Shown: piece after piece, positions 1-64,000 of the stretch
Layout of the letters: each line of letters starts with the position of its first letter
Numbering within the stretch: position 1 is the first letter of the stretch
From: an uncultured Acidobacteriota bacterium
GTDB lineage: Bacteria; Acidobacteriota; Vicinamibacteria; Vicinamibacterales; UBA2999
Assembly: GCA_963773045.1 (NCBI GenBank)
Contig: CAVYZT010000013.1
Location: 207,137-271,136, forward strand
Length of the DNA stretch: 64,000 nt
Direction: 5' to 3'
Position numbers and translations under genes: made by a program
Notes under the pieces: generated by a model
Database searches by the model: none
What the model saw: the letters and a program-made list of their open reading frames with translations, nothing else
Told to the model about the DNA's origin: nothing

Positions 1-91
1 AGCCGCGGCTCGTCGAGGGCGTATTTCGCCCCAGGGCTGCGACAATTCACCGCAGATCGCCGCCTGATGAGCCAACCGACAATCGGAGGCA

Positions 92-778
92 ATGGAGATG
101 ACGATGCTGAAGAGAACCATCTGTGTCGCGGCGGCGCTGGCAGCCTGCGCCAGTCTCGCCGGTGCCGTTCGCGCGCAACAGCCTGGCGCGCAGCCAGCGA
201 AGCCGGATCACATGCAGCACCGCTTCGACGATCCGGCCAAGTTGTCGAAGTCGTTCGACGACCCGGCGAGGGACGCATGGCAGATGCCGGCCAAGGTCAT
301 CGAAGCGCTCGGCCTCAAAGCCGGTGTCACGGTCGCCGACATCGGTGCCGGCACCGGCTACTTCAGCATGCGGCTCGCCAAGGCGTCGCCGGAGCTGACT
401 GTCTTCGCGGTCGACATCGAGCCGGCGATGGTGGACCACTTGAAGAAGCGGGCGACATCGGAGCATCTCAACAATGTCGTGCCAGTGTTGGCGGGCGCCG
501 CGAGCCCCAATCTCCCCAAGCCCGTCGACCTCGTGCTCATCGTCGACACGTACCATCACTTGCCGAGCCGCGTGTCCTACTTCCGCGACCTGCGGAAGTC
601 GCTCACGCTCACCGGGCGAGTCGCCATCATCGATTTTCGAAAGAGTTCGCCCGAAGGACCGCCCGTCGGCTTTCGATTCACGCCACAGCAGATCGAAGAC
701 GAGATGCGGCAGGCCGGATTCCGCCTCGACGCGACGCACGACTTTCTGCCGAGGCAGCATTTCCTCGTGTTCCGCTGA
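92..778 (+). CDS. Class I SAM-dependent methyltransferase with N-terminal signal peptide
   Basis: 228-aa ORF. Hydrophobic leader ICVAAALAACASLAGAVRA. SAM-binding motif I VADIGAGTGYF followed by FAVDIE. Confidence 0.8.
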   Translation: MEMTMLKRTICVAAALAACASLAGAVRAQQPGAQPAKPDHMQHRFDDPAKLSKSFDDPARDAWQMPAKVIEALGLKAGVTVADIGAGTGYFSMRLAKASPELTVFAVDIEPAMVDHLKKRATSEHLNNVVPVLAGAASPNLPKPVDLVLIVDTYHHLPSRVSYFRDLRKSLTLTGRVAIIDFRKSSPEGPPVGFRFTPQQIEDEMRQAGFRLDATHDFLPRQHFLVFR

Positions 779-945
779 GCAGGGCTTCGCGTCCACCAAT
801 GCGTGCGATCGCTGATGCGGGCTCAGTTCTCAGTCGCGTCGACGTATCGCAGTCCGCTGCCGAAGGCGGCGTATTGGGGAATTCGTCATCGGATTCTCAA
901 ACGTCAAGGAGCAAGCCAGACCGCCGTCCAGCCTCTGTCAGCGGC

Positions 946-1788
946 TCAGTCCTGCCACCGGCTGACGATCGCAGCGGCGACCACGGCGAGCGCGAGCAGG
1001 GCGACCGAGACCGGTCCGGGCGGCAAGTCCAGGTAGAACGCAACAACGAGACCACCGCAGGCCGCCCCGACGCCAATAGCCGCGGAGACGAGAAAGGTCG
1101 AGCGGATCCGGCGCGTGACCAGAAGGGACGCCATGGCCGGCAGGGTGAGCAGGGAAAACGTCAACAGGGCGCCGATTTCCTGCACCGCCGCCGCCGCGGC
1201 TGCGCCAATCGAAAGATTCAGGCAGATCGACCACACACGGGTGTTCACGCCTGCCACCTGTGCCGCCTCTGCGTCAAAGGTGATCAAAAGGAAGCGGGGC
1301 CCGAACACGACGTGCACGGCCACGATCGCCACCGCAAGAATGCCAAGGGCTGCCGCGTGACTCGAACTGACGGCGAGGATATTGCCGAACAGCAGATGGA
1401 GCGTATCCGCGTCGGGCGCTGCCGCAGCGGCCAGAATGAGGATGGTGGCAGATGCTGCCGCGGCGTACGCCCACGCGGTGATCGACTCGCCAGAGATCAG
1501 CCGGGACGAGCGAAGAACGCCCAGGCCAAATGCAGTCAGAAGGGCAGCGACGATCGCGGTGATCTCCGGGGACCACTCGAAGACCTCGGCGACGGCTGCG
1601 CCCACTGTGGCGGCATTGGCCAATACCAGTCCGAGAAAGACCATCCGGCGAACGATCAGATAGACGCCGATGACGCTGAGCGAAACGCCTGCGGCAATCG
1701 ATGCCGCGAGCGCCACGCGCATGAACGTGACTTCAAACACCGGGCGTGTCCCGGCGGACCACGAGTATGCGTTGCCCACCGACGCCAC
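946..1788 (-). CDS. Metal (Zn/Mn-type) ABC transporter permease, ABC-3 family. Start codon uncertain.
   Basis: 280-aa polytopic hydrophobic ORF directly downstream of the ATPase. ZnuB/MntB-like N-terminus (FMRVALAASIAAGV...LIVRRMVFLG). It overlaps the ATPase by 56 nt if the first start is used. Confidence 0.75.
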   Translation of the reverse strand: MASVGNAYSWSAGTRPVFEVTFMRVALAASIAAGVSLSVIGVYLIVRRMVFLGLVLANAATVGAAVAEVFEWSPEITAIVAALLTAFGLGVLRSSRLISGESITAWAYAAAASATILILAAAAAPDADTLHLLFGNILAVSSSHAAALGILAVAIVAVHVVFGPRFLLITFDAEAAQVAGVNTRVWSICLNLSIGAAAAAAVQEIGALLTFSLLTLPAMASLLVTRRIRSTFLVSAAIGVGAACGGLVVAFYLDLPPGPVSVALLALAVVAAAIVSRWQD

Positions 1789-2503
1789 CCAGCTCGATCG
1801 GCGCCCCGTACAGTGCGGTCAATCGATCCGCCTCGAGCACGTCATCGACTGGCCCGTACAGGATCTCGCCAGGGCCCATCAGCATGATCGACGTGGCGAA
1901 GTTGAGCGCGAGTGAGAGCAGATGCGTGACGATGAGGATCGTCACGCCGCGGGTGCGATTCAGGTCCCGGAGCAGCGCGATGATGGACGCTTCGCCGGCG
2001 ATGTCCATCCCGGCAGTCGGTTCGTCGAGGACGAGGACATCCGGCTCAGCCGAGAGCGCCCGGGCCAGCAGCACACGCTGCTGCTGGCCGCCCGAGAGGT
2101 TTCGGAACAGCTGTGGACCGAGCGAGCCGACAGCCGCGTGATCCAATGCGCTCTGAGCGGCGGCGCGATCCGATACCTGCGAGCGCAGGAACACGCCGGC
2201 TCTCGCCGTGCGCCCCATCTCCACGACTTCGAGCGCGGTGATGGGGAGCATGGTTTCCAACCGATCGCGCTGCGGCATGTAGCTGATGACCAATCCGCGA
2301 TCGCGCTCGACACTGCCCTCGAGCGGCGGAATCAGTTCGAGAATCGACCGCAACAACGTCGTCTTACCGCAGCCGTTGGGCCCGACGATGCCGAGGATGT
2401 CTCCCCGGTGGATCTCGAACGACAGATCCTGAACGACGACGCGATGACGATAGCCGAGGGTCAGATGGTCCCCGCGGACGATCGGTCGCGTCTTCGCATC
2501 CAC
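1733..2503 (-). CDS. Metal ABC transporter ATP-binding protein (ZnuC-like)
   Basis: Walker A GPNGCGKTT, ABC signature LSGGQQQR, Walker B VLVLDEP. Confidence 0.9.
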   Translation of the reverse strand: MDAKTRPIVRGDHLTLGYRHRVVVQDLSFEIHRGDILGIVGPNGCGKTTLLRSILELIPPLEGSVERDRGLVISYMPQRDRLETMLPITALEVVEMGRTARAGVFLRSQVSDRAAAQSALDHAAVGSLGPQLFRNLSGGQQQRVLLARALSAEPDVLVLDEPTAGMDIAGEASIIALLRDLNRTRGVTILIVTHLLSLALNFATSIMLMGPGEILYGPVDDVLEADRLTALYGAPIELGGVGGQRILVVRRDTPGV

Positions 2504-2589
2504 TCGGCGGCATTTTACACGACGTTCCTCATGCCGATTCCTCAGTGCCGCGCTGCGCCGCTGTCCTTCACCCGTAGCACCGATCGAGG

Positions 2590-2655
2590 GCCGGACTCTG
2601 CCTCGACGCGACGCGAGACTCTCTGCCGAGACACCATTTCCTCGTCGTCCGCCAG
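2590..2655 (+). pseudogene. Relic copy of the 3' end of the methyltransferase gene (duplicate of about 715-780)
   Basis: About 62 nt align by eye at roughly 80% identity with 715-780. The translation AGLCLDATRDSLPRHHFLVVR matches AGFRLDATHDFLPRQHFLVFR. An in-frame stop lies at 2575-2577 upstream. Confidence 0.5.
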
Positions 2656-2899
2656 TCAGCTTCCTTGGGGAAGCGGAATAGCCCCAGCAGTGTCGGCAGC
2701 GCGCGGTGCACCGGCGCTGGGTACGGAACGTCGACGCCCTTGATGCTGTGCCAGAGGATGCGGTTCAGCGGGTCCTCGTCGATGCGGTCGTACTCGCGGA
2801 AGTCCATGGCAGCTGACGCGGTTGCCCCGTATCCGCGCCGGATTCTTCGTCATCAGATCGGTTCTCGCCGGTACGGCTGGGAAGCGCCGACCTCTGGAT

Positions 2900-3078
2900 T
2901 TGCGACGGCGCGGCTGTTCGGCTCTTATTCGTTTAACAAGGCCGGCGTGCTGAACACGATCACCGCTCGGCTCGACAACGCGACCGATCGCTTGTATCGC
3001 AACCACCTGAACTACTTGAAGGACGTGCTGCCCGAAATCGGCAGGACCTTCAAGGTCGTTTACTCAATCGGCTTCTGA
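2900..3078 (+). pseudogene. C-terminal remnant of a TonB-dependent receptor
   Basis: The ORF tail ...ARLDNATDRLYRNHLNYLKDVLPEIGRTFKVVYSIGF ends in the aromatic residue typical of TBDR last beta-strands. No plug or barrel sequence lies upstream. Confidence 0.55.
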
Positions 3079-3215
3079 TCGGCTTTCAGCGCAACTTGCA
3101 GCTCTCGGCGAAGAATCCTCGCTGAGAGCCGCTCGCTGACGGACGCTCGTCGCGCACGGACGACACGCGTGCGCCAATCGTTCTCAGGCGCCGGCCCCCT
3201 TGCGCTTGACTGGTG

Positions 3216-4187
3216 TCATGCGACCTGACTCCAATACCGCGACACGATCTCGGGCAGCATTCGCAGCCACGACGGCCTGATGGAACGATCGATCTCATCC
3301 ATCGTGGCGAACGCCCGGCCGGTCTTGTAGGCGGCAAAGCGTTCAGGCAGGGTGAACGACTGGAAGACGTCGTTCTTGCTCCTCCCGGATTTCATCCCTT
3401 CTCGCACGTGCTCGAGAACGAGGGCGTTCAGGTCGCGGAAGTCGAGCAGGTCCTGCCAGGTCGACATGGGGCCATGACCGGTGATGACGTGCTCGATATC
3501 GGTGAGCGAGGCCACGCGATCGAGCACCTGCGAAAACGTGACGCCGTTGCCGCCCCCATCGATGTTGATAATCGGGAAGCCCTTTCCCGAGAACACGTCG
3601 CCGGCATGCATCACGCCCGCGTCGCGGAAGACCACGAACAGGTCGCCGGAGGTGTGCGCCGGTCCAAAGTAGTGCACGTCGATTTCATCGGCGCCGCTGA
3701 AGAGCGTCAGCATGTCCCCGCACGACCGGATGTGCTGTGACCCGAACGATGATCGCAAGCCTGGCCGCTGCGCCAGACTGGTCGCGAGAGGTTCCTGCAT
3801 ACTGATGATCTCGACGTTTGGGTCCAGCCGCGCGTTGCCGCCACGATGGTCGGCGTGCCGGTGCGTGTTGATGACGTGGGTAATCGGCTTGTCGGTCACG
3901 GTCCGAATCTGATCGAGCATGGCCTGATACCGGTCTTCGTACTTCGTATCGACGAGGACAACGCCCGTCGAGGTGACGAACACGGCCGTGTTTCCGCCGC
4001 CACCTGGCACCACGTACAGATTGCGGGCAATGCTGTAGATCGGACCGACAGGGCCATGTGGAGCAGGCAAGGGTCGCGGGCTTCGAACGCTTCGCGTCGC
4101 CGACCAGGAGCTTGCGCCGGCGACGAGAGCGATACCAATGACGAGACACGTCGCCTGGAACAGCCAACGCTTCATGAATTTCTCCAA
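3216..4187 (-). CDS. Secreted MBL-fold metallo-hydrolase
   Basis: Signal peptide. HxHxDH motif in INTHRHADHRGG, with later H and D ligands (HTSGD, ITGHG). Confidence 0.85.
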   Translation of the reverse strand: MEKFMKRWLFQATCLVIGIALVAGASSWSATRSVRSPRPLPAPHGPVGPIYSIARNLYVVPGGGGNTAVFVTSTGVVLVDTKYEDRYQAMLDQIRTVTDKPITHVINTHRHADHRGGNARLDPNVEIISMQEPLATSLAQRPGLRSSFGSQHIRSCGDMLTLFSGADEIDVHYFGPAHTSGDLFVVFRDAGVMHAGDVFSGKGFPIINIDGGGNGVTFSQVLDRVASLTDIEHVITGHGPMSTWQDLLDFRDLNALVLEHVREGMKSGRSKNDVFQSFTLPERFAAYKTGRAFATMDEIDRSIRPSWLRMLPEIVSRYWSQVA

Positions 4188-4334
4188 GGACGTTGTGACG
4201 GCTTTGCCGAGGATGTGCCATCGCTCACGAACTCTTCGCGTGAGCGGCGAGTACTCCGCGCTCGGCAGGGCGGACGAGAACCTTCAACCGTACACTGAAC
4301 CCGGCAAAAGTCCTATTGATTGCAGTCATACGAA

Positions 4335-4419
4335 CAGGTTCAGCAGGTTCAGCAGGTTCAGCAGGTTCAGCAGGTTCAGCAGGTTCTGCGGGTTCTACAG
4401 GTTCTACAGGTTCCACGGG
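4335..4419. repeat. Tandem nonamer array (CAGGTTCAG)n, 5 perfect units then degenerate units
   Basis: Read directly. The same array with the same GAAC left flank recurs at 54440-54492. Confidence 0.9.
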
Positions 4420-4457
4420 CACTGCTGTTGCAATGCAGCAGCGTTGGGGGTCGTGCC

Positions 4458-4610
4458 GTGATCCGCAAGCTTCAATCTGGCCAATATCGCCTCTACTCCC
4501 GGAAGGTCGACGCGCGGACCGGACGCCGGCGGAACCTTGGGACCTTCAAGAGCCGCGCAGCGGCAGAGCGTCACGAACGGGCCGTTCAGTTCTTCAAGCG
4601 ACGGGGCTGA
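4458..4610 (+). CDS. Small conserved basic protein (about 50 aa), function unknown
   Basis: VIRKLQSGQYRLYSRKVDARTGRRRNLGTFKSRAAAERHERAVQFFKRRG resembles a small protein family I recall from soil bacteria. GTG start at 4458 chosen after a G-rich SD-like run. The longer TTG-4320 ORF reads through the nonamer array. Confidence 0.45.
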   Translation: MIRKLQSGQYRLYSRKVDARTGRRRNLGTFKSRAAAERHERAVQFFKRRG

Positions 4611-4769
4611 GTCCGCATCTCGTCGTTGCCATTGCTGCGTCTGTGAACGGCCTTACCGCAACTTGGAGCGGCGCTGGCCATTCCAGCCGCTTCAAGCCCG
4701 TCCCAGGGTCCTCGCCCGGCGGCGACGAATTTGCAATCAACAGCCGAGAAGCCAGAGGAGGCCAGACCA

Positions 4770-5213
4770 ATGACCGTACGCGACATCATGACCGAGGACC
4801 CGGTGTGCTGCAGCCCGTCAACGCCGCTGCCCGAAGTAGCGAGACTCATGGTCGACTGCAACTGCGGTGAGATTCCCGTGACCGATGCAGACGGCATCCT
4901 GGTCGGCGTGATCACCGATCGCGACATCACGTGCCGCGCGGTGGCGAAGGACAAGAATCCGCTGACGCTGACTGCGAGTGACTGCATGTCGTCTCCAGTG
5001 GTGACGGTCACACCGACCACGAGCCTCGAGGAGTGCTGCGAATCGATGGAGGTCAACCAGGTTCGACGCCTCCCGGTAATCGATAGTCGAGGAAGCTGCT
5101 GCGGCATCGTCGCGCAAGCCGACATTGCGCGCCGCGCGCCGATCGATCAGGCTGCTCACGTCGTCAAGGACGTGTCCAGGCCGAGCGACACGCCATCCGC
5201 CGTCGGAGCGTAG
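4770..5213 (+). CDS. CBS-pair domain protein
   Basis: ATG 4770 preceded by GGAGG. MTVRDIMTEDPV... and a second CBS repeat (VRRLPVIDSRG..GIVAQADI). Confidence 0.8.
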   Translation: MTVRDIMTEDPVCCSPSTPLPEVARLMVDCNCGEIPVTDADGILVGVITDRDITCRAVAKDKNPLTLTASDCMSSPVVTVTPTTSLEECCESMEVNQVRRLPVIDSRGSCCGIVAQADIARRAPIDQAAHVVKDVSRPSDTPSAVGA

Positions 5214-5230
5214 CCGGCCAATCGAGACGT

Positions 5231-6328
5231 CTACGCCGCCGGCAGCGTGAAGGTGAAGACCGCGCCGCCCTCTTGGCGGTTGCGCGCGGAAATCTCTCCT
5301 CCGTGCGCCGCGACGAGATTGCGCGCGATCGCAAGCCCGAGCCCGGAGCCCTGCGAGTCGGCGCCTTTGGCGAAGCGATCGAAGACCCTTGGCAGTTCTT
5401 CGGGAGGAATTCCCGAGCCGGTGTCCTCTACGTCGATGCGAAGTTGATTTGCCTCGGCAATCGCACCGATAGCAATCTTTCCGCCCGCCGGCGTGTGACG
5501 GAGCGCGTTGGTGACGAGGTTCGTCAGGACCTCGCGTATTCGGAAGGGATCGACATCCACCAGCGGCAGGTCGCTGTTCTGTGATGCCGTCAAATCCACG
5601 TCGCGGGTGCGCGCCGCGATGGCAAACGACCGCGCCACTTCGTGAATGAGCACGCCGATGTCAGTGGATTCGCGTTGCAGCCGCAGCGTGCCGCCTTCCG
5701 CGTGGGCGAGGGTCCGCAAGTCCTCGACCAGACGCTCGAGCAGCACCGTCTCTTCGATGAGCTGCTCGAGCGCGGCGTCGTCCCGCGTGTAGACGCCGTC
5801 GCGCAATCCCTCGAGCCGGCCGCGAATGACCGACAGCGGTGTGCGGAGTTCGTGGGCCACGTCGGCCATCAGATGACGTCGCAGCTGCTCCTGCGCTTCG
5901 AGCCGGGCAGTCATGGCATTGAACGCGCGAGCGACCTTCTGCAGAAAGGGCGGTCCACGCTCGACGAGCTTCGCCGAGTAGTCCCCCCGGCCAACTCGAT
6001 CCGCGGCGCCGACGATGTCCCCCAGCGGGAAGCCGACGCGCCGCATGCCGCCGAAGAAGATCGCCGGGAAGACGATCAAAACGAACATGACCACGCCGAA
6101 GGCAATGACCTGACGTGGCACGTCGATCCCAAGCCGTGCGGCAAGCGCCGACAGCAGTCCCGCCAAACCGAAGCTGCCAAACATCAGCAGGAAGATGAAC
6201 AGCCCGCCCATGCGGAACAGGAACGCGCGACGGGCCCAGTGGCCGTGCCGGCCACCTCCGTCCGGCGGCCAGGGCTCGTTGTCCGGCCACCATGGAGGAC
6301 GGCGATCGTGAGTCCAGCCTTCCCTCAT
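5231..6328 (-). CDS. Sensor histidine kinase (TM-HAMP-HisKA-HATPase_c, BaeS/CpxA-like)
   Basis: H-box HELRTPLSVIRG. G-boxes DTGSGIP and GSGLGLAI. 4-nt overlap with the upstream response regulator. Confidence 0.9.
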   Translation of the reverse strand: MREGWTHDRRPPWWPDNEPWPPDGGGRHGHWARRAFLFRMGGLFIFLLMFGSFGLAGLLSALAARLGIDVPRQVIAFGVVMFVLIVFPAIFFGGMRRVGFPLGDIVGAADRVGRGDYSAKLVERGPPFLQKVARAFNAMTARLEAQEQLRRHLMADVAHELRTPLSVIRGRLEGLRDGVYTRDDAALEQLIEETVLLERLVEDLRTLAHAEGGTLRLQRESTDIGVLIHEVARSFAIAARTRDVDLTASQNSDLPLVDVDPFRIREVLTNLVTNALRHTPAGGKIAIGAIAEANQLRIDVEDTGSGIPPEELPRVFDRFAKGADSQGSGLGLAIARNLVAAHGGEISARNRQEGGAVFTFTLPAA

Positions 6329-7005
6329 GATTCGGCCGATCGGTAGCCGATCCCGTACACCGTCTCGATGTAGCGCGGTCGGCGCGGGTCGGGCTCGATC
6401 TTGCGGCGGATGTTCTTGATGTGCGTATCGATCGCGCGCTCGAACGATTCCACTTCCGTCCCGCGGACCGCGTCCAGCAGTTGCGCGCGGCTGAAGACCC
6501 GCCCGGGCTGGCGGGCCAGGGTCGCCAGCAGCTGGAATTCGGTCGCGGTGAGATCGATGGCATGTCCGTCGCGAGAGGCTTTCAGACGAGGCACGTCGAG
6601 CGTGACATCGCCGAGACGAACGACATCGCCCGAGTTGGCGGCGACACGCGCCCGCCGGAGGACGGCCTGCACGCGGGCCACGAGCTCACGCGGGCTGAAC
6701 GGCTTGGTGATGTAGTCGTCCGCGCCCAGCTCCAGGCCGCGGAGTCGATCGTCTTCGTCGACTCGTGCCGTCAGCATGATGATCGGCACGGTCGATTCCG
6801 CCCGCAGCGTCCTCGTGACCTGGATTCCGTCCAGCTTGGGAAGGCCGAGGTCGAGGACGATCAGGTCGGGACGGCGATCGCGGGTCAGCGCGATCGCGCT
6901 CTCGCCGTCGGCCGCGCTGAGCACGGCAAAGCCGGCCCGCTTCAGGTAGTCGACGGCGATTTGCGCAATCTGCAGTTCGTCTTCGACGACCAGGATGGTT
7001 TTCAC
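6325..7005 (-). CDS. OmpR-family response regulator
   Basis: REC (ILVVEDE...DLIVLDLGLP) plus winged-helix tail (ETVYGIGYR). GTG 7005 chosen because the upstream part of the ORF runs into an AT-rich repeat. Confidence 0.9.
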   Translation of the reverse strand: MKTILVVEDELQIAQIAVDYLKRAGFAVLSAADGESAIALTRDRRPDLIVLDLGLPKLDGIQVTRTLRAESTVPIIMLTARVDEDDRLRGLELGADDYITKPFSPRELVARVQAVLRRARVAANSGDVVRLGDVTLDVPRLKASRDGHAIDLTATEFQLLATLARQPGRVFSRAQLLDAVRGTEVESFERAIDTHIKNIRRKIEPDPRRPRYIETVYGIGYRSAES

Positions 7006-7014
7006 GACGCAGGA

Positions 7015-7176
7015 TAGTTCAAAGTTGAAAAGTCCAAAGTTGAAAGTTTCAGTTTGGAGTTCAGTGAGAAGAATGTGAAGTTCCAAGTTCAGCAGCCGCG
7101 CGATGACTTTGAACTTGAAACTTCAACTGAACTGCAGACTTCAACTTAGAACTTTCAACTCTTGAACTTTCAACTT
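7015..7176. repeat. AT-rich imperfect inverted array of GTTGAAAGT/AGTTCAG words (two roughly 70-bp arms around CCGCGCGATGAC)
   Basis: Read directly. The reverse complement of the right arm re-uses the left-arm words in the same order. Confidence 0.8.
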
Positions 7177-7523
7177 TTTTCTGACGTCGTCCCCTTCATC
7201 CGTTCGTGCGCCTGCCGGTGCCATTCCTCGAACCGGTCGCGGACATGTGACGGCGGTCCGTAATAGGACCAGTGGCCCCACGGCCTCCACCAGAAGCCCC
7301 TGATGACCATCACCCAGAAGAAGATGAACAGCAGCGGAAAGAGGAATCCGAATCCCCACGGCCGATGCCACCCATAAGGGTACGGCGGCAGGCTGCCTGC
7401 CGACGCGCCGACCTGCGCCAGGCCCTGGGAGAGGCCCACGTTGTAGGCCACGCCGGCGGCAATGGCGACGGCCACTGCGGCCACCGCTGCGACGAACCAT
7501 CCGTTCCATCGATTCCCGTTCAT
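7170..7523 (-). CDS. Small Trp/Gly/Pro-rich membrane protein, first gene of the RR-HK operon
   Basis: ATG 7523 preceded by GGAGGG. One TM helix, then PYPYGWHRPWGFGFLFPLLFIFFW..FEEWHRQAHERM. Confidence 0.55.
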   Translation of the reverse strand: MNGNRWNGWFVAAVAAVAVAIAAGVAYNVGLSQGLAQVGASAGSLPPYPYGWHRPWGFGFLFPLLFIFFWVMVIRGFWWRPWGHWSYYGPPSHVRDRFEEWHRQAHERMKGTTSEKS

Positions 7524-7827
7524 GGTGTTTCCCTCCAAGAGTCGGGGCTGTCCACCTTCGCTGAAGCTACGGTGGACAAGTCCGCCTCCGCCCCGACTTC
7601 GCTCGAAGAGCTTCGTCGAGGTCTCGCCGGAGCGCTCTGCGCGACGGCGGACAAGGCTACGGTGCGACCGGAGCCTGGAGCAGAAGTGGATATCCGTCTC
7701 TGAAGACACTGTCCCGCGGGAATGTGGAGGAAATATGAGCCTTGTGACCTCTCCGCAAAAATTGATTGCGGCGCCGCCGATTCGGCTGGGAATCCCCGTC
7801 CTGTGACTCGCAGCCGAAGGGCCGCGC

Positions 7828-8874
7828 TCAGGGCTCGTCGTGCGGGACGATTTCGACCGTGGCTTGGGGCACGGCGCCGAGCAGCTGCTCGAGCGTCGAC
7901 CCGTGCCAGAGCAGTTCCAGGCGGGAACGGGCGCCCTGCCCGAGGATGACGCGGGTGATCTTCTCGCGTCGGGCAAAGGCGATCAGCCCGTCCGACGCTC
8001 GGTCGGCCTCGACGGGAACGACCATGGCGCCGAGACTCCTGGCGAGCTCGACATTTCCCTGCAAGATGCCGGCGTCGCCCGAGGAGCCATGATCCGCTTT
8101 CCCGTGGAGTGTCTCCACATGCGCGGCATACCAAGTCGACCCCAGCCTGTCGGCTAGCGCCGCAGCCGCGCGAATCGCTCGAGCTGCGCTCGCGGTCGCG
8201 CTCATCCACACCATGACGCGCTCCGGCGCCGGATGCGGCTGAATCCCGTGGCGCCAGTGAGTGCCGACCCGTTCTGCCGGCATCGGCCGCGGGCCTGCGG
8301 CCGAACGCCTCTCTAACTCTTCGGCAGCAATGTCGACCTGCATCACGTCATCGGCCCGGTCGAGAAAGGCTTCTGGAATCGTCTCCGTGGCGCGCACGCC
8401 GGTCTCCCGGGCGATGGCGTCCTTCAGCGACTCGATATGCTCGATGTTCACGGCCGTGATCACGTGAATCCCGGCGTCGAGAATGTCGATCACGTCCTCG
8501 TAGCGGCGCTCGCGGCGATGATCCGGCACAGCAGTGGACGCCAGCTCGTCGACGATGCAGGTGCGAGGCTTTCGCCGGACGATAGCATCGACGTCCGGCT
8601 CCTCGACCGACACGCCGCCGTAGTGGCTCGTGCGGGACGGGATGACCTCCAGGCCTTTGAGCGCCAGGTCCTGGTCGAGACGGGCGGACGGCGCGAGATA
8701 GCCGATCACGACGTCGACGCCATCGGCAGCGAGCGCTTGCGCTTCGTTGAGCATGTGACGGGTTCTGCCCAAATGCGCCCCGGCACCGATGTAAATGCGC
8801 AGTCTCGCGCGATCGCGCTCCTTGACCTGGGCCAGCAGCTCGTCGGCAGCGGAATGAACGTGCGGTGTGGACAT
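7828..8874 (-). CDS. Stand-alone KdpD N-terminal sensor domain plus Usp-like domain protein (paralogue 1, Walker A Lys replaced by Arg)
   Basis: LRIYIGAGAHLGRTRHML...VVIGY...VDELA...RRYEDVIDILDAGIHVITAVNIEHIESL matches the KdpD N-terminal pattern. The ORF ends after the Usp-like part. Confidence 0.8.
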   Translation of the reverse strand: MSTPHVHSAADELLAQVKERDRARLRIYIGAGAHLGRTRHMLNEAQALAADGVDVVIGYLAPSARLDQDLALKGLEVIPSRTSHYGGVSVEEPDVDAIVRRKPRTCIVDELASTAVPDHRRERRYEDVIDILDAGIHVITAVNIEHIESLKDAIARETGVRATETIPEAFLDRADDVMQVDIAAEELERRSAAGPRPMPAERVGTHWRHGIQPHPAPERVMVWMSATASAARAIRAAAALADRLGSTWYAAHVETLHGKADHGSSGDAGILQGNVELARSLGAMVVPVEADRASDGLIAFARREKITRVILGQGARSRLELLWHGSTLEQLLGAVPQATVEIVPHDEP

Positions 8875-8969
8875 TTGTCATCACTCCCAGCGGTGGTCAA
8901 CCACCAAGCAATCGGTTGCCGTTTAACCGTCAAAGATACGGATCTCTGAGAAATCAGTAAAGTGATCGC

Positions 8970-10079
8970 ATGCGCGACGACGCGTTGGCGCTGGTTGCCG
9001 TCGCCGCCATCGTCGCGCTCTTGCGGCTGGCCAGCCCGGTTGCGAATACGACGGTGGCGGCACTCTGCCTGGTGCTGGTCGTCCTGATCGTTGCCCGGAC
9101 GCTGAGCCGCCGCGCCGCGCTCACAGCGTCGCTCGTTGGCGTCCTCGCCTTCAACTTTTTCTTTCTTCCTCCGGTCGGTACGCTCACCATTGCCGATCCC
9201 CTGAACTGGGTCGCCGCTGGCGTGTTCCTGGCCCTGTCGTTGACCGTGAGCGAGCTGTCGGCCCGTGCCCGGCAGCAGACCGAGAAGGCGCACGCCCATC
9301 GTCTGGAGGCGGAGCGGCTCTATCGCGAATTGCAGGCCGCCTTCGATCGCGAGGCGCAGACCGAAGCCGACCGGCGGAGCGAGCGTCTGAAGAGCGAGCT
9401 GCTCGATGCCGTCACCCATAATCTGCGCACGCCGATCACGTCGATCAAGGCGTCAACGACGGCCCTGCTGTCACAGCCGTCGACCATGGGAGAAGCCGTT
9501 CGCCGAGAATTGTTGACCGTTGCGAATGAAGAAGCCGATCGACTGGATCTTCTGGTGGAAGACCTGATCGGCCTGGCTCGCATCCAGGCTGGAGAGCTTG
9601 GCCTTCAGATGTCGTGGTGCAGCCTGGACGATGTGATTGGCAGCGCCATCAAACGTGCCGAACGTCTGCTCGGGGCGCACACGCTCGAGGTTTCGGTCCC
9701 GCCGGATCTTCCGGTCGTCCGGGCCGACGCGCGCGCGCTCGAGGAGGTGGTGTTTCAGCTGCTGGAGAACGCGGCGAAGTATTCGCCACGCGGATCGCGC
9801 ATCGCGGTATCGGCGCGCGAAGAACCCGGTGAGCTGATCGAGATCCGAGTAGAGGACGAGGGTCCCGGCGTCGCCGCCGACGAGCGCGAACGCATCTTCG
9901 ACAAGTTCTATCGGTCGCCGGCCGCGGCGACCGCGGCCAGCGGCTCCGGGCTGGGCCTGGCGATCGTTCGTGGCATCGTCGATGCGCATCGAGGGGACGT
10001 GATGGTCACCGACCGCGCGGCGCAGCCCGGGGCGCGGTTCATCGTTCGTCTGCCGATTGGCGACGAGGACAACCCGTGA
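8970..10079 (+). CDS. kdpD: KdpD C-terminal half: DUF4118-type membrane domain plus HisKA plus HATPase_c
   Basis: Begins with KdpD-like TM helices (LAFNFFFLPPVGTLTIADP). H-box THNLRTPITSI. G-boxes DEGPGV and GSGLGLAI. Confidence 0.85.
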   Translation: MRDDALALVAVAAIVALLRLASPVANTTVAALCLVLVVLIVARTLSRRAALTASLVGVLAFNFFFLPPVGTLTIADPLNWVAAGVFLALSLTVSELSARARQQTEKAHAHRLEAERLYRELQAAFDREAQTEADRRSERLKSELLDAVTHNLRTPITSIKASTTALLSQPSTMGEAVRRELLTVANEEADRLDLLVEDLIGLARIQAGELGLQMSWCSLDDVIGSAIKRAERLLGAHTLEVSVPPDLPVVRADARALEEVVFQLLENAAKYSPRGSRIAVSAREEPGELIEIRVEDEGPGVAADERERIFDKFYRSPAAATAASGSGLGLAIVRGIVDAHRGDVMVTDRAAQPGARFIVRLPIGDEDNP

Positions 10080-10804
10080 GCCGGCCATTCCGAGTGCTGG
10101 TCGTGGACGACGAGCCGCAGATTCGGCGCGTCCTTCGCTTGGCCCTCGACAGTCAGGGATTCGATCTTCGCGTCGCCGCCGACGGCGAGTCGGCGCTGGA
10201 TACGATGCGCGACTGGCCACCCGATCTCGTCATCACCGATCTGTCGATGCCAGGAGTGGACGGTCTCGAGCTCTGCCGTCGCATCCGCGAGAAGAGCGCG
10301 GTGCCGATCATCGTCCTGTCGGTGAAGGGCGAGGAGCGGTCGAAGGTGGCCGCGCTCGACGCGGGCGCGGACGACTATGTGACCAAGCCCTTCGGCATGG
10401 ACGAGTTGCTCGCCCGAGTCCGGGCGGTTTCCCGCCGCGCCCCGGCCGACAGCCAACACGCCTCCCGGCTGACCGTGGGTGTGTTCACAATCGATATCGC
10501 TGCGCACACCGTGTTGATCGAAGGGCGGGATGTGCGGCTGACGCCGAAGGAGTTCGACCTGCTCGTCCATTTCGCTCGCAATCCAGGGAAGGTTTTGACC
10601 CATCGCGCCCTACTGGCGGGCGTATGGGGCGCCGAACATGCCGAGCAGAGCGAATACCTGCGCGTGTTCGTCGGGCAGCTGCGTAAGAAGATCGAGCCCG
10701 ACCCGTCGGAGCCGACGTACCTCCGCACCGAGCCGTGGGTCGGCTACCGGTTCGACCCGGGCGCCGCGGGCGGCGAACGCGATCCGCGGCCGGCCGCCGG
10801 CTGA
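10076..10804 (+). CDS. kdpE: OmpR-family response regulator KdpE
   Basis: 4-nt overlap with the kinase. REC plus winged helix (LRTEPWVGYRF). KdpE-like FGMDELLARVRA. Confidence 0.85.
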   Translation: MSRPFRVLVVDDEPQIRRVLRLALDSQGFDLRVAADGESALDTMRDWPPDLVITDLSMPGVDGLELCRRIREKSAVPIIVLSVKGEERSKVAALDAGADDYVTKPFGMDELLARVRAVSRRAPADSQHASRLTVGVFTIDIAAHTVLIEGRDVRLTPKEFDLLVHFARNPGKVLTHRALLAGVWGAEHAEQSEYLRVFVGQLRKKIEPDPSEPTYLRTEPWVGYRFDPGAAGGERDPRPAAG

Positions 10805-10930
10805 AAATCCCCGGCGGCGCGGAAAACCCAGCGCCTCACATCGAGCCGGCAGCGGTCTTTCCTCCGGAAAATCGAATATGCCCAGGAAACCAGGCGGCAC
10901 AGCTCATGCGCTACGCCTTGGCCGTGGGCG

Positions 10931-10947
10931 TTTACAACTTCTTTAGA
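10931..10947 (+). promoter_or_regulatory. Candidate KdpE operator: TTTACA-N5-TTTAGA direct repeat
   Basis: Two hexamers 11 bp centre to centre in the only AT-rich patch upstream of the porin-kdp genes. A TAGACT -10-like hexamer lies at 10978-10983. Confidence 0.35.
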
Positions 10948-10992
10948 AATCCTTTGATCGGCCCTTATGGCCGGCTCCCTAGACTGGGCTGC

Positions 10993-12186
10993 ATGCGCAA
11001 CTCATTCTCTGTTCTTGCAGTCGCTGCCATGCTAAGCCTGGTTGCGGTTGGGGCGAGCGCACAGACGCCGGCACCGGCCGAGCCGGCCGAGCCGGCCCAG
11101 GCGTCTCCGGCGGCGGCCACGGCTGCCGACTCCTGGCGCGACATGACCTTCGGTGCGACGCTCGAGGCTTATTACCAGTTCAACGGCAATCATCCGCCCG
11201 ATCGCATCTCGTTGCTGCGCGCCTACGACACGCGCGCCAACACGTTTGCGATTCAACAGGCGACGCTCGTCACCGAGCTGGCGCCCGCCGTCGACAAAGG
11301 ACGCCGCTTCGGGCTGCGCGCGGATTTGATGTTCGGCCAGGCCACCGAGACCGTTCAGGGCGGGCCGGCCAACGAGCCGCGCCCCGATGTCTATCGCCAC
11401 ATCTGGCAGGCGTACGGATCCTATGTCTTCCCAGTCGGCAAAGGCTTGCGCACCGACTTCGGCAAATTCGCTTCGAACCTCGGCTACGAGACCAACTACG
11501 CGAAGGACAACGATCACTTCTCACGCGCGTATCTCTTCAACTTCCTGCCGTTCTATCACTCCGGCCTGCGCACGTCGCTGCCGGTCGGTGACAAGGTGAC
11601 GCTGATGTACATGCTGACCAACGGCATCCAGCAGACCGAGGATTTCAACGACTTCAAGTCGAATCACTTCAGCGCCGTGATTGCGCCGGTCGCCAACGTC
11701 TCGTGGACGACGAGCTATTACTTCGGCCAGGAACAGGCCGATGGCGGAGATCCGGGCGGTCCGGATGGATTCTTCCGCGTGTTCGACACCTACTTCTCCT
11801 GGACGCCGAACGCGCGCGGGCTGATTGGCGCCGACTTCAACCACGTTACCAACGAGGTGAACAAGGGTGACGAGGCGACTGCCCTCACCGGCTTGGGCCT
11901 TTACGGTCGGTTCAAGCCGTCGGATCCATCGACGCTCGCCATCCGCTACGAGCGGCTCGACGACGAAGGACTGTTCGGCGGCATCGATCAGGTACTGCAG
12001 GAGATCACCTTCACGGCGGAATGGAAGTTTGCCGACGGGTTCCTCGCGCGTCTGGAGCTCAGGGACGACTGGTCGAACGAGCGCTTCTTCACCGGCAGCG
12101 GCGGCGGCACCGACAAGCGCACGAGCCAGCCGACGGCGATGCTCGCCGTCGTGTGGTGGATGGGGAACAAGACGGGGACTTGGTAG
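10993..12186 (+). CDS. Outer-membrane beta-barrel porin (OmpL/porin-2-like), kdp-associated
   Basis: Signal peptide MRNSFSVLAVAAMLSLVAVGASAQ. Alternating beta-strand pattern. C-terminal aromatic residue (...KTGTW). Confidence 0.7.
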   Translation: MRNSFSVLAVAAMLSLVAVGASAQTPAPAEPAEPAQASPAAATAADSWRDMTFGATLEAYYQFNGNHPPDRISLLRAYDTRANTFAIQQATLVTELAPAVDKGRRFGLRADLMFGQATETVQGGPANEPRPDVYRHIWQAYGSYVFPVGKGLRTDFGKFASNLGYETNYAKDNDHFSRAYLFNFLPFYHSGLRTSLPVGDKVTLMYMLTNGIQQTEDFNDFKSNHFSAVIAPVANVSWTTSYYFGQEQADGGDPGGPDGFFRVFDTYFSWTPNARGLIGADFNHVTNEVNKGDEATALTGLGLYGRFKPSDPSTLAIRYERLDDEGLFGGIDQVLQEITFTAEWKFADGFLARLELRDDWSNERFFTGSGGGTDKRTSQPTAMLAVVWWMGNKTGTW

Positions 12187-12276
12187 CTGTTCGCCTTTCG
12201 CTTTTCGCAATTCGCAACGCACCCACGCTCGTGCGAACCGCGAACCGCGAACCGCGAATAGCGAACAGCGAATTGC
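12187..12276. repeat. Inverted heptad arrays (NNTTCGC)n ... (GCGAANN)n forming a long imperfect hairpin
   Basis: Left arm gctgttcgcctttcgcttttcgcaattcgc. Right arm gcgaacc x3, gcgaata, gcgaaca, gcgaatt. Confidence 0.85.
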
Positions 12277-12295
12277 AAAAACCCTTGGAGGTTTG

Positions 12296-12379
12296 ATGCT
12301 GCTAATTGGAATGATCGTTCTTGGGCTCGCAACCTTTGCCGCGATGCTGGGGTTCGTCACGTTCTGCGATCGCATCTGA
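12296..12379 (+). CDS. 27-aa hydrophobic peptide upstream of kdpF (KdpF/KdpG-like accessory peptide?)
   Basis: GGAGG 4 nt before the ATG. MLLIGMIVLGLATFAAMLGFVTFCDRI forms a single TM helix. Below the ORF-track size cutoff. Confidence 0.4.
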   Translation: MLLIGMIVLGLATFAAMLGFVTFCDRI

Positions 12380-12388
12380 GGGGAACGC

Positions 12389-12469
12389 CATGACCGTCCT
12401 GTCTCTCGTATTGAGCATCGCCGCATTCGTGTACCTCGTTTACGCGATGCTGCGCCCAGAGCGGTTTTG
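12389..12469 (+). CDS. kdpF: K+-transporting ATPase subunit F
   Basis: 26-aa MTVLSLVLSIAAFVYLVYAMLRPERF with the KdpF C-terminal signature (Y-L-x-Y-A-[LM]-L-R-P-E-R-F). GAGGGG RBS. Immediately upstream of kdpA. Confidence 0.75.
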
Positions 12470-12510
12470 AACCGCGAATAGCGAACCGCGAACAGCGAAC
12501 AGCGAACAGC
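12470..12510. repeat. Heptad array (GCGAANN)n between kdpF and kdpA
   Basis: gcgaata gcgaacc gcgaaca gcgaaca gcgaaca. Same unit as 12233-12276. Confidence 0.85.
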
Positions 12511-12512
12511 AT

Positions 12513-14219
12513 ATGACCACCGAATACATCGCCATCGTCATCACGATCGCATTCACGATCGCGACCAGTCTGATCCTCGGCCGGTACATGTTCAAGGTGT
12601 TCACCGGCCAGCGGACCCTGCTCGATCCGGCCTTGGTTCCGATCGAGCGCCTGGTGCTCCGGGTGACCGGTGTGGATCCGAATCAACAGCAGGATTGGAA
12701 GCAGTATTCGGTGTCACTGCTGGTCTCGAACGTCGTGATGTGGCTCGCCACCTTTGCCATCGTCTCGCTTCAGCAGTGGCTGCCGATCAATCCCGACGGC
12801 ATCGCGAACATGGAGCCGACGCTGTCGTTCAACACGATCTCGAGCTTCACGACCAACACCAACCTGCAGCACTACAGCGGCGAGACGGGGTTGTCGTACT
12901 TCTCGCAGATGTTCGTCATCTCGTTTCTGCAATTCGTGACCGCGGCCACCGGCGTCGCCGCGTGCATCGCCACCATCCGCGGCCTGGGAAACAATCGCCT
13001 CACCGAGCTTGGCAACTTCTACGTCGATCTCACGCGGGCGACCGTTCGCCTCTTCCTCCCGCTGGCCCTGCTGGTCTCGGTCGTGATCATGTCGCAGGGA
13101 ACGCCGATGACGTTCGAGGGGGCGGCCAAGGCGACGACGGTTGAGGGACAGGAACAGTCGATCGCGCGCGGCGTGACGGCGGCAGTCGTGTCGATCAAGC
13201 AGCTGGGCACCAACGGCGGTGGGTACTTCGGCCCGAACTCGGCGCATCCCTTCGAGAACCCGACGCCGCTCACCAATTTCGTCGAGACGTGGTCGATCAC
13301 GATCATCCCCATGGCGATGGTCTGGACTCTGGGGTACATGCTCGGGCGGCGCCGCCTCGCCGTTACGATCTTCGCGACCATGCTCGCCCTCTATCTCCCG
13401 ATGGTCGTGTTCGGCGTGTCGCAGGAAGTCGGGGGCAATCCCGCGATTGCGCGCATGGGCGTCGATCAGTCCACCGGGTCGATGGAGGGCAAGGAAGTGC
13501 GATTCGGCGCCGGGCTCTCGGCGCTGTGGGCGGTGACGACGACGGTGACGTCGAACGGGTCGGTGAACAGCATGCACGACTCGATGACGCCGCTCGGCGG
13601 GTTGATGCCCCTCATCGGCATGTGGCTGAACAACATCTTCGGCGGCGTTGGTGTCGGCTTCATCAACATGCTGATCTTCGTCATCGTCGCGGTGTTCGTC
13701 GCCGGCATGATGATCGGCCGCACGCCCGAGTTCCTGGGCAAGAAGGTCGAAGCCAAGGAGATGAAGCTGGCCAGCCTGGCGATGCTCTGGCATCCGCTGG
13801 CCATTCTCGTGGGCACCGCCATCGCCGCCTACGTGTGGGTGATCACGCCCGATCCGGGAACGGCGCTGGCCTGGCTGAAGAATCCGGGTCCGCATGGCTT
13901 CTCCGAGATGTTGTACGAGTTCAGCTCGTCGGCGGCGAACAACGGCTCCGGCTTCGAAGGGCTGGGCGACAACACGCCCTTCTGGAACATCGCCTGCGGC
14001 CTCGTGATGCTGCTGTCGCGCTACATCCCGATCATCGCGCCGCTGGCGCTGGCGGGATCGCTGGCGGCAAAGCCGGCGGCGCCGGAGACAGCCGGCTCGC
14101 TTCGAGCCGACACGCCGACGTTCGGCTTCACGCTGTGGGCCGTGATCGTGATTCTCGGTTTGTTGATGTTCATGCCGGTCGCAGTGCTGGGACCGATTGC
14201 GGAGTACCTGGCGCTGTGA
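12513..14219 (+). CDS. kdpA: K+-transporting ATPase subunit A
   Basis: 568-aa polytopic protein with a KdpA-like N-terminus and length, sitting within the kdp context. Confidence 0.95.
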   Translation: MTTEYIAIVITIAFTIATSLILGRYMFKVFTGQRTLLDPALVPIERLVLRVTGVDPNQQQDWKQYSVSLLVSNVVMWLATFAIVSLQQWLPINPDGIANMEPTLSFNTISSFTTNTNLQHYSGETGLSYFSQMFVISFLQFVTAATGVAACIATIRGLGNNRLTELGNFYVDLTRATVRLFLPLALLVSVVIMSQGTPMTFEGAAKATTVEGQEQSIARGVTAAVVSIKQLGTNGGGYFGPNSAHPFENPTPLTNFVETWSITIIPMAMVWTLGYMLGRRRLAVTIFATMLALYLPMVVFGVSQEVGGNPAIARMGVDQSTGSMEGKEVRFGAGLSALWAVTTTVTSNGSVNSMHDSMTPLGGLMPLIGMWLNNIFGGVGVGFINMLIFVIVAVFVAGMMIGRTPEFLGKKVEAKEMKLASLAMLWHPLAILVGTAIAAYVWVITPDPGTALAWLKNPGPHGFSEMLYEFSSSAANNGSGFEGLGDNTPFWNIACGLVMLLSRYIPIIAPLALAGSLAAKPAAPETAGSLRADTPTFGFTLWAVIVILGLLMFMPVAVLGPIAEYLAL

Positions 14220-14222
14220 AAG

Positions 14223-14296
14223 GGCTTGGGACTTGGGGCTTGGGACTTGGGGTTTAGCTGGCCTTCAGTCCCAGGCCCCAAGCCCCAGGCCCCAAG
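14223..14296. repeat. Inverted heptad arrays (CTTGGGR)n / (CCCCARG)n forming a hairpin between kdpA and kdpC
   Basis: ggcttgggacttggggcttgggacttgggg ... agtcccaggccccaagccccaggccccaag. Confidence 0.85.
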
Positions 14297-14308
14297 ACGG
14301 AGAAGACA

Positions 14309-14902
14309 ATGTTGAAGGAACTGAGACAAGGCGTCCTCTTCACGCTGATCACGATGCTGATGCTCGGCGGTGTCTATCACGGTGTGCTGTGGACGATCGG
14401 GCAGGTCGCGTTTTCTTCTGAGGCAGAAGGCAGCCTGATTCGGCGGGCGGACGGCACGATCGTCGGCTCGCGGCTGATCGCCCAGAAGTTCACGCGGCCC
14501 GAGTACTTCCAGCCACGCCCGTCCGGCGTGGACTACAACGCGGCTTCGACCGGCGGCACCAACTACGGGCCCTCCAATCCGGATCATCTGAAGGCGGTTC
14601 AGGAGCGGCTCGACGCCGTCATCGCGCTCGACAAGGTCAAGGCGGGCGAGGTGCCTTCCGAAATGGTGACTGCGAGCGGCGGCGGCCTCGATCCTCACAT
14701 TCCGCCCGCCGCAGCGCGGCTTCAGTCGGCTCGAGTGGCCGCCGCGCGCGGCGTGCCGGCCGATCGAGTGCGAGCGTTGATTGATGAACACACCGAGGCG
14801 CCGACGCTCGGCTTTCTCGGTCGTGCCCGGGTCAACGTGCTGGAGCTGAACCTGGCCCTCGACGAGGCGCTCGGCGCACCCAAGCCGGTTGAACCGCGGT
14901 AG
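14309..14902 (+). CDS. kdpC: K+-transporting ATPase subunit C
   Basis: N-terminal TM helix. [31 protein letters not shown] and [11 protein letters not shown] match KdpC conserved blocks. Confidence 0.95.
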
Positions 14903-14939
14903 GCACAGCCCCAAGCCCCAAGCCAAAAGACACAGAACC

Positions 14940-17045
<2,106 letters not shown>

Positions 17046-17046
17046 G

Positions 17047-17313
17047 GAAGGCAGACAAGGCAGAAGGCACAAGGCAGAAGGCACAAGGCAGAAGGCACAA
17101 GGCAGAAGGCACAAGGCAGAAGGCGACAAGGCAGAAGGCACAAGGCAGAAGGCAACAAGGCAGAAGGCACAAGGCAGAAGGCAACAAGGCAGAAGGCACA
17201 AGGCAGAAGGCACAAGGCAGAAGGCACAAAGGCAGAAGGCACAAGGCAGAAGGCACAAGGCAGAAGGCCCAAGCCCCAAGCCCCAAGCCCCAAGCCCCAA
17301 GCCTCAAGCCTCA
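17047..17313. repeat. About 220-bp heptad array (GAAGGCA/CAAGGCA, 14-bp super-unit, about 30 heptads) followed by (CCCCAAG)n
   Basis: Read directly. It starts 2 nt after the kdpB stop and ends 9 nt before the next start. Occasional 8-nt units occur. Confidence 0.95.
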
Positions 17314-17321
17314 GGACAACC

Positions 17322-18509
17322 GTGACGACCAACCGCAGCGCGTTCGAAGATCGGCGTCCCGATGCGGCGTCGCTGCTCGCCAAGCTCAACGAGAGCGACC
17401 GGGCTCGGCTTCGCGTGTACATCGGCGCGGCGCCAGGGGTCGGCAAGACCTATCAGATGCTCGAGGACGCGCATCAACTGAAGCGCCAGGGCATCGACGT
17501 CGTCATCGGCTACATCGAGCCGCACGGCCGCGCCGACACACTGTCGCTGGTCGACGGGCTGGAGATCGTCCCGCGGCGGGTCCTGTCGTACCGGGACGTG
17601 AAGCTCGAGGAGATGGATGTTGAGGCGATCAAGGCGAGGAAGCCGCAGATCGTCCTGGTGGACGAGCTGGCGCACACCAACGTGCCCGGCTCAGCGCACG
17701 AGAAGCGGTACGAAGACGTCCTCGATCTGCTGAACAGCGGCATCTCCGTGATCACGGCGATCAACATTCAGCACATCGAGTCGCTCAACGACGTGGTCGT
17801 CAGAAGCAGCGGCATTCACGTGCGCGAGACCGTTCCAGACTGGTTTCTGCACCGCGCCGACGAGGTGGTCAACGTCGACGTCTCGGTCGAGACGCTGCGC
17901 ACGCGCCTGCTGCAGGGCAAGATCTACGGCGTCGAGAAGATCGAGCAGGCGCTCGCCAACTTCTTTCGCAAGGGCAATCTGTCGACGCTGCGCGAGCTGG
18001 CGCTGCGCCAGCTGGCGATGAACCAGGCCGAGCAGTCGCACGAGTATCGCGAGCGCGAAGGGCTCGAGGACCCGGCGATTCCGGAAAAAGTGATGGTCGC
18101 CATCGCGTCGCGCGGCAGCGCGACGAGACTGCTGCGCACCGGGTCGCGAATCGCCGGCCGGCTGGCGTCCGACTGGTACGCCGTGTACGTCGAGACGCCG
18201 AGCGAGGAGCCAGGGAGTATCACTCCCGAGGCGCACGCCGCCTTGATGAACAACATCCGCTTCGCCGAGCATCTCGGTGCGCGCGTCGTCAAGCTCAAGG
18301 GCAAGCGCGTGGCCGACGCGCTCATCGAGTTCGCGCGCCGCGAAGGCATCACGCACGTGATCTTCGGGCAGTCGGCCAGGTCGCGCTGGAGCCTCTTCTG
18401 GAGCGGCTCGATCGTCAACCGCTTCCTCGCCGAGGTGAGGAATGCCACCGTCCACGTCGTCCCGCAGGGGCCAGACGACGAGGCGAAGGCGGGCGAGGCG
18501 CCCGCATAA
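17322..18509 (+). CDS. Stand-alone KdpD N-terminal sensor domain plus Usp domain protein (paralogue 2, intact Walker A)
   Basis: LRVYIGAAPGVGKTYQML...VVIGYIEPHGR...VDELAHTN...KRYEDVLDLLNSGISVITAINIQHIESL, then a Usp-like half. No membrane or kinase part. Confidence 0.85.
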   Translation: MTTNRSAFEDRRPDAASLLAKLNESDRARLRVYIGAAPGVGKTYQMLEDAHQLKRQGIDVVIGYIEPHGRADTLSLVDGLEIVPRRVLSYRDVKLEEMDVEAIKARKPQIVLVDELAHTNVPGSAHEKRYEDVLDLLNSGISVITAINIQHIESLNDVVVRSSGIHVRETVPDWFLHRADEVVNVDVSVETLRTRLLQGKIYGVEKIEQALANFFRKGNLSTLRELALRQLAMNQAEQSHEYREREGLEDPAIPEKVMVAIASRGSATRLLRTGSRIAGRLASDWYAVYVETPSEEPGSITPEAHAALMNNIRFAEHLGARVVKLKGKRVADALIEFARREGITHVIFGQSARSRWSLFWSGSIVNRFLAEVRNATVHVVPQGPDDEAKAGEAPA

Positions 18510-18511
18510 CC

Positions 18512-20360
18512 ATGACGCTCCGCACACGCCTGATCGGGACCTTCGTGGTCATCCTCGCCGCGCTGGCCGGCCTCGGCGCATGGAGCGCCTGGCGGCTGTG
18601 GGACATGGGTGCCGTCTCCAACCGCATCATCGCGGACAACTACGGGTCGGTCGTGGCCGCCCAGCAGATGAAGGAGAGTCTCGAGCGCCAGGACTCGGCG
18701 CTCCTCTTCGCGCTGGTTGGCGAACGCGATCGGGCCGAGCGGCAACTGGCAGAGCATCGGGCGCGGTTCCGCGCCGCGTTGGCGGTTGCCGCCGACAACA
18801 TCACCGAGCCCGGTGAATCGGAGATCATCGCCGCGATCTCGAAGGCAGAGCCGCAGTACGCGGCGACCATCGACCGGCTGATGGCCGCAACCCTCTCTCC
18901 CGCTCCCGGCAAGAGCGTGCGCGGGTATTTCGACGAGGCCGAGCCCGCGTTCAACCAGCTTCGCGCCGACAGCGACGCCCTGCTCACCTTGAACCAGGAG
19001 GCGATGCAGCGAAAGGCCACCGACGCGGCGACGATCGCCCGCCGCAATTTCACGGTGGCGGTGACGCTGGCCGTGATCCTGACCCTGGCTGGCGGCCTGA
19101 TCGCGGCGGTCGTGGCCGGCGGGGTGCTTCGTCCCATTGGCGAACTGACCCGTGCGACGACGGCCATCGCGGCCGGTGAGCTGGATGTCGCCGTTCCGGT
19201 CCGGCGCGACGATGAGATTGGGCGGCTGGGGCAGGCGTTCAACGACATGGCCGGGCGGCTGCGCGAAGTGCGCGAGTCGAACCTCGGCGAGCTGCTGATG
19301 GCGCGGCAAACCGCCGAAGCCGCGATCGATTCGCTCTACGACCCGGTGATCGTCACCGACGCGCAGGGCCGGGTCACGCGGCTCAACAACGCCGCCGAGC
19401 CGCTGTTCGGGCGTGAGTCCGACGCGCACGGCCGCCCGCTGGCTGAGGTGGCGCGCGATCCGCTCGTCGCCGACGCCGTCAGCGAGGTGCTGAGCTCGCA
19501 GCAGGCCGTGGCCCTCGAAGGCGCGGCGGCGACTTTCACCGTGAACGTGGCCGATACCGAGCGCAGCTTCAGGCTGCGTTCGACGCCGATGCGCGACTCG
19601 CACGGACAGCTGCTGGGCGCCGTGCTCCTGCTCGAGGACGTCACGCATCTTCACGAAGTCGATCGCCTGAAATCGGAGTTCATCGCCGCGGCCTCCCACG
19701 AGCTGCGCACGCCATTGACGAGTCTTGAAATGGGGCTGCACCTCGTCCTCGAAGATCCGAGCAATCTCACCGCGCGCCAGCAGGAGATTCTGTACACGTG
19801 CCGCAGCGAAAGCCGGCGGCTCGCCCGACTGTCGACCGACTTGCTCGATCTGTCGAAGATCGAGTCGGGTCGGACGCCCCCGCGACTGGCGAGCGTTCCG
19901 ACCGCCGCGCTGGTGCGCAGCGCCATCGAGCCGCTCCGCCTGCAGGTCGAGGCCCAGGGGCTCGGCCTCGTCGTCGAGGTCGAGCCAGACCTGCCGCCGG
20001 TGCTTGCCGACCGCGCCCAGATCGAGCGAGTTCTCGCCAATCTCGTGACCAATGCCGCGCGTGCGACTCCGCGCGGCGGCCGCATCACGGTCACGGCCGA
20101 CCTGCGGCAGGACTACATGGCGATTGCCGTCGCCGACACCGGCGTGGGCATCCCGGCGGAGTACCTGAGACGCATGTTCGAGCCGTTCGTCCAGGTGCCC
20201 AACGTCCCGGCTGGCGCCGGCGGCCTCGGTCTGGCCATCTCGCAGACGGCTCATCGAGGCGCACCACGGGCAGATCTCCGCTCAGTCGGCGCCGGGATCG
20301 GGCGCCGTCTTCACCTTCACGTTGCCGGTCGCACACGCGGCGGCCGAGGTGGAGACGTGA
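18512..20360 (+). CDS. Sensor histidine kinase (TM-4HB periplasmic-TM-HAMP-PAS-HisKA-HATPase_c) with an apparent 1-nt insertion near 20246
   Basis: H-box SHELRTPLTSL. N and G boxes present. After GLGLAISQ the conserved tail [28 protein letters not shown]..ET-stop is found only in the +2 frame (stop 20358-20360). Confidence 0.8.
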
Positions 20361-21061
20361 GAATCCTGATCGTGGACGACGACGGGCCGTCGCGCCACAT
20401 GTTCCGCTTTGCGCTCGAGGACCAGCACGAGCCGCACGAAGCCGCGGACGGGGCCTCGGCGCTCGAGGTGATGCGCGCGAAGGGGCCGTTCGATGTGGTG
20501 CTGCTCGACCTCAGGATGCCGGGGATGAGCGGCCTCGAAGTGTTGAAGCGCGTTCACCGGCGCTCGCCGCAGACCGCGGTCATCGTGATGACGGCGTACA
20601 GCTCGTTCGCCGTTCCGGCCCAGGCGATGCGCGCCGGCGCGACGCACTTTCTGAGCAAGCCCACCGATCCGAGCGCGCTCCGCGCGGCGGTGGCGGCGAC
20701 GCGCCGAAGGGTTGTGCCGCCGGACTTGGCCATCACGCTCAACGGATTTACCGTCGAGCCGTGGGGCGACCCGGCCCGGGTCGAACGCGACGGCTCGGTC
20801 GTGCACACGTTCCATGTGAGTCACGGGCTTGAATCATGGAACCGTGTCATGCAGGTACGCCTTGGACCACAGGCGCTCCAGCGCACCATGGCCCGAAACC
20901 AGGACAACGTCAGCACGGTTGCCGCTCAAATTGCGCGCCGTACCTTGGCGGACCACTTGTGGCGTGAGGGGACGTTGCCACCGAAGGAAGGACTGGTCGT
21001 CGACGAAGCGGATGCCTCGCTCGTTGCGGCGGTCGTCAGCGAGGCCGGCACCGCACAGTAG
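20357..21061 (+). CDS. Response regulator: REC domain plus about 110-aa C-terminal domain of unknown type
   Basis: GTG 20357 overlaps the restored kinase stop (GTGA). VRILIVDDD...VVLLDLRMPGMSG...SKP. The C-terminal half carries no motif I recognise. Confidence 0.75.
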   Translation: MRILIVDDDGPSRHMFRFALEDQHEPHEAADGASALEVMRAKGPFDVVLLDLRMPGMSGLEVLKRVHRRSPQTAVIVMTAYSSFAVPAQAMRAGATHFLSKPTDPSALRAAVAATRRRVVPPDLAITLNGFTVEPWGDPARVERDGSVVHTFHVSHGLESWNRVMQVRLGPQALQRTMARNQDNVSTVAAQIARRTLADHLWREGTLPPKEGLVVDEADASLVAAVVSEAGTAQ

Positions 21062-21076
21062 TGTCGGACGTTTTGC

Positions 21077-22000
21077 GTGGGGTATGACATGAGCCCGATC
21101 ACTCGCGTGCTTGGCGGCGCGGTCATGGCCGTTGCCGTTGGCTGCACCCAGGGCCCGACGACGATCCTGGAGCGGCTGTCCGAGGCGCGCGCGCTGGCGT
21201 CGGAAGCCATCGTGCAGTTGACGAAAGCCGCCGACGCGTCCAACTGCGCCGTCATGGCCGGCAGCGACGAGACCGCCGCAAGCTGTGTGAAGGAAGCCGA
21301 TCGAGCGAACGCTGCGGTCCAAACCACCACTGCGCAGCTCAGACCGCTCCTGGCCGGCCTCGGGTACTCGAAGGAATCGCAACTGCTCGATGAGTTCGAC
21401 GGGCGCTTTGCCGCGTATCGGGAGTTGGACCGGGAGATCCTGGAGATGGCGGTTGAGAGCAGCAATCTGAAGGCACAACGGTTGTCCTTTGGTCCGGCGC
21501 GAGAGCAGGCCGATGCGGTCGGCGACGCGCTCGGCTCGATTGCGCCGCTCGATGTCGCGAAGCCGTTGGCGACCGGGCCTGCCACTGGTCCAGGCGCGAG
21601 CGCCGCCGGGCGCATCAGTGCCCTTGCGGCGATCGTGATGATGTCGGTCCGCGAGATCCAGGCTCTGCAGGCGCCTCACATCGCCGAGCCGAACGACGCA
21701 CCGATGACGCAGATCGAGCAGCGGATGAGCAAGTTGGAAGAGACGGCCCGCGGGGCTCTTCAAGCCCTGGCGTCGACGATTCCGCCGCCGGCGCAGCCCA
21801 ACGTGAAGGCTGCTGCCGCGGCATTCGATCAGTTCATGAAGATCAATGCCGAGATTCTCAGTCTGTCGCGGCGAAACAGCAACGTCCGCGCGCTTGCCTT
21901 GACGATGGGCAAGAAGCGCACGCTGATCGCAGCCTGCGAGGAGAGCCTGCGCGCGCTGCAGGATGCGCTGGCCAAGCGCGGGTTCACTGGGACGAGGTGA
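21077..22000 (+). CDS. Probable lipoprotein with an all-helical four-helix-bundle (MCP N-terminal-like) domain
   Basis: Leader ..GGAVMAVAVGC. Long amphipathic helices ending ...SRRNSNVRALALTMGKKRTLIAACEESL, typical of 4HB_MCP sensors. Confidence 0.55.
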   Translation: MGYDMSPITRVLGGAVMAVAVGCTQGPTTILERLSEARALASEAIVQLTKAADASNCAVMAGSDETAASCVKEADRANAAVQTTTAQLRPLLAGLGYSKESQLLDEFDGRFAAYRELDREILEMAVESSNLKAQRLSFGPAREQADAVGDALGSIAPLDVAKPLATGPATGPGASAAGRISALAAIVMMSVREIQALQAPHIAEPNDAPMTQIEQRMSKLEETARGALQALASTIPPPAQPNVKAAAAAFDQFMKINAEILSLSRRNSNVRALALTMGKKRTLIAACEESLRALQDALAKRGFTGTR

Positions 22001-22078
22001 GCATCTGCTTTCGGCACTCTGCTTTCGGCCTTCGGCAAGAGAGCTGATAGCTGAAAGCTGAGAGCTGAGGGCACTCCT

Positions 22079-23939
22079 TTACAGTTCCACCTGAATGCCG
22101 ATCTCGACGACGCGTTCGGGGGGGATTCTGAAGAACGACGTCGCTCGCACGGCATTGCGAGCAGTGAAGACGAACAGCCGCTCGCGCCACAGCGCCATCC
22201 CAGGCCGCTTGGTGGCAATCAGCGTCTCGATGCCGAGAAAGAACGTCGTCCGGGCCATTCGGAACGGGAACCCATCCTTCGCCGCGTCCTTCAGCGCCTT
22301 CGGCACGTCCGGCTGCTCGGCAAAGCCGTACTGCAGAAACACGCGGTAGAAGCCCTCTTCCAGGGGTTGGATCTGAATCCGCTTGGCGGAATTCACGTGA
22401 GGCATATCGCTGGTCGTCACCGTCAGCAGAATCACGCGTTCGTGCAGCACCTGGTTGTGCTCGAGATTGTGGAGCAGCGTTGGCGGTGTGCCCTGACCGC
22501 TGCTCGTCATGAAGATCGCCGTGCCCGACACGCGGGGTGGCGGCTGCCACTTGATGTCCTTCATGAACCGCTCGAGCGGATAGATGAGCTCGTTGATGCG
22601 CGAGGCGAGGAGCGCGCGACCCGCTTTCCACGTGGACAGGACGGTATAGACCAGCGCGCCGACGATGAGCGGGAACCAGCCGCCATCGGCGATCTTCGTG
22701 AGGTTGGCGCCGAAGAATCCCAGATCGATGGCGAGAAAGAACCCGGCCAGCGAACCGGCGACGGCGCGCGACACGCCCCACGAATCGCGCGCGACGAGAT
22801 ACGCCAGCAGAGTCGTGATCACCATCGTCGACGTGACGGCGATGCCGTAGGCGGCCGCCAGCGCGCTCGAGCTGCGGAAGCCGAGCACCAGGCCGATGGT
22901 CGCGATCATCAGCGCGGTGTTGACCTGCGGGATGTAGATCTGCCCCTCGGTTGTCTCCGAAGTGTGCTCGATGTCCAGCCGCGGACAGTAGCCGAGCTGG
23001 ATCGCCTGCCGCGTCAGCGAAAAGGCGCCCGAGATCAGCGCTTGTGACGCGATGACGGCTGCGGAAGTCGCGAGAATCACCAGGGGAAAGAGCCCCCAGC
23101 GCGGCGCCATGTGATAGAAGGGCGACTCGGCCAGCTCCGGATGATCGAGCAGCATCCCTCCTTGACCGAGGTAGTTCATGAACAGCGCCGGGAGCACGAG
23201 CGTAAACCAGGCCACGCGAATCGGCTGGCGGCCGAAATGGCCCATGTCCGCGTAGAGCGCTTCGCCGCCGGTCACCACCAAAAACACCGAGCCGAGCACG
23301 ATGAAGCCGTGCCATCCATTGCCGATCAGGAATCGCGCTGCGTGGAGCCGGGTTGAGCGAGGCGAGCACGTGAGGATTCTGAACGATCCAGTACACGCCG
23401 AGCCCGCCGATGGTCAAAAACCAGACCACCATGACCGGCCCGAAGAACGTGCCGACTCGATGCGTCCCGTGGCGCTGAATGAGAAACAGCGCGAAGAGGA
23501 TGGCGATCGTGGTCGGGACCACGATCGGCTCGAACACGTCGGTCGCAACCGCCAGGCCCTCGACGGCGCCCAGCACCGAGATGGCCGGTGTGATCATGCC
23601 GTCGCCGTAGAGCAGGGCCGCGCCGAACAGGCCCAGCGTAATCAGCCTGGCGCGGCTGCGCCGCCGGGCGGCCGGCTGCTGCGAGACCAGGGCCATGAGC
23701 GCCAGGATGCCGCCTTCGCCCTTGTTGTCGGCGCGCATGACGAAGACCAGGTACTTGATCGAGATGATGAACGTCAGCGCGTAGAAAATCAGCGACAGCA
23801 CGCCGAGTACGTTGTCGTGTGTCGGCGTGATGCCATGCGCGCCATGAAAGCATTCCTTCAAGGCATAGAGCACGCTCGTGCCGATGTCGCCATAGACGAC
23901 TCCCAGCGCCCCAAGTGTCAGTACAGCGAGCTGTCGGCC
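22079..23939 (-). pseudogene. kup: Kup/HAK/KT K+ uptake transporter, disrupted (frameshift at 23345 and no in-frame start codon)
   Basis: N-terminal part LGALGVVYGDIGTSVLYALKE... lies in one frame. HAARFLIGNGWHGFIVLGSVFLVVTGGEALYADMGHFG... lies in another. Confidence 0.8.
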
Positions 23940-24108
23940 TGAGCGAGAGGACGGGTCGTGAGCGGAGGAGTCAGCCGTGTCAGACGGCTGAGCGGGCGAA
24001 TGATCTGCTGCGGTCTCGGCGTCGATAGAGGAACAGCTTACGCACGAACGAACAGTGGGTCAAACGAACATTGCGCGCTGGTTGGTGGCGCCTTCGAGGC
24101 GGGACTGA

Positions 24109-24156
24109 AGTCCCGCCCTACTGACGGACGACAGTCCCGTCCTACTGACGGACGAC
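24109..24156. repeat. 24-bp tandem duplication spanning the stop codon of the propeller gene
   Basis: agtcccgccctactgacggacgac / agtcccgtcctactgacggacgac. A GGGACTGAAGTCCC hairpin lies just outside. Confidence 0.8.
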
Positions 24157-25179
24157 CGCGGGTGAGAGGCCGCCGCGGATGAGAATTCGCTTCGCCTCGG
24201 TGGCGCCGGACGCAATCGGGCTCACCCACACGTTGACCGCGACTTCGGGCAAGCCCCGCTCTTCGGCAAAGTGATACAGCACGTGGTCGTTATCGAGCCA
24301 CTCGACCTGATCGTCGATGCTTCTTTCCTCGGCGGCGATCGGCCACTCCTTCATCGACTCGAGCTCCAGCACGTGCAGTCGCCACTCCATGCCGTTGGGC
24401 TGCCGGCTCTTGAACGCGATGTGCTTCTCGTCGGGCGAGAGCGACGGGCATTCGACATTCCGGCGAATGACGCGCATGCTCCGCTCGGTGACATTGCCTT
24501 CCACCAGGTAGATCGCTCCACCAGTGGCGAGCGTCGCGTAGAAGCGATTGCTGTCTTTCGTGAATGTCACGCCCCAGAAATTGAAGTCCACGGCCGAGAA
24601 TTTCTTGCCGTCGCGCCACGTCGTAAAGCGCTCCAGGTCGGCGAGCAGCTCCCCGGATTGCAGATTCACGATGTAGGTTCGCGTCGCGAAATCGCCGGTG
24701 TAGGTCTCACCGCTGACGAAAACCGTTGTTGCCGCATAACGCTCGTCTGGCGAGATGCGGGTGCGGCTCGGAAAGCCGGGCAGGTCGAACGTGAAGAGCG
24801 GCTTCAGGTCGCGATCGACGATGGTGCCGATGCCGGGCGGCAGCACGTTGACGCGGTTGTCGACGAGACAGACGCCGCGCTCGACGGCAAAGTCGATGCG
24901 GTCGCACTTGAGATCGGTCACGAATCGCTGATCGTTCGGAGCGTCGAGGCTGGCGATGACCACCTGCCCGAACTCGCTCGACTTCATGCTGCTGAAATAC
25001 ACATGCGGCGCCGACCGCAAACGTTCTGGCGACGTGCTGGACGCGGGAGCGCGACCCGGGCCGTTCGACGCATCGGACGGCACGCCGCTCGAGCCGTCGT
25101 CTCGTGAAGCGATGTAGACCCACGCCGATCCAATCGCGACGAGCGTGAAGATCGCGAACCCGGCGAATCGGGCGGTCAC
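24142..25179 (-). CDS. Membrane-anchored hypothetical protein, probable TolB/DPP-IV-like beta-propeller
   Basis: N-terminal TM helix. Repeated SPDE[RK]..A motifs (ISPDERYAATT, LSPDEKHIAFKS). GTGA overlap with the upstream MFS gene. Confidence 0.5.
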   Translation of the reverse strand: MTARFAGFAIFTLVAIGSAWVYIASRDDGSSGVPSDASNGPGRAPASSTSPERLRSAPHVYFSSMKSSEFGQVVIASLDAPNDQRFVTDLKCDRIDFAVERGVCLVDNRVNVLPPGIGTIVDRDLKPLFTFDLPGFPSRTRISPDERYAATTVFVSGETYTGDFATRTYIVNLQSGELLADLERFTTWRDGKKFSAVDFNFWGVTFTKDSNRFYATLATGGAIYLVEGNVTERSMRVIRRNVECPSLSPDEKHIAFKSRQPNGMEWRLHVLELESMKEWPIAAEERSIDDQVEWLDNDHVLYHFAEERGLPEVAVNVWVSPIASGATEAKRILIRGGLSPAVVRQ

Positions 25180-26387
25180 GGCCGTGGCTCCGCTTCCACT
25201 TCCGTCTGCAACCGCCGCAGAGCGGGTCCGGTGGCGATCAGCACGACCAGCAGGCCGATGGCGAAGACGCTCACCGCAGCCTGAATGTCGAGACGGCTCC
25301 AGAGCACTCCGAACGTCAATCCAGAGACGATCTTGCCGACATCATTGGCCGTTCCCACCAGCGAGAGGCCGGTGGCGCGCAGACGCGCGTCAACGACCGC
25401 GCTGGTGAGCGCGGCCACGACGCCGTCGGTGGCGGCGTAGTAGGCGCCCATGCAGCCAATGGTGAAGACCAGCGTGAACACTCCACTGGCCGGCACGAGC
25501 AGCATCGCGTAGACCGCCACCAGCGCCACGTATCCCATGATGACCACTGCGCCCCGGCCAATGCGATCGGCGGCCCATCCCACCGGCGCCGCCAGCAGCA
25601 TGTACACAGTGGGCGTGGCCACGTAGAGCAGCGGCAGGTACACCGGGTTGAAGTCGAGGCGTCGTTGCAGCACGAGATAGATGAAGCTGTCACTAAGCGT
25701 AGCAGCGCCGAGGCCGCCCACGCTCAGGACCATGGTTCGAATGCGGCGGTCGCGCCACAGGCCTCCAGCTCCCGCCTTTACCGGGCGCCACTCACCGTCT
25801 GATGGAACCTGAGGGCTGCGCACGAAGGCGACGAGGATGGCGACGCCAATCAACGCCAGTACAAAGCTGACGACGAACACGACGTCGTAGCCGTTGCGAA
25901 TGCGGGAGAGCACGGCAAACGCGACGATCGGCCCGAGCGTCGCGCCCAGAGTGTCGAGCATGCGATGTACGCCGAAGGCGGCCCCAAGACCCGCCCGAGG
26001 GGTGCTCAACGAAATCATCGCGTCGCGCGGCGACGTGCGGAGGCCCTTCCCCAATCGATCGGCAAACGTCAGCGCCGTGAGGCCGGCCGAGCTCCGTCCG
26101 ACGAGCAGCAGACCGAGCCGGCAGGCGGCGGAGGCCGCGTATCCCACGACGGCGACCGCCTTGTGCTGCCGCCATCGATCGGTGATCACGCCACCGGCCA
26201 ATCGCATCACCGAGGCGCCGCCTTGCTGCAGCCCGTCGATCAGGCCGAACGCGGCCGGCGACAACTGCAGGCTGAACATCACGTAGAGCGGAAGCGTGCT
26301 CGTGATCATCTCCGAGGAGATGTCGGTGAACAGGCTGGTCAGGCCAAGCAGCCAGACCGTCGGGCCGACGGTCGTCCAACGGAGCAC
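25176..26387 (-). CDS. MFS transporter
   Basis: 12-TM-like hydrophobic profile. MFS loop motif DRWRQHK. GTG 26387 chosen because the longer ORF reads through a dispersed repeat. Confidence 0.8.
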   Translation of the reverse strand: MLRWTTVGPTVWLLGLTSLFTDISSEMITSTLPLYVMFSLQLSPAAFGLIDGLQQGGASVMRLAGGVITDRWRQHKAVAVVGYAASAACRLGLLLVGRSSAGLTALTFADRLGKGLRTSPRDAMISLSTPRAGLGAAFGVHRMLDTLGATLGPIVAFAVLSRIRNGYDVVFVVSFVLALIGVAILVAFVRSPQVPSDGEWRPVKAGAGGLWRDRRIRTMVLSVGGLGAATLSDSFIYLVLQRRLDFNPVYLPLLYVATPTVYMLLAAPVGWAADRIGRGAVVIMGYVALVAVYAMLLVPASGVFTLVFTIGCMGAYYAATDGVVAALTSAVVDARLRATGLSLVGTANDVGKIVSGLTFGVLWSRLDIQAAVSVFAIGLLVVLIATGPALRRLQTEVEAEPRP

Positions 26388-26510
26388 GCGAGCGGAGGGG
26401 TCGGAGAGGAGGGTCTGGGTCTCGGGACTTCGCGTGGCTTGATACAGAGAAGCGCTCCTGGCGGAGGCTAGCGTGGGCGGGGGGACAGTGCAAGTGAGGA
26501 CCGGGCTGCT

Positions 26511-26588
26511 GTTGCCGAACGACCGATCGACTGATTTAGCGACTGTTGGGTGAAGTCGGTCGATCGGTCGATCGCTAATTTGGCAATG
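26511..26588. repeat. Minimal copy (two termini back to back) of the CGATCG-rich TIR element family
   Basis: gttgccgaacgaccgatcgactgatttagcgactg ... gtcggtcgatcggtcgatcgctaatttggcaat. Confidence 0.7.
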
Positions 26589-26613
26589 TGGAATTCGATC
26601 AGGCTCAGGCTCC

Positions 26614-29418
26614 CTAGAACCTGACCCGCACCCCCAACTGCACACTGCGCGGATCGGCGACGCCGGTGATCTGATTGAACGTCGGCGAGGGATTGGTGGG
26701 GTACGTGCCCGCGCCGAAATTCGCGTTGCGCGTGACGTCGTTGCGGTGGTTGGTGAGGTTGAACACCTCCACCAGTCCCTCGATCTGCGCGCGCGAGCTC
26801 ACCTTGAACGAGCGCATCAGCCGCACGCTGGTTGAGAAGAAGGTATCGGCGATGCCCGAGTTGCGCTCGATGAACTCGCCATCGACGACCGGCCGGCCAG
26901 AGGTTCCCTGAACCGTCGTCACGCCCGACGTGATGTTGAAGGGCAACGCCGAATACGCCTGCAGCACGCCGCTCAGCTGAAAGCCGCCCACGTTGGCGCC
27001 GCCGTTGACCACGAGCCGATGTCGTTGGTCGCCGTCCGAGCGGCCCCAGTCCTTCCACACGTCGAAAGGGTCGATCGGCGAGCTGAAGAAGTTCTCGCCG
27101 ACGTTGTTCATCGAGCTCGACAGCGTGTAGCTCACCCGGTAGTAGCCCCACTGCGACGGCCGTTGGCTGTAGGACACGTGCATGGCGTGAGACCTCGAAT
27201 CCGCCGCCCCCTGGTATTGACTGTTGTTGGCAAAATTGGGGTTTGGCCGGCAGCCGTTGTTCGTGCCCACCGCCACGCACGACGGCACGTTCTGGTTGAT
27301 CGACATCATCAGGTGGATGCCCTTGATATAGGTGTAACCGGCGCTGACCGTCCCGGCGGTCCCGACCTGTCGCTCCACCTCGAAGCTGGCCTGCTCCGAA
27401 TAGGCATTCTGCATATCGGGATCGAGCGTTGTCAGGTTGAGGAGCGCGGTCGAGGCCGGCGCGGTCGCCAGGATGTTCGGAAACGTCGGCGCCCCCGTCT
27501 GGGCCGGCGACAGTGAGATGTTGAGCTGCCGCACCGCATTCACGTCGGTGCTGTTGTTGGCCGACAGCAGCGCATTGGCCAGGGCGCGAAGCGGCACGCG
27601 ATCGTAGAAGAGACCGGCGCTCCCCCGCACCACCAGGTTGCGCGACGCCGTCGGCGTCCATGCAAATCCGACGCGCGGTGAGAGGTTGCTCGTGTCGGTG
27701 TTGATCGTCTTCAGGAACTGCAGGTCGTAGCGGAGGCCCAGGTTCAGCGTGAGGTTGGAGGTGGACTTCCACTCGTCCTGCACGTACATCCCGATGTTCG
27801 GGTTGGTCTGCGCCACGACGAGCTCGCCGAACGTCTGACCGAACCCGGCGTTGTTGTAGACGCCGGAGAGGAAATTGGCGAGCGACGAGAAGGTGTATTG
27901 ACCGCGGACCGCTCGCGGGAAGGTGATCGTATCGTCGTTGAACAGGAAGTCGGCGCCGACGCGCAGCGCGTGCGCGCCGGCCTGGTGCGACAGGTTGTCG
28001 ACCACCTGGAACATCTTGTTGAGACGGCCTTGCGGGCTCGACGGAAAGGTGCCGAACGACGCCACGCCGGCGATGCTGACCGCCGGACCGATCGGGTCGG
28101 TGGGGAGAGCGAGGAGATCGCTATAGGTGAACTGGGCGCGGGTTTCGTTCACGGTGCGTGACCCGAGGGTCGCCGTGTTGCTGATCGCGATCGCCTGATC
28201 GCGGTTGTCGAGTCCGGCCGATCCCGAAGGCGCGCTGATGCCGCCCGCGCCGCGCGAGTTCTCGGAGTACACGTCGTAGAAGCTGTATCGGACGCTCAGG
28301 AGATCCGTGCCGCTGAATTGATGATCGACCTTGCCCAGCACGTTGACGCTGTGCACCGGGTTTTCATAGATGCCGGTGGCGACTCGCGAACCGGGATAGC
28401 CGACTTCGTTGAGTCGCGCGTTGATGATCGCCACGTTGGCGTCGCTGATCGTCGTGAGCCCGGTTTGATCCAGCAGCCGCTGCTCGACGTTTCCGAAATA
28501 GAACGTCCGGTTCTTCGCGATCGGCCCACCGAGGCTGAGGCCGTACTGCTTCTGCGACATCGGCAGCGTCGTGCCCGACAATGCGTTTCTCGCGTTCATC
28601 GAGTCGTCTTTGAAATAGCCGTAGACGTCGCCGCGCATGAGGTTCGTGCCGCTCTTGGTCACCACGTTGACGTACCCGCCAAGCGCGCGCCCGAGCTCGG
28701 CCTGCCCGCCCGAGGTCACCACCTGGAATTGATCGACCGCATCGACGCCGTACGGCATCCCGCTCAATCCCGCCGCATCGTCATTGGCCGAGAGGCCGTC
28801 GACGATGAAGTTGTTGGAGAAGTTGCGCTGGCTGCCGATCGAGATGCCCATCCCGCTGACGGCGGACGTTTCCGCGAAGAGCTGGGTGCTGTTCAGATTG
28901 GGCGGCGACACGCCTGACACCAGCAACGCGATGTCGAGAAAGTTGCGGCCGTTGAGCGGAAGATTCACCACTTCGGCCTGCGAAACCGTGCCGGCAATCT
29001 GGCTGCGTGCCGATTCGAGCAGCGGCGCTGCAGCGTTGACGGTCACCGTCGTCTCGACCGACTCGACCGCGAGCGTGACGGGCACTTCAAACGCCGAGCC
29101 CAACGTGAGCGTGAGCTGGCGCGCGGCGGTCTGGAACCCGGGCAATGCCACCGTGACTTCGTACGCGCCGACACGGAGATAGGGGAAACGAAAACGGCCG
29201 GACGCATCGGTCACGCTTTCGGCGGCGACGTTGGTTGCGGTCTGCCGGGCCGTGACGGTGGCGCCGGGCACCGCCGCGCCCGATGGATCGGTGACGCGTC
29301 CGCTGACGCTGGCGTAATTGACCGTTTCCTGCGCACGGGCGATGGCCGGCAGGGCGATACACAAGGCCGCGCAGCTGAGAATCCTGATTAAGGGGGAAAG
29401 TCGAGCAAGGCAAGACAT
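26614..29418 (-). CDS. TonB-dependent receptor with N-terminal carboxypeptidase-regulatory-like domain
   Basis: Signal peptide. GRVTDPSGAAVPGATVTA (CarboxypepD_reg). Plug and barrel. Terminal ...QLGVRVRF. Confidence 0.85.
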   Translation of the reverse strand: MSCLARLSPLIRILSCAALCIALPAIARAQETVNYASVSGRVTDPSGAAVPGATVTARQTATNVAAESVTDASGRFRFPYLRVGAYEVTVALPGFQTAARQLTLTLGSAFEVPVTLAVESVETTVTVNAAAPLLESARSQIAGTVSQAEVVNLPLNGRNFLDIALLVSGVSPPNLNSTQLFAETSAVSGMGISIGSQRNFSNNFIVDGLSANDDAAGLSGMPYGVDAVDQFQVVTSGGQAELGRALGGYVNVVTKSGTNLMRGDVYGYFKDDSMNARNALSGTTLPMSQKQYGLSLGGPIAKNRTFYFGNVEQRLLDQTGLTTISDANVAIINARLNEVGYPGSRVATGIYENPVHSVNVLGKVDHQFSGTDLLSVRYSFYDVYSENSRGAGGISAPSGSAGLDNRDQAIAISNTATLGSRTVNETRAQFTYSDLLALPTDPIGPAVSIAGVASFGTFPSSPQGRLNKMFQVVDNLSHQAGAHALRVGADFLFNDDTITFPRAVRGQYTFSSLANFLSGVYNNAGFGQTFGELVVAQTNPNIGMYVQDEWKSTSNLTLNLGLRYDLQFLKTINTDTSNLSPRVGFAWTPTASRNLVVRGSAGLFYDRVPLRALANALLSANNSTDVNAVRQLNISLSPAQTGAPTFPNILATAPASTALLNLTTLDPDMQNAYSEQASFEVERQVGTAGTVSAGYTYIKGIHLMMSINQNVPSCVAVGTNNGCRPNPNFANNSQYQGAADSRSHAMHVSYSQRPSQWGYYRVSYTLSSSMNNVGENFFSSPIDPFDVWKDWGRSDGDQRHRLVVNGGANVGGFQLSGVLQAYSALPFNITSGVTTVQGTSGRPVVDGEFIERNSGIADTFFSTSVRLMRSFKVSSRAQIEGLVEVFNLTNHRNDVTRNANFGAGTYPTNPSPTFNQITGVADPRSVQLGVRVRF

Positions 29419-29477
29419 GTAGCGCCCAGCTTACGGACCGCGAAGGCCGGCGGGAATGCGGTCAATTGTCGCAGCTG

Positions 29478-29549
29478 GTTGCAGCTGGGACAGTCCCCGT
29501 GGTTGCAGCTGGGGACAGTCCCCGGGGACTGTCCCCGGGGACTGTCCCC
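29478..29549. repeat. Four tandem copies of the 13-bp palindrome GGGGAC-N-GTCCCC, nested in an outer inverted repeat (29463-29474 / 29592-29602)
   Basis: Read directly. 29511-29536 is a perfect 26-bp palindrome. Lies in the divergent TBDR/regB region. Confidence 0.9.
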
Positions 29550-29661
29550 AATGGCGAGAGTTTTGCGCGATCGGCAGTTTCTTCTACGAACCTGCGACAA
29601 TTCGCCGCAGCTCCGTTAATCGACCGATTGACCGATTTGTCCCGGCCACCCCACTACACTG

Positions 29662-30933
29662 GTGTCGGAAATGGCCGAATCGCCACTCGACGCAGGGCCG
29701 CTCGTCACCGGGCCGTGGCTCGTGCGCTTGCGGTGGGCCGCGGTCGGCGCGCAGGCCATCGGCGTTGCCGTGGCCGTTCGCGCCCTCGGTCTGGCGCTGC
29801 CCCTGCTGCCGATTGCCACCCTGATCACAATCCTCGGCGCCAGCAACATCGTTCTTGGCTGGTGGGTCTCTCAGGGCCGTCCAGCGCCACCGCGGATGTT
29901 TGGCGCGGTGCTCACCGCCGACGTGATGATGCTGACGGCTCTGCTCTGGCTTGCCGGCGGCGCGTCCAATCCATTCACAGTCGTCTATCTCGTCTACATC
30001 GCGCTCGCGGCGGTCACGTTGGGATCAGAGTGGACGTGGACGATCGCGGCGCTCGCCGTCGCCGGCTACGCGACGCTGTTTGCGATCGCCCCGCCTGCCG
30101 ATCCGCACGACATGCACCGGCCGGCGAACGACCTGTCGGGCCACCTGGCCGGCATGTGGGTAGCGTTCCTGTCTGCTGCCGTGCTCATTGGGTTTTTCGT
30201 CACGCGCGTGCGTGCCGCGCTCGACGCACGCGAGCGCGATTTGGCCGAAGCCAGACGCCAGGCGGCGCTGCAGGATCGGCTGGCATCGCTGACGACCCTT
30301 GCCGCCGGCGCCGCGCACGAATTGGCGACGCCGCTGGCGACGATCGCCGTCGCGTCGAAGGAATTGGTCCACGCAGCCGAAGCGACGACCGACTCGGCGC
30401 TCATCGATGACGCGCGGCTGATTCGATCGCAAGTCGAGCGCTGCCGGCAGATTCTCGATCACATGAGCGGCCGCGCCGACGCGACCACAGTCGATCCACC
30501 CGCGCTCATCGATCCCGTGGTCGTCGTGCGCGAGGCCATCGAGGCGCTGCCATCGGGCGCCGCATCGCGCGTGCTCACCCGCGTGCAAGGCGCCGCCCCT
30601 GGCGTGCGAATCCCGCGAGTCGGTGTCGCGCGCGTGCTGACGACGCTGCTCAAGAACGCGCTCGATGCCTCGCCCGACGGATCGCCGGTTGAGATTGCCG
30701 TCACCGCATCAGCCGATCAATTGCAGTTTGCCGTGAGCGATTCGGGCCAGGGGATGGACGACGCGACGCTGGCGCGAGCTGGCGAGCCGTTTTTCACCAC
30801 CAAGGCGCCCGGCGCGGGCTTTGGGCTCGGCCTCTTCCTCGCGCGCACCTTCGTCGAACAGTGGGGCGGCCGCTTCACTCTCCGGTCGCAGCCTGGACAT
30901 GGCACCGTGGCGGCCGTCGAGTTCTTCAATTAG
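29662..30933 (+). CDS. regB: Redox-sensing histidine kinase RegB/PrrB family
   Basis: Six TM helices containing the GGASNPF (GGxxNPF) box. H-box AAHELATPLATI. Conserved Cys in VERCRQILDHM. Confidence 0.8.
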   Translation: MSEMAESPLDAGPLVTGPWLVRLRWAAVGAQAIGVAVAVRALGLALPLLPIATLITILGASNIVLGWWVSQGRPAPPRMFGAVLTADVMMLTALLWLAGGASNPFTVVYLVYIALAAVTLGSEWTWTIAALAVAGYATLFAIAPPADPHDMHRPANDLSGHLAGMWVAFLSAAVLIGFFVTRVRAALDARERDLAEARRQAALQDRLASLTTLAAGAAHELATPLATIAVASKELVHAAEATTDSALIDDARLIRSQVERCRQILDHMSGRADATTVDPPALIDPVVVVREAIEALPSGAASRVLTRVQGAAPGVRIPRVGVARVLTTLLKNALDASPDGSPVEIAVTASADQLQFAVSDSGQGMDDATLARAGEPFFTTKAPGAGFGLGLFLARTFVEQWGGRFTLRSQPGHGTVAAVEFFN

Positions 30934-30980
30934 GGCTGGTGGGGCTGGTGGGGCTGGTGGGGCGGGTGGGGGGGTGAGGC
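30934..30980. repeat. G-rich decamer array (GGGCTGGTGG)n, G-quadruplex-capable
   Basis: GGGCTGGTGGGGCTGGTGGGGCTGGTGGGGCGGGTGGGGGGG begins directly after the regB stop. Confidence 0.85.
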
Positions 30981-30994
30981 CGGCGGGGAGATGA

Positions 30995-31555
30995 ATGACT
31001 CAGAACGTGACTGACGGCGCGGAACGGTCGGGCACGAGCATCTTCGTCGTCGAAGACGACGAGCGGTTTCGCGAGCGGCTCGCGCGCGCGCTCGAGGCTC
31101 GCGGCTGCGACGTGCGCGCCTTCGGGTCGGCCGAGGATGCGCTGGCCGCTGCCGGACAGGAGAGTCCTGAGCTCGCCGTTGTGGATCTCAAGCTCCCTGG
31201 GGCGAGCGGACTCGACGTCGTTCGCGGCCTTCACGCCGTCGACCCCACCACTCGAATCGTCGTTCTTACCGGTTACGGCAGCATCGCAACGGCGCTCGAA
31301 AGTGTCCGGCTGGGAGCGGTCAACTATCTGACCAAGCCGGTGGACGCCGACCAGGTGCTGGCAGCGTTCGACGGTCGCGATGTATCGAGCGATCAACTCC
31401 ACGTCGAAGTGCCCTCACTCGCACGCGTCGAATGGGAACACATCCAACGCGTGCTGGCCGATTGCGATGGCAATGTCTCGCAAGCGGCGAGGCTTCTGGG
31501 CATTCACCGCCGATCGCTTCAGCGGAAGCTCTCGAAATATCCGACCGCACGGTGA
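30995..31555 (+). CDS. regA: Response regulator RegA/PrrA/ActR family (REC plus Fis-type HTH)
   Basis: VVEDDERFRERLARALE..., and C-terminal VEWEHIQRVLADCDGNVSQAARLLGIHRRSLQRKL. Confidence 0.85.
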   Translation: MTQNVTDGAERSGTSIFVVEDDERFRERLARALEARGCDVRAFGSAEDALAAAGQESPELAVVDLKLPGASGLDVVRGLHAVDPTTRIVVLTGYGSIATALESVRLGAVNYLTKPVDADQVLAAFDGRDVSSDQLHVEVPSLARVEWEHIQRVLADCDGNVSQAARLLGIHRRSLQRKLSKYPTAR

Positions 31556-31562
31556 GGGTGGG

Positions 31563-31776
31563 CATTGCCGATCGACTGAATGGCCGATTGACCGATGGTT
31601 TGGCGGATGGGTGAATGTGGAATGTGTCAATCGATCGAGCGATCGACAATTGCACGATTGAGTCACTAGATCGCGAACTCACCGAATCACACAACAGTCG
31701 TCCCTCGACTACGCTCGGGACGACCCTGAGCGGAGTCGAAGGGTCGCTAAATCAGTCGATCGATCGTTCGGCAATT
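31563..31776. repeat. CGATCG-rich TIR element, full-length copy
   Basis: Left end cattgccgatcgactgaatggccgattgaccgatggtttgg. Right end tcgctaaatcagtcgatcgatcgttcggcaatt. Homologous to 35723-35890 along its length. Confidence 0.75.
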
Positions 31777-31802
31777 TGCACGCACGGCTCCGGTGACCAC
31801 CA

Positions 31803-33060
31803 CTACTGGCAGTTGAACGTGCGCAGTTGCAGCGCCGGCTGAGCTCCCTGGCCCGAGAAGACGGTCGCGCTGTTGCCGGCCGTATCGGTGGCCGTCAACC
31901 TGACCGAGAGCGGGATGACCGAGCCGTCGGGAGCCGACGCCCCGCACGACTCGGTGAACGAGAAGCTCGACAGCGCGCCGACCTGCGTCCGCACCTTGCT
32001 CCCGCCGTACGCGTATTCGACGCGCCAGTCGTAGGTGGCAATCGGCGCCGGCAGGACGGCCGAGACCGCGGTCGCCGTGCAGACGGTTTGGTTCGCGCGG
32101 ACCCGGCACTCGGTGGTCGGACTCGTCGACGTCGCGGGATCGAAGAACTGGAATCCGATCGTGACCGACGTCGAGCCTTGACGGACTTCGAGGAACGTTG
32201 CTCCGCCCGGATAGTTGAAGCGAATCGTCCCGGAGCGCGGCGCGCCAGTGTTGGCCGCCACGTTGTAGGTCAGCGTTCCGCGGTCGCCGCCTGTGATGGG
32301 CCGGCTCAGCGTGATCCACGGCGCTTCGCTTTCGGCCAGCCACTCGCACGAACCGGACGTTCGGATCATTTCGGCGACAAAGGTCCCTCCGGCCGACGGT
32401 GGCGACACCGGCGTGCCGATGTAATAGGCGCACTGCGCCAGGCAAGTCGGCGGCGCCGGGTTGCCATCCACTTGGGTCAGGGCTTTCTGTACCGCCGTGG
32501 GGTGATCGCACCCGCTGGTGCGATACCGCAGGTACTCGCCGGTCCAGATCGCCGCGCCCTCCTGGTCCACCGCCGACTGCGCACTGCGCCCCATCGCCTG
32601 GTACTTCGATCCGAGCTGGCGACGGAAGTCGACGAGCTGGTCACGCGGAGGGTAGATCGCCGTTTCGGGGAAGAACCGGATAGCGCAGACCGGGCTGGCG
32701 GCCGCGCCGTCGATCTGCGACAAGGCCCGCTGGGTTGCGGTGTCGTGATCGCATCCGTTCACGCGATAACGATCGGTACTCGCCGATCCACGTGGCCTCC
32801 CCCTCCATGTCCACGAAGGTCTGGGCCGGCCGGCGACCCATCGACGTGTACTTGCTCTCGAGCTGCATCCGGAAATCCAGGGCGTCGGGCCGCGGCGGAA
32901 AGTCGACGACCGCCGGGCGCGAGACACCACCGTCAGGCCCGCCCGGCAGGACGACCGATGGGCCAGTTGGCGTCGCCGTCGACGGTTCCTGCGACTTTTT
33001 CGAGCACGCGCTGGCAACCAACGCGAGCGTGGAGATGGCGAGAAGGAGGCGGATTGACAT
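31803..33060 (-). CDS. Lipoprotein with two tandem roughly 70-aa Cys-containing repeats and BACON/Ig-like C-terminal domains. Apparent 1-nt insertion at 32775.
   Basis: Lipobox LALVASAC. Repeat 1 is broken after WIGEY and continues as DRYRVNGCDHDTATQRAL in the other frame, parallel to the intact repeat 2 WTGEYLRYRTSGCDHPTAVQKAL. Confidence 0.6.
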
Positions 33061-33158
33061 GATGGCTGGGAGCGCAAGTCGTGCGCCCGCGCATCCTAGC
33101 CTGGGTCGAGTCTGCGTCGCAGTACGTCTTAGGTCCTACTCTTGGCGCGCCGCCCTGT

Positions 33159-33240
33159 AGGGGCCTGGCCCGTTCTCAGAAACTGGGACGCCGGTACGGT
33201 TCTTCCGTCGTCGCAGGTTCTGCGAACGGGCCAGGCCCCT
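33159..33240. repeat. GGGGCCTGGCCC-ended hairpin element, copy 1
   Basis: AGGGGCCTGGCCCGTTC ... GAACGGGCCAGGCCCCT (17-bp perfect stem, about 48-nt loop), just downstream of the ADOP gene stop. Confidence 0.85.
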
Positions 33241-33253
33241 AGTCGCTAGGCCC

Positions 33254-35725
33254 CTAGTCGCCGCGCAGCGCGTCGACCGGAGCGATCCGCGCGGCCTTGA
33301 TCGCGGGGGCCGTCACCGCGATCGCGGCGACGATCGCCAGAACCAGCGTCGACGCGGCGAGCGCAACCCCGTCGAACGGGCTCACGCCGAACAGGACTCC
33401 TCGCAGCAGTCGATCGGCCGCGATCGTCAGCACGATCCCGAGCACGATCCCCCCGGCGAGCAGCCGCCCTGCGCCGCTGACGACGAGCCGAATCATCTGA
33501 GACGGCTCGGCACCGATGGCGAGGCGGAGCGCCATCTCGCGTGACCGCTCCGAGACGATCAGCATGAAGAGGCTGTAGAGGCCGACCGCGGCGAGCGTCA
33601 CGGCGGCGGTCGCGAACAGACTCAACATCGTCGCGTCGAGCCGCGGCCGATCGAGCGCGGCATCGAGCACCGCCTGGAGGGGTCGCACGCCGAACACCGC
33701 GCGGCCCGGTTCGATCTCGCCGACGATTCGCCGGAGCGCGCCTGCGAGGGCTCGCGGATCGCTGGTTCGGACGACGTACTCGGGGTCGGGCCAGGCGCCG
33801 GCCGGACTGCAGGTATAGACGTACGGCGCTGGACTTGCGGCGTGGCCGTCTTCGGCCAGATTTCCAAGGATGCCTGTGATCGTGAAATTCGCCCCGCCCG
33901 CCTGCGTGAGCGTCACCGTGCGACCGATGAGGTCCTGTCCGCCGGCGAAAACCTCGACGAAGCGGTGGTTGACCAGCGCCGAGAGCGGGACGCCGCGGCC
34001 GCCGATGCCGAGCGCCGGACATGACGATCCACCGACGAGTTGCGCGCGAATCGCGCGCACGTAGCCGCCGCCGATCATCCGCGTGCCGACCGTCATCGAT
34101 CCGTCCTCGTTCGGGCCGACCAGGCCGCTCACCTTGAACTCATAGCGCAGCGTGGCGCCAGTGGCCGGGAAGAAGTTCGTCAGGCCCGCTGCCTGCACGT
34201 GCGGCAACTGCTCGAGCCTCGAGAGCAGCTCCTGCTGCAGCAGGCCGATGCGCGCGCGGTCTTCGTCCCAGCGCGCGGCGACGTGGAACGTGATCACACT
34301 CGAGGGATCGAAGCCGACGTCGATGCGGGTCAAGTTGGCATAGCTGCGTAGCAACAGCGTGGCCGAACCGACCAGCAAAACGCTCAGCGCCACTTGAGCG
34401 ACGACCAGCAGGCGTTGTACGCGGTGATGTCCGCCGCCGACGGCGCGATTGCCGGCGGCCAGCGCCGGGGTCAGCGTGGCGCGTGTGCTGGTGATCGACG
34501 GGATGAGGCTGAACACGAACGCAGCGAGGACGCTGGTGGCGGCGACAAACGACAGCGCGCGCCAGTCGAGCGCCACCTCGTTGATGCGCGGCGTTCGCGT
34601 GAGGATCGCCGGCATGAGTGACAACAGCCAGGCCGTGAGCAGCGTCCCAAGCGCGCCGCCGGCGACGGCGATCAACAGCCCTTCGCGAACCACCGTGGCG
34701 ACCACCCGCACCCGCGAGGCTCCCAACGCGACGCGCAGCGCGAGCTCTCGCGCGCGACGCTGCATCTGGACCAGCGTCAGCCCCGCGATATTGGCGACGG
34801 CGATCACCCAGAGCGAGGCGACGGCGCCGAGCACGATGACGAGCCCACGCCCGGCATCGCCAACCCGCGCGTCTTTCAGGCCGCGGAGCTGTACCGACCA
34901 GCCAGCGTCGGTCTTGGGAAAGTCCCGCGCTAGCGCGTCCTGCACCGACGCCAGTTCACGCTGGCCCGCGTCGATGGTCACGCCGCGCTTCAGCCGCCCG
35001 ACGCCCTGGACGAAGCGGGCGTTGCGCACGGCCAGAAGGCCGGGAGGCGTTTGCGACGGCAGCCAGACATCGGTCGTCGCGCTCGTGAAGGTCGCGGGCA
35101 TCACGCCGACGATCTCGTAGGATCGCCCGCCGATCTTCAGGGCGTGGCCGATGGCGGCCGGGCTGCCTTGGAATCGCCGCGTCCAGAATCGCTCGCTGAT
35201 GATCGCGGCCCCCGGTCCGCCGAAGGCTTCCTCGGCGTCGGTGAAATACCGGCCGGCGATTGGCGGCGTCGCGAACACGGCGAAGAATCGGGGCTGCACG
35301 CGTCGGCCTTCCAGGCGCTCGGGCTCCGCGCCGCTCGTGTCGGTGACGTTCTCGTTATAGCTGCCCGAGATTCCGGTGAAGCTCTGGCTCAGCCGCTGCC
35401 AGTCTTCCAGCCGGCCGGGCGCGACGAGGCCGATGTCCTGTGCGGCAGGGGAATTGGAACTCGACTCGTAGACGGTCACGAGCCGATCGGAATCGGGATA
35501 CGGCAGCGGCTTGATCAGCACGGTATCCACCAGCGAGAACACCGCCGCGGTGATTCCCGTGCCGAACCCAAGCGTGAGCACGGCCGACGCCAGAAACGCG
35601 GGCCGCCGCCCAAGCGACCGCAGCGCCTGCCGCCAGGCTGAAGACTGAATCCACTGCGACGGCCACTTCCATACGTCCTGGTGACGCGTTGGACGGACGA
35701 CACCTCGGGCGAACCGTTGGCTCAT
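33254..35725 (-). CDS. ADOP-family duplicated ABC permease (MacB-like, two FtsX domains)
   Basis: N-terminal RQALRSLGRRPAFLASAVLTLGFG, two MacB_PCD/FtsX modules, about 820 aa. The ATG 35725 lies inside the terminus of a dispersed repeat. Confidence 0.85.
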   Translation of the reverse strand: MSQRFARGVVRPTRHQDVWKWPSQWIQSSAWRQALRSLGRRPAFLASAVLTLGFGTGITAAVFSLVDTVLIKPLPYPDSDRLVTVYESSSNSPAAQDIGLVAPGRLEDWQRLSQSFTGISGSYNENVTDTSGAEPERLEGRRVQPRFFAVFATPPIAGRYFTDAEEAFGGPGAAIISERFWTRRFQGSPAAIGHALKIGGRSYEIVGVMPATFTSATTDVWLPSQTPPGLLAVRNARFVQGVGRLKRGVTIDAGQRELASVQDALARDFPKTDAGWSVQLRGLKDARVGDAGRGLVIVLGAVASLWVIAVANIAGLTLVQMQRRARELALRVALGASRVRVVATVVREGLLIAVAGGALGTLLTAWLLSLMPAILTRTPRINEVALDWRALSFVAATSVLAAFVFSLIPSITSTRATLTPALAAGNRAVGGGHHRVQRLLVVAQVALSVLLVGSATLLLRSYANLTRIDVGFDPSSVITFHVAARWDEDRARIGLLQQELLSRLEQLPHVQAAGLTNFFPATGATLRYEFKVSGLVGPNEDGSMTVGTRMIGGGYVRAIRAQLVGGSSCPALGIGGRGVPLSALVNHRFVEVFAGGQDLIGRTVTLTQAGGANFTITGILGNLAEDGHAASPAPYVYTCSPAGAWPDPEYVVRTSDPRALAGALRRIVGEIEPGRAVFGVRPLQAVLDAALDRPRLDATMLSLFATAAVTLAAVGLYSLFMLIVSERSREMALRLAIGAEPSQMIRLVVSGAGRLLAGGIVLGIVLTIAADRLLRGVLFGVSPFDGVALAASTLVLAIVAAIAVTAPAIKAARIAPVDALRGD

Positions 35726-35890
35726 TGCCGATTGACTGAACGACCGATCGACCGACTGTTTGGTGATGGCCAATCGGTCGATTGGGTGAATCAATCGGAC
35801 GATTGACGATGGCTCGATCGATTCCCGAAATCCCGAAATCACCCAATCACGAAACAGTCGCTAAATCGGTCGATCGGTCGTTCGGCAATT
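35723..35890. repeat. CGATCG-rich TIR element, full-length copy
   Basis: cattgccgattgactgaacgaccgatcgaccgactgtttgg ... cagtcgctaaatcggtcgatcggtcgttcggcaatt. The termini are inverted repeats sharing ATTGCCGA and ACGACCGATCGACCGA. Confidence 0.8.
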
Positions 35891-35903
35891 GATACCGATC
35901 CTT

Positions 35904-36374
35904 CTACCTCTCCATGGCGTCTTTGATGAACGACAGGCGGGGCGTCACCGGATTGATGAAGAGCAACGTCGCGCCGGTCTCGTCCAGCAGCTGGGCCGTG
36001 GGCAGCATCCGGCCACTCAGAGGATTTGGACTGAGGCACGGCACGATACCGACGCGTCCAGCGGCGCGGGTCGGGTCTGGCGTGTATTCCAGCGTCGCCG
36101 CTTCACCGACACGCAGGCGCACGTCCTGCTTGGCGAGGATCTCGCCCGCGGCATCGTGAATCATGAACTGGCCCGCGCACGCGCGTGGCGCGATGCCCGC
36201 GGCCCCGTGCTCCGAGCACACCGCGTGCAGTTGAATCGTTTCTCCCGGCCGGACGCTGATCATCCCGAACGCCGGCGGGTCTGGCTGCGGATCGAAGGCC
36301 AGGGCCGGGTACCACCACAGCCCCGCCAATCCGATTGCCGTCGCGGCCGCAATTGCCAAGGATCGCTTCGTCAT
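35904..36374 (-). CDS. Secreted hypothetical protein
   Basis: ATG 36374 preceded by GGAGGA. Signal peptide MTKRSLAIAAATAIGLAGL. No motif recognised. Confidence 0.5.
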   Translation of the reverse strand: MTKRSLAIAAATAIGLAGLWWYPALAFDPQPDPPAFGMISVRPGETIQLHAVCSEHGAAGIAPRACAGQFMIHDAAGEILAKQDVRLRVGEAATLEYTPDPTRAAGRVGIVPCLSPNPLSGRMLPTAQLLDETGATLLFINPVTPRLSFIKDAMER

Positions 36375-36423
36375 GTGTCCTCCACCATGACTAGCGGCCT
36401 TCGCGGCCGGAATTCTCAACCAT

Positions 36424-36504
36424 GAGAGGGATTACCACGAAGATAGGAACAACCACGAAAATGACCTTTCTCGTGGTGATCTTTCTTCGTGGTTTATCCC
36501 TCTC
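36424..36504. repeat. AT-rich nested palindrome: four ACCACGARRA words (two forward, two reverse)
   Basis: Outer stem gagagggattaccacgaaga / tcttcgtggtttatccctctc. Inner stem accacgaaaa / tttctcgtggt. Confidence 0.85.
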
Positions 36505-36508
36505 GTGG

Positions 36509-39190
36509 TCAGCGAGCGCGCGGATCGGGACTCACGACGAGCGGTTGCGTCAGGCTCTGACCGTCGACCGTCAGCTTGACGGTGAATGTCCCCGTTCTCA
36601 TCGGCTGCGGCTGCCGGAAGCCGCCGCCTCCACCAGGTGGAGGAGTCTCACGCAGATCCCAGATCCACCGATGCATACCCGCGGCAGTTGACAAGGCCGG
36701 CGGCACGCGACGCCACAGCACCGACACGGTTTGTGGCGGCATCGGCGGAGGCGGTGTCGTCTCGCTCGAGAAGCTCCGGATGACCTTGCCCGACGCGTCG
36801 CTGATCTCGATCGTCAGCGGGCCGCTCGTGGCGCTTCTCAAGTAGTAGTCGATTGCCCCTCCGACCGGGGCGTTCTCGGCCTGCGGCTCGTCCTTCTGCC
36901 ACGGCGTGCCGTTGTCATCGCCTTGCACGATCGCCACCGCCTCGCTCGGCCTGAACAACACGGCTCGAGTCTGGGCCGTCGCCGGTGTGATCTGGCGCAG
37001 AGCCGCGATGTCATCCAGGACCCAGAACCCCCGGCCGTGTGTGGCGAGGACGATGTCGTTGTCGTGGATCTCGAGATCCCGCATCGACGTCACCGGCAGG
37101 TTCAACTGCAGCGACTGCCAGGTGTCGCCGTCATCGAACGACACGAACAGCTGCCGTTCGGTGCCGGCAAACAACAACCCGCGGCGCTTCGGGTCCTCCT
37201 TGATGGTGTGGACGTAGCCGTCGGCGGGAAGGCCGCGCGTGATCTCTTGCCACGACTTGCCGAGATCGCGCGTCCGATAGATGTGCGGGCGGAAGTCATC
37301 GAGTTGATGCCGATCGACCGTGGCGTAGGCGGTGTTGAAGTCGAAGTGCGACGCCTCCATCATCGTCACCCGGCTCCATGAGCCGACCTCTGACGGCGTC
37401 ACGCTCTGCCAAGCCACCCCGTCGTCCATCGACATCTGAATCAGGCCGTCGTCGGTCCCCACCCACAGGAGCGGCTTCAACACGGGCGATGGCGCCACGG
37501 TGTAGATGACGCCGCGACGCCCATTGCGGTCGGTCATTGCTGCCGTCGTCGGATCGAGCGTGGCGGGCACACCTGGCTCGGGTCGCGTGAGGTCTTCCGA
37601 GATGCGGTTCCACGTGACGCCCCCAGTAACGGTCTTGTACAGGTACTGATTCGCGTAATAGAGCGCGTGTGGATCGGCCTTCGAAAAGACGAGCGGCTGG
37701 GTCCAGTCTTCGCGGGCCCGCTCTGGTCCAGGTGGCGGTGCGATGTTGCTGGCTGGATCGTTCACCGACAACCGGCATTTTTCGACCGTTCCGCCGTAGA
37801 GCAGATCCGGGTCGAGCGGGTCGGCCGCGGTGTAACCACTCTCACCGCCGGCGCACGCGCCCTGCCAATCGCGGGTCGACAGCGTTGCGGTGAAGCTGCG
37901 CGAGCGCACCCAGACGGCGCCGCTGTCCTGTTGCGCGCCGGTCGCGACCCACGGAAAGCCGTGCGTGACGGAGACGTGATAGAGCTGTGCCGTCGGCTGG
38001 TTGTACCAGGAGCTCCACTCTGGCGTGTCGTCGGTGCCGTTCATCGTCACGACCGAACCCTGATCGCTGGCAACGATCATCACTTTGGGATCGGTCGGCG
38101 AGATCCACAGCTGGTGATAGTCGTCGCCGCCGGGCGAGCCACGCACGGCAAAGGTCGAAAACGTCTGGCCGGCGTCCTTTGATTTTTGAATCCCGACGTT
38201 CGGCACGAACACGATGTCGGGGTTGGTCGGATCGACCGCGACTTTTTCAAAGTACCAACCACGTCCCCAGACGCGGGTGTCGCCTGTCGTTCTCATCCAC
38301 GTGGCGCCCGCATCGTCCGATCGATAGAGCCCGCCCTCCTTCGCATCGATCACGGCGTAGATTCGTCGCGGATTGCTCGGCGCCACCGCCAGGCCGATGC
38401 GTCCGACGGCTTCTGTCGGGAGCCCTGACGTAAGCTGCGTCCAGGTTGATCCGCCATCGCTTGACTTGAAGATGCCGCCGCCGGGACTGTTCGAAGGCGG
38501 GTAGGTGAACCACGGCGTTCGCCGGGTGGCCCAGAGGCTGGCGTACACAACCCGGGAGTCGACCGGATCGATGGCGACGTCCACTGCTCCCGTGTTGTTG
38601 TCCTTGAACAACACCTTTTCCCAGGTCTTGCCCGCGTCGCGCGTGCGATACAGCCCGCGGTCGGCGTGTGGCGCGTACATGCGGCCAATCGCGGCCACGA
38701 AGACGACGTCGGCGTTCTTCGGATCGATGGCGACGCGCCCGATGTGATGCGTGTTGTCCAAGCCCACGTGCGTCCAGCTACGGCCGGCATCGGTGCTCTT
38801 GTAGACGCCGTTCCCGTATCCGTTGGAATCGCGCAGCGTCGATTCGCCCGACCCGACGAACACGACGTCGGGGTTGGTCGTCGCCACGGCCAACGCGCCG
38901 ATTGAGGCGACTGGCTGGTTGTCGAAGACCGGCATCCACGTCCGGCCGGCGTTGATCGTCTTCCACACGCCGCCATTCACGTGGCCGAAGTAGAACTCGA
39001 ACGGGCGCCCAGGCACGCCGCTCACCGCGTCCACTCGCCCGCCGCGGAAGGGGCCGATCATGCGCCAGCGGAGGCCGCTGTAGAGCGCGGGGTCGACTTC
39101 CGATTGTCTCGCGTTTACAGTTGTGCCTGGTGACGTGAAAACAAACGCGCTCGATAAGGCGATCAGCAGCAAGTGTCCGCGAGTGGTCAT
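36509..39190 (-). CDS. Secreted BNR/Asp-box repeat protein (sortilin/Vps10- or GH74-like double propeller)
   Basis: Eight or more SxDxGxTW-type boxes (STDAGRSW, TRDAGKTW, SSDGGSTW, SDDAGATW, SKDAGQTF, TRDLGKSW, FDDGDTW). Confidence 0.8.
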   Translation of the reverse strand: MTTRGHLLLIALSSAFVFTSPGTTVNARQSEVDPALYSGLRWRMIGPFRGGRVDAVSGVPGRPFEFYFGHVNGGVWKTINAGRTWMPVFDNQPVASIGALAVATTNPDVVFVGSGESTLRDSNGYGNGVYKSTDAGRSWTHVGLDNTHHIGRVAIDPKNADVVFVAAIGRMYAPHADRGLYRTRDAGKTWEKVLFKDNNTGAVDVAIDPVDSRVVYASLWATRRTPWFTYPPSNSPGGGIFKSSDGGSTWTQLTSGLPTEAVGRIGLAVAPSNPRRIYAVIDAKEGGLYRSDDAGATWMRTTGDTRVWGRGWYFEKVAVDPTNPDIVFVPNVGIQKSKDAGQTFSTFAVRGSPGGDDYHQLWISPTDPKVMIVASDQGSVVTMNGTDDTPEWSSWYNQPTAQLYHVSVTHGFPWVATGAQQDSGAVWVRSRSFTATLSTRDWQGACAGGESGYTAADPLDPDLLYGGTVEKCRLSVNDPASNIAPPPGPERAREDWTQPLVFSKADPHALYYANQYLYKTVTGGVTWNRISEDLTRPEPGVPATLDPTTAAMTDRNGRRGVIYTVAPSPVLKPLLWVGTDDGLIQMSMDDGVAWQSVTPSEVGSWSRVTMMEASHFDFNTAYATVDRHQLDDFRPHIYRTRDLGKSWQEITRGLPADGYVHTIKEDPKRRGLLFAGTERQLFVSFDDGDTWQSLQLNLPVTSMRDLEIHDNDIVLATHGRGFWVLDDIAALRQITPATAQTRAVLFRPSEAVAIVQGDDNGTPWQKDEPQAENAPVGGAIDYYLRSATSGPLTIEISDASGKVIRSFSSETTPPPPMPPQTVSVLWRRVPPALSTAAGMHRWIWDLRETPPPGGGGGFRQPQPMRTGTFTVKLTVDGQSLTQPLVVSPDPRAR

Positions 39191-39207
39191 GAGAGCTCCC
39201 TACGCGC

Positions 39208-39424
39208 CATTGTCGATCGACTGTATGACTGATCGACCGACTGTTGACGATTCCGTGATCGCCCGATTTCGCGATTCCATTTCGCGAAGCGTCGATTGTC
39301 AGTCGTTACGCTGCCGATCGGCCGGCCCATTAGACGTCGCTGAAATCGTCCGATGAATCGCCAATTATCAAGATCGTCTCTCACCAAACAGTCAGTCGAT
39401 CGGTCGTCCAATAGATCGACAATC
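39208..39424. repeat. CGATCG-rich TIR element, diverged copy
   Basis: cattgtcgatcgactgtatgactgatcgaccgactgtt ... cagtcagtcgatcggtcgtccaatagatcgacaat. Confidence 0.65.
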
Positions 39425-39437
39425 AAGAAGCCGCGAT

Positions 39438-41654
39438 TCAGAAGGCAAACATTTGCGTGTACTTGACGACGATGCCCCGGCCGGCGGTTTGTTCGGTATC
39501 CGCGAACTGTGACTCGTTATACACGATGAAGAAGTCGCTCAACGGTCGATGGATCAGATTGAAGCGCACGTTGGCCGAGAACTGATGGAGGTCGTTCCGA
39601 TACTGCAGCAACGAGTCGAGGAACATGTTCGTGCTGAACGAATAACCAGTCCTGAGTGTCGCGAGCGACGTGGTGAAGGCGGCGTCGGGCAGTGTGAGCG
39701 TGATATCGCTCACTTGAAGTCCCAGGTCGAACACCAGGCGGTAGTTCGGCCGGAACAGCACGCTCAACTGCATCGTCTTCTGCGAGCCGCTCCAGAAATC
39801 GCCGAACGTCGTGCGAATCGTGCCCGACAGCGCCTTGCTGTGATCGCTGTCGAACAGGGCCAGGTGCTGATTCCAGTCGTAGCGGCCAGCCGGGATCACG
39901 ACGCCGGGAGAAATCATGAACGGCTTGTCGATGGCCTCGACTCGAGGCTCGAACGCGTATTCGAAATACGAGCCGTTCTCCCAGGTGATCTGGTTCGCAA
40001 TGTGACCTTGCCGCGTCACCAGCGTCCCGTGCGGATCGTAGTAATTCCAGACCCGCGCGTGCGGCTGCAGTTGTCTGATGCCGTGGCGTCGCAGCGACTC
40101 GGGCTGCGGCATCCACGCGGCGTCGTAGAACTGCCGGGTCACGCCGGTGCGCCGGATGAAGCCCATGTCGTCGCGGAACCCCTCGCCGATGGTCATGATC
40201 GAGGCCTGCAATCGCGAGAGGCTGTCTTCCCAGCCGATCGACGCTTTCGCCGAGTTCTGATTCGTCGTGACGCCGGGCGTCTCCGAGCGTGCGGCAAAAC
40301 CGTTGAGGTTCAGGCTCTTGAAGAACCGGAAATTGGTGTCGGCGCCGACCACGCGATTGAGGTCGTCCTGCCCGCCTGATGCCTGTCGAGACAGCACGAT
40401 GGCGCCGATATCGGAGCTGCTGAACACATCTCGTCGCACCCGAAGGACGGTGAAGTTGTTCCCGTAGCCGCCATCGACACCGTCGCTCTGCATCGTCATC
40501 AGCCCGAGGCCGAACTTGCCGGCGCGGCCGGTGAAACGAACACCGCCGTGCAGCGGATCCTGCGCGCCCGCGTCGGTGAGGCCGATGCGCCGGCTGAAGA
40601 ACAGCAGCAGATCTTCCTCGGGCGGGCGGAAGCGGCTCACATTGCGCTGGTTCCGAGGAATGTCGCCAAAGTAGAAGATGCCTGAGTTCTCGAGAAAGAA
40701 CTCGCGCTTCTCCGGAAAGAACAAACTGAATTGGGTGAGATTGACTTGCTGTTCGTCGGCTTCGGCCTGGGCGAAGTCGGGTCGGATGGTGACGTCGAGG
40801 GTGAGTGACGGCGTCACGCCGGCTTTGATGTCCACGCCCACGTTCGTATCGGCGTCGAACGAGTCTTCGCCGACGCCGCGGACCGCGCCGCCCAGTACGA
40901 AGGGCTTGACCCGGAGATTCCGCCCCTGCTTGAGCGGCGGCAGGCCGGTGAGGTCTCCGTCAGAAGACGCGCGATAGATGGAGTACGCGCGCGAGACCGG
41001 CGACCAGTAGCTCACTTCGTTCTTGCGGCGCACGCGTCTGGCGAAGTTGATCCCCCACGTGCGCGCGTCGCCGCCGGTAAAGCGCAGCGTCTTGAACGGA
41101 ATGCGGAGCTCGGCGGTCCATCCGTCGGCCGACTGCCTGGCTGCGACCCACCACACCGCATCCCAGTTCGGGTTCACATCGCGGCCTTCGTTCGCCACTT
41201 GCGTGTCGGCCTTGGCGCCTTTTGAGTTGGTCGCGAACACGAAGCCATTGCGCCGATCGGCAAACGTGTCGAGGAGCACCTCGAAGGTGTCCTGATCGCG
41301 CCCGGGAAAATCCTTGCGGATTTCGTTGACGACGATGCCGTCGGGAGAGGCGTCGTGACAGAACGCCCCGACGTAGAGGTAGTCGGCGTCGAAGGCGACA
41401 CGAACTTCGGTGACGTCGGTGGCCGCCTCTCCCTCGCGAGGGTCGGCCTGAATGAATCCGCTGGCCACAGCGGCCTGCCTCCAGACGTCCTCGTCCAGCG
41501 CGCCATCGATGATGATGGGACCCTTCGTCTCGATGGCGGTCAGTTGACGCCGGCCATCTGGCGACGGTACCAGGAGGTTTTGGGCGAAAAGGGGAGCGGC
41601 GACCGGGAGAAATGAACAGAGTAGAAGAACGGAAGCCGGGCGCCGGGAAAACAT
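39438..41654 (-). CDS. CBM9-like plus DUF5916-type outer-membrane protein
   Basis: IIIDGALDEDVW..ASGFIQADPREGE..YLYVGAFC..WTAELRIPFKTLRF. Long beta-rich C-terminus ending ..YTQMFAF. Confidence 0.75.
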   Translation of the reverse strand: MFSRRPASVLLLCSFLPVAAPLFAQNLLVPSPDGRRQLTAIETKGPIIIDGALDEDVWRQAAVASGFIQADPREGEAATDVTEVRVAFDADYLYVGAFCHDASPDGIVVNEIRKDFPGRDQDTFEVLLDTFADRRNGFVFATNSKGAKADTQVANEGRDVNPNWDAVWWVAARQSADGWTAELRIPFKTLRFTGGDARTWGINFARRVRRKNEVSYWSPVSRAYSIYRASSDGDLTGLPPLKQGRNLRVKPFVLGGAVRGVGEDSFDADTNVGVDIKAGVTPSLTLDVTIRPDFAQAEADEQQVNLTQFSLFFPEKREFFLENSGIFYFGDIPRNQRNVSRFRPPEEDLLLFFSRRIGLTDAGAQDPLHGGVRFTGRAGKFGLGLMTMQSDGVDGGYGNNFTVLRVRRDVFSSSDIGAIVLSRQASGGQDDLNRVVGADTNFRFFKSLNLNGFAARSETPGVTTNQNSAKASIGWEDSLSRLQASIMTIGEGFRDDMGFIRRTGVTRQFYDAAWMPQPESLRRHGIRQLQPHARVWNYYDPHGTLVTRQGHIANQITWENGSYFEYAFEPRVEAIDKPFMISPGVVIPAGRYDWNQHLALFDSDHSKALSGTIRTTFGDFWSGSQKTMQLSVLFRPNYRLVFDLGLQVSDITLTLPDAAFTTSLATLRTGYSFSTNMFLDSLLQYRNDLHQFSANVRFNLIHRPLSDFFIVYNESQFADTEQTAGRGIVVKYTQMFAF

Positions 41655-41672
41655 CCGCCGGCTAGTTTATCG

Positions 41673-42653
41673 TTACATTCCCGTTACGCCTCGGGCTCGT
41701 CGCAACCTGGTCAGCAGTTCCTTGAAGTCCGCCGGAAGAGGCGCTTCCACGGAGATTTGCTCGCCGGTGACGGGATGCGGAAATGCCAGCGTCCAGGCGT
41801 GCAGCATTGGTCGCGGCACTGGTGCTGACGACAAACCCTCAGGTCGTGGCCCTTCAGGTCGTGGCGACAAACCTTCTGCCGTCGCGCGTTGTCGCGACAA
41901 ACCCTTAGGTTTGTCGAAGGTGTACACCGTTTCGCCTAATAGCGGATGCCCCAACTTCTCCAGGTGCAGCCGAATCTGATGCTGCCGGCCCGTGTGCAGC
42001 CGCAACTCGAGGAGGGCCGAGCGCGCGAATCGTTCTCGCACGAAGTAGTCGGTCGTGGCGTCAAGCCCCTCCTGCTGCTGGCCGACCAGCCGTCTCCGGC
42101 CGGCTTTGTATTCCGACGAAATCCGCGACGTGATGGTGCCGTGCTCGGCCTTGGGGATCCCTTGCACCAGCGCGAGGTAGTGGCGCTCGAAGCGGTGGTG
42201 TTTGAAGAGCACGCGTCCCGCGGCATGCGCGTCCTTGGATAGCGCGATGGCGAGCGCCCCGGACGTGTCGCGGTCGAGTCGATGGAGCATGCCGACGTAG
42301 GAGCGGCGCCCGTGCCGATGCGCGACGTACTGGCGCGCGCGGCGCAGGATCGTGTCTTCGCTGTCGCCGTGCTCGGGAGCGGTTGGGATCGAGAGCACGC
42401 CGGCAGGCTTGTTGATGACCAGGATCAGATCGTCTTCGTGCAGGATGTCGAACGGCGCGCGCGTTCGCTTTTGCGCCGGACGATTGCGATCGAGGGTCAC
42501 AGCGGCGGGTGAGGCCACAACATGACCGGGGTCACGCTGCACGCGCCCGTCGATCGTGACCTGGCCTTGCTCGATCGCCTCGCGGATCTGTCGCCAGGAG
42601 AGCTCCGGGTGCGCCTCCCGGAGGCGACGGTCGAGACGGATGGGTTCGTTCAC
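41673..42653 (-). CDS. RluA-family (RluD-like) pseudouridine synthase with S4 domain
   Basis: HRLDRDTSGALAIA catalytic motif. HQIRLH. HPLLGE. Contains an internal hairpin/tandem DNA repeat at about 41825-41915. Confidence 0.85.
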   Translation of the reverse strand: MNEPIRLDRRLREAHPELSWRQIREAIEQGQVTIDGRVQRDPGHVVASPAAVTLDRNRPAQKRTRAPFDILHEDDLILVINKPAGVLSIPTAPEHGDSEDTILRRARQYVAHRHGRRSYVGMLHRLDRDTSGALAIALSKDAHAAGRVLFKHHRFERHYLALVQGIPKAEHGTITSRISSEYKAGRRRLVGQQQEGLDATTDYFVRERFARSALLELRLHTGRQHQIRLHLEKLGHPLLGETVYTFDKPKGLSRQRATAEGLSPRPEGPRPEGLSSAPVPRPMLHAWTLAFPHPVTGEQISVEAPLPADFKELLTRLRRARGVTGM

Positions 42654-42719
42654 AGAGAGTTCGGGGAGTTCCGGGAGAATATTTTCTCCCTGATCTCCCT
42701 GATCTCCCTGTGAATCCGG

Positions 42720-44207
42720 TTACCCGCGGAGCGGAACGAAGAACGTCCTGCCCTCGCGAGCGATCAGGAGGACCGCCGGACGATCGGTCGACGCGTCGAG
42801 CGCCGACTTCACCTCGGCCGGTGTTTTCACCTGGCGGCCGTTCACCTGCTGAATCACGTCGCCTTCTCGCAGGCCCGCAGAGGCCCCGCGACCCGACGGG
42901 TCGACGTCGGCGATGACGACGCCGCTGGCGTTTTTCGGCAGTTCCAGCTGTTCGGCGATCTCGGGGGTCAGCGGCTGAAGCGAGAGGCCGAACTTTCCGG
43001 CTCCACGTCGCGCGTCGCCCCGAACATCTTCCTTCTCAGCCGTCGCGAGTTCGCCCAGCGTGGCGTGCATCTCGCTCTTCTTGCCGTTACGCAGCACTTC
43101 GAGCGTGACCGAGGTGCCCGGCTTGGTCGCTGCGATCTCGTTGCGCAGCGTGTTGGTGTCGGCGACCGGCCGACTCTGATAGCTCAGGATCACGTCGCCG
43201 CGCTCGAGGCCCGCCTTGTCGGCGGCACTGCCATCAGTGACGTCGCTGACCAGCGCTCCCGACGTGCGGTCGAGGCCGAGCCCAGCGGCGAGGTCGCTCG
43301 TCATCCCCTGGACCGTCACACCCAGTTGCCCGCGGTGCACGCGCCCACCGGCGACGAGTTGATCCATCACGTTCTTCGCCATGTTCGACGGCACGGCGAA
43401 GCCGATGCCGATGTTGCCGCCGGACGGCGAGAGAATCTGCGAGTTGATCCCGACCAGCTCGCCCTGCATGTTCACGAGCGCGCCGCCCGAGTTGCCCTGA
43501 TTGATCGCCGCGTCGGTCTGCAGGAAGTCTTCGAAGCTGCCATCGCCGAAGCCGGTCGCGCGGCTCTTCGCGCTGACGATACCCATCGTCACCGTTTGTC
43601 CGATGCCCAGCGGGTTGCCGATCGCCAGGACGACATCGCCCACGCGCATCACGCTCGAATCGCCCAGGGCCACCGTCGCCAGATCCTTTGTGTCAACCTT
43701 CACGACCGCGAGGTCGCTCGGTGCGTCGGCGCCGATCAGTTTGCCGTCGACCGTCCGCTTGTCGGCCAGCTCGACTTGAATGCGCTCCGCCCCCTCGACC
43801 ACGTGATTGTTGGTCAGGATGTAGCCATCGTGCGTGACGATGACGCCGGAGCCGAGCCCGCGCTGCATCGGCGCTGGCAGGTTACGGCCACCGCGTGGCT
43901 GGCGCTGGCCGAAGAGATCGCCAAACGGTAAGCCGTCAGGCATCTGGGTGAACTGTGGCGATGCCTTGCGCTCCGTGCGAATGGTCACCACGGCAGGCGT
44001 CACTTTCGCGACGAGGTCGGCGTATCCCGCGTCTCCGGGACGGGCACTCATCGCCGGGGTCGCCGGGGTGCTCGAGACGGCAGTCGCCACTGCCGGCGCT
44101 GACATCACCGAGTTGGCCATGGGCAGCGTTGCGCCGCTCATCACCGCGACCGAGACGGCTCCCGCCAGTACCGCCGCGGCGCCAAATTTCCAAATCGAAC
44201 GGGTCAT
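42720..44207 (-). CDS. DegP/HtrA-family periplasmic serine protease with two PDZ domains
   Basis: ATG 44207 preceded by GGAGGAG. NNHVV, D, and GNSGGALVN catalytic triad context. Two PDZ-like segments. Confidence 0.9.
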   Translation of the reverse strand: MTRSIWKFGAAAVLAGAVSVAVMSGATLPMANSVMSAPAVATAVSSTPATPAMSARPGDAGYADLVAKVTPAVVTIRTERKASPQFTQMPDGLPFGDLFGQRQPRGGRNLPAPMQRGLGSGVIVTHDGYILTNNHVVEGAERIQVELADKRTVDGKLIGADAPSDLAVVKVDTKDLATVALGDSSVMRVGDVVLAIGNPLGIGQTVTMGIVSAKSRATGFGDGSFEDFLQTDAAINQGNSGGALVNMQGELVGINSQILSPSGGNIGIGFAVPSNMAKNVMDQLVAGGRVHRGQLGVTVQGMTSDLAAGLGLDRTSGALVSDVTDGSAADKAGLERGDVILSYQSRPVADTNTLRNEIAATKPGTSVTLEVLRNGKKSEMHATLGELATAEKEDVRGDARRGAGKFGLSLQPLTPEIAEQLELPKNASGVVIADVDPSGRGASAGLREGDVIQQVNGRQVKTPAEVKSALDASTDRPAVLLIAREGRTFFVPLRG

Positions 44208-44380
44208 GTTCGTAACTCCTCCTGTTTCCGGCAGCCGGGATCCGGCAGCCGGCCCAGTAGCCGGCACCCAGCTCTTGTTGCCGGATCCCGGTTCCCGGTT
44301 CTCTCTCTATTTCTTGAGACGTCGGAGGCGCCTTCAGCAGTCTTAACGGAGGATTACAACTGTGTAAGGAGTCGAACCGG

Positions 44381-44519
44381 CATCCGGCATCCGGCATCCG
44401 GCATCCGACATCCGACATCCGGCATCCGGCATCCGGCATCCGGCATCCGGCAGACAGCAGTCAGCGGACTGCGGACTGTGGACTGAGGACTGAGGACCGT
44501 GGACCGTGGACTTTGGACC
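44381..44519. repeat. Two adjacent heptad arrays: (CATCCGR)x10 and (GGACYGN)x7-8
   Basis: Read directly. The second array abuts the kinase stop codon at 44521. Confidence 0.95.
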
Positions 44520-44520
44520 T

Positions 44521-45915
44521 TCAAGCGCCGAGCGGGAGGCGCAGCGTGAACGTGCTGCCTTTGCCGGGAGTGCTTTCGACTGAGACGGTTCCGCCCTGCG
44601 CCTCGACCGAGGCGCGGACGAGGCTGAGGCCGAGCCCCAGGCCTCGCGTCGCTCGACTGTGATCGCCGCGGAAGAGTCGATCCCAGATCCGCGGCAGGTC
44701 CCGCTCGGCAATGCCGACGCCGGTGTCGCGCACGCGAATCACGACGTCGCCTCTATCCTGCATGGCCTCGATTTCGATCCGGCCGCCGCGCGGTGTGTAC
44801 TTCACGGCATTGTCGACCAGATTACCGACGGCCTGCCGGAGCCGATCGCGGTCGGCGCGCACCAAGATCGCTTCCCGTATCTTGGGTACGATCGTCACGC
44901 CGTTCTCATCGGCGGCATCCTCGTACAGCTCAACGGCCTCCGACACGATGGCTGAGACATCCACGTTGGTCATCGCCAGGCGCATGGTGCCGGTCTCGGC
45001 CTCGGAAATATCCATCAGCGTCGTCAGCATCGAGAGCACGCGGTCGGATTCTTCGAGGCAATCCGAGAGCGCCTCGCGATGGCGCGACGGATCGTCCACT
45101 GACAGCGCCGACTCTGCGGTGACTCGAAGTCTGGTCATGGGCGTCCGCAGATCGTGAGCGACGTGATCGAGCGCATTCCGCATCCCGTGAATCAGCGTAT
45201 TGATGCGCGCCAGCATCGCGTTGAACAGCAGGCCCAACTCCCCGACGGCATCGCCGGTGCCTGCCACCGGCACGCGGTCGTCGGTCTGGCCGGTCTGCAG
45301 GATGCGCTGCACGGTGTCGCGCAGGTCGCGCAACGGTTTCAGCGTCGATCGCGTGAGCAGCAGGCCGCCGACGAGCCCGACGGCCAGCGCCGCCGTCGCC
45401 GCAAGCAAGAGCACGCGACGAAATCCGGCCAGCAGTTGCGTGCGGTTTTCCGTCGTTTTGCCGACCTGAAGCACCATTCCTGTGCCGAGCCCCAGTGTGG
45501 CCACTTCGAGCGCGGCGTTACGACCGGGCGCCGGCACGCGACGCCACACATCGTTGGTCCCGCTCTCCTCGAGCGACGACAGATCGAACGCGCCCCATGC
45601 CTCGGGAAGCGAGTAGAGGAGCACGTCTTGAAACGGACCGACGAGGCGGACGAAGAGCGGCTCGCGAAGCCCCGATTGCCGCTCGGCCTCGACGGCATCG
45701 GCGAGCGCCTGGAATCCACCGCTTTGATAGCGCGCCGCGTACTCGCGCAGCGTGGACTGGATGAGGTCGCGGTCTCTCGCTTCCAGCGATTGCGCGAGCA
45801 AGGTGTAAGTGAGGACGCCGATCAGGACCGTGCTGACGAGGAAAGTGCCCAGGTACCAGGCCGCCAGCCGCAGACCGATTGTCTGCCGGAAGCGATCAGT
45901 CCGCCTTGAGGACAT
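44521..45915 (-). CDS. Sensor histidine kinase (CpxA/BaeS-like, periplasmic domain-HAMP-HisKA-HATPase_c)
   Basis: H-box [27 protein letters not shown]. Confidence 0.9.
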
Positions 45916-46570
45916 AGCCGGCGCCCCGCACGGTCTGAATCAGCTTGCGATCGAAGCCGCGGTCCACCTTGTCGCGCAGCCGCGAGACGAGCACGTCCAC
46001 GACGTTGGTGCCCGGGTCGAACGAGTAGCCCCATACGTGGGACAAGATCATCGTCTTGGACAGCACGCGCCCGGGATGGCGCATCAGGTATTCGAGGAGC
46101 GCGAACTCGCGCGGGCGGAGATCGATGGCCTGCCCCGAACGCTCGACGCGACGCGACAGCAAGTCCATGGTCAGCTCGCCGACCACGAGGCGCGTTGGCT
46201 CGGCCGTGCCGCTGGAGCGACGAATGAGGGCCTGGACCCGCGCCAGCAGTTCGGCAAAGGCGAAAGGCTTGGTGAGGTAGTCGTCGCCACCGGCTTGCAG
46301 ACCCTTCACGCGATCGTCGACCGACCGGCGCGCGCTCAGGATCAGAACGGGCGTCTGGACGCGGGCGGCGCGCAGGCGTTCGATGAGCGCCAGTCCGTCG
46401 AGGCCGGGAAGCATGACGTCCACAACCGCCACGTCATATGCGTTGGCGAGCGCCAGACGCAGACCGTCGGTCCCGGCGGCCGCGACATCCACGGCGTAGC
46501 TTGCTTCGCGAAGGCCTTGCGCGACGAAGTCGGCAATCACCCGATCGTCTTCGCACACCAGGACGCGCAT
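45896..46570 (-). CDS. OmpR-family response regulator (CpxR-like)
   Basis: MRVLVCEDD..DVAVVDVMLPGLDG. Winged helix ..[11 protein letters not shown]. Confidence 0.9.
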   Translation of the reverse strand: MRVLVCEDDRVIADFVAQGLREASYAVDVAAAGTDGLRLALANAYDVAVVDVMLPGLDGLALIERLRAARVQTPVLILSARRSVDDRVKGLQAGGDDYLTKPFAFAELLARVQALIRRSSGTAEPTRLVVGELTMDLLSRRVERSGQAIDLRPREFALLEYLMRHPGRVLSKTMILSHVWGYSFDPGTNVVDVLVSRLRDKVDRGFDRKLIQTVRGAGYVLKAD

Positions 46571-46596
46571 AAGGCGGATCGTAACAGTTCATGCGG

Positions 46597-46694
46597 AATC
46601 TGGAGATCTGGTGACGTCGTGATCTCGTGATCGATCGTGCGATCTGGCGATCTGGTGATCTGGTGAGCGATCGGTTGATCTATCTGGTGATCGA
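46597..46694. repeat. Degenerate 7-8-nt array (GATCTGGY)n
   Basis: gatctggcgatctggtgatctggtgagcgatcggttgatctatctggtgatcg. Confidence 0.8.
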
Positions 46695-46711
46695 ATTGCC
46701 TTGTGAGAGTC

Positions 46712-47014
46712 GTAGGGCGCGACTTTAGTCGTGCCCCTCGATTGGAGTAGGCCACGACTTTAGTCGTGCAGGAGGAGGAATTGGAGTGCCTCTCGAGTGG
46801 AGTAGGGCACGACTTTGGTCGTGCCTCTCGGGTGGAGTAGGCCACGACTTTAGTCGTGCAGGAGGAGGAATTGGAGTGCCTCTCGAGTGGAGTAGGGCAC
46901 GACTTTAGTCGTGCCTCTCGGGTGGAGTAGGCCACAACTTAGTCATATCGCTGAGTGGTGCCATCAGATGCGGGGTCACGTCCGTGCCGAGTAGGGCATG
47001 ACCTTTGTCATGCC
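46712..47014. repeat. REP array, 7 copies of GTAGG-GCAYGAC-TTTA-GTCRTGCC hairpins, including a roughly 90-bp higher-order duplication
   Basis: Copies start at about 46712, 46747, 46802, 46827, 46892, 46927 (degenerate) and 46991. The last is 37 bp upstream of the RAYT start. Confidence 0.9.
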
Positions 47015-47050
47015 ACTCACGGGACCACTGTTTGCACCAAGCAGCGAAGC

Positions 47051-47557
47051 ATGGCTCGACCTGTCCGCCTGCGCGAGGTCTCCTACGCCGGCTTTGCCGC
47101 CTACTTCGTGACGACGTGCACTCTGGATCGCGTATGTGTCTTTGAGAATGTCGAGTTTGGTCGCCTCGTCGCGGACGCACTTCTTTCACACGCTAGAGCG
47201 AATGCGTTTGCAGTTCCTGCGTACTGCCTGATGCCTGACCACGCGCACATCATCATGGTCGGCACACAAGAGAATTCGTCACTGTGCGAATTCGTAAAGG
47301 ACTGGAAACAAGCGTCAGGCTTCCAGTGGAGTCAGCGAGGAAATGGCAAACTCTGGCAGATCGGCTACTGGGATCGCGTGCTCCGAGAAGACGAGGCGAT
47401 TCTATCGGTCGCGCGTTACGTGATCGAGAATCCAGTGCGCGCGAAGCTTGTCAGGGAACCGGCGGAGTATCCACTACTGGGATCGAGCGAGTACACGATT
47501 GCCGAGATTCTTGAAGCAGTCCAGATGAACTGGGGACGTCGGTGGAGATCGAGCTAA
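47051..47557 (+). CDS. REP-associated tyrosine transposase (RAYT, IS200/IS605 TnpA-like Y1 HUH enzyme)
   Basis: HUH motif in CLMPDHAHIIM. Catalytic Tyr context ARYVIENPVRAKL. 168 aa. Flanked by REP arrays. Confidence 0.85.
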   Translation: MARPVRLREVSYAGFAAYFVTTCTLDRVCVFENVEFGRLVADALLSHARANAFAVPAYCLMPDHAHIIMVGTQENSSLCEFVKDWKQASGFQWSQRGNGKLWQIGYWDRVLREDEAILSVARYVIENPVRAKLVREPAEYPLLGSSEYTIAEILEAVQMNWGRRWRSS

Positions 47558-47559
47558 TC

Positions 47560-47720
47560 GGCACGACATGCCCGACGACTCGATGGCATGACTGAAGTCA
47601 TACCCTACGACTCGATGGCATGACTAAAGTCATGCCCTACGACGCGACGACTCGATGGGATGACTGAAGTCATGCCCTACGACACCACGACTCGATGGCA
47701 TGACTAAAGTCATGCCCTAC
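47560..47720. repeat. REP array in the opposite orientation, 4 copies of GGCATGACTRAAGTCATRCCCTAC in a roughly 40-bp tandem unit, plus one partial copy
   Basis: Copies at about 47585, 47617, 47656 and 47697. They are the reverse complement of the upstream GTAGGGCATGAC... type. Confidence 0.9.
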
Positions 47721-47747
47721 GACGCGACGAGTCGCCAGCGTTCGACA

Positions 47748-48698
47748 TCAGCGCATCTTTTGCCATCGAGCGACCGCGCGGGCGTCGAGGCCCTGAAGAT
47801 CGTGGCTGCGGAGAAACTCGTTCACGAGTCCCAAGAGCTTCGGCGAGTCCTTGCGAACGGCCCACGCGTAGATGCCGTCCTGGCTCACGGAGACGTCCGG
47901 ATTGACCGCAATATTGTCGAGCGACCTCCGCCACGCGGCGACCAGATACTGGTCGGCGAGGGTGACGGGCACGCGGCCGTCGTTCACCATCCGCAGCAGG
48001 TCTTCATCAGTCAGCGACGGATCCATCGCGACGATCTTGCAGACGGGCTTGTTGATCTTGGCGAGCTGCCCGTTCAACCGCGTGAGGCTCGAGAAGTGAT
48101 CGCTGCCGCGACGGACATGAATCGAGCGGCCGGCCACGTCCTCGAGACTGACAATCGGCTGGACGCCAGGGCCGGTCAACAGGACCTCGCGCACGTCCTT
48201 GACGATCGGCTCGCTGAACGCGACGAGTTCCTCGCGCTCGAAGGTGTGCGCGAAACGGCCGGCGATCATGTCGCCGCGGCCGCTCGTCAGGGCGGCGAGC
48301 AACTCCTCAGGTGGCATCGGAATGAAGACCACCTTCACGCGCGTCGCGCCGGTGTCTGACGCAACGCGGACGAACGACTCGAACGCCTTGCCGGCTTCGA
48401 ACGCCGCGCCGTACTGCTGCCCGTCGTCGATCGAATAGTTGGTCTGGCCGCGCGCGACCAGAACACGAATGGTGCCACGCGACGTCATCGCGTCGACGTC
48501 GCCGGTGGCCGGCGTGCTCGCCAGCGCCATCTCTCTTGCCGACGGCGCAGGTTCTGGAGGCGTCTCGGCGATAGCCGTCTTTGGGTGTGCGGCTGTGGTT
48601 CCGCCAGCGCTGCTCGCGGTTGGCGCCGGTGCCGAGCACGCGGCGAAGGCGATGGCGCAGGTCGACACTGCGCACCATCTCAGGCACCCACCCCGCAT
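47748..48698 (-). CDS. Lipoprotein with a type-3 periplasmic solute-binding (MltF N-terminal-like) domain
   Basis: Leader ..CAIAFAAC. GTIRVLV..., bilobal SBP_bac_3-like pattern. No transglycosylase domain. Confidence 0.65.
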   Translation of the reverse strand: MRGGCLRWCAVSTCAIAFAACSAPAPTASSAGGTTAAHPKTAIAETPPEPAPSAREMALASTPATGDVDAMTSRGTIRVLVARGQTNYSIDDGQQYGAAFEAGKAFESFVRVASDTGATRVKVVFIPMPPEELLAALTSGRGDMIAGRFAHTFEREELVAFSEPIVKDVREVLLTGPGVQPIVSLEDVAGRSIHVRRGSDHFSSLTRLNGQLAKINKPVCKIVAMDPSLTDEDLLRMVNDGRVPVTLADQYLVAAWRRSLDNIAVNPDVSVSQDGIYAWAVRKDSPKLLGLVNEFLRSHDLQGLDARAVARWQKMR

Positions 48699-48732
48699 CG
48701 CGGGATCTTCTCACGGTTGTATACTCTGCCGG

Positions 48733-51159
48733 ATGAAGCGGGTCGCGCTGACGACGCTGTTGGGCCTTTCGGCCGTGACAGCAACGCTTGCGCAGGCGCC
48801 GGCAATGCCGGCGAGCGAACCAAAGGCGGCCTCTTCCAACTCGGTTGCGCTCGTCTCGCAGTACTGCGCCACCTGTCACAGCGAACGCGGGAAGGCCGGC
48901 GAGCTCTCGCTCGCCGGATTCGATCCCGATCGCGCGAGCGAGCATCCTGTCACCGCCGAAAAGATGATCCGCAAGCTGCGTGCGGGGATGATGCCGCCGC
49001 CCGGCGCGCGTCGGCCGTCGCCCGAAGTACTCGCGGCGCTGGCCGGCGCGATGGAATCGACGCTCGACGCCGAGAGCGCCGCCAATCCGGATCCGGGATG
49101 GCGGCCGTTCCAGCGATTGAATCGAGCCGAGTACGCGCGTGAAGTGAAGCGCCTGTTGAGTCTCGACGTGGACGTGTCGGCGTTCCTGCCGGCCGACACC
49201 GTGAGCCACGGCTTCGACAACATCGCCGATGCGCAGACGTTCTCACCGACGTTGATGGAGGGCTACCTCCGCGCCGCCAGTCGCATCACGATGCTGGCGA
49301 TTGGCGATCCGGAGAGCTCACCCAGCCAGGCGACATATAAGGTGTCGAAGGCGACCTCGCAGCTCACGCAGGTCGACGGTGCACCGCTCGGCACGCGCGG
49401 CGGCGTCTCGGTGATGCACACGTTCCCGGCGGACGGTGACTATGTGTTCAGCGCCGATTTCTACGCGGAGCCGCTGGGCTTGCTGTTTGGCAGCACCGCG
49501 GCCGGCGAGCAGCTCGAGGTGTCGATCGACGGGGCGCGCGTGGCGCTGTTCGACATCAATCCGCGGATGAGCGAAGAGAAGACGGGCCTGCAGGTCAAGT
49601 CACCGGCGATTCACGTACAGGCCGGGCCCCGCCGGGTGACGGCCGCGTTCATCAACCGATCGGAAGGCCTGGTCAACGATCTGATTGCGCCCATCGATCA
49701 CACGCTCGCCGACACCGAAATCGGCGTGGCCTACGGCATCACCACGCTCCCTCATTTGCGCGGCCTCAACATCGTCGGGCCGGAGCAGACCAGCGGTGTG
49801 TCGGACACGGTCAGCCGTCGAGCGGTGTTCACGTGCCGGCCGACCTCAGCGCAAGAAGAGACGGTGTGCGCGTCGGCAATCGTGCGGCGGTTGGCCACAA
49901 CAGCCTTCCGGCGTCCCGTGAACCCGCGCGACTTCGAGAGCCTGATGGGGTTCTACCAACGCGGCCGCAAGAACGCCAACTTCGAGCGCGGCATCGGCAA
50001 GGCGCTCGAAGCGATTCTCGCGAGCCCGCAGTTCCTCTTCAAGCTGGAGGAGCCGCCGGTTCGACTCGCCTCGACCCCCGCTGCGGCGACCAAGATCGAA
50101 AGGTACCGGCTGGGCGATCTGGATCTCGCGTCGCGACTGTCGTTCTTCTTGTGGGGATCGGGCCCGGACACCGAACTGTTGCGGATTGCCAGCGAGGGCC
50201 GGTTGAAGGCTCCCGGGATGATGTCGCAGCAGGTCAAGCGGATGCTGAGCGACGAGCGAGCCGAGGCACTGGCCACGCGATTCGCGGCGCAGTGGCTGCG
50301 GCTTCAGGATCTCGATCAGGTGCTGCCCGATCCGATTCAGTTTCCGTACTACGACCACACGCTGGGACAAGCCTTCAAGCGCGAGACCGAGCTCTTCGTC
50401 GAGAGTCTCATCCGTGAAGATCGCAGCGTCCTCGAGTTGTTGACGGCCGATTACACCTTCGTCAACGAACGACTGGCGCGTCACTACGGCATTCCCGACA
50501 TCGCGGGCAGTGAGTTCCGGCGCGTGACGCTGCCCGAGTATCGCCGCGGCATCCTGGGACAGGGCAGCGTGTTGACGCTCACGTCGATCGCCACTCGCAC
50601 CTCGCCGGTCATGCGCGGCAAGTGGGTGCTCGAAGTGCTGATGGCGTCGCCGCCGCCTCCGCCGCCGCCCAATGTTCCGCCGCTGGATGAGATCAAGCCG
50701 ACTTCGGGTACGCGGCTGCTGACCGTGCGCGAGCGGATGGAGGAGCATCGCAAGAATCCGTCGTGCACGTCGTGCCACCGGGTGATCGATCCGGTCGGCC
50801 TCGCGCTCGAAAATTTCGACGTGACCGGCAAGTGGCGCGCGAAGGACGGCGACGTGGCGGTGGATGCATCGGGGACGCTCTACGACGGCACGACGATGAG
50901 CGGTCCGGGCGGACTGCGCGACGCGCTTCTGAAGCACAAGGACATGTTCCTGACGAGCTTCACGGAGAATTTGATGACGTACGCGCTGGGGCGGCGGCTC
51001 GAGGCGTACGACATGCCGGCGGTGCGCCGGATCATCCGTGACGCCGCACAGCGGGACTATCGGCTCGGCGCGTTCATCAACGGCGTCGTCAACAGCGTCG
51101 CGTTTCAGTCGAGTCGGGTGCCGACGGCGGAGTTGTCGTCGACGACGGCGGGCAGATAA
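48733..51159 (+). CDS. DUF1587/1592/1595/1588/1585 multi-domain protein with cytochrome c motifs
   Basis: Signal peptide. CATCHS near the N-terminus. MMPPPG. C-terminal CTSCHRVIDPVG. Confidence 0.8.
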   Translation: MKRVALTTLLGLSAVTATLAQAPAMPASEPKAASSNSVALVSQYCATCHSERGKAGELSLAGFDPDRASEHPVTAEKMIRKLRAGMMPPPGARRPSPEVLAALAGAMESTLDAESAANPDPGWRPFQRLNRAEYAREVKRLLSLDVDVSAFLPADTVSHGFDNIADAQTFSPTLMEGYLRAASRITMLAIGDPESSPSQATYKVSKATSQLTQVDGAPLGTRGGVSVMHTFPADGDYVFSADFYAEPLGLLFGSTAAGEQLEVSIDGARVALFDINPRMSEEKTGLQVKSPAIHVQAGPRRVTAAFINRSEGLVNDLIAPIDHTLADTEIGVAYGITTLPHLRGLNIVGPEQTSGVSDTVSRRAVFTCRPTSAQEETVCASAIVRRLATTAFRRPVNPRDFESLMGFYQRGRKNANFERGIGKALEAILASPQFLFKLEEPPVRLASTPAAATKIERYRLGDLDLASRLSFFLWGSGPDTELLRIASEGRLKAPGMMSQQVKRMLSDERAEALATRFAAQWLRLQDLDQVLPDPIQFPYYDHTLGQAFKRETELFVESLIREDRSVLELLTADYTFVNERLARHYGIPDIAGSEFRRVTLPEYRRGILGQGSVLTLTSIATRTSPVMRGKWVLEVLMASPPPPPPPNVPPLDEIKPTSGTRLLTVRERMEEHRKNPSCTSCHRVIDPVGLALENFDVTGKWRAKDGDVAVDASGTLYDGTTMSGPGGLRDALLKHKDMFLTSFTENLMTYALGRRLEAYDMPAVRRIIRDAAQRDYRLGAFINGVVNSVAFQSSRVPTAELSSTTAGR

Positions 51160-51162
51160 TTG

Positions 51163-51241
51163 GGGCCTGGCCCCTCGCCAAAAACTGCGATCCGGAAAGA
51201 TTCGTGCCGGGCGCGCAGTTTTTGACGAGGGGCCAGGCCCC
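51163..51241. repeat. GGGGCCTGGCCC-ended hairpin element, copy 2
   Basis: GGGGCCTGGCCCCTCGCCAAAAACTGCG ... CGCAGTTTTTGACGAGGGGCCAGGCCCC (27-bp stem, one mismatch), between the two DUF genes. Confidence 0.9.
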
Positions 51242-51252
51242 TAGAGGGAAAC

Positions 51253-52623
51253 ATGAAGCAGCCACTGTCGAGGCGGACGATGCTCAAGGGCGTGGGCGCG
51301 GCGATCAGCCTCCCGATGCTCGAGGCGATGATGCCGGCGCGCTCAGCGTGGGCGAGCGCCGCGGGACGACCCAAGCGGCTGGTCGCCATCGAGATGGTGC
51401 ACGGCGCCGCCGGCAGCACCACCTACGGCATCAAGAAGAACATGTGGTCGCCAGCCGAGACCGGCGCCGCCTTCGACCTGAAGCCCACCAGCCTCGCCTC
51501 GCTCGAGCCCTATCGCGATTACCTGACGATCGTCAGCAACACCGATGTCCGCAACGCCGAGGCGTTTGCCGCGCCTGAGATCGGCGCCGATCACTTCCGC
51601 ACCGCCGCCGTCTTTCTCACCCAATGCAAGCCGAAGCAGACGCAGGGGTCCGACGTCTTTGCCGGCGTCTCGCTCGATCAGATCTACGCGCAGCACTTCG
51701 GCCAGGAGACGCCGATCCCCTCGATGCAGCTCTGCATCGAGAACGTCGACCAGGCCGGCGGGTGTTCGTACAACTACTCCTGCGTCTACACCGACACGAT
51801 CAGCTGGTCATCGCCGACCGATCCGCTGCCGATGATTCGGGATCCCCGGGTTGTGTTCGACCAACTGTTCGGCGTGGGCGCGACCGCGGCCGCCCGGCGC
51901 ACCCGGCGGCAGGACGATCGCAGCATCCTCGACTGGGTGACCGATTCGGTGAATCAGCTCAAGACGCGCCTCGGCGCGGCCGATCGCGCCCGGCTCAGCA
52001 ACTATCTGGACGACGTGCGCGAGATCGAGCGGCGTATTCAGCGCGTCGAATCGTTCAATTCCAGCGGCGAGACGCGCGAATTGCCGACCGCGCCAGTCGG
52101 CGTCCCGGACGACTTCGCCGAGCACGTGCGCTTGATGTTCGATCTGCAGGCGGTCGCCTTCGCCTCCGACCTGACGCGAGTGTTTTCATTCAAGATGGGC
52201 CGCGACGTGTCGAACCGCGTTTATCGCCCCAGCGGATCGACCACGGCCTTCCACACCGCGTCGCATCATCTGGACCGCGAGGAGCGCATCACCGACTTCC
52301 AGAAGATCAACACCTACCACGTCAGCATGCTGCCGTATTTCCTCGAGAAGCTGAAGCAGACGACGGATGGCGATGGCAACCTGCTCGACTCGAGCCTGGT
52401 GATCTACGGGTCGGCGATGGGGAACTCGAATCTCCACAACCACAAACGCTGTCCGCTGCTGGTCGCGGGACACGCCGGCGGCGCGCTCAAGGGCCAGTGT
52501 CACATCCGCGCCGAAGACGGCGCGCCGATGGCCAACGCGATGCTCGCGATGCTGCAAGCGCTGGGCGTCGAGATGACGCAATTCGGCGACAGCACGAAGG
52601 CGATGGATCTCAACGCGGATTAG
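51253..52623 (+). CDS. DUF1552 domain protein with Tat signal
   Basis: SRRTMLKGVGAAISLPMLEAM twin-arginine leader. Usual partner of the DUF1592 family. Confidence 0.8.
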   Translation: MKQPLSRRTMLKGVGAAISLPMLEAMMPARSAWASAAGRPKRLVAIEMVHGAAGSTTYGIKKNMWSPAETGAAFDLKPTSLASLEPYRDYLTIVSNTDVRNAEAFAAPEIGADHFRTAAVFLTQCKPKQTQGSDVFAGVSLDQIYAQHFGQETPIPSMQLCIENVDQAGGCSYNYSCVYTDTISWSSPTDPLPMIRDPRVVFDQLFGVGATAAARRTRRQDDRSILDWVTDSVNQLKTRLGAADRARLSNYLDDVREIERRIQRVESFNSSGETRELPTAPVGVPDDFAEHVRLMFDLQAVAFASDLTRVFSFKMGRDVSNRVYRPSGSTTAFHTASHHLDREERITDFQKINTYHVSMLPYFLEKLKQTTDGDGNLLDSSLVIYGSAMGNSNLHNHKRCPLLVAGHAGGALKGQCHIRAEDGAPMANAMLAMLQALGVEMTQFGDSTKAMDLNAD

Positions 52624-52657
52624 TGCAGATGACGCGGATGATTTTCCAGGGCCGCAG

Positions 52658-54436
52658 ATGACGCAGATGACACCGATGGCCTGTGTTGCGAGGTCGACGA
52701 TGGGCTGTGTCGCGAGGTCGGGCGGTCAGTCGAATCGCTGGCTCGTCGCCGGATTGCTGGCGGCTACGGTGTTGACCGCCGGCCTTCGCGCGGCACAGCC
52801 CAGCGCAGCGAAGCAGGCGTTGTCCGATCCGGTGAACGTTGTGCAGGCCGCGCAGTCACGCGAACTCCCGGCGGTGCGCGCGCTGTTGAAAAGCGGCAGC
52901 GATGTGAACGCGACGCAGGGCGATGGCATGACGGCGCTGCACTGGGCGGCCACGCACGGCGACGTCGAGATGACGTCAATGCTGCTGGCAGCCGGCGGGA
53001 ATCTGCACGCGACGACGCGGCTGGGCGGCTACACGCCGCTCCACCTGGCCGCTCAAGCCGGACACACGGCGGTGGTTCGAACGTTGCTGAGCGCCGGTGC
53101 TCGCGTCGACACGCTCACCTCCACCGGAGCCACACCGCTGATGTTGGCCGCGAAGTCCGGCAGCCCGGACGTGACGACGACGCTGCTCGAGTTGGGCGCG
53201 AATCCCAATGCGAAGGAGCCGGTGAACGGCCAGACGCCCCTCATGATCGCCGCCGGCCTCGATCGTGCGTCAGTCGTCCGCGCGCTGCTCGCCCGCGGCG
53301 CCGACGCGACGATCACGTCATCGATCGTGGATCTGGCGGCGCTGACCGCTCCTGCCGAGGCCGACGCGCGTCCCGGCGCGGCGCGTACCGGCGCAGGTGC
53401 GGCAGCCGAGAAGCGGCTCGATGTTCCCGGTGTGACTCGAGGCTTTCGCTACAACGAGCTGATCGGTGCGCAAGGCGGGCTGTCGGCGCTGCACTTCGCC
53501 GCCCGGCAGGGCAGCATGGCATCGGCCCGGGCGCTGCTCGATGCTGGCGCGGACGTGAATCAGCCGAGCCCGGGCGACAAGACCACGCCGCTGCTCATCG
53601 CCATCATCAACGGCCATTTCGATCTCGGACTGTCGTTGCTCGAGCGCGGCGCCAATCCGAACGGCCGCAGCGAAGCGGGTGCCACGCCGCTGTACGCGAC
53701 GCTGAACGTGCAGTGGGCGCCGATTGCCGCGTATCCACAGCCGCGGGCGTATCTGCAGCAGGAGCATTCGTACCTGGATGTCATGAAGGCGCTGCTCGAC
53801 AAGGGCGCCGATCCGAACGCGCGGCTCGGCCGCAAGGTCTGGTACTCGAGCTACAACTTCGATCAATCGAACGTGGACGAAATCGGCGCCTCGCCGTTCT
53901 GGCGGGCGGCCTACGCGAGCGACGTGGCGGCGATGCGGCTGCTCGTGTCGTACGGTGCCGACCCGGCGCTACCGACCATCAAGTCGGCCGGCCGCCGTTT
54001 TTCGGAGGATGGCGTGGCCGAAGGCAAGGACGGAACGGGATTGCCGCCGCCGACGATCGGGGGCCCGAACGTGACGCCGCTGCAAGCGGCGGCCGGCGTC
54101 GGCTATGGATTCGGCTTTGCCGGCAACTCTCACCACGTCGCGCCAGGCGGCATGATGGCGGCAGTCCGCTACCTGGTCGATGAGCTCGGCGCCGACGTGA
54201 ACGCGATCGACGCCGACGGCAACACGGCCGTGCACCATGCGGCGTCGCGCGGCGACAACGACATGATTCTCTACCTGGTCTCGAAGGGCGCGCTGGTCAC
54301 GCGAGTCAATCGCTCCGGGCAGACCACGATCGACCTCGCGAATGGCCCCGTGCAGCGGATTCAGCCGTTTCCTGAAACGATCGCGCTGCTCGAACGGTTG
54401 GGTGCCAAGAACAATCACAAGTGCGTGTCGTGCTGA
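52658..54436 (+). CDS. Secreted ankyrin-repeat protein (about 10 ANK repeats). Start uncertain (in-frame ATGs at 52658, 52667, 52676, 52700).
   Basis: Repeated G.T.LH.AA..G motifs. The hydrophobic leader follows a tandemly duplicated 5' end. Confidence 0.8.
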   Translation: MTQMTPMACVARSTMGCVARSGGQSNRWLVAGLLAATVLTAGLRAAQPSAAKQALSDPVNVVQAAQSRELPAVRALLKSGSDVNATQGDGMTALHWAATHGDVEMTSMLLAAGGNLHATTRLGGYTPLHLAAQAGHTAVVRTLLSAGARVDTLTSTGATPLMLAAKSGSPDVTTTLLELGANPNAKEPVNGQTPLMIAAGLDRASVVRALLARGADATITSSIVDLAALTAPAEADARPGAARTGAGAAAEKRLDVPGVTRGFRYNELIGAQGGLSALHFAARQGSMASARALLDAGADVNQPSPGDKTTPLLIAIINGHFDLGLSLLERGANPNGRSEAGATPLYATLNVQWAPIAAYPQPRAYLQQEHSYLDVMKALLDKGADPNARLGRKVWYSSYNFDQSNVDEIGASPFWRAAYASDVAAMRLLVSYGADPALPTIKSAGRRFSEDGVAEGKDGTGLPPPTIGGPNVTPLQAAAGVGYGFGFAGNSHHVAPGGMMAAVRYLVDELGADVNAIDADGNTAVHHAASRGDNDMILYLVSKGALVTRVNRSGQTTIDLANGPVQRIQPFPETIALLERLGAKNNHKCVSC

Positions 54437-54439
54437 GAA

Positions 54440-54492
54440 CAGGTTCAGCAGGTTCAGCAGGTTCAGCAGGTTCAGCAGGTTCTGCAGGTTCG
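54440..54492. repeat. Tandem nonamer array (CAGGTTCAG)n, second locus
   Basis: gaac(aggttcagc)x4 aggttctgc aggttcgg. Near-identical to 4331-4400. Confidence 0.9.
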
Positions 54493-54500
54493 GACTACTG

Positions 54501-55559
54501 ATGAATCGTCGCGCGTTCTTACAGACTGGACTGCTGGTGCCGTTGGCGATGCGGCACGCGGCTTCGGCGGCGACTGGCGTGTGGCGTTCGTTCGAGATCA
54601 CGTGCAAGCTCGAGATCAAGGATCCGGTCGGCCTCGTGCGGGCCTGGGTGCCGTTGCTGCTCGCGCGGACCGCGCCGTTTCAGCGGGATCGCGGGCACGA
54701 AGCCTCGGGCAATGCCGCTCGCACTCAAGAGATCCAGGATCCAGCGTCTGGCGCCCTGATGGTCGTGGCCGAATGGCCGCAAAGGGACGCGCCGCCGGCA
54801 CTGGCCGTGACAATGCGCGCCGAGACCACCGATCATCGAGTGGCGCTCGACGCGCCAGGCGCCGTCAGATCGAAGCCGCGCGATCTTGGCCGCTACCTGC
54901 GACCGACCAGGCTGATTCCGGTCGACGGCATCGTCCGCGAGACCGCCAGCCAGATCACCAAGGGACACGCCACCGATCTCTCTCGTGCGCGCGCGATCTA
55001 CGACTGGATTGTCGAGAACACCGTTCGCGATCCTGAGGTGAAGGGCTGCGGATTGGGTGACATTCGCGGCATGCTCGAAATGAAAAACCTGAGCGGCAAA
55101 TGCGCCGATCTCAACGCGCTCTTCGTCGGCCTGGCGCGAGCGTCGGGCCTGCCGGCGCGCGATCTCTACGGCATCCGCGTCGCGCCGTCGGCAGCCTCGC
55201 CCAGTCTCGGGCGCGGCGGCGGCAACATCACCACGGCGCAGCACTGCCGGGCCGAAATCTATCTCGATCGTTACGGCTGGGTGCCCGTCGATCCTGCCGA
55301 CGTCAGGAAGGTGATACTCGAAGAGCGGCCTCAGGCCGCGCTCAGCGATCCGTACATCGCCGGCGTTCGCGCGCGGCTGTTTGGCTCATGGGAAGGCAAC
55401 TGGATCGCCTTCAACGATGCGCACGATGTCGCCTTGCCCGGTTCAGCTGGTAAGCCTCTCCCGTTCCTGATGTACCCGCAGGCAGAGGCCGCGGGCACCC
55501 GTCGCGACAGCCTCGATCCCGATCGCTTCAAGTACGAGATCAGCGCGCGCGAACTGTAG
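54501..55559 (+). CDS. Tat-exported transglutaminase-like cysteine peptidase
   Basis: MNRRAFLQTG. Catalytic Cys in GKCADLNALFVGLARASG. His and Asp in HCRAEIY..GWVPVDPAD. Confidence 0.8.
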   Translation: MNRRAFLQTGLLVPLAMRHAASAATGVWRSFEITCKLEIKDPVGLVRAWVPLLLARTAPFQRDRGHEASGNAARTQEIQDPASGALMVVAEWPQRDAPPALAVTMRAETTDHRVALDAPGAVRSKPRDLGRYLRPTRLIPVDGIVRETASQITKGHATDLSRARAIYDWIVENTVRDPEVKGCGLGDIRGMLEMKNLSGKCADLNALFVGLARASGLPARDLYGIRVAPSAASPSLGRGGGNITTAQHCRAEIYLDRYGWVPVDPADVRKVILEERPQAALSDPYIAGVRARLFGSWEGNWIAFNDAHDVALPGSAGKPLPFLMYPQAEAAGTRRDSLDPDRFKYEISAREL

Positions 55560-55735
55560 GGTGCGACTGCGCGCACTGTAGCGAACCGTAGGGCGCCAAT
55601 TCCGCCTTCGCGCGAAGCGCTTCCGCCTTCGCAGATGCTTCGGCGGACCGCCGTAGCTTTAGCGGAGGCTGGTCGGCGGACCGCCTAGCCTTGGCGGAGG
55701 CTGGTCAGCGGCGCCAGAGGCTGCGAGTGACCCAT
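55556..55735. repeat. Orphan REP-like GTAGGG words followed by a 37-bp tandem duplication
   Basis: gtagggtgcgactgcgcgcac and gtagggcgcc. cggcggaccgccgtagctttagcggaggctggt / cggcggaccgcctagccttggcggaggctggt. Confidence 0.7.
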
Positions 55736-56051
55736 TCATGGAAAACGGATGCCGCGTTTGATACTTCAATTCGCCTTCTCTCGGGGCGGCGGCACGGTCT
55801 CCCCAGGAAGCCCAACTGGCATCCAACTTGAAATAGAAATGAGTGCCGGTAGTCCAGAGGCAAAGAACGCTTTGAAGTGGGTCACACCACCAAAACCGAA
55901 CTTGATCTTTGGGCTACCGGCATTTCCTTTCGGCGCGGCAGCCAGCTAGCCTAGCGCTTCTCGCTCCCTGCATCAGCAATCGCGATTCGTCTGCCGACAC
56001 CAGCCTGTTTCTCTAATGTGCCCTCTGAGAAGATGCGATCGAAGAGGTGGT

Positions 56052-56807
56052 ATGCATCGGGTCATCAATGGAATCGATCTGCATTGGGAGAGTGTTGGCG
56101 AAGGCGAGCCGCTGCTGTGGCTGCACGGGGCAATGGGATGCGGCGACGATTGGCGCTTTGTCTTCGACGAGCCGCCAGCCGGGTATCGATTGATCGCTCC
56201 GGACCTCCGCGGCCACGGCGCGTCGACGGGTCCATCTGGCTTGTTCACGTTCCGTCAGTGTGCGCAGGACGTACTCGACCTGCTGGCACACTTACGTCTC
56301 GATCGAGTCAAGGCGATTGGCGTGAGCGGCGGCGGAATCACCTTGCTGCATATGGCGACGATGCGGCCTGCCGCGATTGAGTCGATGGTGATCGTCAGCG
56401 CGCCACCATATTTCCCGGCACAAGCGCGCGCGATCATGCGGCAGTTCTCGGCGGCCGCGCTTGATGATGCCGCGATGACGCGCATGCGCGCGAGTCATCG
56501 CGGCGGCGAGCCACAGATTCAGGAGCTCCTCGCCATGGCCCGCGGGTTTGCCGACAGCTACGCCGACGTGAATTTCACCGAGCCGTCCCTCGCGGCCATT
56601 CAAGCGGAGACGCTGATCGTGTTCGGGGATCGAGACCCGCTGTATCCAGTGTCGCTGGCGCTCGACTTGCGGCGCGCCATCCCGCATTCGTATCTCTGGG
56701 TCGTGCCCAACGGTGGGCACGGGCCGGTGTTTGGCGACGCGGCGCCGGCGTTCCGGGCGATCGCGCTTCCATTCCTGCGCGGCGCATGGCGGTCAGGCAG
56801 TTCGTGA
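56052..56807 (+). CDS. Alpha/beta hydrolase
   Basis: GAGGTGG RBS. LLWLHGAMG. Nucleophile elbow GVSGGG. Late His in VPNGGHGP. Confidence 0.85.
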   Translation: MHRVINGIDLHWESVGEGEPLLWLHGAMGCGDDWRFVFDEPPAGYRLIAPDLRGHGASTGPSGLFTFRQCAQDVLDLLAHLRLDRVKAIGVSGGGITLLHMATMRPAAIESMVIVSAPPYFPAQARAIMRQFSAAALDDAAMTRMRASHRGGEPQIQELLAMARGFADSYADVNFTEPSLAAIQAETLIVFGDRDPLYPVSLALDLRRAIPHSYLWVVPNGGHGPVFGDAAPAFRAIALPFLRGAWRSGSS

Positions 56808-56893
56808 TCGGATCCTTCTGCGCTTTCGCGGCCCGCTTCGGTCCCGCGAGCCAGCCCAACGGCCGCGAATATACTGACGCGGGAGGTCTACTA

Positions 56894-57439
56894 ATGCGCT
56901 CATTCTTTGCGGTTCTTGCACTCGCTGTTCTGTCGTTCACCGCCGTGCCGACAGCCGATCAAGCCGGTGCACAAGCCACAGTCAAGCTCACCAAAGCGGC
57001 GGTGGCGGCCGAAGCCAAGACCGATCAACGCGACACGATGGCGCCGGAATCGGGCAAGCAGTTCCTGTGGGTGTCGGCGACCCTGTCGGGTGCCGCCCAG
57101 ACGATCGATCTGACGAAGGTGGCCCTGGCCGATGGCGCGGTCAGCTATCCACTCGTCGGCGTCGACAGCGTGTGGGATGGGGATCCGAATCAGTTTTCGA
57201 TGATCGCGCCGATCAAGTTGAAGACCGGCAAGGTGAGAGATCCGCTGGAAGAGACACGGTCGGTCGGCCCGATCGCCTTTGCCTTCACGCCGGGCAAGCT
57301 GGCGACGTTGAAGGTGATCGAGCCGCCGCAGTCGTTCTGTCTGCTCTTCCTCGTGCCGCAGGCGGTCCACGCGGGCCAGATCAAGGGGCTCACCGCGGCC
57401 GCGCTGGCGATTCCGGCGCTGCCGGCCGGCAAGCCATGA
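56894..57439 (+). CDS. Secreted hypothetical protein (DUF4352/Ig-like?)
   Basis: GGGAGG RBS. Signal peptide MRSFFAVLALAVLSFTAVP. GKQFLWVSATLSG beta-sandwich-like pattern. Confidence 0.45.
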   Translation: MRSFFAVLALAVLSFTAVPTADQAGAQATVKLTKAAVAAEAKTDQRDTMAPESGKQFLWVSATLSGAAQTIDLTKVALADGAVSYPLVGVDSVWDGDPNQFSMIAPIKLKTGKVRDPLEETRSVGPIAFAFTPGKLATLKVIEPPQSFCLLFLVPQAVHAGQIKGLTAAALAIPALPAGKP

Positions 57440-58509
57440 TCCGTTTCGCGCGTCTCGCCTCGCTCGTCGCCACGCTTGCCGTTGCTTTCGCCGGCGAAGT
57501 GTCGAGTGCAGGCGCGCAACCGGTGCGGCTGGAGTATCGCGTCGTGCAGGCAGCGCCTCGCGAGCTCCAACGCCGCATCGACGAAGCCGGACGCGAGGGC
57601 TTCGCCTGCGTCTCCGTCGCGCGGCCTGAGACGGACGTCAAACTCAACAGCGTCGTCGTCGTGCTCGCGCGGCCTTCGAGCACCACCGTAGCGCGCGCGA
57701 CGCATCGTGTCGAGCGCGCTGCCGGCAGCGGCAGCGATCTGCAGTCGCTGCTCGATCGGTCAGGCTCGGAGGGCTTCCACCTGTGCGGCGTCGCGTTGGC
57801 GGAGATTTCACCCTTCCCCGTCCTGGTCGCCGTGATGAGCCGTCCTGTCGATGGCGACACGGGCGCGTGGCACTACGCCGCCGAAGTCCTCGGCCAAAAG
57901 GATCGGCTGGCGAGGCTCGTGGCGAAGGCTCACGAGGGATTCGTGCCGGTAGCGGCATCGCCGGTCAGCGACAATCGCGTCGTCGAGATGCGCAACTGGA
58001 TCCTCGTGACCGAGCGGTCGGCGACCTCCACGGAACCGATCGATCTCGCCATCCGTTCCGGCCCAGGCCCCGACAGCGTGCAGCGCGCCATCGTCGAGCA
58101 GAGCAAGCAGGGGTACATCGCGAACCTGTTCTGGAAGGAAGGCAACACCACCATCGTCGTGGCCATGTCGCGATCGCCCGTCAATCCCACGGTGCGTCCG
58201 GAGTTTGTCGTCGAGACCATCGATCCGTCGAGGCTGGATGGGTGGCCTGGCGTCTACATCGGCGATGTGCCGTACCTCAGCGACGGCCAGCGTGTGGTGT
58301 TGACGATCAAGGACAGCTCGACCTCCACTTCCGTGGTGGAGGATCGGCTGCCGGTCATGGGCACGGTGGATTCTGCCGACATCAATGCCATGCGGCCGCT
58401 CGGTGAACATCTGTCGCGCAACCGGTATCGGTTGGCCAGGTCGAGCATTCGCCGGGGCAAGGACGGCAGTCTCGTGCTGCATACGGTGCTGACTCGACTT
58501 TCTCCGTGA
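57436..58509 (+). CDS. Secreted hypothetical protein with three internally similar modules (DUF4177-like?)
   Basis: ATGA overlap with the previous gene. Signal peptide. Recurring E[YL]..V......L....[EQ]..[KR][EQ]G[FY] modules. Confidence 0.45.
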   Translation: MIRFARLASLVATLAVAFAGEVSSAGAQPVRLEYRVVQAAPRELQRRIDEAGREGFACVSVARPETDVKLNSVVVVLARPSSTTVARATHRVERAAGSGSDLQSLLDRSGSEGFHLCGVALAEISPFPVLVAVMSRPVDGDTGAWHYAAEVLGQKDRLARLVAKAHEGFVPVAASPVSDNRVVEMRNWILVTERSATSTEPIDLAIRSGPGPDSVQRAIVEQSKQGYIANLFWKEGNTTIVVAMSRSPVNPTVRPEFVVETIDPSRLDGWPGVYIGDVPYLSDGQRVVLTIKDSSTSTSVVEDRLPVMGTVDSADINAMRPLGEHLSRNRYRLARSSIRRGKDGSLVLHTVLTRLSP

Positions 58510-60605
58510 TTGACGCGCGAGACCCACGTTCGGCCGAGCGCGGGCGCCGCCCTTCGACTTGGTGGCGTCGGATACTTCGACGCGACCAGCCAAGGGCAAG
58601 CTATCCGGGTGTCCTGCTGTGGGCCGCGTTCATCCTGACACCGCGGCCCTCGAGCGGCATCGTCGACGGCGTGCCCGTGGGCCCTATCGAAGCGGCCGCG
58701 CTTCTCGCGATCGGGTGGTTGATGCTCCAAGGCCGGCGACTGCCGGGCGCGCCCTGGGCCGCGGCCGCGCTTGCGGCGTCGATCGCGCAGGCCCTGGCGG
58801 CGCCAGAAGCTGGTGGACTCACCGCGAGGTACTACGCCACCGCCGATGCGACGGGCCCGGTCGAACGCAGCACGGAGTTTCGGGACGAGCCGTTCACCCG
58901 CGTTGACCGGACTCTCCAGTTCGAGCCGGCGCGCGCGGAGTTTCCGCTCGCATTCTTCAACGACCTTGGCCGGTTCAATTTCTATCAGCCCCACGAACCC
59001 AATCGGGAGCAGATGGCGTTCTCGGTGGTGTGGGATGGCTACTGGCGGGTCGAGACCGACGGCACGCCACGCGATCTGTATCTCGACGCACCCGGAGCGA
59101 GCGCTGAGCTGGTGCTGGATGGGATGCCGGTCGTGTCGGTCTCGCCGCTGGATGCCGCACACCTGGCGCGCGTGCAGCCAACCCGTGGGCGGCATGCGCT
59201 GCAGGTGCGATTCAGATCCCCGGCTGGGTCGCCGCGCCGGTTCTCAGCTGGCGAGCAGGTCGGCGACACACGCGAGCCGTTTGGCGCACCCACGGTGTCG
59301 ACGGCGGGCACCGAATCCTGGCGCGCGAGCGCGGCACCGATCGTCCGCATCATCGCGACCGCACTTGATGCCGGTGTACTTGGCTGGCTGTTCGCTCTCG
59401 TCGTATTTACGTTGCGCGATGACTGGCGGACGCAGGGCCGGGCTGTCATCGCGTCGCTGACGTTGATCGCCGCGATCGAAGCGCTCGTCTTCGCCACGCC
59501 CTGGTCGTGGCGGATGATGACGCTGGTCGGCGGCGACGACACCCTGACCTACGAATCCTACGCGCGCCAGATCCAGCTCGACTCGTTCCTGTTGGCGCAG
59601 GGTGGGGGAGAGCCGTTCTTCTACCAGGTGCTCTACCCCTACGTGCTGGCCGCGATGCACATGGTCTTCGGCGAGAGCATGTTCGGCCCGATGCTGGTGC
59701 AGCGGCTGCTGCTGGCGCTGCTCGTCTGGGCGATCGTCAGGATCGCCGTCCGCATCGGGGGGAACACGGTGTGGTGGTCCGCGCTCGCGTGCGGCGTCGC
59801 CTTCGCGTATTTCCTGATGGCGCCGATCTCAGGAAAGCTCCTCAACGAATCGCTCTTCGTTCCGTTCCTGACGGCATGGACGGCCGCCAATCTCAGCGTG
59901 AGCGTCTCGCCAACGCTCTGGCGCGCGATCGGCACCGGCTTGCTGGGCGGTGTGACGACGCTCACGCGGTCAACGGCGCTTCTCGCCTGGCCCGTTGCCC
60001 TGTCGATCGATTGGCTGTCGTGGAAGACGGTACCCAGGCGCGGGCGGTTCGTCGTGACGATGCTCGTCTGCTCATGCAGCGTGATGTCGGTGATTGCGCT
60101 TCGCAACTGGATTGTCTTGCACGAGTTGATCCTCATGCCGGGCGAGTTGCCGGTGACCCTCTACGGCGGCAATGAGCCGCCACCAGGCGTCACGGTCGCA
60201 GACGAGCCGCAACGCGCGATTTACGACTGGCTCGGGCTTCACCCGCTCACGAGGCGAGTCGTGGAGTACGCGCTGGTCGCGCCGCAGCCGTTCTTTCAGA
60301 ATCTCCTGAACAAGGCGCTGTTCGCGCTCGGTTATTTCGATCGGTATGCGCCGGGGTGGGGCTATTCGGTTGGCCTGCTCGTGATTGCCGTCGCGAGCAT
60401 CGCCGGTTTGCTGCTGACGATCCGCCATCCGTCTGCGCCGCTCGCAGTGGCGTTGATGCCCGCGCTCATCGCGCTGACGCAGTACGCTGCGGTGGTGATG
60501 GTCTATCCGAAGGGCATGCGGCTGATTCTCCCGTTTCACGCGCTGATGGTGCCTTACGCTGCCGTGGCGGCGAATGCGCTGTGGCGGCGTGTGCTTCGCT
60601 CCTAG
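58506..60605 (+). CDS. Polytopic membrane protein: PA14-like domain fused to a GT-C (ArnT/PMT-like) glycosyltransferase-type core
   Basis: GTGA overlap. GLTARYYATAD...FSVVWDGYWRV..G..DLYLDA..ASAELVLDG (PA14 pattern). GGDDTLTYESYA loop and more than 10 TM helices. Confidence 0.6.
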   Translation: MIDARDPRSAERGRRPSTWWRRILRRDQPRASYPGVLLWAAFILTPRPSSGIVDGVPVGPIEAAALLAIGWLMLQGRRLPGAPWAAAALAASIAQALAAPEAGGLTARYYATADATGPVERSTEFRDEPFTRVDRTLQFEPARAEFPLAFFNDLGRFNFYQPHEPNREQMAFSVVWDGYWRVETDGTPRDLYLDAPGASAELVLDGMPVVSVSPLDAAHLARVQPTRGRHALQVRFRSPAGSPRRFSAGEQVGDTREPFGAPTVSTAGTESWRASAAPIVRIIATALDAGVLGWLFALVVFTLRDDWRTQGRAVIASLTLIAAIEALVFATPWSWRMMTLVGGDDTLTYESYARQIQLDSFLLAQGGGEPFFYQVLYPYVLAAMHMVFGESMFGPMLVQRLLLALLVWAIVRIAVRIGGNTVWWSALACGVAFAYFLMAPISGKLLNESLFVPFLTAWTAANLSVSVSPTLWRAIGTGLLGGVTTLTRSTALLAWPVALSIDWLSWKTVPRRGRFVVTMLVCSCSVMSVIALRNWIVLHELILMPGELPVTLYGGNEPPPGVTVADEPQRAIYDWLGLHPLTRRVVEYALVAPQPFFQNLLNKALFALGYFDRYAPGWGYSVGLLVIAVASIAGLLLTIRHPSAPLAVALMPALIALTQYAAVVMVYPKGMRLILPFHALMVPYAAVAANALWRRVLRS

Positions 60606-60628
60606 CTCTCCCCGTATACTCTCGGCCG

Positions 60629-61069
60629 ATGCAGCTGCTCTACACGCTTCTTGGCTTCAATCGAGCGGGGAAGTTTCTCTATGGCGGGCTCATCTTGTTG
60701 GCGGGCCCGGCGCTCGCCTGGTGGTTCATCTGGCGTCCGAGCAGTCAGTTTCACGACGAGGATGAGCACTTGTTTCGCGCCGCGCGTCACGGCGACGTCG
60801 CCGGCATCGACCGGGCGCTCGATGCGGGCGCACGCGTCAACGCGGCCGCTCCCATCGATGGCAAGACGGCGATTTTTCGAGCAGCCGTGTTCGGTCACGC
60901 CGATGCCGTTCGCGATTTGCTGCAGCGCGGCGCCGATACGAATGCGCGCGGCAACGACGGCAAGACCGTGCTCGAGATCGTGACCAGTGTTCGATCGGAG
61001 GAACTGGATCCCGGTCGCGCCAATCGTCTCGCTGCGGTGGCGTCCGTGTTGGAGAGCGCGCAGCGATGA
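60629..61069 (+). CDS. Membrane-anchored ankyrin-repeat protein
   Basis: One TM helix (LYGGLILLAGPALAWWFIW), then LFRAARHGD...GKTAIFRAAVFGH...GADTNARGNDGKTVLE. Confidence 0.75.
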   Translation: MQLLYTLLGFNRAGKFLYGGLILLAGPALAWWFIWRPSSQFHDEDEHLFRAARHGDVAGIDRALDAGARVNAAAPIDGKTAIFRAAVFGHADAVRDLLQRGADTNARGNDGKTVLEIVTSVRSEELDPGRANRLAAVASVLESAQR

Positions 61070-61704
61070 CACGCCGGGCCATCATCCTCGTCTCCGTCGC
61101 GGTGGTCTCGTGCTCCCGGGTTCAGACGCCGCCATACGGAGGAGCGCCTGAAGAAGCGCTGGTGGCCGCGACGCTGGCGCACGACGCCGTGAAGGTGCAG
61201 CAGTTGCTTGCCGCCGGCGCCGATCCCAACAAGGCGATCACCTACAAGGCGCAGAGCCAATCGGCGTGGTCGTTGGCCTTGGAGCGGTTCACGCCGAAAC
61301 AGGACCGGCAGGCGCAGGTCGATATTGTCCAGGCCATGCTCGAGTCGGGTGCCGACCCGGAGGCCGCGTGGGGCACCAATGGTGGCGATTCCCCGCAAGA
61401 GCTCTCGAGCGTGGGACGACGGTCCTTCTCGTCCCGCTTGCCGTTGGAACTGGCCTTGTACAGCGGTGACCCCGCCGTCGTCGGCGCCATCCTTCGAGTC
61501 AAGCCCAACGCCGCTGGCGGCGAAACCGCATTGGTGATGGCGATTGAACGTGGGGAAACGGAAGTGGCCCACCTGCTGGTCGATGCCGGCGTGGACGTGA
61601 ATTCACACCGCGGCGCCAACACGCCGCTCGTGGCCGCGATCGAAGCGCGCGACGAGGCGATGATGACCTACCTCGAACAGCACGGCGCTCGAGAGAAGCC
61701 CTAG
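61066..61704 (+). CDS. Ankyrin-repeat lipoprotein
   Basis: ATGA overlap. Lipobox VAVVSC. ANK motifs (LLAAGADPN, GETALVMAIERGETEVAHLLVDAGVDVN). Confidence 0.75.
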   Translation: MTRRAIILVSVAVVSCSRVQTPPYGGAPEEALVAATLAHDAVKVQQLLAAGADPNKAITYKAQSQSAWSLALERFTPKQDRQAQVDIVQAMLESGADPEAAWGTNGGDSPQELSSVGRRSFSSRLPLELALYSGDPAVVGAILRVKPNAAGGETALVMAIERGETEVAHLLVDAGVDVNSHRGANTPLVAAIEARDEAMMTYLEQHGAREKP

Positions 61705-61932
61705 ACATCTTCTAAGCGACCGCAATCGTGACACTCGAAGCAAGTTTTCCGCGGCCGCAGAAGATGTCGCCCCGCGGAGCGGGGCAAAACAACACTGCCG
61801 CTAGCGAAGCGGAGCCGACGTGTTTTTCTGGGCGGTTTGAGGCGGAGCTTCGCTAGCGTGCCCCTAGCCGAATGGCTGGGGACGCTCACCCTCGTGTGCG
61901 AGTTTCATAGACAGCGCGACACTGGAGGGACC

Positions 61933-62574
61933 ATGACCAACGTTGGCGTTCTCGGATCGGGGCCAGTCGGCCAGGTCTTGGCCAAGGGCGTGCGGCAGCA
62001 CGGTTATCAGGCCAGGATCGGCAGCCGCGACGGATCGAAGCTCGACGCATTTTCAGCCGAGACCGGCATCGCGTCCGGCACGTTCGCGGACGTTGCCGCC
62101 TGGGCGGACACGATCGTCCTGGCGGTGAAGGGCACTGTCGCACTCGAGGTGCTTGCCGGCGCCGGCGCCGAACGGCTCGCCGGCAAGATCGTGATCGATA
62201 CGACGAACCCGCTCGCCGACGCGCCGCCGCAGGACGGAGTCCTGCAGCTGTTCACCGGGCCGAACGAGTCGCTGATGGAGCGGCTGCAGGATGCCTATCC
62301 CGCCGCCCGGTTCGTCAAGGCCTTCAGCTGCGTCGGCAATTCGCTCATGGTGGATCCCAAGCTCAGTGGCGGCCGCTCGGCGATGTTCATCTGCGGCAAC
62401 GACCGGGATGCCCGCGCTGAAGTGGGGAAGCTCGTCGGCCAGTTTGGCCACGACGTATGGGACATGGGGACCGCCAAGGCGGCCCGGGCCATCGAGCCGC
62501 TGGTCGTCTTATGGTGCATTCCCGGGTTTCTGCAGAACGATTGGACGCATGCTTTCGCGATGGTGCGCCCGTAG
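61933..62574 (+). CDS. NADPH-dependent F420 reductase-like NAD(P)-binding oxidoreductase
   Basis: GGAGGG RBS. Rossmann VGVLGSGPVGQVLA. ..IVLAVKG..., DTTNPL. Confidence 0.75.
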   Translation: MTNVGVLGSGPVGQVLAKGVRQHGYQARIGSRDGSKLDAFSAETGIASGTFADVAAWADTIVLAVKGTVALEVLAGAGAERLAGKIVIDTTNPLADAPPQDGVLQLFTGPNESLMERLQDAYPAARFVKAFSCVGNSLMVDPKLSGGRSAMFICGNDRDARAEVGKLVGQFGHDVWDMGTAKAARAIEPLVVLWCIPGFLQNDWTHAFAMVRP

Positions 62575-62634
62575 TCCGCCTTGGACACAAGCAACCAATG
62601 CGGTGCCGCAGTGCGGGCGGCCGCATCGAGGATG

Positions 62635-63384
62635 TCAGCCTGCGGCGCTCGTGGCGGAGCGAGAGACCGGCCTGATGTGGGCGAACATGCTGCGGGCGTT
62701 CCAGGTTGGGAAGGCTCTGACCAGCGACGGAAGGCCGTCGAGTTGGATGCGGCCGTCGCGGGTGGCCTGGGCCCAGGTGAGCTGGCCGGCGTGCCATTTG
62801 ACGAAGGCTTCGGCGTCCGCCGTGATGTAGAGGTCCTCGTCGAGGCCGGGGTATGTCTTGCAGATCTCGGTGTCTCCGAGCTCGATGAGTAGCCAATAGC
62901 GCTCACGGTGTGGGCGGCCGGTCCCACCTTCGCGCGACGCGCTCCGGCAGGCAAGGAAGTCGAAGCGGATGACCACGCGTCGATCCGGTAGCCGGTCTCG
63001 GCGGAGCGCGTGGCACATCGACCATAGGGCCACAAAGGGGTCGAGATTCTCGGGGGCGATCTCGAGCCAACGCGCACCCCACTCGCCGAGCGACTGGCAG
63101 ACCGCGAAGAGATCGTGTCCCGCAGACGTGAGCTCGTAGTGGTGCCCGCGCCCGTCGGGTTTGAGTGCCGAGTCGACGACACCGAGCCGTTGGAGCTGCT
63201 TCAGCCGCTGTGAGAGCAGGGTACGCGAGAGTCCGGGCGCGCCCTCCAGGATTTCACTGAAGCTTCCGCAGCCAAGGTACAGGTTGCGGATGATCAGCGG
63301 CGTCCAGCGCTCGGCGAAGATCTCCGCACCACGGGCGATGGGGCAGTACTGGCCGTACGTCCTCACAACGCCAGTGTTTAACAC
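62635..63384 (-). CDS. HxlR-family transcriptional regulator with C-terminal extension
   Basis: YGQYCPIARGAEIFAERWTPLIIRNL...FSEILEGAPGLSRTLLSQRLKQLQRLGVV. Confidence 0.8.
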   Translation of the reverse strand: MLNTGVVRTYGQYCPIARGAEIFAERWTPLIIRNLYLGCGSFSEILEGAPGLSRTLLSQRLKQLQRLGVVDSALKPDGRGHHYELTSAGHDLFAVCQSLGEWGARWLEIAPENLDPFVALWSMCHALRRDRLPDRRVVIRFDFLACRSASREGGTGRPHRERYWLLIELGDTEICKTYPGLDEDLYITADAEAFVKWHAGQLTWAQATRDGRIQLDGLPSLVRAFPTWNARSMFAHIRPVSRSATSAAG

Positions 63385-63471
63385 CCGGCTTCGGTTGTGA
63401 AGTCCAGATTCTTGACTTCACCGGCTGCGGTCCGCCGTGGTCCGATGTGGCCATCAAGAGAGGAGGACCCA

Positions 63472-64000
63472 ATGACGACATCGACGACCGCAGAGGTCGG
63501 CCACGGAGGCAAGAAGCCAACCGTCGTGGAGATCGCTGGGTTCCGAGGCCGGCTGATCAGTGCCGACCATGCCGAATACGACATCGCCCGTGCAGTGTGG
63601 AACGGTGCCATCGACCGGCGCCCGCGCCTGATCGCCCGCTGCATCGGGACCGCCGACGTGGTCGCGGCCGTGCGTTTCGCCCGCGACCACGATCTGGAGA
63701 TCGCCATACGGGGCGGAGGCCACAACGTGGCGGGCACCGCCGTTTGCGACGACGGGATCGTCGTCGATCTCTCGGCGATGCGAGCCGTGCGGGTCGATCC
63801 CGCCGGCCGCAGCGCCTGGGTGCAGGGTGGAGCGCTGTGGGGCGACGTCGACCACGAGACGCAGGCGCACGGCCTGGCCACCACAGCCGGAATCGTGAGC
63901 CACACCGGAGTCGCCGGGCTCACCCTCGGCGGTGGCGTCGGTTGGCTGATGCGCAAGCACGGCCTCACCATCGACAACCTCCTCGCCGTTGACGTCGTGA
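63472..64000 (+). CDS. FAD-binding (PCMH/FAD_binding_4) oxidoreductase, 3'-truncated by the window end
   Basis: AGGAGGA RBS. ...VVAAVRFARDHDLEIAIRGGGHNVAG...GVAGLTLGGGVGWL. Not in the ORF track because no stop is reached. Confidence 0.8.
   Translation, partial: MTTSTTAEVGHGGKKPTVVEIAGFRGRLISADHAEYDIARAVWNGAIDRRPRLIARCIGTADVVAAVRFARDHDLEIAIRGGGHNVAGTAVCDDGIVVDLSAMRAVRVDPAGRSAWVQGGALWGDVDHETQAHGLATTAGIVSHTGVAGLTLGGGVGWLMRKHGLTIDNLLAVDVV

Follow-up and report, generated by a model that had tools for sequence, protein, structure and literature searches.

The kdp locus described here combines the split form of Kdp control that is normal for the Acidobacteriota with a second, stand-alone KdpD N-terminal/Usp protein, N2, which is specific to one lineage, degenerate in its catalytic motifs and under purifying selection. 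On balance we favor the reading that N2 would have lost its activity and come to serve as a lineage-specific, non-catalytic modulator of that control, and we consider this reasonably likely. The locus lies in a window of 64,000 nucleotides, the whole stretch of DNA that was analyzed, and its features are collected in Table 1. The KdpD N-terminal domain has only recently been shown to be a serine kinase, one that shuts off the KdpFABC pump. If the loss of the catalytic lysine and of the adenine clamp amounts to inactivity, N2 would represent a naturally occurring pseudokinase within this new class of kinases; the split architecture itself has been described before and is no novelty.

Table 1. 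Features of the kdp locus, in coordinates of the window
Feature	Position	Strand	Basis or remark
orf122, small protein	7141..7509	-	divergent neighbor of the kinase in relatives
Conserved element TGTGGAGGAAATATGAGC	7723..7740	+	alignment of window, L005, L001 and L088
N2 cassette, approximate extent (3' flank, N2 and 95-bp upstream region)	7772..8969	.	~1.2 kb
N2, stand-alone KdpD-N/Usp paralogue, degenerate catalytic motifs	7828..8874	-	ORF, domain searches, alignments
N2-HKc spacer	8875..8969	.	95 bp; 48% G+C (window 65%)
Imperfect inverted repeat GGTGGT-CA-ACCACC	8892..8905	.	GGTGGTCAACCACC
HKc, membrane histidine kinase	8970..10079	+	369 aa; DUF4118, HisKA and HATPase_c by domain search
kdpE, OmpR-type response regulator	10076..10804	+	domain search
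BBP2/OmpL-like porin	10735..12186	+	domain search, relatives' loci
kdpF	12390..12470	+	MTVLSLVLSIAAFVYLVYAMLRPERF, read from sequence
kdpA	12513..14219	+	domain match, 770 bits
kdpC	14309..14902	+	domain match; between kdpA and kdpB
kdpB	14889..17045	+	domain match
N1, canonical stand-alone KdpD-N/Usp	17322..18509	+	domain match, alignments
4HB_MCP-HAMP-PAS histidine kinase	18512..21061	+	domain match; conserved neighbor of N1

KdpD occurs here in two kinds of chain, a KdpD-N/Usp gene and a TM-DHp-CA kinase gene, with kdpE also present. The kinase chain of this split KdpD is HKc. Its reading frame has no in-frame start codon further upstream, and its stop and the start of kdpE share four nucleotides (GTGA, 10076-10079); the domain content, the 95-bp spacer and this overlap were all correctly given in a preliminary description of the DNA. 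HKc lacks a GAF domain, with DUF4118 extending to residue 108 and HisKA beginning at residue 141. It is ~145 residues short relative to the kinase of locus L003, and a 507-aa relative has ~145 additional residues lying after the membrane part and before the H-box. Database relatives of a size similar to that of HKc are numerous, and GAF-less kinases of 380-445 aa with DUF4118 adjoin kdpE in ~27 loci, in none of which is the kinase fused to KdpD-N. The three closest loci (L088, L089 and L090) also have a short kinase together with kdpE.

The other chain of the split KdpD is N1, the presumed serine-kinase chain, whose catalytic motifs (GKT, Y, DE and R190) are all intact. Its position downstream of kdpB recurs in 80 Acidobacteriota loci as well as in L088-L090, and the pump genes lie upstream of it in the 80 loci wherever the contig reaches that far; each of the 80 has one stand-alone KdpD-N copy and none has a second. 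The pump genes here follow the order F-A-C-B, which is common to L003, L088, L089 and L090, and kdpB carries the DKTGT and TGES motifs, the serine of the latter being Ser198, which corresponds to the target of the serine kinase in E. coli, Ser162. The short peptide upstream of kdpA we take to be KdpF from its likeness to known KdpF peptides. The true start of kdpB is probably ~50 nt downstream of 14889, and that of the porin, judged from homologues of 390-401 aa, probably near 10990. A 1-nt frame change near 20240 joins the histidine kinase next to N1 to a downstream receiver ORF in the window. On the other side of the locus, orf122 gave no match in a family search and corresponds to L088 positions 9495-9851 (50% amino acid and 77% nucleotide identity). 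An Rfam search of the whole window found no family, the c-di-AMP riboswitch included.

This arrangement is the normal, already published architecture of the Acidobacteriota and nothing peculiar to this locus. Separate KdpD/Usp and histidine-kinase chains were reported by Silberberg et al. (2024, Nat Commun) to occur "most commonly in Acidobacteriota" (PMC11018627), the split KdpD of Acidobacteriota and Chloroflexota consisting of a KdpD/Usp serine-kinase chain and a TM/GAF/DHpCA chain (PMC11018627). The locus in the window resembles those systems in its separate chains, in having kdpE next to the kinase and in having the serine-kinase chain, N1, downstream of the pump. It differs in that the kinase chain lacks GAF and in that a second, degenerate KdpD-N/Usp gene stands divergently beside the kinase; N2 is upstream of the kinase rather than downstream of the pump genes, and nothing on duplicated or double KdpD domains was found in PMC11018627. 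A split kdpD with two divergent kdp operons is known from Alicyclobacillus acidocaldarius (Schleussinger, Schmid and Bakker 2006, as cited in PMC11018627), and the likeness lies in the pieces of kdpD being in divergently transcribed units; there, however, the serine-kinase chain is described as remaining downstream of the pump, and the account in PMC11018627, as far as it goes, gives no indication of a degenerate Walker A motif or a second copy. The short KdpD proteins of Deinococcus, Anabaena and other cyanobacteria consist of KdpD-N/Usp only, the same domains as N1 and N2, but they keep GKT, which N2 does not; the Deinococcus geothermalis protein acts as a kinase on E. coli KdpB, and c-di-AMP stimulates it (PMC11018627). 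The host of the present locus is a soil acidobacterium. The preliminary description had read the locus as a two-piece K+ sensor, and the division of KdpD stands; what does not is its choice of N2 as the N-terminal half, as the canonical half is N1.

N2 itself is a protein of 348 aa whose assignment to KdpD-N is secure, with 195.1 bits against Pfam KdpD PF02702 (cut-off 26.1; profile positions 2-174 of 210) and E = 3.7e-33 against the solved KdpD N-domain 2r8r. The domain is nevertheless incomplete, as the C-terminal helical segment of PF02702 is missing. The Usp-like part that had been noted earlier is real but weak by profile (19.5 bits, under the cut-off of 24); it aligns along its full length with the Usp domains of the family, and its predicted structure matches 7ji4 with a target-normalized TM-score of 0.84 and an rmsd of 2.8. 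This fold match is the one usable result of the structure models, which as predictions say nothing on degeneracy: mean pLDDT is 60.9 for the full N2 model and 59.0 for the canonical N1 control, with the same low-confidence stretch in both. The Firmicute c-di-AMP motif, (A/G/C)xSxSxxN (PMC8214093), is unmatched in the alignment of N1, N2 and the 378-aa family. Canonical proteins of 378 aa are the closest relatives of N2 (55.6% mean identity), and the N2 clade has been seen on only ~5 contigs. A scan of species-representative genomes gave no match to N2, and a metagenome scan with N2-clade peptides returned just two loci, both with canonical GKT.

The most conspicuous feature of N2 is the state of its nucleotide site. 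Its Walker A motif reads AGAHLGRT and matches AAPGVGKT of N1 position by position in the alignment; the column was checked against N1, 2r8r, ~200 family members and 176 domains from 50%-identity representatives, so that the Lys-to-Arg change first noticed in the raw sequence does fall in the P-loop. Lys37 is present in 100% of the ~200 relatives and in 168 of the 176 representative domains, and arginine at this position is limited to N2 and its sister P0002 (AGPPLART). Further losses bring the changes to G34H, K37R, Y39R, H113S, Q145E, N151K, R163T and R188E, and of the 169 family columns with conservation of 95% or more, 65 (38%) are altered or deleted. Residue 39, which is Y, F or W in the family, is Arg in both N2 lineages, leaving the adenine clamp incomplete, and a 30-aa linker deletion shared with P0002 takes out the C-terminal helical segment NFFRKGNLxxLRELALR. 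Other residues are kept, namely T38, D109, E110 and R190, with Walker B reading VDELA. In E. coli, phosphorylation of KdpB is abolished by a Walker A mutation, or when W39 and R190 are mutated together (PMC11018627). The nucleotide site of N2, which has lost key catalytic residues, is probably impaired, in keeping with the earlier suggestion that the nucleotide-binding half may be inactive; N2 may still bind nucleotide or be active to some extent, given that the K-to-R change is conservative and that T38, D109, E110 and R190 are kept.

Comparison with related loci places the arrival of N2 late. No KdpD-N gene lies upstream of the kinase in L088, L089 or L090, which are syntenic with the window (kinase-kdpE-porin-kdpA-C-B-N1-HAMP/PAS kinase) and close to it in sequence (KdpA 89-96%, N1 86-97% identity), and the entire orf122-kinase spacer of L088 aligns to window positions 7652-7771, beyond the far side of N2, with kinase homology restarting at 8971. 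For these two reasons N2 is best described as an insertion: it is a lineage-specific extra paralogue that came later to its place next to the kinase, on a cassette lying in reverse orientation immediately 5' of the HKc ATG. The conserved element TGTGGAGGAAATATGAGC marks the displacement. Its place in relatives that lack N2 is ~30-45 nt before the kinase start, and here it is ~1.2 kb away from the kinase, beyond N2; in L001, a locus with an N2 orthologue, it is on the reverse strand downstream of N2, and L090 has a degenerate copy.

Despite its degenerate motifs, N2 is under purifying selection and functional. Between the window and the L001 orthologue dN/dS is 0.19 at dS 0.80, with 0.18 for the N domain and 0.18 for the Usp domain, and canonical KdpD-N copies at comparable dS give 0.04-0.24. 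The length of the ORF and the ribosome-binding site are conserved between the lineages, a GGAG Shine-Dalgarno-like sequence standing 9 nt 5' of the ATG here and AGGAG in the same place in L001. We regard it as highly improbable that N2 is a decaying, functionless duplicate. Such a reading would suit the long branch, the tiny clade and the loss of most catalytic motifs and of 30 aa, but it is at odds with intact 348-codon ORFs across a dS of 0.8, with constraint on both domains and with the conserved ribosome-binding site.

It is informative to consider N2 in light of a set of tandem double KdpD-N/Usp proteins, on which we found no publications. These proteins, of 690-825 aa, make up 23 of the nearest 150 50%-identity representatives, and most of them consist of one canonical unit and one unit without K37, E110 or Y39. 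The degenerate units share N2's kinds of loss (Y39R, N151, R163 and the linker), the linker being absent in five of them (P0246, P0249, P0252, P0264 and P0340), and the gene for P0246 is directly downstream of kdpABC. The analogy is a loose one, because most degenerate units, unlike N2, keep Lys37/GKT and because their degenerations are independent of that of N2; in addition, the tandem units lie in one chain, whereas N1 and N2 come from two genes that lie 8.4 kb from each other on opposite strands. What the cases have in common is a degenerate and a canonical unit together in a kdp locus, and it is this pairing that makes N2 most likely a non-catalytic modulator of Kdp regulation. Taken together, N2 and the recurrent tandem pairs suggest a module that operates in pairs.

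In the mechanism that we propose, HKc and KdpE (8970-10804) exert transcriptional control, kdpF-A-C-B encode the pump, and N1 keeps every residue that the atypical serine kinase requires for phosphorylation of KdpB. N2 is a fourth component, which arrived on the ~1.2-kb cassette before the start of the kinase. It would no longer phosphorylate KdpB and may instead, without catalysis of its own, be a partner or competitor that either pairs with N1 or takes the site of N1 on KdpB, and would thereby modulate the post-translational inhibition of the pump. It is also worth considering that N2 adjoins the kinase and is 8.4 kb from N1; a role directed at the kinase would fit just as well. A broader version, in which degenerate KdpD-N units in general, N2 and the tandem units alike, are pseudokinase subunits that tune, block or reverse KdpB phosphorylation, is one that we think quite unlikely. 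If true, it would supply a regulator for KdpB phosphorylation, a step described so far as rapid and irreversible.

The alternative that fares best starts from the preliminary description and takes N2 as the cognate N-terminal half of HKc. The two, expressed from a shared divergent promoter, would come together again in trans as a KdpD-like sensor, in which the Arg variant would bind ATP or have a regulatory part, tuning the balance of kinase and phosphatase and not acting on KdpB. A link between ATP binding by the N-domain and control of the phosphatase has been drawn (Jung and Altendorf 1998, as cited in PMC11018627), and the divergent adjacency over 95 bp is kept in an independent assembly, L005, which shows 94.5% identity over 3.1 kb together with the same layout; a third contig (Logan, short-read) has the same gene order around N2, its upstream partial ORF not being identified as the kinase. 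Nonetheless, the kinase family does without an adjacent KdpD-N gene in L088-L090 and in ~27 other loci, N2 was inserted late, and a canonical N-terminal chain, N1, is present. Likewise, there is no accelerated protein evolution of HKc, or co-evolution, after the arrival of N2 in the N2-bearing lineage: omega for HKc is 0.136, its dN to the outgroups is nearly equal to that of L088, and its higher divergence goes along with a higher dS, indicating a mosaic locus rather than faster protein change. Overall we judge this alternative unlikely.

Could N2 still be an enzyme, with altered chemistry or an altered target, for example a phosphorylase/phosphatase that takes the inhibitory phosphate off KdpB Ser162 or a kinase of some other substrate? 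The reverse reaction is also catalyzed by certain protein serine kinases with Walker motifs, HprK/P among them, and N2 is under purifying selection and keeps T38, D109, E110 and R190 despite the loss of 38% of the conserved columns. However, D109 is present in 174 and R190 in 173 of the 176 representative domains, clearly degenerate tandem units included, so that their retention is no sign of catalysis, and G34, K37, Y39, H113, Q145, N151 and R163 are all gone; we think it very unlikely that N2 is an enzyme of this kind. Finally, an inversion mis-assembly at about 8875-8969 that split one full-length kdpD, which the preliminary description had allowed for, can be dismissed almost entirely: the window may be a long-read assembly with indel errors (the frame change near 20240 is a probable 1-nt frameshift) and sister assemblies contain frameshifted genes, but L005 bears out the layout and the third contig the gene order around N2, the end of N2 resembles that of other stand-alone proteins, the kinase has the same kind of start as its homologues, and the fused gene is never seen in related genomes.

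The promoters of N2 and HKc are both presumed to lie in the spacer between the two genes, and in 7700-9100 no sigma-70-like promoter and no intrinsic terminator were found. The sequence at 8892-8905 had been described as a perfect 14-bp palindrome and is in fact an inverted repeat with 6-bp arms and a 2-nt spacer, the reverse complement of GGTGGTCAACCACC being GGTGGTTGACCACC. Repeats of this 6+2+6 type number 49 in the window, and those with 6-bp arms and a spacer of 0-4 nt number 250, or 0.37 expected per 95 bp. The motif does not recur elsewhere beyond chance, and folding of the region is no better than that of shuffled sequence (z = -0.25); as an imperfect, common and unrepeated element that folds like shuffles, it was rejected as an operator or RNA hairpin. 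A candidate shared spacer motif, CGTATCYTYRAC, was not enriched. L001 has a similar GC-rich inverted repeat in the same place, two lineages being too few to judge it, and the spacer as a whole is partly alignable to the 95 bp upstream of N2 in that locus.

What is new in this locus is a rare, selectively maintained KdpD-N paralogue, N2, which judged by its sequence is catalytically degenerate. It lies within a canonical split Kdp system (see table), and the divided KdpD is itself known biology. Silberberg et al. (2024, PMC11018627) describe the split architecture, most often in Acidobacteriota, in which the serine-kinase chain typically stays downstream of the pump; for Alicyclobacillus, an earlier report cited there placed the pieces of kdpD in a pair of divergent operons. 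Split KdpD is also the norm in related loci. Stand-alone KdpD-N/Usp proteins of about 378–395 aa are very numerous, and N1, the KdpD-N/Usp protein encoded downstream of kdpB, found 80 Acidobacteriota loci when used as query against species-representative genomes, mostly in Blastocatellia, Pyrinomonadaceae and Vicinamibacterales. Where the contig was long enough, the KdpD-N gene in these loci lies downstream of the pump genes, usually with a HAMP/PAS kinase next, and a second KdpD-N gene is absent from all 80. About 27 of the loci carry, beside kdpE and upstream of the pump genes, a DUF4118 kinase of 380–445 aa that lacks GAF and is in no case fused to a KdpD-N domain. Hence, of the two-piece K+ sensor proposed in the preliminary description, the split itself stands, although as an already known architecture, while N2 is not its N-terminal half; that piece is N1, whose counterparts lie downstream of the pump in relatives.

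Features of the kdp locus in order along the window
Feature	Position	Strand	Remarks
Tandem-CBS protein	4731-5213	+	upstream of the kdp cluster
HAMP kinase		-	
Response regulator		-	
orf122	7141-7509	-	small protein, no family match
18-nt element	7723-7740		TGTGGAGGAAATATGAGC
N2	7828-8874	-	KdpD-N/Usp, 348 aa
N2–HKc spacer			95 bp
HKc	8970-10079	+	KdpD-type histidine kinase, 369 aa; DUF4118 6-108, HisKA 141-208, HATPase_c 253-363
kdpE		+	start overlaps HKc stop (GTGA)
BBP2 porin			
27-aa ORF	12296-12379		hydrophobic, MLLIGMIVLGLATFAAMLGFVTFCDRI; extra, precedes kdpF
kdpF, kdpA, kdpC, kdpB	12296-14219, 14309-17045		pump genes; first interval starts with the 27-aa ORF
N1	17322-18509	+	canonical KdpD-N/Usp, 395 aa
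4HB_MCP-HAMP-PAS histidine kinase with receiver	18512-21061		
Kup-type K+ transporter	21984-23873	-	just past the kdp cluster
Heptanucleotide arrays	7016-7177, 12186-12272, 12469-12510, 14222-14296, 17047-17310		in many spacers

Comparison with the closest relatives of the adjacent kinase HKc shows that N2 is an added, inserted paralogue. These relatives (74–81% identical), in loci L088, L089 and L090, share the window order of HKc, kdpE, porin, kdpA, kdpC, kdpB, N1 and HAMP/PAS kinase, and all three lack a KdpD-N gene on the upstream side of HKc. In L088, whose N1 and KdpA are 97% and 96% identical to those of the window, an orf122 homologue is the immediate divergent neighbor of HKc, and the spacer between them aligns over its whole length with window positions 7652–7771, beyond N2. 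An 18-nt element precedes the HKc start by about 30–45 nt in L088 (about 9955–9972), and L090 has a degenerate copy; in the window and in two related loci that also carry N2, L005 and L001 (1172–1189 in the latter), it lies downstream of N2. The insertion thus split this element from the kinase, and because both spacer and element align on the far side of N2, the gene with its 95-bp upstream region (~7772–8969) looks like a cassette inserted directly 5′ of the HKc ATG, probably in a single event that predates the divergence of the window and L001 lineages. The element is conserved although its flanks are not alignable; it looks like a Shine-Dalgarno sequence with a start codon, but the short ORFs behind it show no conservation. 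Divergence from L088 rises across the locus, with dS of 0.19 for N1, 0.36 for kdpA, 0.40 for kdpB, 0.64 for kdpC, 0.65 for kdpE and 0.89 for HKc, which marks the locus as a recombination mosaic. No acceleration of HKc protein evolution was seen (omega 0.136).

Silberberg et al. showed that the N-domain of KdpD acts on KdpB Ser162 as an atypical serine kinase, an activity that depends on Walker A, W39/R190 and D109/E110 (PMC11018627). In the window, KdpB retains the target serine of the TGES motif (here Ser198), and N2 lacks residues experimentally required for its phosphorylation. The Lys-to-Arg change suspected in Walker A is real: AGAHLGRT aligns with AAPGVGKT of N1 and with 2r8r, a KdpD N-domain of known crystal structure, and the lysine is 100% conserved among about 200 aligned family members. 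N2 numbering coincides up to about residue 195 with that of the E. coli KdpD sequence used as reference, which matches the published mutant positions G36/K37/T38, W39, D109/E110 and R190. On this numbering, N2 and its sister lineage (P0002) share the losses K37R and Y39R and further losses at G34, H113, N115, Q145, N151, R163 and R188. Both also lack 30 aa that include the invariant NFFRKGNLxxLRELALR segment, and G36A is an extra change in the sister lineage. Altogether, 65 of the 169 columns with at least 95% family conservation are changed or deleted in N2, which retains T38, D109, E110 and R190.

Similar degeneracy occurs in tandem double KdpD-N/Usp proteins of 690–825 aa, which make up 23 of the 150 nearest 50%-identity representatives. 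When all 176 domains of these representatives were aligned to a family profile, most tandem proteins proved to have one canonical and one degenerate unit, the latter having lost K37 (to T/A/N), E110 (to G/A/D) or aromatic 39 (often to R), usually with Q145, N151 and R163. Five degenerate units (P0246, P0249, P0252, P0264 and P0340) also lack the linker segment missing from N2. The P0246 gene (locus L091, 8001–10256) immediately follows kdpABC, and genes for a DUF4118 kinase and KdpE lie upstream. Serine-kinase residues are also missing from a few full-length KdpDs, such as P0393 (K37L, E110D). In the literature searched, we found no paper on either KdpD pseudokinases or KdpD-N proteins of the tandem type.

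We infer that N2 is a non-catalytic module modulating the Kdp regulatory system; by analogy with the tandem proteins, it would most plausibly act by pairing with N1 or by competing at KdpB. It is possible that N2 has residual or altered enzymatic activity, as Lys-to-Arg is a conservative change; D109 and R190, however, persist in nearly all degenerate tandem units, and their retention in N2 is therefore no evidence of catalysis. A role directed at the adjacent HKc, as first suggested, is possible but less likely, because close relatives run the same kinase without N2. That N2 is a dead gene is disfavored. Its dN/dS is 0.19 at dS 0.80 (window versus L001), equal in the N and Usp domains, compared with 0.04–0.24 (median 0.12) for canonical KdpD-N copies at similar dS and 0.06–0.125 for N1; its Shine-Dalgarno sequence and ORF length are conserved, and it is under purifying selection. 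An assembly artefact is likewise disfavored: the inversion considered in the preliminary description is excluded because L005, an independent assembly 94.5% identical over 3.1 kb, repeats the divergent layout, and a third, short-read contig, compared at the level of gene order, agrees around N2.

The relatives of N2 are very few. Three sequences make up its 90%-identity cluster, and the one further N2-like cluster, P0002, from a farmland metagenome, is 76% identical. All other matches keep the GKT motif and reach at most 53% identity by BLASTP, or 58% when aligned columns are counted. In a library of sequences clustered at 50% identity (1.84 billion representatives), N2 represents itself. On a long branch, it is closest to a 378-aa family (mean identity 55.6%, versus 44% to N1-type proteins), whose genes lie downstream of kdpB in L002 and L003.

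The preliminary description observed the junction largely correctly and interpreted it only partly so. Both ORFs have the predicted domains (N2 matches Pfam KdpD, PF02702, with 195 bits over profile positions 2–174 of 210, and Usp weakly, its 19.5 bits falling short of the 24-bit cut-off); HKc allows no in-frame upstream extension, and the 95-bp spacing and the kdpE overlap are as described. The exception is the "14-bp perfect palindrome" in the spacer, whose reverse complement mismatches at the center, making it a 6+2+6 inverted repeat. Repeats built in just this way number 49 in the window, and those with 6-bp arms and spacers of 0–4 nt number 250, or 0.37 expected per 95 bp; recurrence elsewhere is not beyond chance, and in folding the region does not surpass shuffled sequence.

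HKc has no GAF domain, which work in E. coli ties to intracellular K+ sensing in KdpD. Nearly all of the best 120 of 4436 HKc matches (E <= 1e-30) are likewise short DUF4118-HisKA-HATPase_c proteins of ~360–450 aa. An N1-type gene followed by a 4HB_MCP-HAMP-PAS histidine kinase gene (17322–21061 in the window; loci L008–L090) occurs in most of the 80 related loci, and the conservation of this pair suggests that the serine-kinase chain has a second kinase partner. The window kinase is an apparent 849-aa hybrid, probably a frameshift fusion near 20240: its HATPase_c end (…LIEAHHGQISAQSAPGSGAVFTFTLPV…) lies in another frame and runs into a stop, the receiver being a separate ORF, and the frame change reflects either a genuine mutation or an error of 1 nt in the assembly. 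Several further two-component systems lie within the window. The Kup transporter and tandem-CBS protein flank the kdp cluster, and the neighborhood is therefore a K+ homeostasis island. The pump order kdpF-A-C-B, rather than F-A-B-C, recurs in L002, L003, L088, L089 and L090. The heptanucleotide arrays resemble cyanobacterial STRR repeats; they comprise ~31 copies of GAAGGCA/ACAAGGC and then ~7 of AAGCCCC between kdpB and N1, CTTGGGA repeats and their inverse between kdpA and kdpC, and GCGAACN arrays on both sides of kdpF, ending at the kdpA ATG, with similar GCGAANN arrays in L088.

Follow-up and report, generated by a model that had tools for sequence, protein, structure and literature searches.

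The array between kdpB and kdpD-N

Why is the gap between two genes of a kdp operon filled with heptanucleotide repeats, and do these repeats act on the genes beside them? The question arises in a 64,000-nucleotide stretch of Acidobacteriota DNA, in the following called the window. The gene for the P-type ATPase subunit KdpB (plus strand, 14940..17045; Pfam E1-E2_ATPase and Hydrolase, and a frame check) ends with a TAG stop at 17043-45, 1 nt before the array. The first gene downstream of the array codes for KdpD-N, a stand-alone KdpD N-terminal sensor with a Usp domain (plus strand, 17322..18509; Pfam PF02702 and PF00582; a 100% match to P0001), and starts with the GTG at 17322. Both gene identities had been proposed in the initial annotation and are borne out by Pfam. 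KdpB of the window is 93-96% identical to KdpB of the relatives L081-L083.

The gap between stop and start is 276 nt long. It had been described as being filled with heptads, and this is indeed the case: sequence reading and unit parsing resolve it into 37 AAG-anchored units, 31 of which are exactly 7 nt long. There are 15 units of AAGGCAG, 10 of AAGGCAC, 5 with one or two extra bases, 1 of AAGGCCC, 4 of AAGCCCC and 2 of AAGCCTC. TRF reports a main array at 17047..17268 (plus strand, period 7, 30.9 copies), which is also found with period 14 (17055-17273, 15.4 copies, 95% match, score 395), and an adjoining array at 17264-17310 (AAGCCCC, 6.7 copies, 95% match). In the main array AAGGCAG and AAGGCAC alternate strictly, forming a 14-nt higher-order unit of about 15 copies. 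All five units with one or two extra bases are located here, and so is a duplicated 29-nt block with AAGGCAAC, which carries a variant unit. The strict alternation and the duplicated block are signs of multi-unit duplication. The adjoining array is a C-rich tail (17264..17310, plus strand; AAGGCCC, four AAGCCCC and two AAGCCTC) which stops 11 nt before the GTG start. As main array and tail share the AAG register, they represent one array, not two. The previous description, about 30 units of GAAGGCA/CAAGGCA followed by (CCCCAAG)x5, was thus correct for the repeats but not for their division into two separate arrays, since a single register runs throughout.

On the sense strand the gap consists of 112 A, 89 G, 73 C and 2 T; the array is 73% purine and, as RNA, nearly U-free. 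All three frames are open through it because the strand practically lacks T. A coding function or a read-through linker was rejected, since the frames are open only for want of T and the frame shared by kdpB and kdpD-N is a 1-in-3 coincidence.

The array is genuine and far above chance. For the window, TRF lists 15 period-7 rows of 3 or more copies; 20 dinucleotide-shuffled versions of it had 5 such rows altogether (a mean of 0.25 per shuffle). In a TRF control on 50 kb of E. coli, which included its kdp operon, no period-7 array was found. Among all arrays, with a median of 4.4 copies, a 90th percentile of 6.4 and 10.9 copies in the next longest, the one behind kdpB is a length outlier.

Other arrays in the window

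Further short arrays had been listed in the initial annotation, and they were largely recovered by TRF and sequence reading. Those with GCGAANN comprise a heptad hairpin directly after the stop of a porin gene (12186..12272, plus strand) and a direct array of six units (12469..12510, plus strand) which fills the gap from the kdpF stop to the kdpA ATG. The hairpin is built from about four units containing TTCGC (the complement of GCGAA), a loop and six GCGAANN; its RNA fold has -45.3 kcal/mol (z -6.9), with 5-bp helices between 2x2 internal loops. Between kdpA and kdpC another heptad hairpin is found (14222..14296, plus strand; CTTGGGR x4, loop, CCCCARG x4; RNA fold -60.6 kcal/mol, z -7.0), the left arm of which doubles as an array of G3-4 tracts. 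The gap from kdpC to kdpB contains a short direct array (14907..14924, plus strand, AGCCCCA x2.6 by TRF), which shares its unit family with the tail of the kdpB array.

Outside the kdp genes, heptad/15-mer inverted arrays occur between a second KdpD-N-like gene (7828-8874) and a gene for an OmpR-type response regulator (6325-7086) (7016..7177, minus strand). A heptad hairpin, GCTTTCGGC... / GAGAGCT x4.4, is located between the convergent 4HB and kup genes (22005..22075, no strand assigned; fold z -4.8), and its unit family is that of the kdpF to kdpA hairpin of L081. The kup gene of the window is frameshifted. Four direct heptad arrays lie between a histidine kinase gene and degP/htrA (44227..44518, minus strand), with TCCGGCA, GTTCCCG, CCGGCAT x10.9 and GGACTGT x7.6 as units on the plus strand; the latter two (44377-44518) are those that had been listed. 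The GATCTGGY-like octamers (46598..46694, minus strand) are placed upstream of the response regulator gene in this same RR-HK-DegP operon. Separate REP-like GTAG hairpins occur at 46.7-47.7 kb of the window, and a Pfam search revealed no RAYT transposase beside these clusters. TRF also reports the nonamer CAGGTTCAG at 4335..4413 (8.8 copies, no strand assigned), with a second site at 54440-54491 (5.8 copies). Of the sites described as 9-10-mers, those at 4335, 30933 and 54440 are indeed 9-mers; the one at 7015 is the heptad/15-mer pair, and that at 52625 is weak.

The stronger arrays of the window all have a coding fraction of 0. It had been claimed that each locus has units of its own, and this is refuted: CCCCAAG occurs at three sites (14270, 14907, 17264), GCGAANN also at three (12186, 12233, 12469) and CAGGTTCAG at two. 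A few families recur and change gaps.

Arrays across the Acidobacteriota

The window and 80 related Acidobacteriota loci, together 1.28 Mb, were surveyed with TRF, using gene calls from a crude custom caller. This survey yielded 149 period-7 clusters (109 intergenic and 40 "coding"), compared with at most 10 for any other period. Thus, 109 of the 149 clusters are intergenic while 83% of the DNA is coding, and those "coding" arrays that were inspected in the window turned out to be 5' ends of over-extended ORF calls. When the arrays reported by TRF are masked the lag-7 signal is gone, so it is due to discrete arrays. The pattern of short arrays that had been noticed window-wide extends through genome and lineage and to many Acidobacteriota, overwhelmingly with period 7 and in non-coding DNA, and is not confined to the window.

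Arrays usually have about 4 copies. Most of them are found between co-directional genes (113), and few between convergent (7) or divergent genes (5). The median start is about 6 nt past a stop codon and the median end about 9 nt ahead of a start codon. An inverted partner with a complementary unit exists for 101 of 175 arrays, so heptad hairpins would form in more than half of the cases. Gaps of the kdp operon are a 5-8-fold hot spot. Since the arrays outside kdp adjoin genes unrelated to K+, a K+ specificity of the arrays as such was rejected.

The initial annotation had proposed units with five fixed and two variable positions. This holds for GCGAANN and is a modest general trend, within-array variation being clustered in one or two adjacent positions (0.71 versus 0.59 expected, p = 1.6e-4); the unit behind kdpB has six fixed positions and one variable one. 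CTGA/TCAG is enriched among the units of Blastocatellia, and the lineage of the window has units without CTGA.

Turnover at orthologous kdp gaps

Hypervariability between relatives had been suggested, and the orthologous kdp gaps (four genomes, plus L086 and L087) are indeed variable in length, copy number and unit. In genomes with 86-92% identical KdpD-N, the gap from kdpB to kdpD-N measures 276, 183, 108 and 43 bp. GAAGGCA is present in about 31 copies in the window and 4.5 copies in L083. In L082 the heptads of this gap are unrelated ones, and L081, L086 and L087 have octamers instead. In L088, 5.9 copies of GAAGGCA directly follow kdpB, yet the next gene is kdpC. GAAGGCA has been kept 3' of kdpB between lineages with only 76% identical KdpB.

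Arrays also change place. L083 has GAAGGCA at two loci (9961 and 18326), and in L081 a composite of GAAGGCA, AAGCCCC and AAGCCTC occupies another gap, from a porin gene to a small ORF; about 70 nt of the tail region from the window align nearly base-for-base with this gap. A metagenome scan with the conserved 3' end of kdpB returned only two chance matches, both in unrelated genes, and exact look-ups of the KdpD-N, KdpC, KdpA and P0001 proteins of the window gave no match. Short-read contigs of one relative end inside the homologous array.

The hairpins behave differently from their units. The kdpF to kdpA gap of L081-L083 is a full hairpin, with GCCGAGA in L081 and GCGAACA in L082 and L083. 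From kdpA to kdpC, a hairpin is found in four of four close genomes, with CTTGGGR or GCGAAGA as unit, L083 being the one that differs. In L082 the two arms of a hairpin have expanded together, to about 10 and 9 units. The persistence of hairpins at the same gaps while their units change suggests that structure is under selection or that the mechanism is templated.

Relation to known repeats

Enterobacterial REP/BIME and ERIC elements are dispersed, transcribed hairpins in co-directional gaps, which can stabilize the upstream mRNA and vary between strains. They are unit-length imperfect palindromes of conserved sequence (20-40 nt with a 5' GTAG in the case of REP) which a dedicated RAYT transposase mobilizes, and not heptads in tandem. 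The hairpin arrays of Acidobacteriota resemble them as dispersed hairpin-forming elements in co-directional gaps, but consist of tandem heptads, and the kdpB array has neither a palindrome (fold z +1.29) nor GTAG, so a REP/BIME element was rejected. CRISPR arrays, with repeats of 23-50 nt and unique spacers of about the same length between them, do not fit the contiguous 7-nt units, which have no spacers. A contingency repeat for phase variation, which would sit within an ORF or between the -35 and -10 elements of a promoter and turn a gene on or off by its copy number, was also rejected: the array is placed between stop and start in an operon, no promoter was found there, and the unit contains no start or stop codon.

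The array shows the features of heptanucleotide simple-sequence repeats, namely tandem 7-nt units, a period-7 excess, non-coding location, dispersed families and variation between relatives. The analogy to cyanobacterial STRRs drawn in the initial annotation is apt, as both have tandem heptads in several families with a non-coding bias. Units of the window presumably differ from the STRR consensus units. A strict STRR was rejected on account of these units and of the host, which belongs to the Acidobacteriota: nearest relatives are Blastocatellia and Acidobacteriota MAGs, and the window codes for an ADOP permease. Like STRRs and GGGGAYT of Nostoc PCC 7120, the arrays are tandem 7-nt units in several families per genome with no established function, and with a strong non-coding bias that includes gaps within operons, in the cyanobacteria for example pecE-pecF (PMC4692102). 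Unlike STRRs, they occur in another phylum, with other units and many more families which are rapidly replaced between relatives; more than half are inverted pairs, and there is a marked hot spot in the kdp operon.

It had been stated that no equivalent description was known for this kind of GC-rich genome. This is wrong: PMC4679880 and PMC4692102 credit Mrazek 2007 with an excess of heptanucleotide repeats that extends to GC-rich groups (Burkholderia, Xanthomonas, Actinobacteria), and Xanthomonas GGGAATC arrays and the paired Geobacter repeats (PMC2700814) are close parallels. For Xanthomonas and Nostoc, heptamer excess, intergenic bias and variation in length and sequence among close relatives have been described and polymerase slippage has been proposed (PMC4692102). 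The GGGAATC repeats (Rehm et al. 2015, PMC4692102) are similar to ours in a GC-rich genome, an intergenic heptamer excess, about 4 units per array and some inversion; they are likewise scarce between divergent genes, no regulatory role was found, and relatives share gene neighbourhoods with extensive variation in length and sequence. Xanthomonas has essentially one unit, which forms G-quadruplexes, while the units of Acidobacteriota are diverse and mostly not prone to do so.

TAACTGA repeats of Beggiatoaceae, cyanobacteria and Bacteroidetes (MacGregor 2015, PMC4679880) are also direct heptamers a few nt before start codons, reach tens of copies in some genomes and have been proposed to act post-transcriptionally; their CTGA core is the one also enriched in Blastocatellia. 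They differ in being a single unit with stop codons, which is almost always direct (1 of 170 sets is inverted). Paired hepta/octamer repeats of Geobacter metallireducens (Aklujkar et al. 2009, PMC2700814) share tandem arrays of four to five 7-8-nt units, opposite-strand pairs with variable spacing, dozens of loci and classes defined by a consensus with variable positions. These are considered putative global-regulator sites or RNA elements, have few fixed classes and are not described as filling the gaps of one operon. A literature search retrieved no paper on such repeats in Acidobacteriota. Heptad arrays of this known kind would be new for the phylum.

A probable slippage microsatellite as spacer

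On balance, we think it probable that the array behind kdpB is a hyper-expanded heptanucleotide microsatellite of the STRR or Xanthomonas kind, generated by slippage, which is at most an untranslated spacer uncoupling kdpD-N from kdpB. Replication slippage or unequal exchange would create and resize such arrays, ectopic recombination between arrays with the same unit would replace them or shift them among gaps, and purifying selection would confine them to non-coding DNA. A small GAAGGCA array just 3' of kdpB in related lineages may have grown to 37 units in this genome, the last expansion probably proceeding in two-unit steps of 14 nt.

The array would be co-transcribed with the operon, as suggested by the gene arrangement and by the lack of promoter-like or terminator-like sites in or beside it; a scan of 10000-22500 also gave no sigma-70-like promoter. 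Being nearly U-free, the 276-nt RNA has no start or stop codons. It is predicted to be untranslated and unstructured, with no significant fold in the array (z +1.29), and there is no Rfam match at or above the gathering score in the whole window. It would most likely be a passive spacer, across which translation of the pump gene kdpB is no longer coupled to that of the sensor gene kdpD-N. The long untranslated stretch, together with the C-rich, G-poor tail, may lower downstream expression by Rho-type polarity. We do not think that the sequence of the unit is read by a specific factor. The hairpin arrays of the kdp operon are plausibly tolerated because the stem would place the stop of the first gene next to the start of the second. 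Ribosomes terminating there would open the lowest part of the stem, and in this way coupling could survive the insertion. The kdp gaps are dispensable, given the compact operons of E. coli and of L088, which has a single 45-bp heptad gap.

Several observations do not fit this reading easily. Slippage alone leaves the preference for period 7 and the 101 inverted partners without explanation, and the kdp hot spot is not accounted for. GAAGGCA has lasted 3' of kdpB for longer than might be expected of a neutral microsatellite. Variation restricted to one or two positions could mark a recognized 5-nt core, although higher-order duplication can mimic this.

Alternative explanations

A functional role in the polycistronic mRNA is possible, although we consider it unlikely. 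Hairpins might serve 3'-end protection, RNase III processing or stop-start coupling, and the direct array might be an evolvable attenuator which tunes how much KdpD-N sensor is made relative to the pump, for instance by Rho loading on the AAGCCCC tail. Such a role would agree with the position of arrays in co-directional intra-operon gaps adjoining stop and start codons, with the very stable hairpin folds (z -4 to -7), with a hairpin architecture that is kept despite replacement of units and with the joint expansion of both arms in L082. The kdpB array, moreover, is placed precisely where the operon passes from structural to regulatory genes, and its tail is C-rich, G-poor and unstructured. 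A Rho-utilization (rut) site would comprise about 60-80 nt or more of untranslated RNA that is unstructured, C-rich and G-poor. The gap is predicted to be untranslated and unstructured over its 276 nt, but the C-rich, G-poor portion covers only the last ~47 nt, and in the main array G outnumbers C. In 41 hairpins the sense strand has no stability advantage over the antisense strand and no G-U excess, which led us to reject RNA-level selection on hairpins. In addition, the content of the gaps turns over between genomes that are 86-92% identical, and compact kdp operons work without such gaps.

A more far-reaching reading is that heptad arrays are self-propagating intercistronic modules instead of passive microsatellites, with matched inverted arrays preserving translational coupling over long spacers and shared arrays acting as recombination boundaries. 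We regard it as distinctly unlikely. A period-7-specific, hairpin-templated mechanism, or selection for stop-start stems, would make the matched inverted arrays. Arrays flanking each cistron would be recombination boundaries, so that whole cistrons and spacers could be swapped or reordered. Consistent with such boundaries, the genes are arranged as kdpA-C-B in the window but as kdpA-B-C in relatives, the histories of KdpA/C and KdpB/D-N are mosaic, the GAAGGCA array moves together with kdpB, and AAGCCCC arrays are found on the flanks of both kdpC and kdpB.

It is very unlikely that the arrays act at the DNA level, as platforms or as structural DNA such as cruciforms and slipped strands, and are bound by a regulator or a nucleoid protein which recognizes a 5-nt core every 7 bp. 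Binding of a regulator has been proposed for the paired repeats of Geobacter metallireducens (PMC2700814), and common inverted pairs, strand-symmetric hairpins and a fixed core with one or two variable positions would suit this role, as would the resemblance of the Blastocatellia CTGA/TCAG enrichment to Geobacter MTYCTGA and Beggiatoa TAACTGA (PMC2700814, PMC4679880). A platform is difficult to reconcile with dozens of unrelated units, of which close relatives have different ones in the same gap, with a 7-bp spacing that places successive sites on different helix faces and with the avoidance of divergent, promoter-containing gaps, which hold 5 of 125 arrays compared with 14% of the gap bp.

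The initial annotation had suggested that the AAGG/GAAGG units could act as SD-like sites; as multiple or standby sites they would keep 30S subunits, or some other RNA-binding protein, in place ahead of kdpD-N. The unstructured, purine-rich and almost U-free sense strand with AAGG every 7 nt invites this idea, as does the retention of GAAGGCA after kdpB in L083 and L088. Pairing with the anti-SD, however, reaches only -6.1 kcal/mol, and this by bridging two units, compared with -17 kcal/mol for the consensus; it is similar to that of background intragenic sequence. The genes of the window show little SD signal overall, the orthologous gaps of L081 and L082 carry unrelated units, and the last 60 nt before the start are the C-rich tail and not AAGG units. 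In relatives, the sense strand of direct arrays favours neither purines nor A over T, so that a general bias of this type was rejected. We consider the SD-like proposal very improbable.

We give little credence to the possibility that the length of the array (its existence not being in question) is an artefact, the repeat having been mis-extended or collapsed in long-read metagenome assembly. The contig_N-named assemblies of relatives look like such assemblies, the frameshift in kup is in line with remaining indel errors, contigs of a relative that were assembled from short reads end within the homologous array, and five units carry one or two extra bases. Yet, the one-base variants are structured, always affecting an AAGGCAC-type unit and in one case lying inside the duplicated 29-nt block, and homologous arrays are present in independent assemblies (L081, L083, L088).

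Least probable of all are K+-responsive G-quadruplex switches in K+-homeostasis transcripts, folding at high K+ in competition with hairpin or unstructured states: the kdp cluster is the array hot spot, the CTTGGGR x4 arm at 14222-14252 satisfies the rule of at least four tracts of G3+ and faces a C-rich partner, and Xanthomonas GGGAATC heptads form K+-dependent G-quadruplexes in vitro (PMC4692102), but the kdpB array offers only GG tracts every 7 nt, which excludes a canonical G-quadruplex repeat and allows no more than two-tetrad quadruplexes, the kdp gaps of relatives mostly contain units that are not G-rich (GCGAANN, AAGACCA, AAGGATG, ATTTGAG), and arrays also occur beside genes unrelated to K+.

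Significance

Knowledge of intergenic heptamers goes back to the cyanobacterial STRRs, and the phenomenon is now extended to the Acidobacteriota, a dominant and poorly studied soil phylum. One practical effect is that the arrays break short-read assemblies; ORF callers, in turn, over-extend genes across them because some units have no stop codons. The kdp operon is an unusually clean comparative system, with arrays in nearly every gap of one conserved operon throughout dozens of genomes: units turn over, the hairpin architecture stays, and one copy has expanded about eight-fold. This makes slippage versus selection, action at the RNA versus the DNA level, and coupling across hairpins directly testable.

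The array between kdpB and kdpD-N

The gap of 276 bp between kdpB and kdpD-N, the gene for a stand-alone KdpD N-terminal sensor protein, is filled by tandem copies of a 7-nt unit (heptad). A frame check places the TAG stop codon of kdpB (14940-17045) 1 nt before this focal array. By Pfam, the ORF before the array is KdpB and the one after it, which starts with GTG at 17322, is a KdpD N-terminal sensor with a Usp domain. TRF finds a main array with period 7 and 30.9 copies (17047-17268), which can also be read with period 14 as ACAAGGCAGAAGGC x15.4 (95% match, score 395), and AAGCCCC x6.7 at 17264-17310. When parsed on the invariant AAG, the gap consists of 37 units in a single register. In the 5′ portion, 15 AAGGCAG units alternate strictly with 10 AAGGCAC units, while the 3′ portion consists of AAGGCCC followed by four copies of AAGCCCC and two of AAGCCTC; five units of the array carry 1-2 extra bases. 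The initial annotation had described this repeat region in the same way, as sequence and TRF bear out. Slippage over several units or unequal exchange is indicated by the strict alternation of two units and by a 29-nt block, present in duplicate, with the variant AAGGCAAC.

As there is almost no T in the gap (A112 G89 C73 T2), the sense strand lacks start and stop codons and all three frames are open. A coding function was considered and rejected, the open frames being a by-product of composition. The RNA of the focal array has no significant structure (fold z = +1.29), Rfam has no match across the whole window, and a site scan revealed no promoter- or terminator-like sites within or adjoining the array.

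Heptad arrays in the window and in related loci

The window contains 15 TRF rows of period 7 and 3 or more copies, compared to a total of 5 in 20 dinucleotide-preserving shuffles and none in an E. coli control (50 kb including kdpFABCDE). The other arrays listed in the initial annotation are also present according to TRF or sequence. Twelve of the 15 period-7 rows are located in the K+ cluster at 6-24 kb, and gaps in an RR-HK-DegP operon are also filled by arrays. With genes called by a simple home-made codon-usage caller, all stronger arrays of the window fall outside genes; the few "coding" ones are found at the 5′ ends of ORFs whose over-extension results from the absence of stop codons in the arrays.

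The survey was extended to 80 related Acidobacteriota loci (with the window 1.28 Mb, 83% called coding). Period-7 arrays of at least 3 copies form 109 intergenic and 40 "coding" clusters, with at most 10 for any other period, and such arrays occur in 43 of the 81 sequences. Some 21-kb loci hold 8-11 arrays and others, several GC-rich ones among them, hold none; the trait is lineage-patchy. The arrays prefer co-directional gaps (113, compared to 7 convergent and 5 divergent); their median distance is about 6 nt from the upstream stop and about 9 nt from the downstream start. The median copy number is 4.4 (90th percentile 6.4), and the longest array after the focal one has 10.9 copies. Once TRF arrays are removed, the lag-7 autocorrelation of intergenic DNA is gone and thus the arrays are discrete elements, not a diffuse periodicity.

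The kdp operon is a hot spot, which the initial annotation had not noted. Across the 80 loci, array density per kb of intergenic DNA is 2.47 within the operon and 0.33 elsewhere. Co-directional gaps of 40-400 bp carry an array in 40 of 140 cases inside versus 11 of 145 outside kdp (odds ratio 4.9, p = 4e-6, the genomes not being independent). Three contigs from closer relatives (L081-L083) have 22 heptad arrays, 20 of them in the stretch from the porin gene to kdpD-N. Arrays are not K+-specific, since those outside kdp flank genes for acyl-CoA synthetases, PriA, MacB/HlyD, udk/PNP, MgtE, MurC and SufB. In several Pyrinomonadaceae (L014 11120-11175, L030 11105-11169), the KdpD-N ORF runs at its 3′ end into an AAGGATG array, so that its stop codon is inside the array, and the TTCATCC partner of the array extends to the ATG of the next gene. 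The AAGGATG unit is common to at least 8 genomes.

Relatives and gene order

An ADOP-family permease and the nearest homologues assign the window to the Acidobacteriota. The 80 loci, mainly from Blastocatellia/Pyrinomonadaceae MAGs, were obtained by a genome-collection scan with KdpD-N (68-75% identity). A protein search yielded closer KdpD-N relatives (92, 90, 88, 87, 86 and 79% identity), the contigs of which were taken as L081-L083 and L086-L091. The window and L081-L083 share an unusual order (RR, porin, small ORF, kdpF, kdpA, kdpC, kdpB, kdpD-N, hybrid kinase), while L088 and most of the 80 distant loci have the canonical kdpA-B-C order. The order differs again in L012 (C-A) and L027 (B-C-A). 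Relative to L088, KdpB and KdpD-N are 76-79% identical, KdpA and KdpC only 43-48%. By these comparisons the operon (window 12513-17045; L088 5499-9993) looks mosaic and reordered.

KdpD is split into separate proteins, with two stand-alone KdpD-N sensor-domain genes (7828-8874, minus strand; 17322-18509, plus strand, with the Usp domain) and a DUF4118-HisKA-HATPase kinase (8970-10079, plus strand) that is followed by a KdpE-like regulator (10076-10804). Just upstream of kdpF (12391-12471), a 27-aa hydrophobic ORF (MLLIGMIVLGLATFAAMLGFVTFCDRI) with a GGAGG SD is found at 12297-12379. It is kept in L081-L083 with synonymous changes and could encode a small membrane protein of the operon that has escaped annotation.

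Inverted partner arrays

For 101 of 175 arrays, a reverse-complement partner array was found within 400 bp (1 mismatch allowed), a feature missing from the initial annotation. Such pairs, written (unit)n - loop - (complement)n, are referred to as heptad hairpins. Examples in the window are at 14222-14296 (-60.6 kcal/mol, z -7.0), 12186-12272 (z -6.9), 22005-22075 (z -4.8) and 7016-7177. Hairpins of GCGAANN pair through the five constant bases of the unit, and its two variable ones give rise to regular 2x2 internal loops. All four close genomes carry a hairpin between kdpA and kdpC; between kdpF and kdpA, three of the four have a loop flanked by a short arm on the left and a long arm on the right, the latter reaching the ATG. 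In these genomes, the hairpin architecture at orthologous gaps stays while the unit differs.

If the hairpins were selected at the RNA level, the transcribed strand should have G-U rather than A-C mismatches. The 41 hairpins in co-directional gaps show neither a stability asymmetry (sense more stable in 26, antisense in 14; Wilcoxon p = 0.20) nor an excess of G-U pairs (sense 123 versus antisense 113, p = 0.56). In hairpin-type arrays, the stem has the stop codon at its 5′ base and the start codon at its 3′ base. This geometry would fit translational coupling via ribosome-assisted unfolding of intergenic structure, an established model (e.g. PMC4538824). Inverted arrays may be the form which is tolerated within operons because the stem geometry would allow coupling.

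Evolution of the kdpB to kdpD-N gap

The gap that spans 276 bp in the window has only 43 bp in L083 (GAAGGCA x4.5, the unit of the window), 108 bp in L082 (ACCGGCA x4 and GCGAANN x5) and about 180 bp in L081, L086 and L087 (an octamer-based inverted structure); the array variability proposed in the initial annotation is evident. In L088, where KdpB is only 76% identical, (GCAGAAG) x5.9 directly follows the kdpB stop, before kdpC. This is the GAAGGCA unit in another rotation, which has been kept after kdpB across deep divergence. Three short-read contigs (L089-L091), with a KdpD-N identical to that of L088, start inside a GAAGGCA array (positions 1-26), and such arrays thus appear to break short-read assemblies.

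A GAAGGCA-AAGCCCC-AAGCCTC composite occurs in another gap of L081, between porin and small ORF, where about 70 nt align almost base for base. For GCGAANN, CCCCAAG/CTTGGGG and GCCGAGA arrays, the occupied gap varies from genome to genome. Relocation of arrays and change of units at a kept architecture indicate that the units are a small repertoire of families which recur in different gaps and, contrary to the initial annotation, are not locus-specific. Array turnover far outpaces that of the neighboring proteins, KdpA and KdpB having 91-96% identity, and the focal copy in the window is a recent, large expansion.

Tests of sequence-specific function

An SD-like mechanism, as initially suggested for the purine-rich strand, is disfavored. 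Pairing of the focal unit with the anti-SD is weak (-6.1 kcal/mol, only when bridging two units; consensus SD -17), and the genes of the window generally show little SD signal. Direct arrays have no sense-strand bias (A over T 26 versus 21, purine-rich 27 versus 19); purine richness is peculiar to the focal array. Variation within arrays is clustered in 1-2 adjacent positions (0.71 versus 0.59 random, p = 1.6e-4), which supports the proposed fixed core plus variable positions, a pattern that higher-order duplication of a variant unit can mimic. Among Blastocatellia units, CTGA and TCAG occur 20 and 13 times (about 2.5 expected), counts that are inflated by orthologous arrays. This core recalls TAACTGA (Beggiatoaceae, cyanobacteria) and MTYCTGA (Geobacter) and is absent from the units of the window's lineage. 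CTGAC/GTCAG is also strongly enriched among kdp-operon heptad units of the 80 loci, with orthologous arrays again being non-independent.

Other features of the window

Arrays of the nonamer CAGGTTCAG occur at two loci 50 kb apart (4335-4413, x8.8; 54440-54491, x5.8), and other 9-mers at 30933-30971 (GGGCTGGTG) and 42685-42710 (TCTCCCTGA). At 29476-29549, in the gap that separates a divergent TonB-receptor-like gene from its neighbor, the palindromic 13-mer GGGGACTGTCCCC is repeated three times in tandem. The stretch 55640-55711 holds a tandem repeat with a 32-nt unit (TCGGCGGACCGCCGTAGCCTTAGCGGAGGCTGG x2.2). A closely similar copy is found in L088, a distant relative, at about 16650-16700, which suggests another dispersed repeat family. 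Two REP-like clusters with periods of 35-40 nt (46712-46944 and 47567-47734) consist of GTAGG(G/C)CACGACTTTAGTCGTGC and GGCATGACTAAAGTCATGCC hairpins; no RAYT was found next to them, the adjacent ORF (47700-48359) being without Pfam match. The gene for the K+ transporter Kup (minus strand, 21984-23873) is split over two frames, with the N-terminal K_trans in ORF 21984-23873 and the rest with K_trans_C in ORF 22079-23299 (minus strand). In L082 and L083, kup is intact (613-614 aa). The split copy is either a pseudogene or carries an indel error of long-read assembly.

Relation to known heptamer repeats and origin of the arrays

According to Mrazek et al. 2007, as cited in PMC4679880 and PMC4692102, heptanucleotide repeats are the most abundant of the 5-11-nt repeats in many bacteria, including GC-rich Burkholderia, Xanthomonas and Actinobacteria, and polymerase slippage was proposed. 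The STRR-like pattern seen in the initial annotation holds, while its statement that GC-rich genomes offer no precedent is contradicted by these heptamers. GGGAATC of Xanthomonas and GGGGAYT of Nostoc resemble the present arrays in their intergenic bias, typically about 4 units, occasional inversion, depletion between divergent genes, variability among close relatives and lack of a demonstrable regulatory role. Geobacter metallireducens has paired tandem hepta- and octamers at dozens of loci, and TAACTGA arrays adjoin start codons in Beggiatoaceae. Our literature search returned no description of such arrays for Acidobacteriota. They belong to the known kind of heptamer repeat, although the dominance of hairpins, the large number of unit families and the hot spot in the operon might warrant the status of a variant.

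Most economically explained, the arrays reflect a mutational tendency, specific to the lineage, that makes and resizes 7-nt tandem duplications, with selection leaving arrays only in non-coding DNA. Ectopic exchange within a family of arrays would account for their replacement and relocation. The focal element is an extreme expansion of the small array 3′ of kdpB. It would likely serve as a long, untranslated, unstructured spacer without start or stop codons, which would uncouple kdpD-N from kdpB and possibly lower downstream expression. It is found at a boundary between structural and regulatory genes, where uncoupling would be harmless or useful. These arrays provide a clean comparative system for the old question of heptamer repeats.

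Follow-up and report, generated by a model that had tools for sequence, protein, structure and literature searches.

CGATCG-rich intergenic elements of a Vicinamibacterales genome as probable gene-less derivatives of an IVS-like palindromic cassette

The CGATCG-rich elements dispersed between protein-coding genes of an uncultured bacterium of Vicinamibacterales (Acidobacteriota), the order from which the closest named homologues come, are probably gene-less, MITE/MIC-like deletion derivatives of a palindromic cassette resembling the intervening sequences (IVS) of 23S rRNA, a reading to which we assign a probability of about 0.68. It is based on the copies present in the window, the whole 64-kb stretch of DNA analysed here, and on syntenic loci of related genomes, two of which harbour a longer version of the element that carries a gene. 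Both the 23S rRNA IVS and the S23p four-helix-bundle genes associated with them have gone without explanation for more than 30 years. Since an IVS architecture is now found outside rRNA, together with gene-less offspring and with sites that are filled in one genome and empty in another, comparative genomics and experiments can be used to test its mobility.

The repeat family and its copies in the window

Complete copies possess compound inverted ends of ~45 nt, CATTGCCGA...TCGGCAATG, composed of degenerate 8-nt units. The left and right ends that a first-pass annotation of this DNA described as sharing inverted sequence do so over this entire length, at ~80% identity in register, and complementarity between arms from different copies reaches 97% over 32 nt. 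An arm profile (nhmmer) run against the 64 kb recovered exactly eight arms (E 3e-16 to 4e-9) and the relic at 29619-29637, with no further match. The four or five copies originally counted are accordingly four complete ones and a relic, all of them intergenic as first described and with their coordinates confirmed (Table 1); the fragment placed at 29614-29644 does exist, within narrower limits, and the relic has a counterpart at the matching place in a syntenic relative (L020, 9822-9844).

Table 1. Coordinates of the elements and associated features in the window
Feature	Position	Strand	Remarks
Principal element	35723..35890	+	168 nt, member of 167-nt subfamily
Left compound end of copy 35723, form A	35723..35771	+	arm alignment; nhmmer E 6e-16
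Right compound end of copy 35723, form B with TTTAGCGA unit	35840..35890	-	inverted; nhmmer E 3e-16
Copy 31563	31563..31776	+	spacer of convergent response-regulator and BACON genes
Nested 42-nt palindromic insertion in copy 31563	31701..31742	+	missing in other copies at aligned position
Divergent copy, 217 nt	39208..39424	+	both ends form A, tips ATTGTCGA...TCGACAAT
Minimal copy, 78 nt, ends only	26511..26588	-	25 nt past outer-membrane-protein stop codon
Arm relic TCGACCGATTGACCGATTTG	29619..29637	+	divergent histidine-kinase/outer-membrane-protein spacer
ATG from terminal CAT of the element	35723..35725	-	in frame with ADOP permease (33254-35725)
ATG homologous to ADOP start codon of relatives	35670..35672	-	alignment with L020, L021 and L022; L018 start

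The copy at 35723-35890 (profile score 182 bits) abuts the ADOP permease gene on one side and lies 13 nt past the stop codon of a small gene (35904-36374, minus strand) on the other. Its left end reads CATTGCCG ATTGACTG AACGACCG ATCGACCG ACTGTTTG GTGA, five degenerate 8-nt units within which Tandem Repeats Finder detects a period of 8 at 35728-35755, and its right end is 93% complementary to 26512-26553. In the arms generally, the same program finds period-8 patches of 2-3.5 units, the units being degenerate and the termini unique sequence; it also reports many other 7-9-nt tandem arrays in the window. The copy at 31563-31776, 7 and 26 nt from its two flanking stop codons, had been said to align with that at 35723 along its whole length; the two are only ~62% identical overall, and copy 31563 also contains the nested palindrome. 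A direct GTCG duplication (31697-31700, 31743-31746) borders this insertion on both sides, the corresponding site in other copies runs uninterrupted from AACAGTCG into CTAAATC, and the window holds no second copy of the palindrome. The divergent copy lies 13 nt from the DUF5916 stop codon and 17 nt from the start of a BNR/sortilin gene. As for the copy at 26511-26588, formerly listed as termini only, it does consist of nothing but ends, but it is better described as a complete minimal element in reversed orientation. The recurring peptide KSVDRSF was likewise borne out, SVDRS(F) being found seven times and always in the arms.

The repeat family is real. A 19-nt right-end pattern has six matches (≤3 mismatches) against 0.15 in shuffles, and a 32-nt left-end pattern three against none. 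The label CGATCG-rich fares less well, for the hexamer is not enriched (143 observed, 151 expected under a Markov model), so that the similarity resides in the non-periodic parts (CATTGCCGA, TTTAGCGA, CTGTTTGGTGA). These counts rule out hexamer enrichment as the cause of the similarity. Shared promoter regions of paralogous ADOP permeases were ruled out as well, the genes beside the copies being unrelated, as were integron attC, REP and CRISPR readings, by inspection of sequence features alone.

Filled and empty spacers in related genomes

The syntenic relatives compared comprised L018, L020, L021, L022 and the contig P0001 of a 92%-identical relative, the last by gene coordinates only. Empty sites, which the first-pass annotation had proposed looking for, are indeed present, orthologous spacers being filled or empty in a patchy manner. 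Three element sites of the window correspond to spacers of 6-66 nt in P0001, and at two of these three the element is missing in L018 as well. The site of copy 31563 is occupied in L020, but the spacer measures just 6 nt in the 92%-identical relative, and the site of copy 39208 is empty in three relatives (35 nt in L018, 66 nt in P0001, 82 nt in L022). Similarly, L020 and L022 have a filled Kup/MCP spacer, which is 11 nt long in L021 and is occupied by a heptamer array in the window. In the ADOP/BACON spacer, L020 has this element, the window and L022 have a different palindrome, and L021 has neither of the two. L019, a 91% relative, retains the BNR gene alone, followed downstream by a different 9-10-mer array, and neither element copies nor a four-helix-bundle gene were present at L023 and L024, loci of more distant Vicinamibacterales.

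Dispersal is most evident in the 167-nt subfamily, of which five copies in five different spacers of three genomes (window 35723-35890; L020:6174-6340, 7722-7887 and 17903-18070; L022:16927-17091) align end to end with a mean column identity of 81%. One deletion form has spread to several sites. Alignment of filled with empty spacers, carried out for two sites, showed flanks too diverged for junctions or duplications to be read, and deletion instead of insertion would also fit at single sites.

Exact-pattern scans of 185,579 GTDB species genomes and 241 million JGI metagenome records, neither of which includes the source genome, extended the family to an uncultured Acidobacterium MAG (L005) and two metagenome contigs. 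The GTDB scan gave 15 matches; of the two in Acidobacteriota, both of which were read, one is a real copy and one is not, and the other 13 are single matches scattered over other phyla, 11 of them reaching only E 2e-4 to 1.5 when compared with the arm profile. The JGI scan gave two real matches, and a protein search for spurious ORFs with a 40-aa translation of the element found no candidate. So few outside matches (one and two) reflect either a narrow family or over-strict patterns. Exact-protein look-ups for two window proteins also found no record.

A gene-carrying long form

A long form of ~645 nt with the ends of the short copies occurs in L020 (12817-13461) and L021 (12892-13536), filling in both the same spacer as copy 26511. 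Its ~45-nt compound inverted ends and sub-terminal 8-mer arrays surround a single gene of 119-120 aa, the product of which matches PF05635 ('23S rRNA intervening sequence protein'; E 2e-14 and 5e-15) and TIGR02436 (E 3e-21 and 8e-22) and is a four-helix-bundle protein matching PDB 2rld. The orthologues differ by 50 synonymous and 17 non-synonymous codons, indicating that the gene is under purifying selection. When copy 26511 is aligned with L020:12817-13463 it matches positions 1-35 (33/35) and 603-646 (38/44) with one gap, and both share the unusual left end CATTGCCAAATTAGCGATCGACCGATCGACCGACT; at the level of sequence, the minimal copy is a clean internal deletion of the 645-nt form. The 64-kb window itself contains no four-helix-bundle gene. 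Because the gene-carrying form is known from one orthologous site in two genomes, the proposal that gene and ends together constitute the mobile unit draws on the architecture of this form and on parallels with IVS and with plasmid cases. In the latter, four-helix-bundle genes on plasmids of four other phyla were flanked by inverted 7-8-nt repeat arrays in all ten cases tested, and in two 50-kb plasmid regions heptamer arrays were almost confined to the four-helix-bundle gene. One long element has been annotated at JGI with a 165-aa ORF running across it on the wrong strand.

Relation to known repeats and cassettes

Bacterial MITEs such as Correia/NEMIS, ERIC and RUP are short, non-coding, intergenic, multi-copy and strain-variable sequences with terminal inverted repeats that originate by internal deletion, and mobile insertion cassettes (MIC231) carry a passenger gene without a transposase. 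The short forms resemble the former in every one of these respects (78-217 nt, no ORF save read-through of the arms, dispersed copies present or absent among related genomes), and the long form resembles the latter. What sets the present elements apart is that no target-site duplication was seen and that no cognate transposase-bearing IS came to light in the window or among the genes of the relatives' loci, the sole gene seen inside them encoding a four-helix-bundle protein.

The closest parallel is offered by IVS with an S23p ORF, known from Leptospira and Coxiella, which measure 430-760 nt, have terminal inverted repeats that pair into a long stem, hold a single internal ORF of ~120 aa of the PF05635 family and no transposase, are excised from the transcript by RNase III, and show a sporadic distribution suggesting mobility, which has been proposed but never shown (PMC4990558). 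In size, stem-forming inverted ends, lone PF05635 ORF, absent transposase and sporadic distribution the long form of L020 and L021 matches them. However, IVS reside in helix 25 or 45 of 23S rRNA whereas the present elements lie between protein-coding genes (an Rfam scan found no rRNA in the window), their ends are ~45 nt long and made of 8-nt tandem units, they have given rise to multi-copy, insertion-polymorphic derivatives without a gene (78-217 nt), and cleavage by RNase III, known for IVS, is here supposed from analogy.

Other repeats share single traits with the elements. Cyanobacterial STRR are intergenic tandem arrays of short units. The GGGAATC and GGGGA(C/T)T repeats of Xanthomonas and Nostoc are intergenic heptamer arrays, in an account that makes no mention of four-helix-bundle genes (PMC4692102). 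Such arrays also place 7-9-nt units in spacers, frequently in convergent inverted pairs that could fold into stem-loops, but the CGATCG elements differ in that their termini are fixed and non-periodic and that copies at separate loci can be aligned as whole units. RAYT-mobilised REP/BIME sequences similarly form many intergenic palindromes just past genes. REPs measure 20-40 nt and carry a GTAG or CGTC head (PMC3733652); the CGATCG elements lack such a head, their termini being CATTGCCGA. GTAG-headed REPs are present elsewhere in the window as a distinct family. In diversity-generating retroelements, the reverse transcriptase has a pentameric partner that binds nucleic acid, the accessory protein Avd. 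Avd belongs to the four-helix-bundle superfamily of the cargo protein, PF05635 being mentioned in this connection (PMC10053308), but no reverse transcriptase, template or variable repeats occur near any element copy.

Alternative explanations

That there is no family, the resemblance having arisen through low complexity of sequence rich in CGATCG/GATC or through slippage of 8-nt repeats that took place separately in every spacer, is hardly credible. The 8-nt periodicity of the arms, a genome full of other 7-9-nt tandem arrays and the genome-wide commonness of CGATCG would fit this explanation, but it leaves unaccounted for the non-periodic segments common to the copies (CATTGCCGA, TTTAGCGA, CTGTTTGGTGA and CACCCAATCAC) and the alignment of five copies across 167 nt at 81%, and it conflicts with shuffles that give no matches (0.15 for the 19-nt pattern) and with an unenriched hexamer. 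Mere CGATCG enrichment, which the first-pass annotation had itself set against its proposal, is thus excluded by the shuffles, the arm profile and the 167-nt alignment. Quite unlikely, on different grounds, is a host-selected and non-mobile structure, such as a terminator, insulator or mRNA-stabilising hairpin at the transcript end, conserved in fold and spread by recombination. All copies begin 2-26 nt past a stop codon, other palindromes occupy the same post-stop position, and the strong hairpins (z -4 to -8; -81.9 kcal/mol and z -7.7 for copy 35723-35890) are very stable on both strands, all of which such a structure would explain. However, proximity to stop codons is largely forced because the empty spacers are only 6-66 nt long, compensatory covariation is lacking (RNAalifold covariation term +3.84), arms of the same copy pair no better than arms of different copies (permutation p 0.83), no T-run and nothing in a promoter and terminator consensus scan coincides with the elements, and presence or absence among close relatives, along with one deletion form at five sites, would still call for a mechanism of dispersal. 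With arms that pair no better within a copy than between copies, no covariation and no Rfam family reaching its gathering threshold (chance hairpin matches alone were obtained, all far lower), the earlier suggestion of a structured RNA family finds no support in the sense of a selected structure.

A more conventional mobile origin, in which the elements would be classical MITEs of a DDE-transposase IS located elsewhere in the genome and the four-helix-bundle gene an accidental passenger, is also considered unlikely. It draws on the small size, non-coding nature, long terminal inverted repeats, dispersal and insertion polymorphism of the elements, and on two ends that differ in sub-repeat arrangement as do transposon ends. 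Against it, no direct repeat marks the boundaries of 11 copies, although old copies could have lost a target-site duplication, and no transposase or recombinase was found by Pfam in the 64-kb window or among the Pfam families listed by source for the called genes of relatives. Both features had been suggested as checks on the non-autonomous transposable element first proposed, a proposal upheld in so far as sites are polymorphic, the 167-nt form occupies five sites and a long form has the same ends. At the loci compared, the arm profile leads instead to the long form with the PF05635 gene alone as cargo. Furthermore, a gene between inverted short-repeat arrays recurs in 10/10 unrelated plasmid loci and in the IVS of rRNA, which is not expected of a chance passenger.

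Proposed mechanism and implications

If the elements are indeed derivatives of an IVS-like cassette, the short forms would be mobilised in trans via their ends, which may act as distinct left and right protein-recognition sites and not as a selected RNA helix. Elements would settle within a few bases past stop codons, be co-transcribed with the neighbouring genes and fold into a long duplex, which RNase III would cut as it does in the same architecture of the 23S rRNA IVS.

Insertion may also affect gene starts. The statement that the terminal CAT of copy 35723 supplies the only ATG for the ADOP permease holds in that 35725-35723 is, outside the element interior, the sole in-frame ATG, GTG or TTG upstream of the conserved N-terminus, but the ATG used by relatives (35672-35670) is still present, displaced from the frame by a 5-nt deletion. 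Donation of the start codon by the element is plausible from these reading frames, and what is observed would equally fit an assembly indel or a pseudogene. In practical terms, such elements can supply or displace start codons, mislead gene callers and break metagenome assemblies.

A broader view, tentative and rather doubtful as it stands, is that four-helix-bundle (S23p/Avd-like, PF05635/TIGR02436) genes within inverted 7-8-nt arrays constitute a widespread and unrecognised class of selfish cassettes. The 23S rRNA IVS would then be only those members that landed in rRNA, the CGATCG family (and perhaps a good many of the so far unexplained heptamer-array hairpins between genes of cyanobacteria, Xanthomonas and the present genome) would be gene-less derivatives, and a pentameric protein might recognise the tandem units for mobility or maintenance. 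The elements also connect two further puzzles with one type of element, namely the abundant intergenic inverted heptamer arrays and the small four-helix-bundle genes lodged tightly within operons. Several operons containing four-helix-bundle genes are defence operons, including DISARM, CRISPR adaptation genes and methylase/HEPN pairs.

An intergenic repeat family with inverted ends

The first-pass annotation had recognised four copies of a CGATCG-rich, MITE-like family in the window (35723–35890 and three others); the sequence at these places matches its description, and it is close to certain that the repeat family is genuine and dispersed. The portions common to the copies are both ends, with the consensus CATTGCCGAtyGACTGAAyGrCCGATyGACCGAcTGTTTGGTGA on the left and TCACgAAACAGTCGCTAAATCrGTCGATCGrTCGTTCGGCAAT(G/T) on the right. 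These end sequences are far more frequent than chance permits: a 19-nt right-end pattern (at most 3 mismatches) found six matches against 0.15 in shuffles, and a 32-nt left-end pattern three against none. A profile built from 12 arms (an arm being one compound end) and run on the 64-kb window returned exactly eight arms (E 3e-16 to 4e-9), a relic and nothing beyond them, and a full-length profile of the family added no copies there. The arms have a period of 8 nt, and occur in forms, such as A and B, that differ in the position of the unit TTTAGCGA/AATTAGCG. Low-complexity CGATCG enrichment as the source of the similarity is rejected, since the hexamer, with 143 occurrences against 151 expected from its pentamers, is not over-represented, and the copies have unique segments in common. 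Copy 26511–26588, initially read as termini only, is indeed a member, not as loose termini but as a complete minimal element in reversed orientation, its arm 97% complementary to the right end of copy 31563. A 42-nt palindrome (TCCCTCGACTACGCTCGGGACGACCCTGAGCGGAGTCGAAGG) nested in the latter copy is the sole insertion here showing a target duplication, and has no second copy within the window.

The window carries ordinary chromosomal genes, among them the kdp operon, two-component systems, transporters and the ADOP permease gene, and no transposase. Genes beside the four copies encode an MFS transporter, a TonB-type outer-membrane protein, a response regulator, a BACON protein, the ADOP permease, a BNR/sortilin protein and DUF5916; because these neighbours are mutually unrelated, an origin of the repeats as paralogous promoter regions is rejected. 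Each copy starts 7–26 nt beyond a stop codon, which is weak evidence for targeting, as empty spacers in relatives measure only 6–66 nt.

Features of the window and of related loci
Feature	Position	Remarks
Family copies	26511–26588; 31563–31776; 35723–35890; 39208–39424	
Relic	29619–29637	
Nested 42-nt palindrome	31701–31742	inside copy 31563; GTCG 4-nt duplication on flanks
Hairpin of CCACGAA/TTCGTGG units	36420–36508	part of ~730-nt gain
Gene for 156-aa protein	36374–35904	part of ~730-nt gain; GGAGG upstream; hydrophobic, signal-peptide-like N-terminus
GTAG-headed palindromes	46712–47009 (+); 47590–47720 (-); 24103–24121 (-)	eleven in all
7–9-nt arrays	4335–4413; 7016–7177; 12186–12510; 14222–14296; 14907–14924; 17047–17310; 22039–22069; 30933–30971; 42685–42710; 44227–44518; 54440–54491	
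Second palindromic spacer element	33153–33241; 51162–51248; L022 about 6620–6720	~87 nt
Tandem perfect palindrome	29476–29549	three copies within 25-nt repeat
Arrays in relatives	L018 12700–12880; L019 2575–2660	GGTTCTGCG; GGAAGGTGCT
Plasmid array	L032 2252–2287	(TAACTGA)5, Bernardetia

Filled and empty spacers in relatives

Two window proteins have their closest named homologues in Vicinamibacterales, and four syntenic contigs were found: one 92% identical (gene coordinates, without DNA), L018/L021, L020 and L022. By the arm profile, L020 (22.8 kb) carries four complete elements, a relic and an arm at the edge of the examined stretch, and L021 and L022 one element each. The empty sites that the first-pass annotation had proposed looking for were seen as short or vacant orthologous spacers, e.g. 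of 6, 35, 51 and 66 nt.

State of orthologous spacers in the window and its relatives
Spacer	Window	92% relative	L018/L021	L020	L022
DUF5916 / BNR	filled (39208)	66 nt	35 nt	genes absent	82 nt
BACON / response regulator	filled (31563)	6 nt	two extra genes	filled	
BNR / ADOP	small gene + element (35723)	51 nt	GGTTCTGCG-repeat hairpin		
Kup / MCP	heptamer array		11 nt	filled	filled
ADOP / BACON	another palindrome		neither	filled	palindrome as in window

An end-to-end alignment of five copies from five spacers in three genomes (window copy 35723, three from L020, one from L022) gave a mean column identity of 81% and pairwise identities of 73–84%, whereas the two orthologous copies at the BACON/regulator site are only 64% identical; one 167-nt form has thus moved from site to site. 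It thereby behaves as the non-autonomous mobile element originally proposed. Elsewhere, a complete 212-nt copy occurs in an uncultured Acidobacterium MAG and further members in two metagenome contigs; two more distant Vicinamibacterales loci have no copies.

A gene-carrying long form

Behind the outer-membrane-protein gene lies a spacer that in the window contains the 78-nt copy 26511–26588; in L020 and L021 it contains 645-nt elements with the same ends enclosing an ORF of 119–120 aa. This ORF matches PF05635 (‘23S rRNA-intervening sequence protein’, E 2e-14 and 5e-15) and TIGR02436 (‘four helix bundle protein’, E 3e-21 and 8e-22), and its product matches PDB 2rld. Protein identity between the two orthologues is 86%, with 50 synonymous vs 17 non-synonymous codon differences, so that the gene is under purifying selection. 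The source annotation of L021 (JGI) misses this gene (13054–13416), and has a wrong-strand ORF of 165 aa running across the long element (12802–13299, - strand). No four-helix-bundle gene was found in the window. Copy 26511–26588 aligns to positions 1–35 and 603–646 of the long element with a single gap, and is thus an internal deletion of the long form at that very locus. The first ~100 and last ~88 nt of the long element are matched by the 167-nt consensus, so that the short family corresponds to the long form minus its central ~460 nt.

A tblastn search of plasmids with the cargo protein returned 28 records, and ten loci from Cyanobacteriota, Chloroflexota, Spirochaetota and Bacteroidota were examined. 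All ten have a 7–8-nt tandem array upstream of the four-helix-bundle gene and its reverse complement downstream (local alignment against shuffles, z 3.5 to 22), for instance (GATTTAC)n in Planktothrix, (GAAAGNG)n spanning 250 nt in Treponema, (TCACTAA)15 in Bernardetia and (CTGGTCA)13 in Euhalothece. In a 50-kb region of the Treponema plasmid, three arrays around the gene are the sole heptamer arrays, and in a 50-kb region of the Bernardetia plasmid two of three are at the gene. At seven loci the gene is co-oriented with annotated genes on both sides, the operon settings including DUF1156/Swt1-HEPN (twice), DrmD/MmeI and RND adaptor/permease. Two other plasmid four-helix-bundle genes adjoin cas1, one of them lying between cas2 and cas1. 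A literature search found no paper tying such genes to such arrays, a link that may be noted elsewhere; GGGAATC repeats form 70–75 convergent pairs in Xanthomonas, in a paper that leaves the four-helix-bundle gene unmentioned.

The plasmid hosts (L025–L036) comprise Gloeocapsa, Pseudanabaena, Planktothrix, Chlorohelix, Treponema, Bernardetia, Chondrinema, Anabaena and Euhalothece, and several of the genes are wedged in defence or transport operons, the DrmD/MmeI one belonging to DISARM and another being helicase/N6-methylase. The unit of the L032 array, TAACTGA, is also that of abundant intergenic repeats in Beggiatoaceae (PMC4679880).

Nature of the elements

Intervening sequences (IVS) of 23S rRNA in Coxiella and Leptospira are 430–760 nt long, with terminal inverted repeats as a stem and one S23p ORF; RNase III cuts them out of the transcript, and they have been suggested to be mobile, though this has never been demonstrated (PMC4990558). 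The long form is alike in anatomy, sharing the size range, stem and single S23p ORF, but the elements described here differ by their position between protein genes, their longer and periodic ends, and their many gene-less derivatives. They have the features of MITEs except a target-site duplication, absent at 11 copies, and a transposase-bearing parent, none being found. With its terminal inverted repeats and passenger gene, the long form also fits the description of a ‘mobile insertion cassette’. The family is real, narrowly distributed and insertion-polymorphic, and is best read (probability about 0.68) as gene-less derivatives of an IVS-like four-helix-bundle cassette, in which gene-less copies would be mobilised in trans via their ends and the elements may be processed by RNase III.

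The structured RNA family offered as an alternative at first pass would accord with the long hairpins that all copies form on either strand (z -4 to -8), but a selected fold is made less likely by the positive, penalising covariation term of RNAalifold for the five aligned copies, where broken pairs are as many as compensated ones, by arms that pair within a copy no better than across copies (permutation p 0.83), and by the lack of an Rfam match. Most copies join a form-A end with a form-B end though a better pairing partner exists elsewhere. The data speak more for ends that serve as two distinct recognition sites than for a selected helix, in a test that is weak at five to ten sequences.

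The suggestion that copy 35723 donates the ADOP start codon fared less clearly. In relatives the gene starts at an ATG eight codons ahead of a WIQ/WIE motif; the window keeps this ATG (35672–35670) out of frame, by a 5-nt deletion within 35660–35725 relative to L021 and L022. In-frame canonical starts before the conserved N-terminus are only the element's terminal CAT (35725–35723) and an element-internal GTG (35842). Since the terminal CAT is the only one outside the element interior, donation is possible; an indel from sequencing or decay of the gene would account for the data just as well.

Other palindromes and arrays

The BNR/ADOP spacer is longer by ~730 nt than in three relatives, a gain (35904–36508) adjoining element 35723 and made up of a hairpin and a gene whose 156-aa product has no Pfam match. 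The perfect palindrome GGGGACTGTCCCC occurs in three tandem copies in the histidine-kinase/outer-membrane-protein divergent spacer and has only chance-level Rfam matches. The GTAG-headed palindromes (GTAGGGCAYGACTTTAGTCRTGCC) look like classical REP elements, two arrays of them occupying a 1.28-kb gene-free gap (46589–47871); the window yielded no gene for a RAYT-type transposase. One copy of the second spacer palindrome (TAGGGGCCTGGCCC...GGGCCAGGCCCCTA) lies directly 3' of the ADOP stop codon, a position that holds a CGATCG element in L020 and is empty in L021. Many window spacers hold 7–9-nt arrays, several as inverted pairs, with units such as GAAGGCA (x31), AAGCCCC, CCGGCAT (x11), GGACTGT, GCGAACC and CAGGTTCAG, and relatives, including the 91% relative L019, have other units in the same spacers. 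These arrays resemble cyanobacterial STRR repeats as well as the arms of the four-helix-bundle cassettes.
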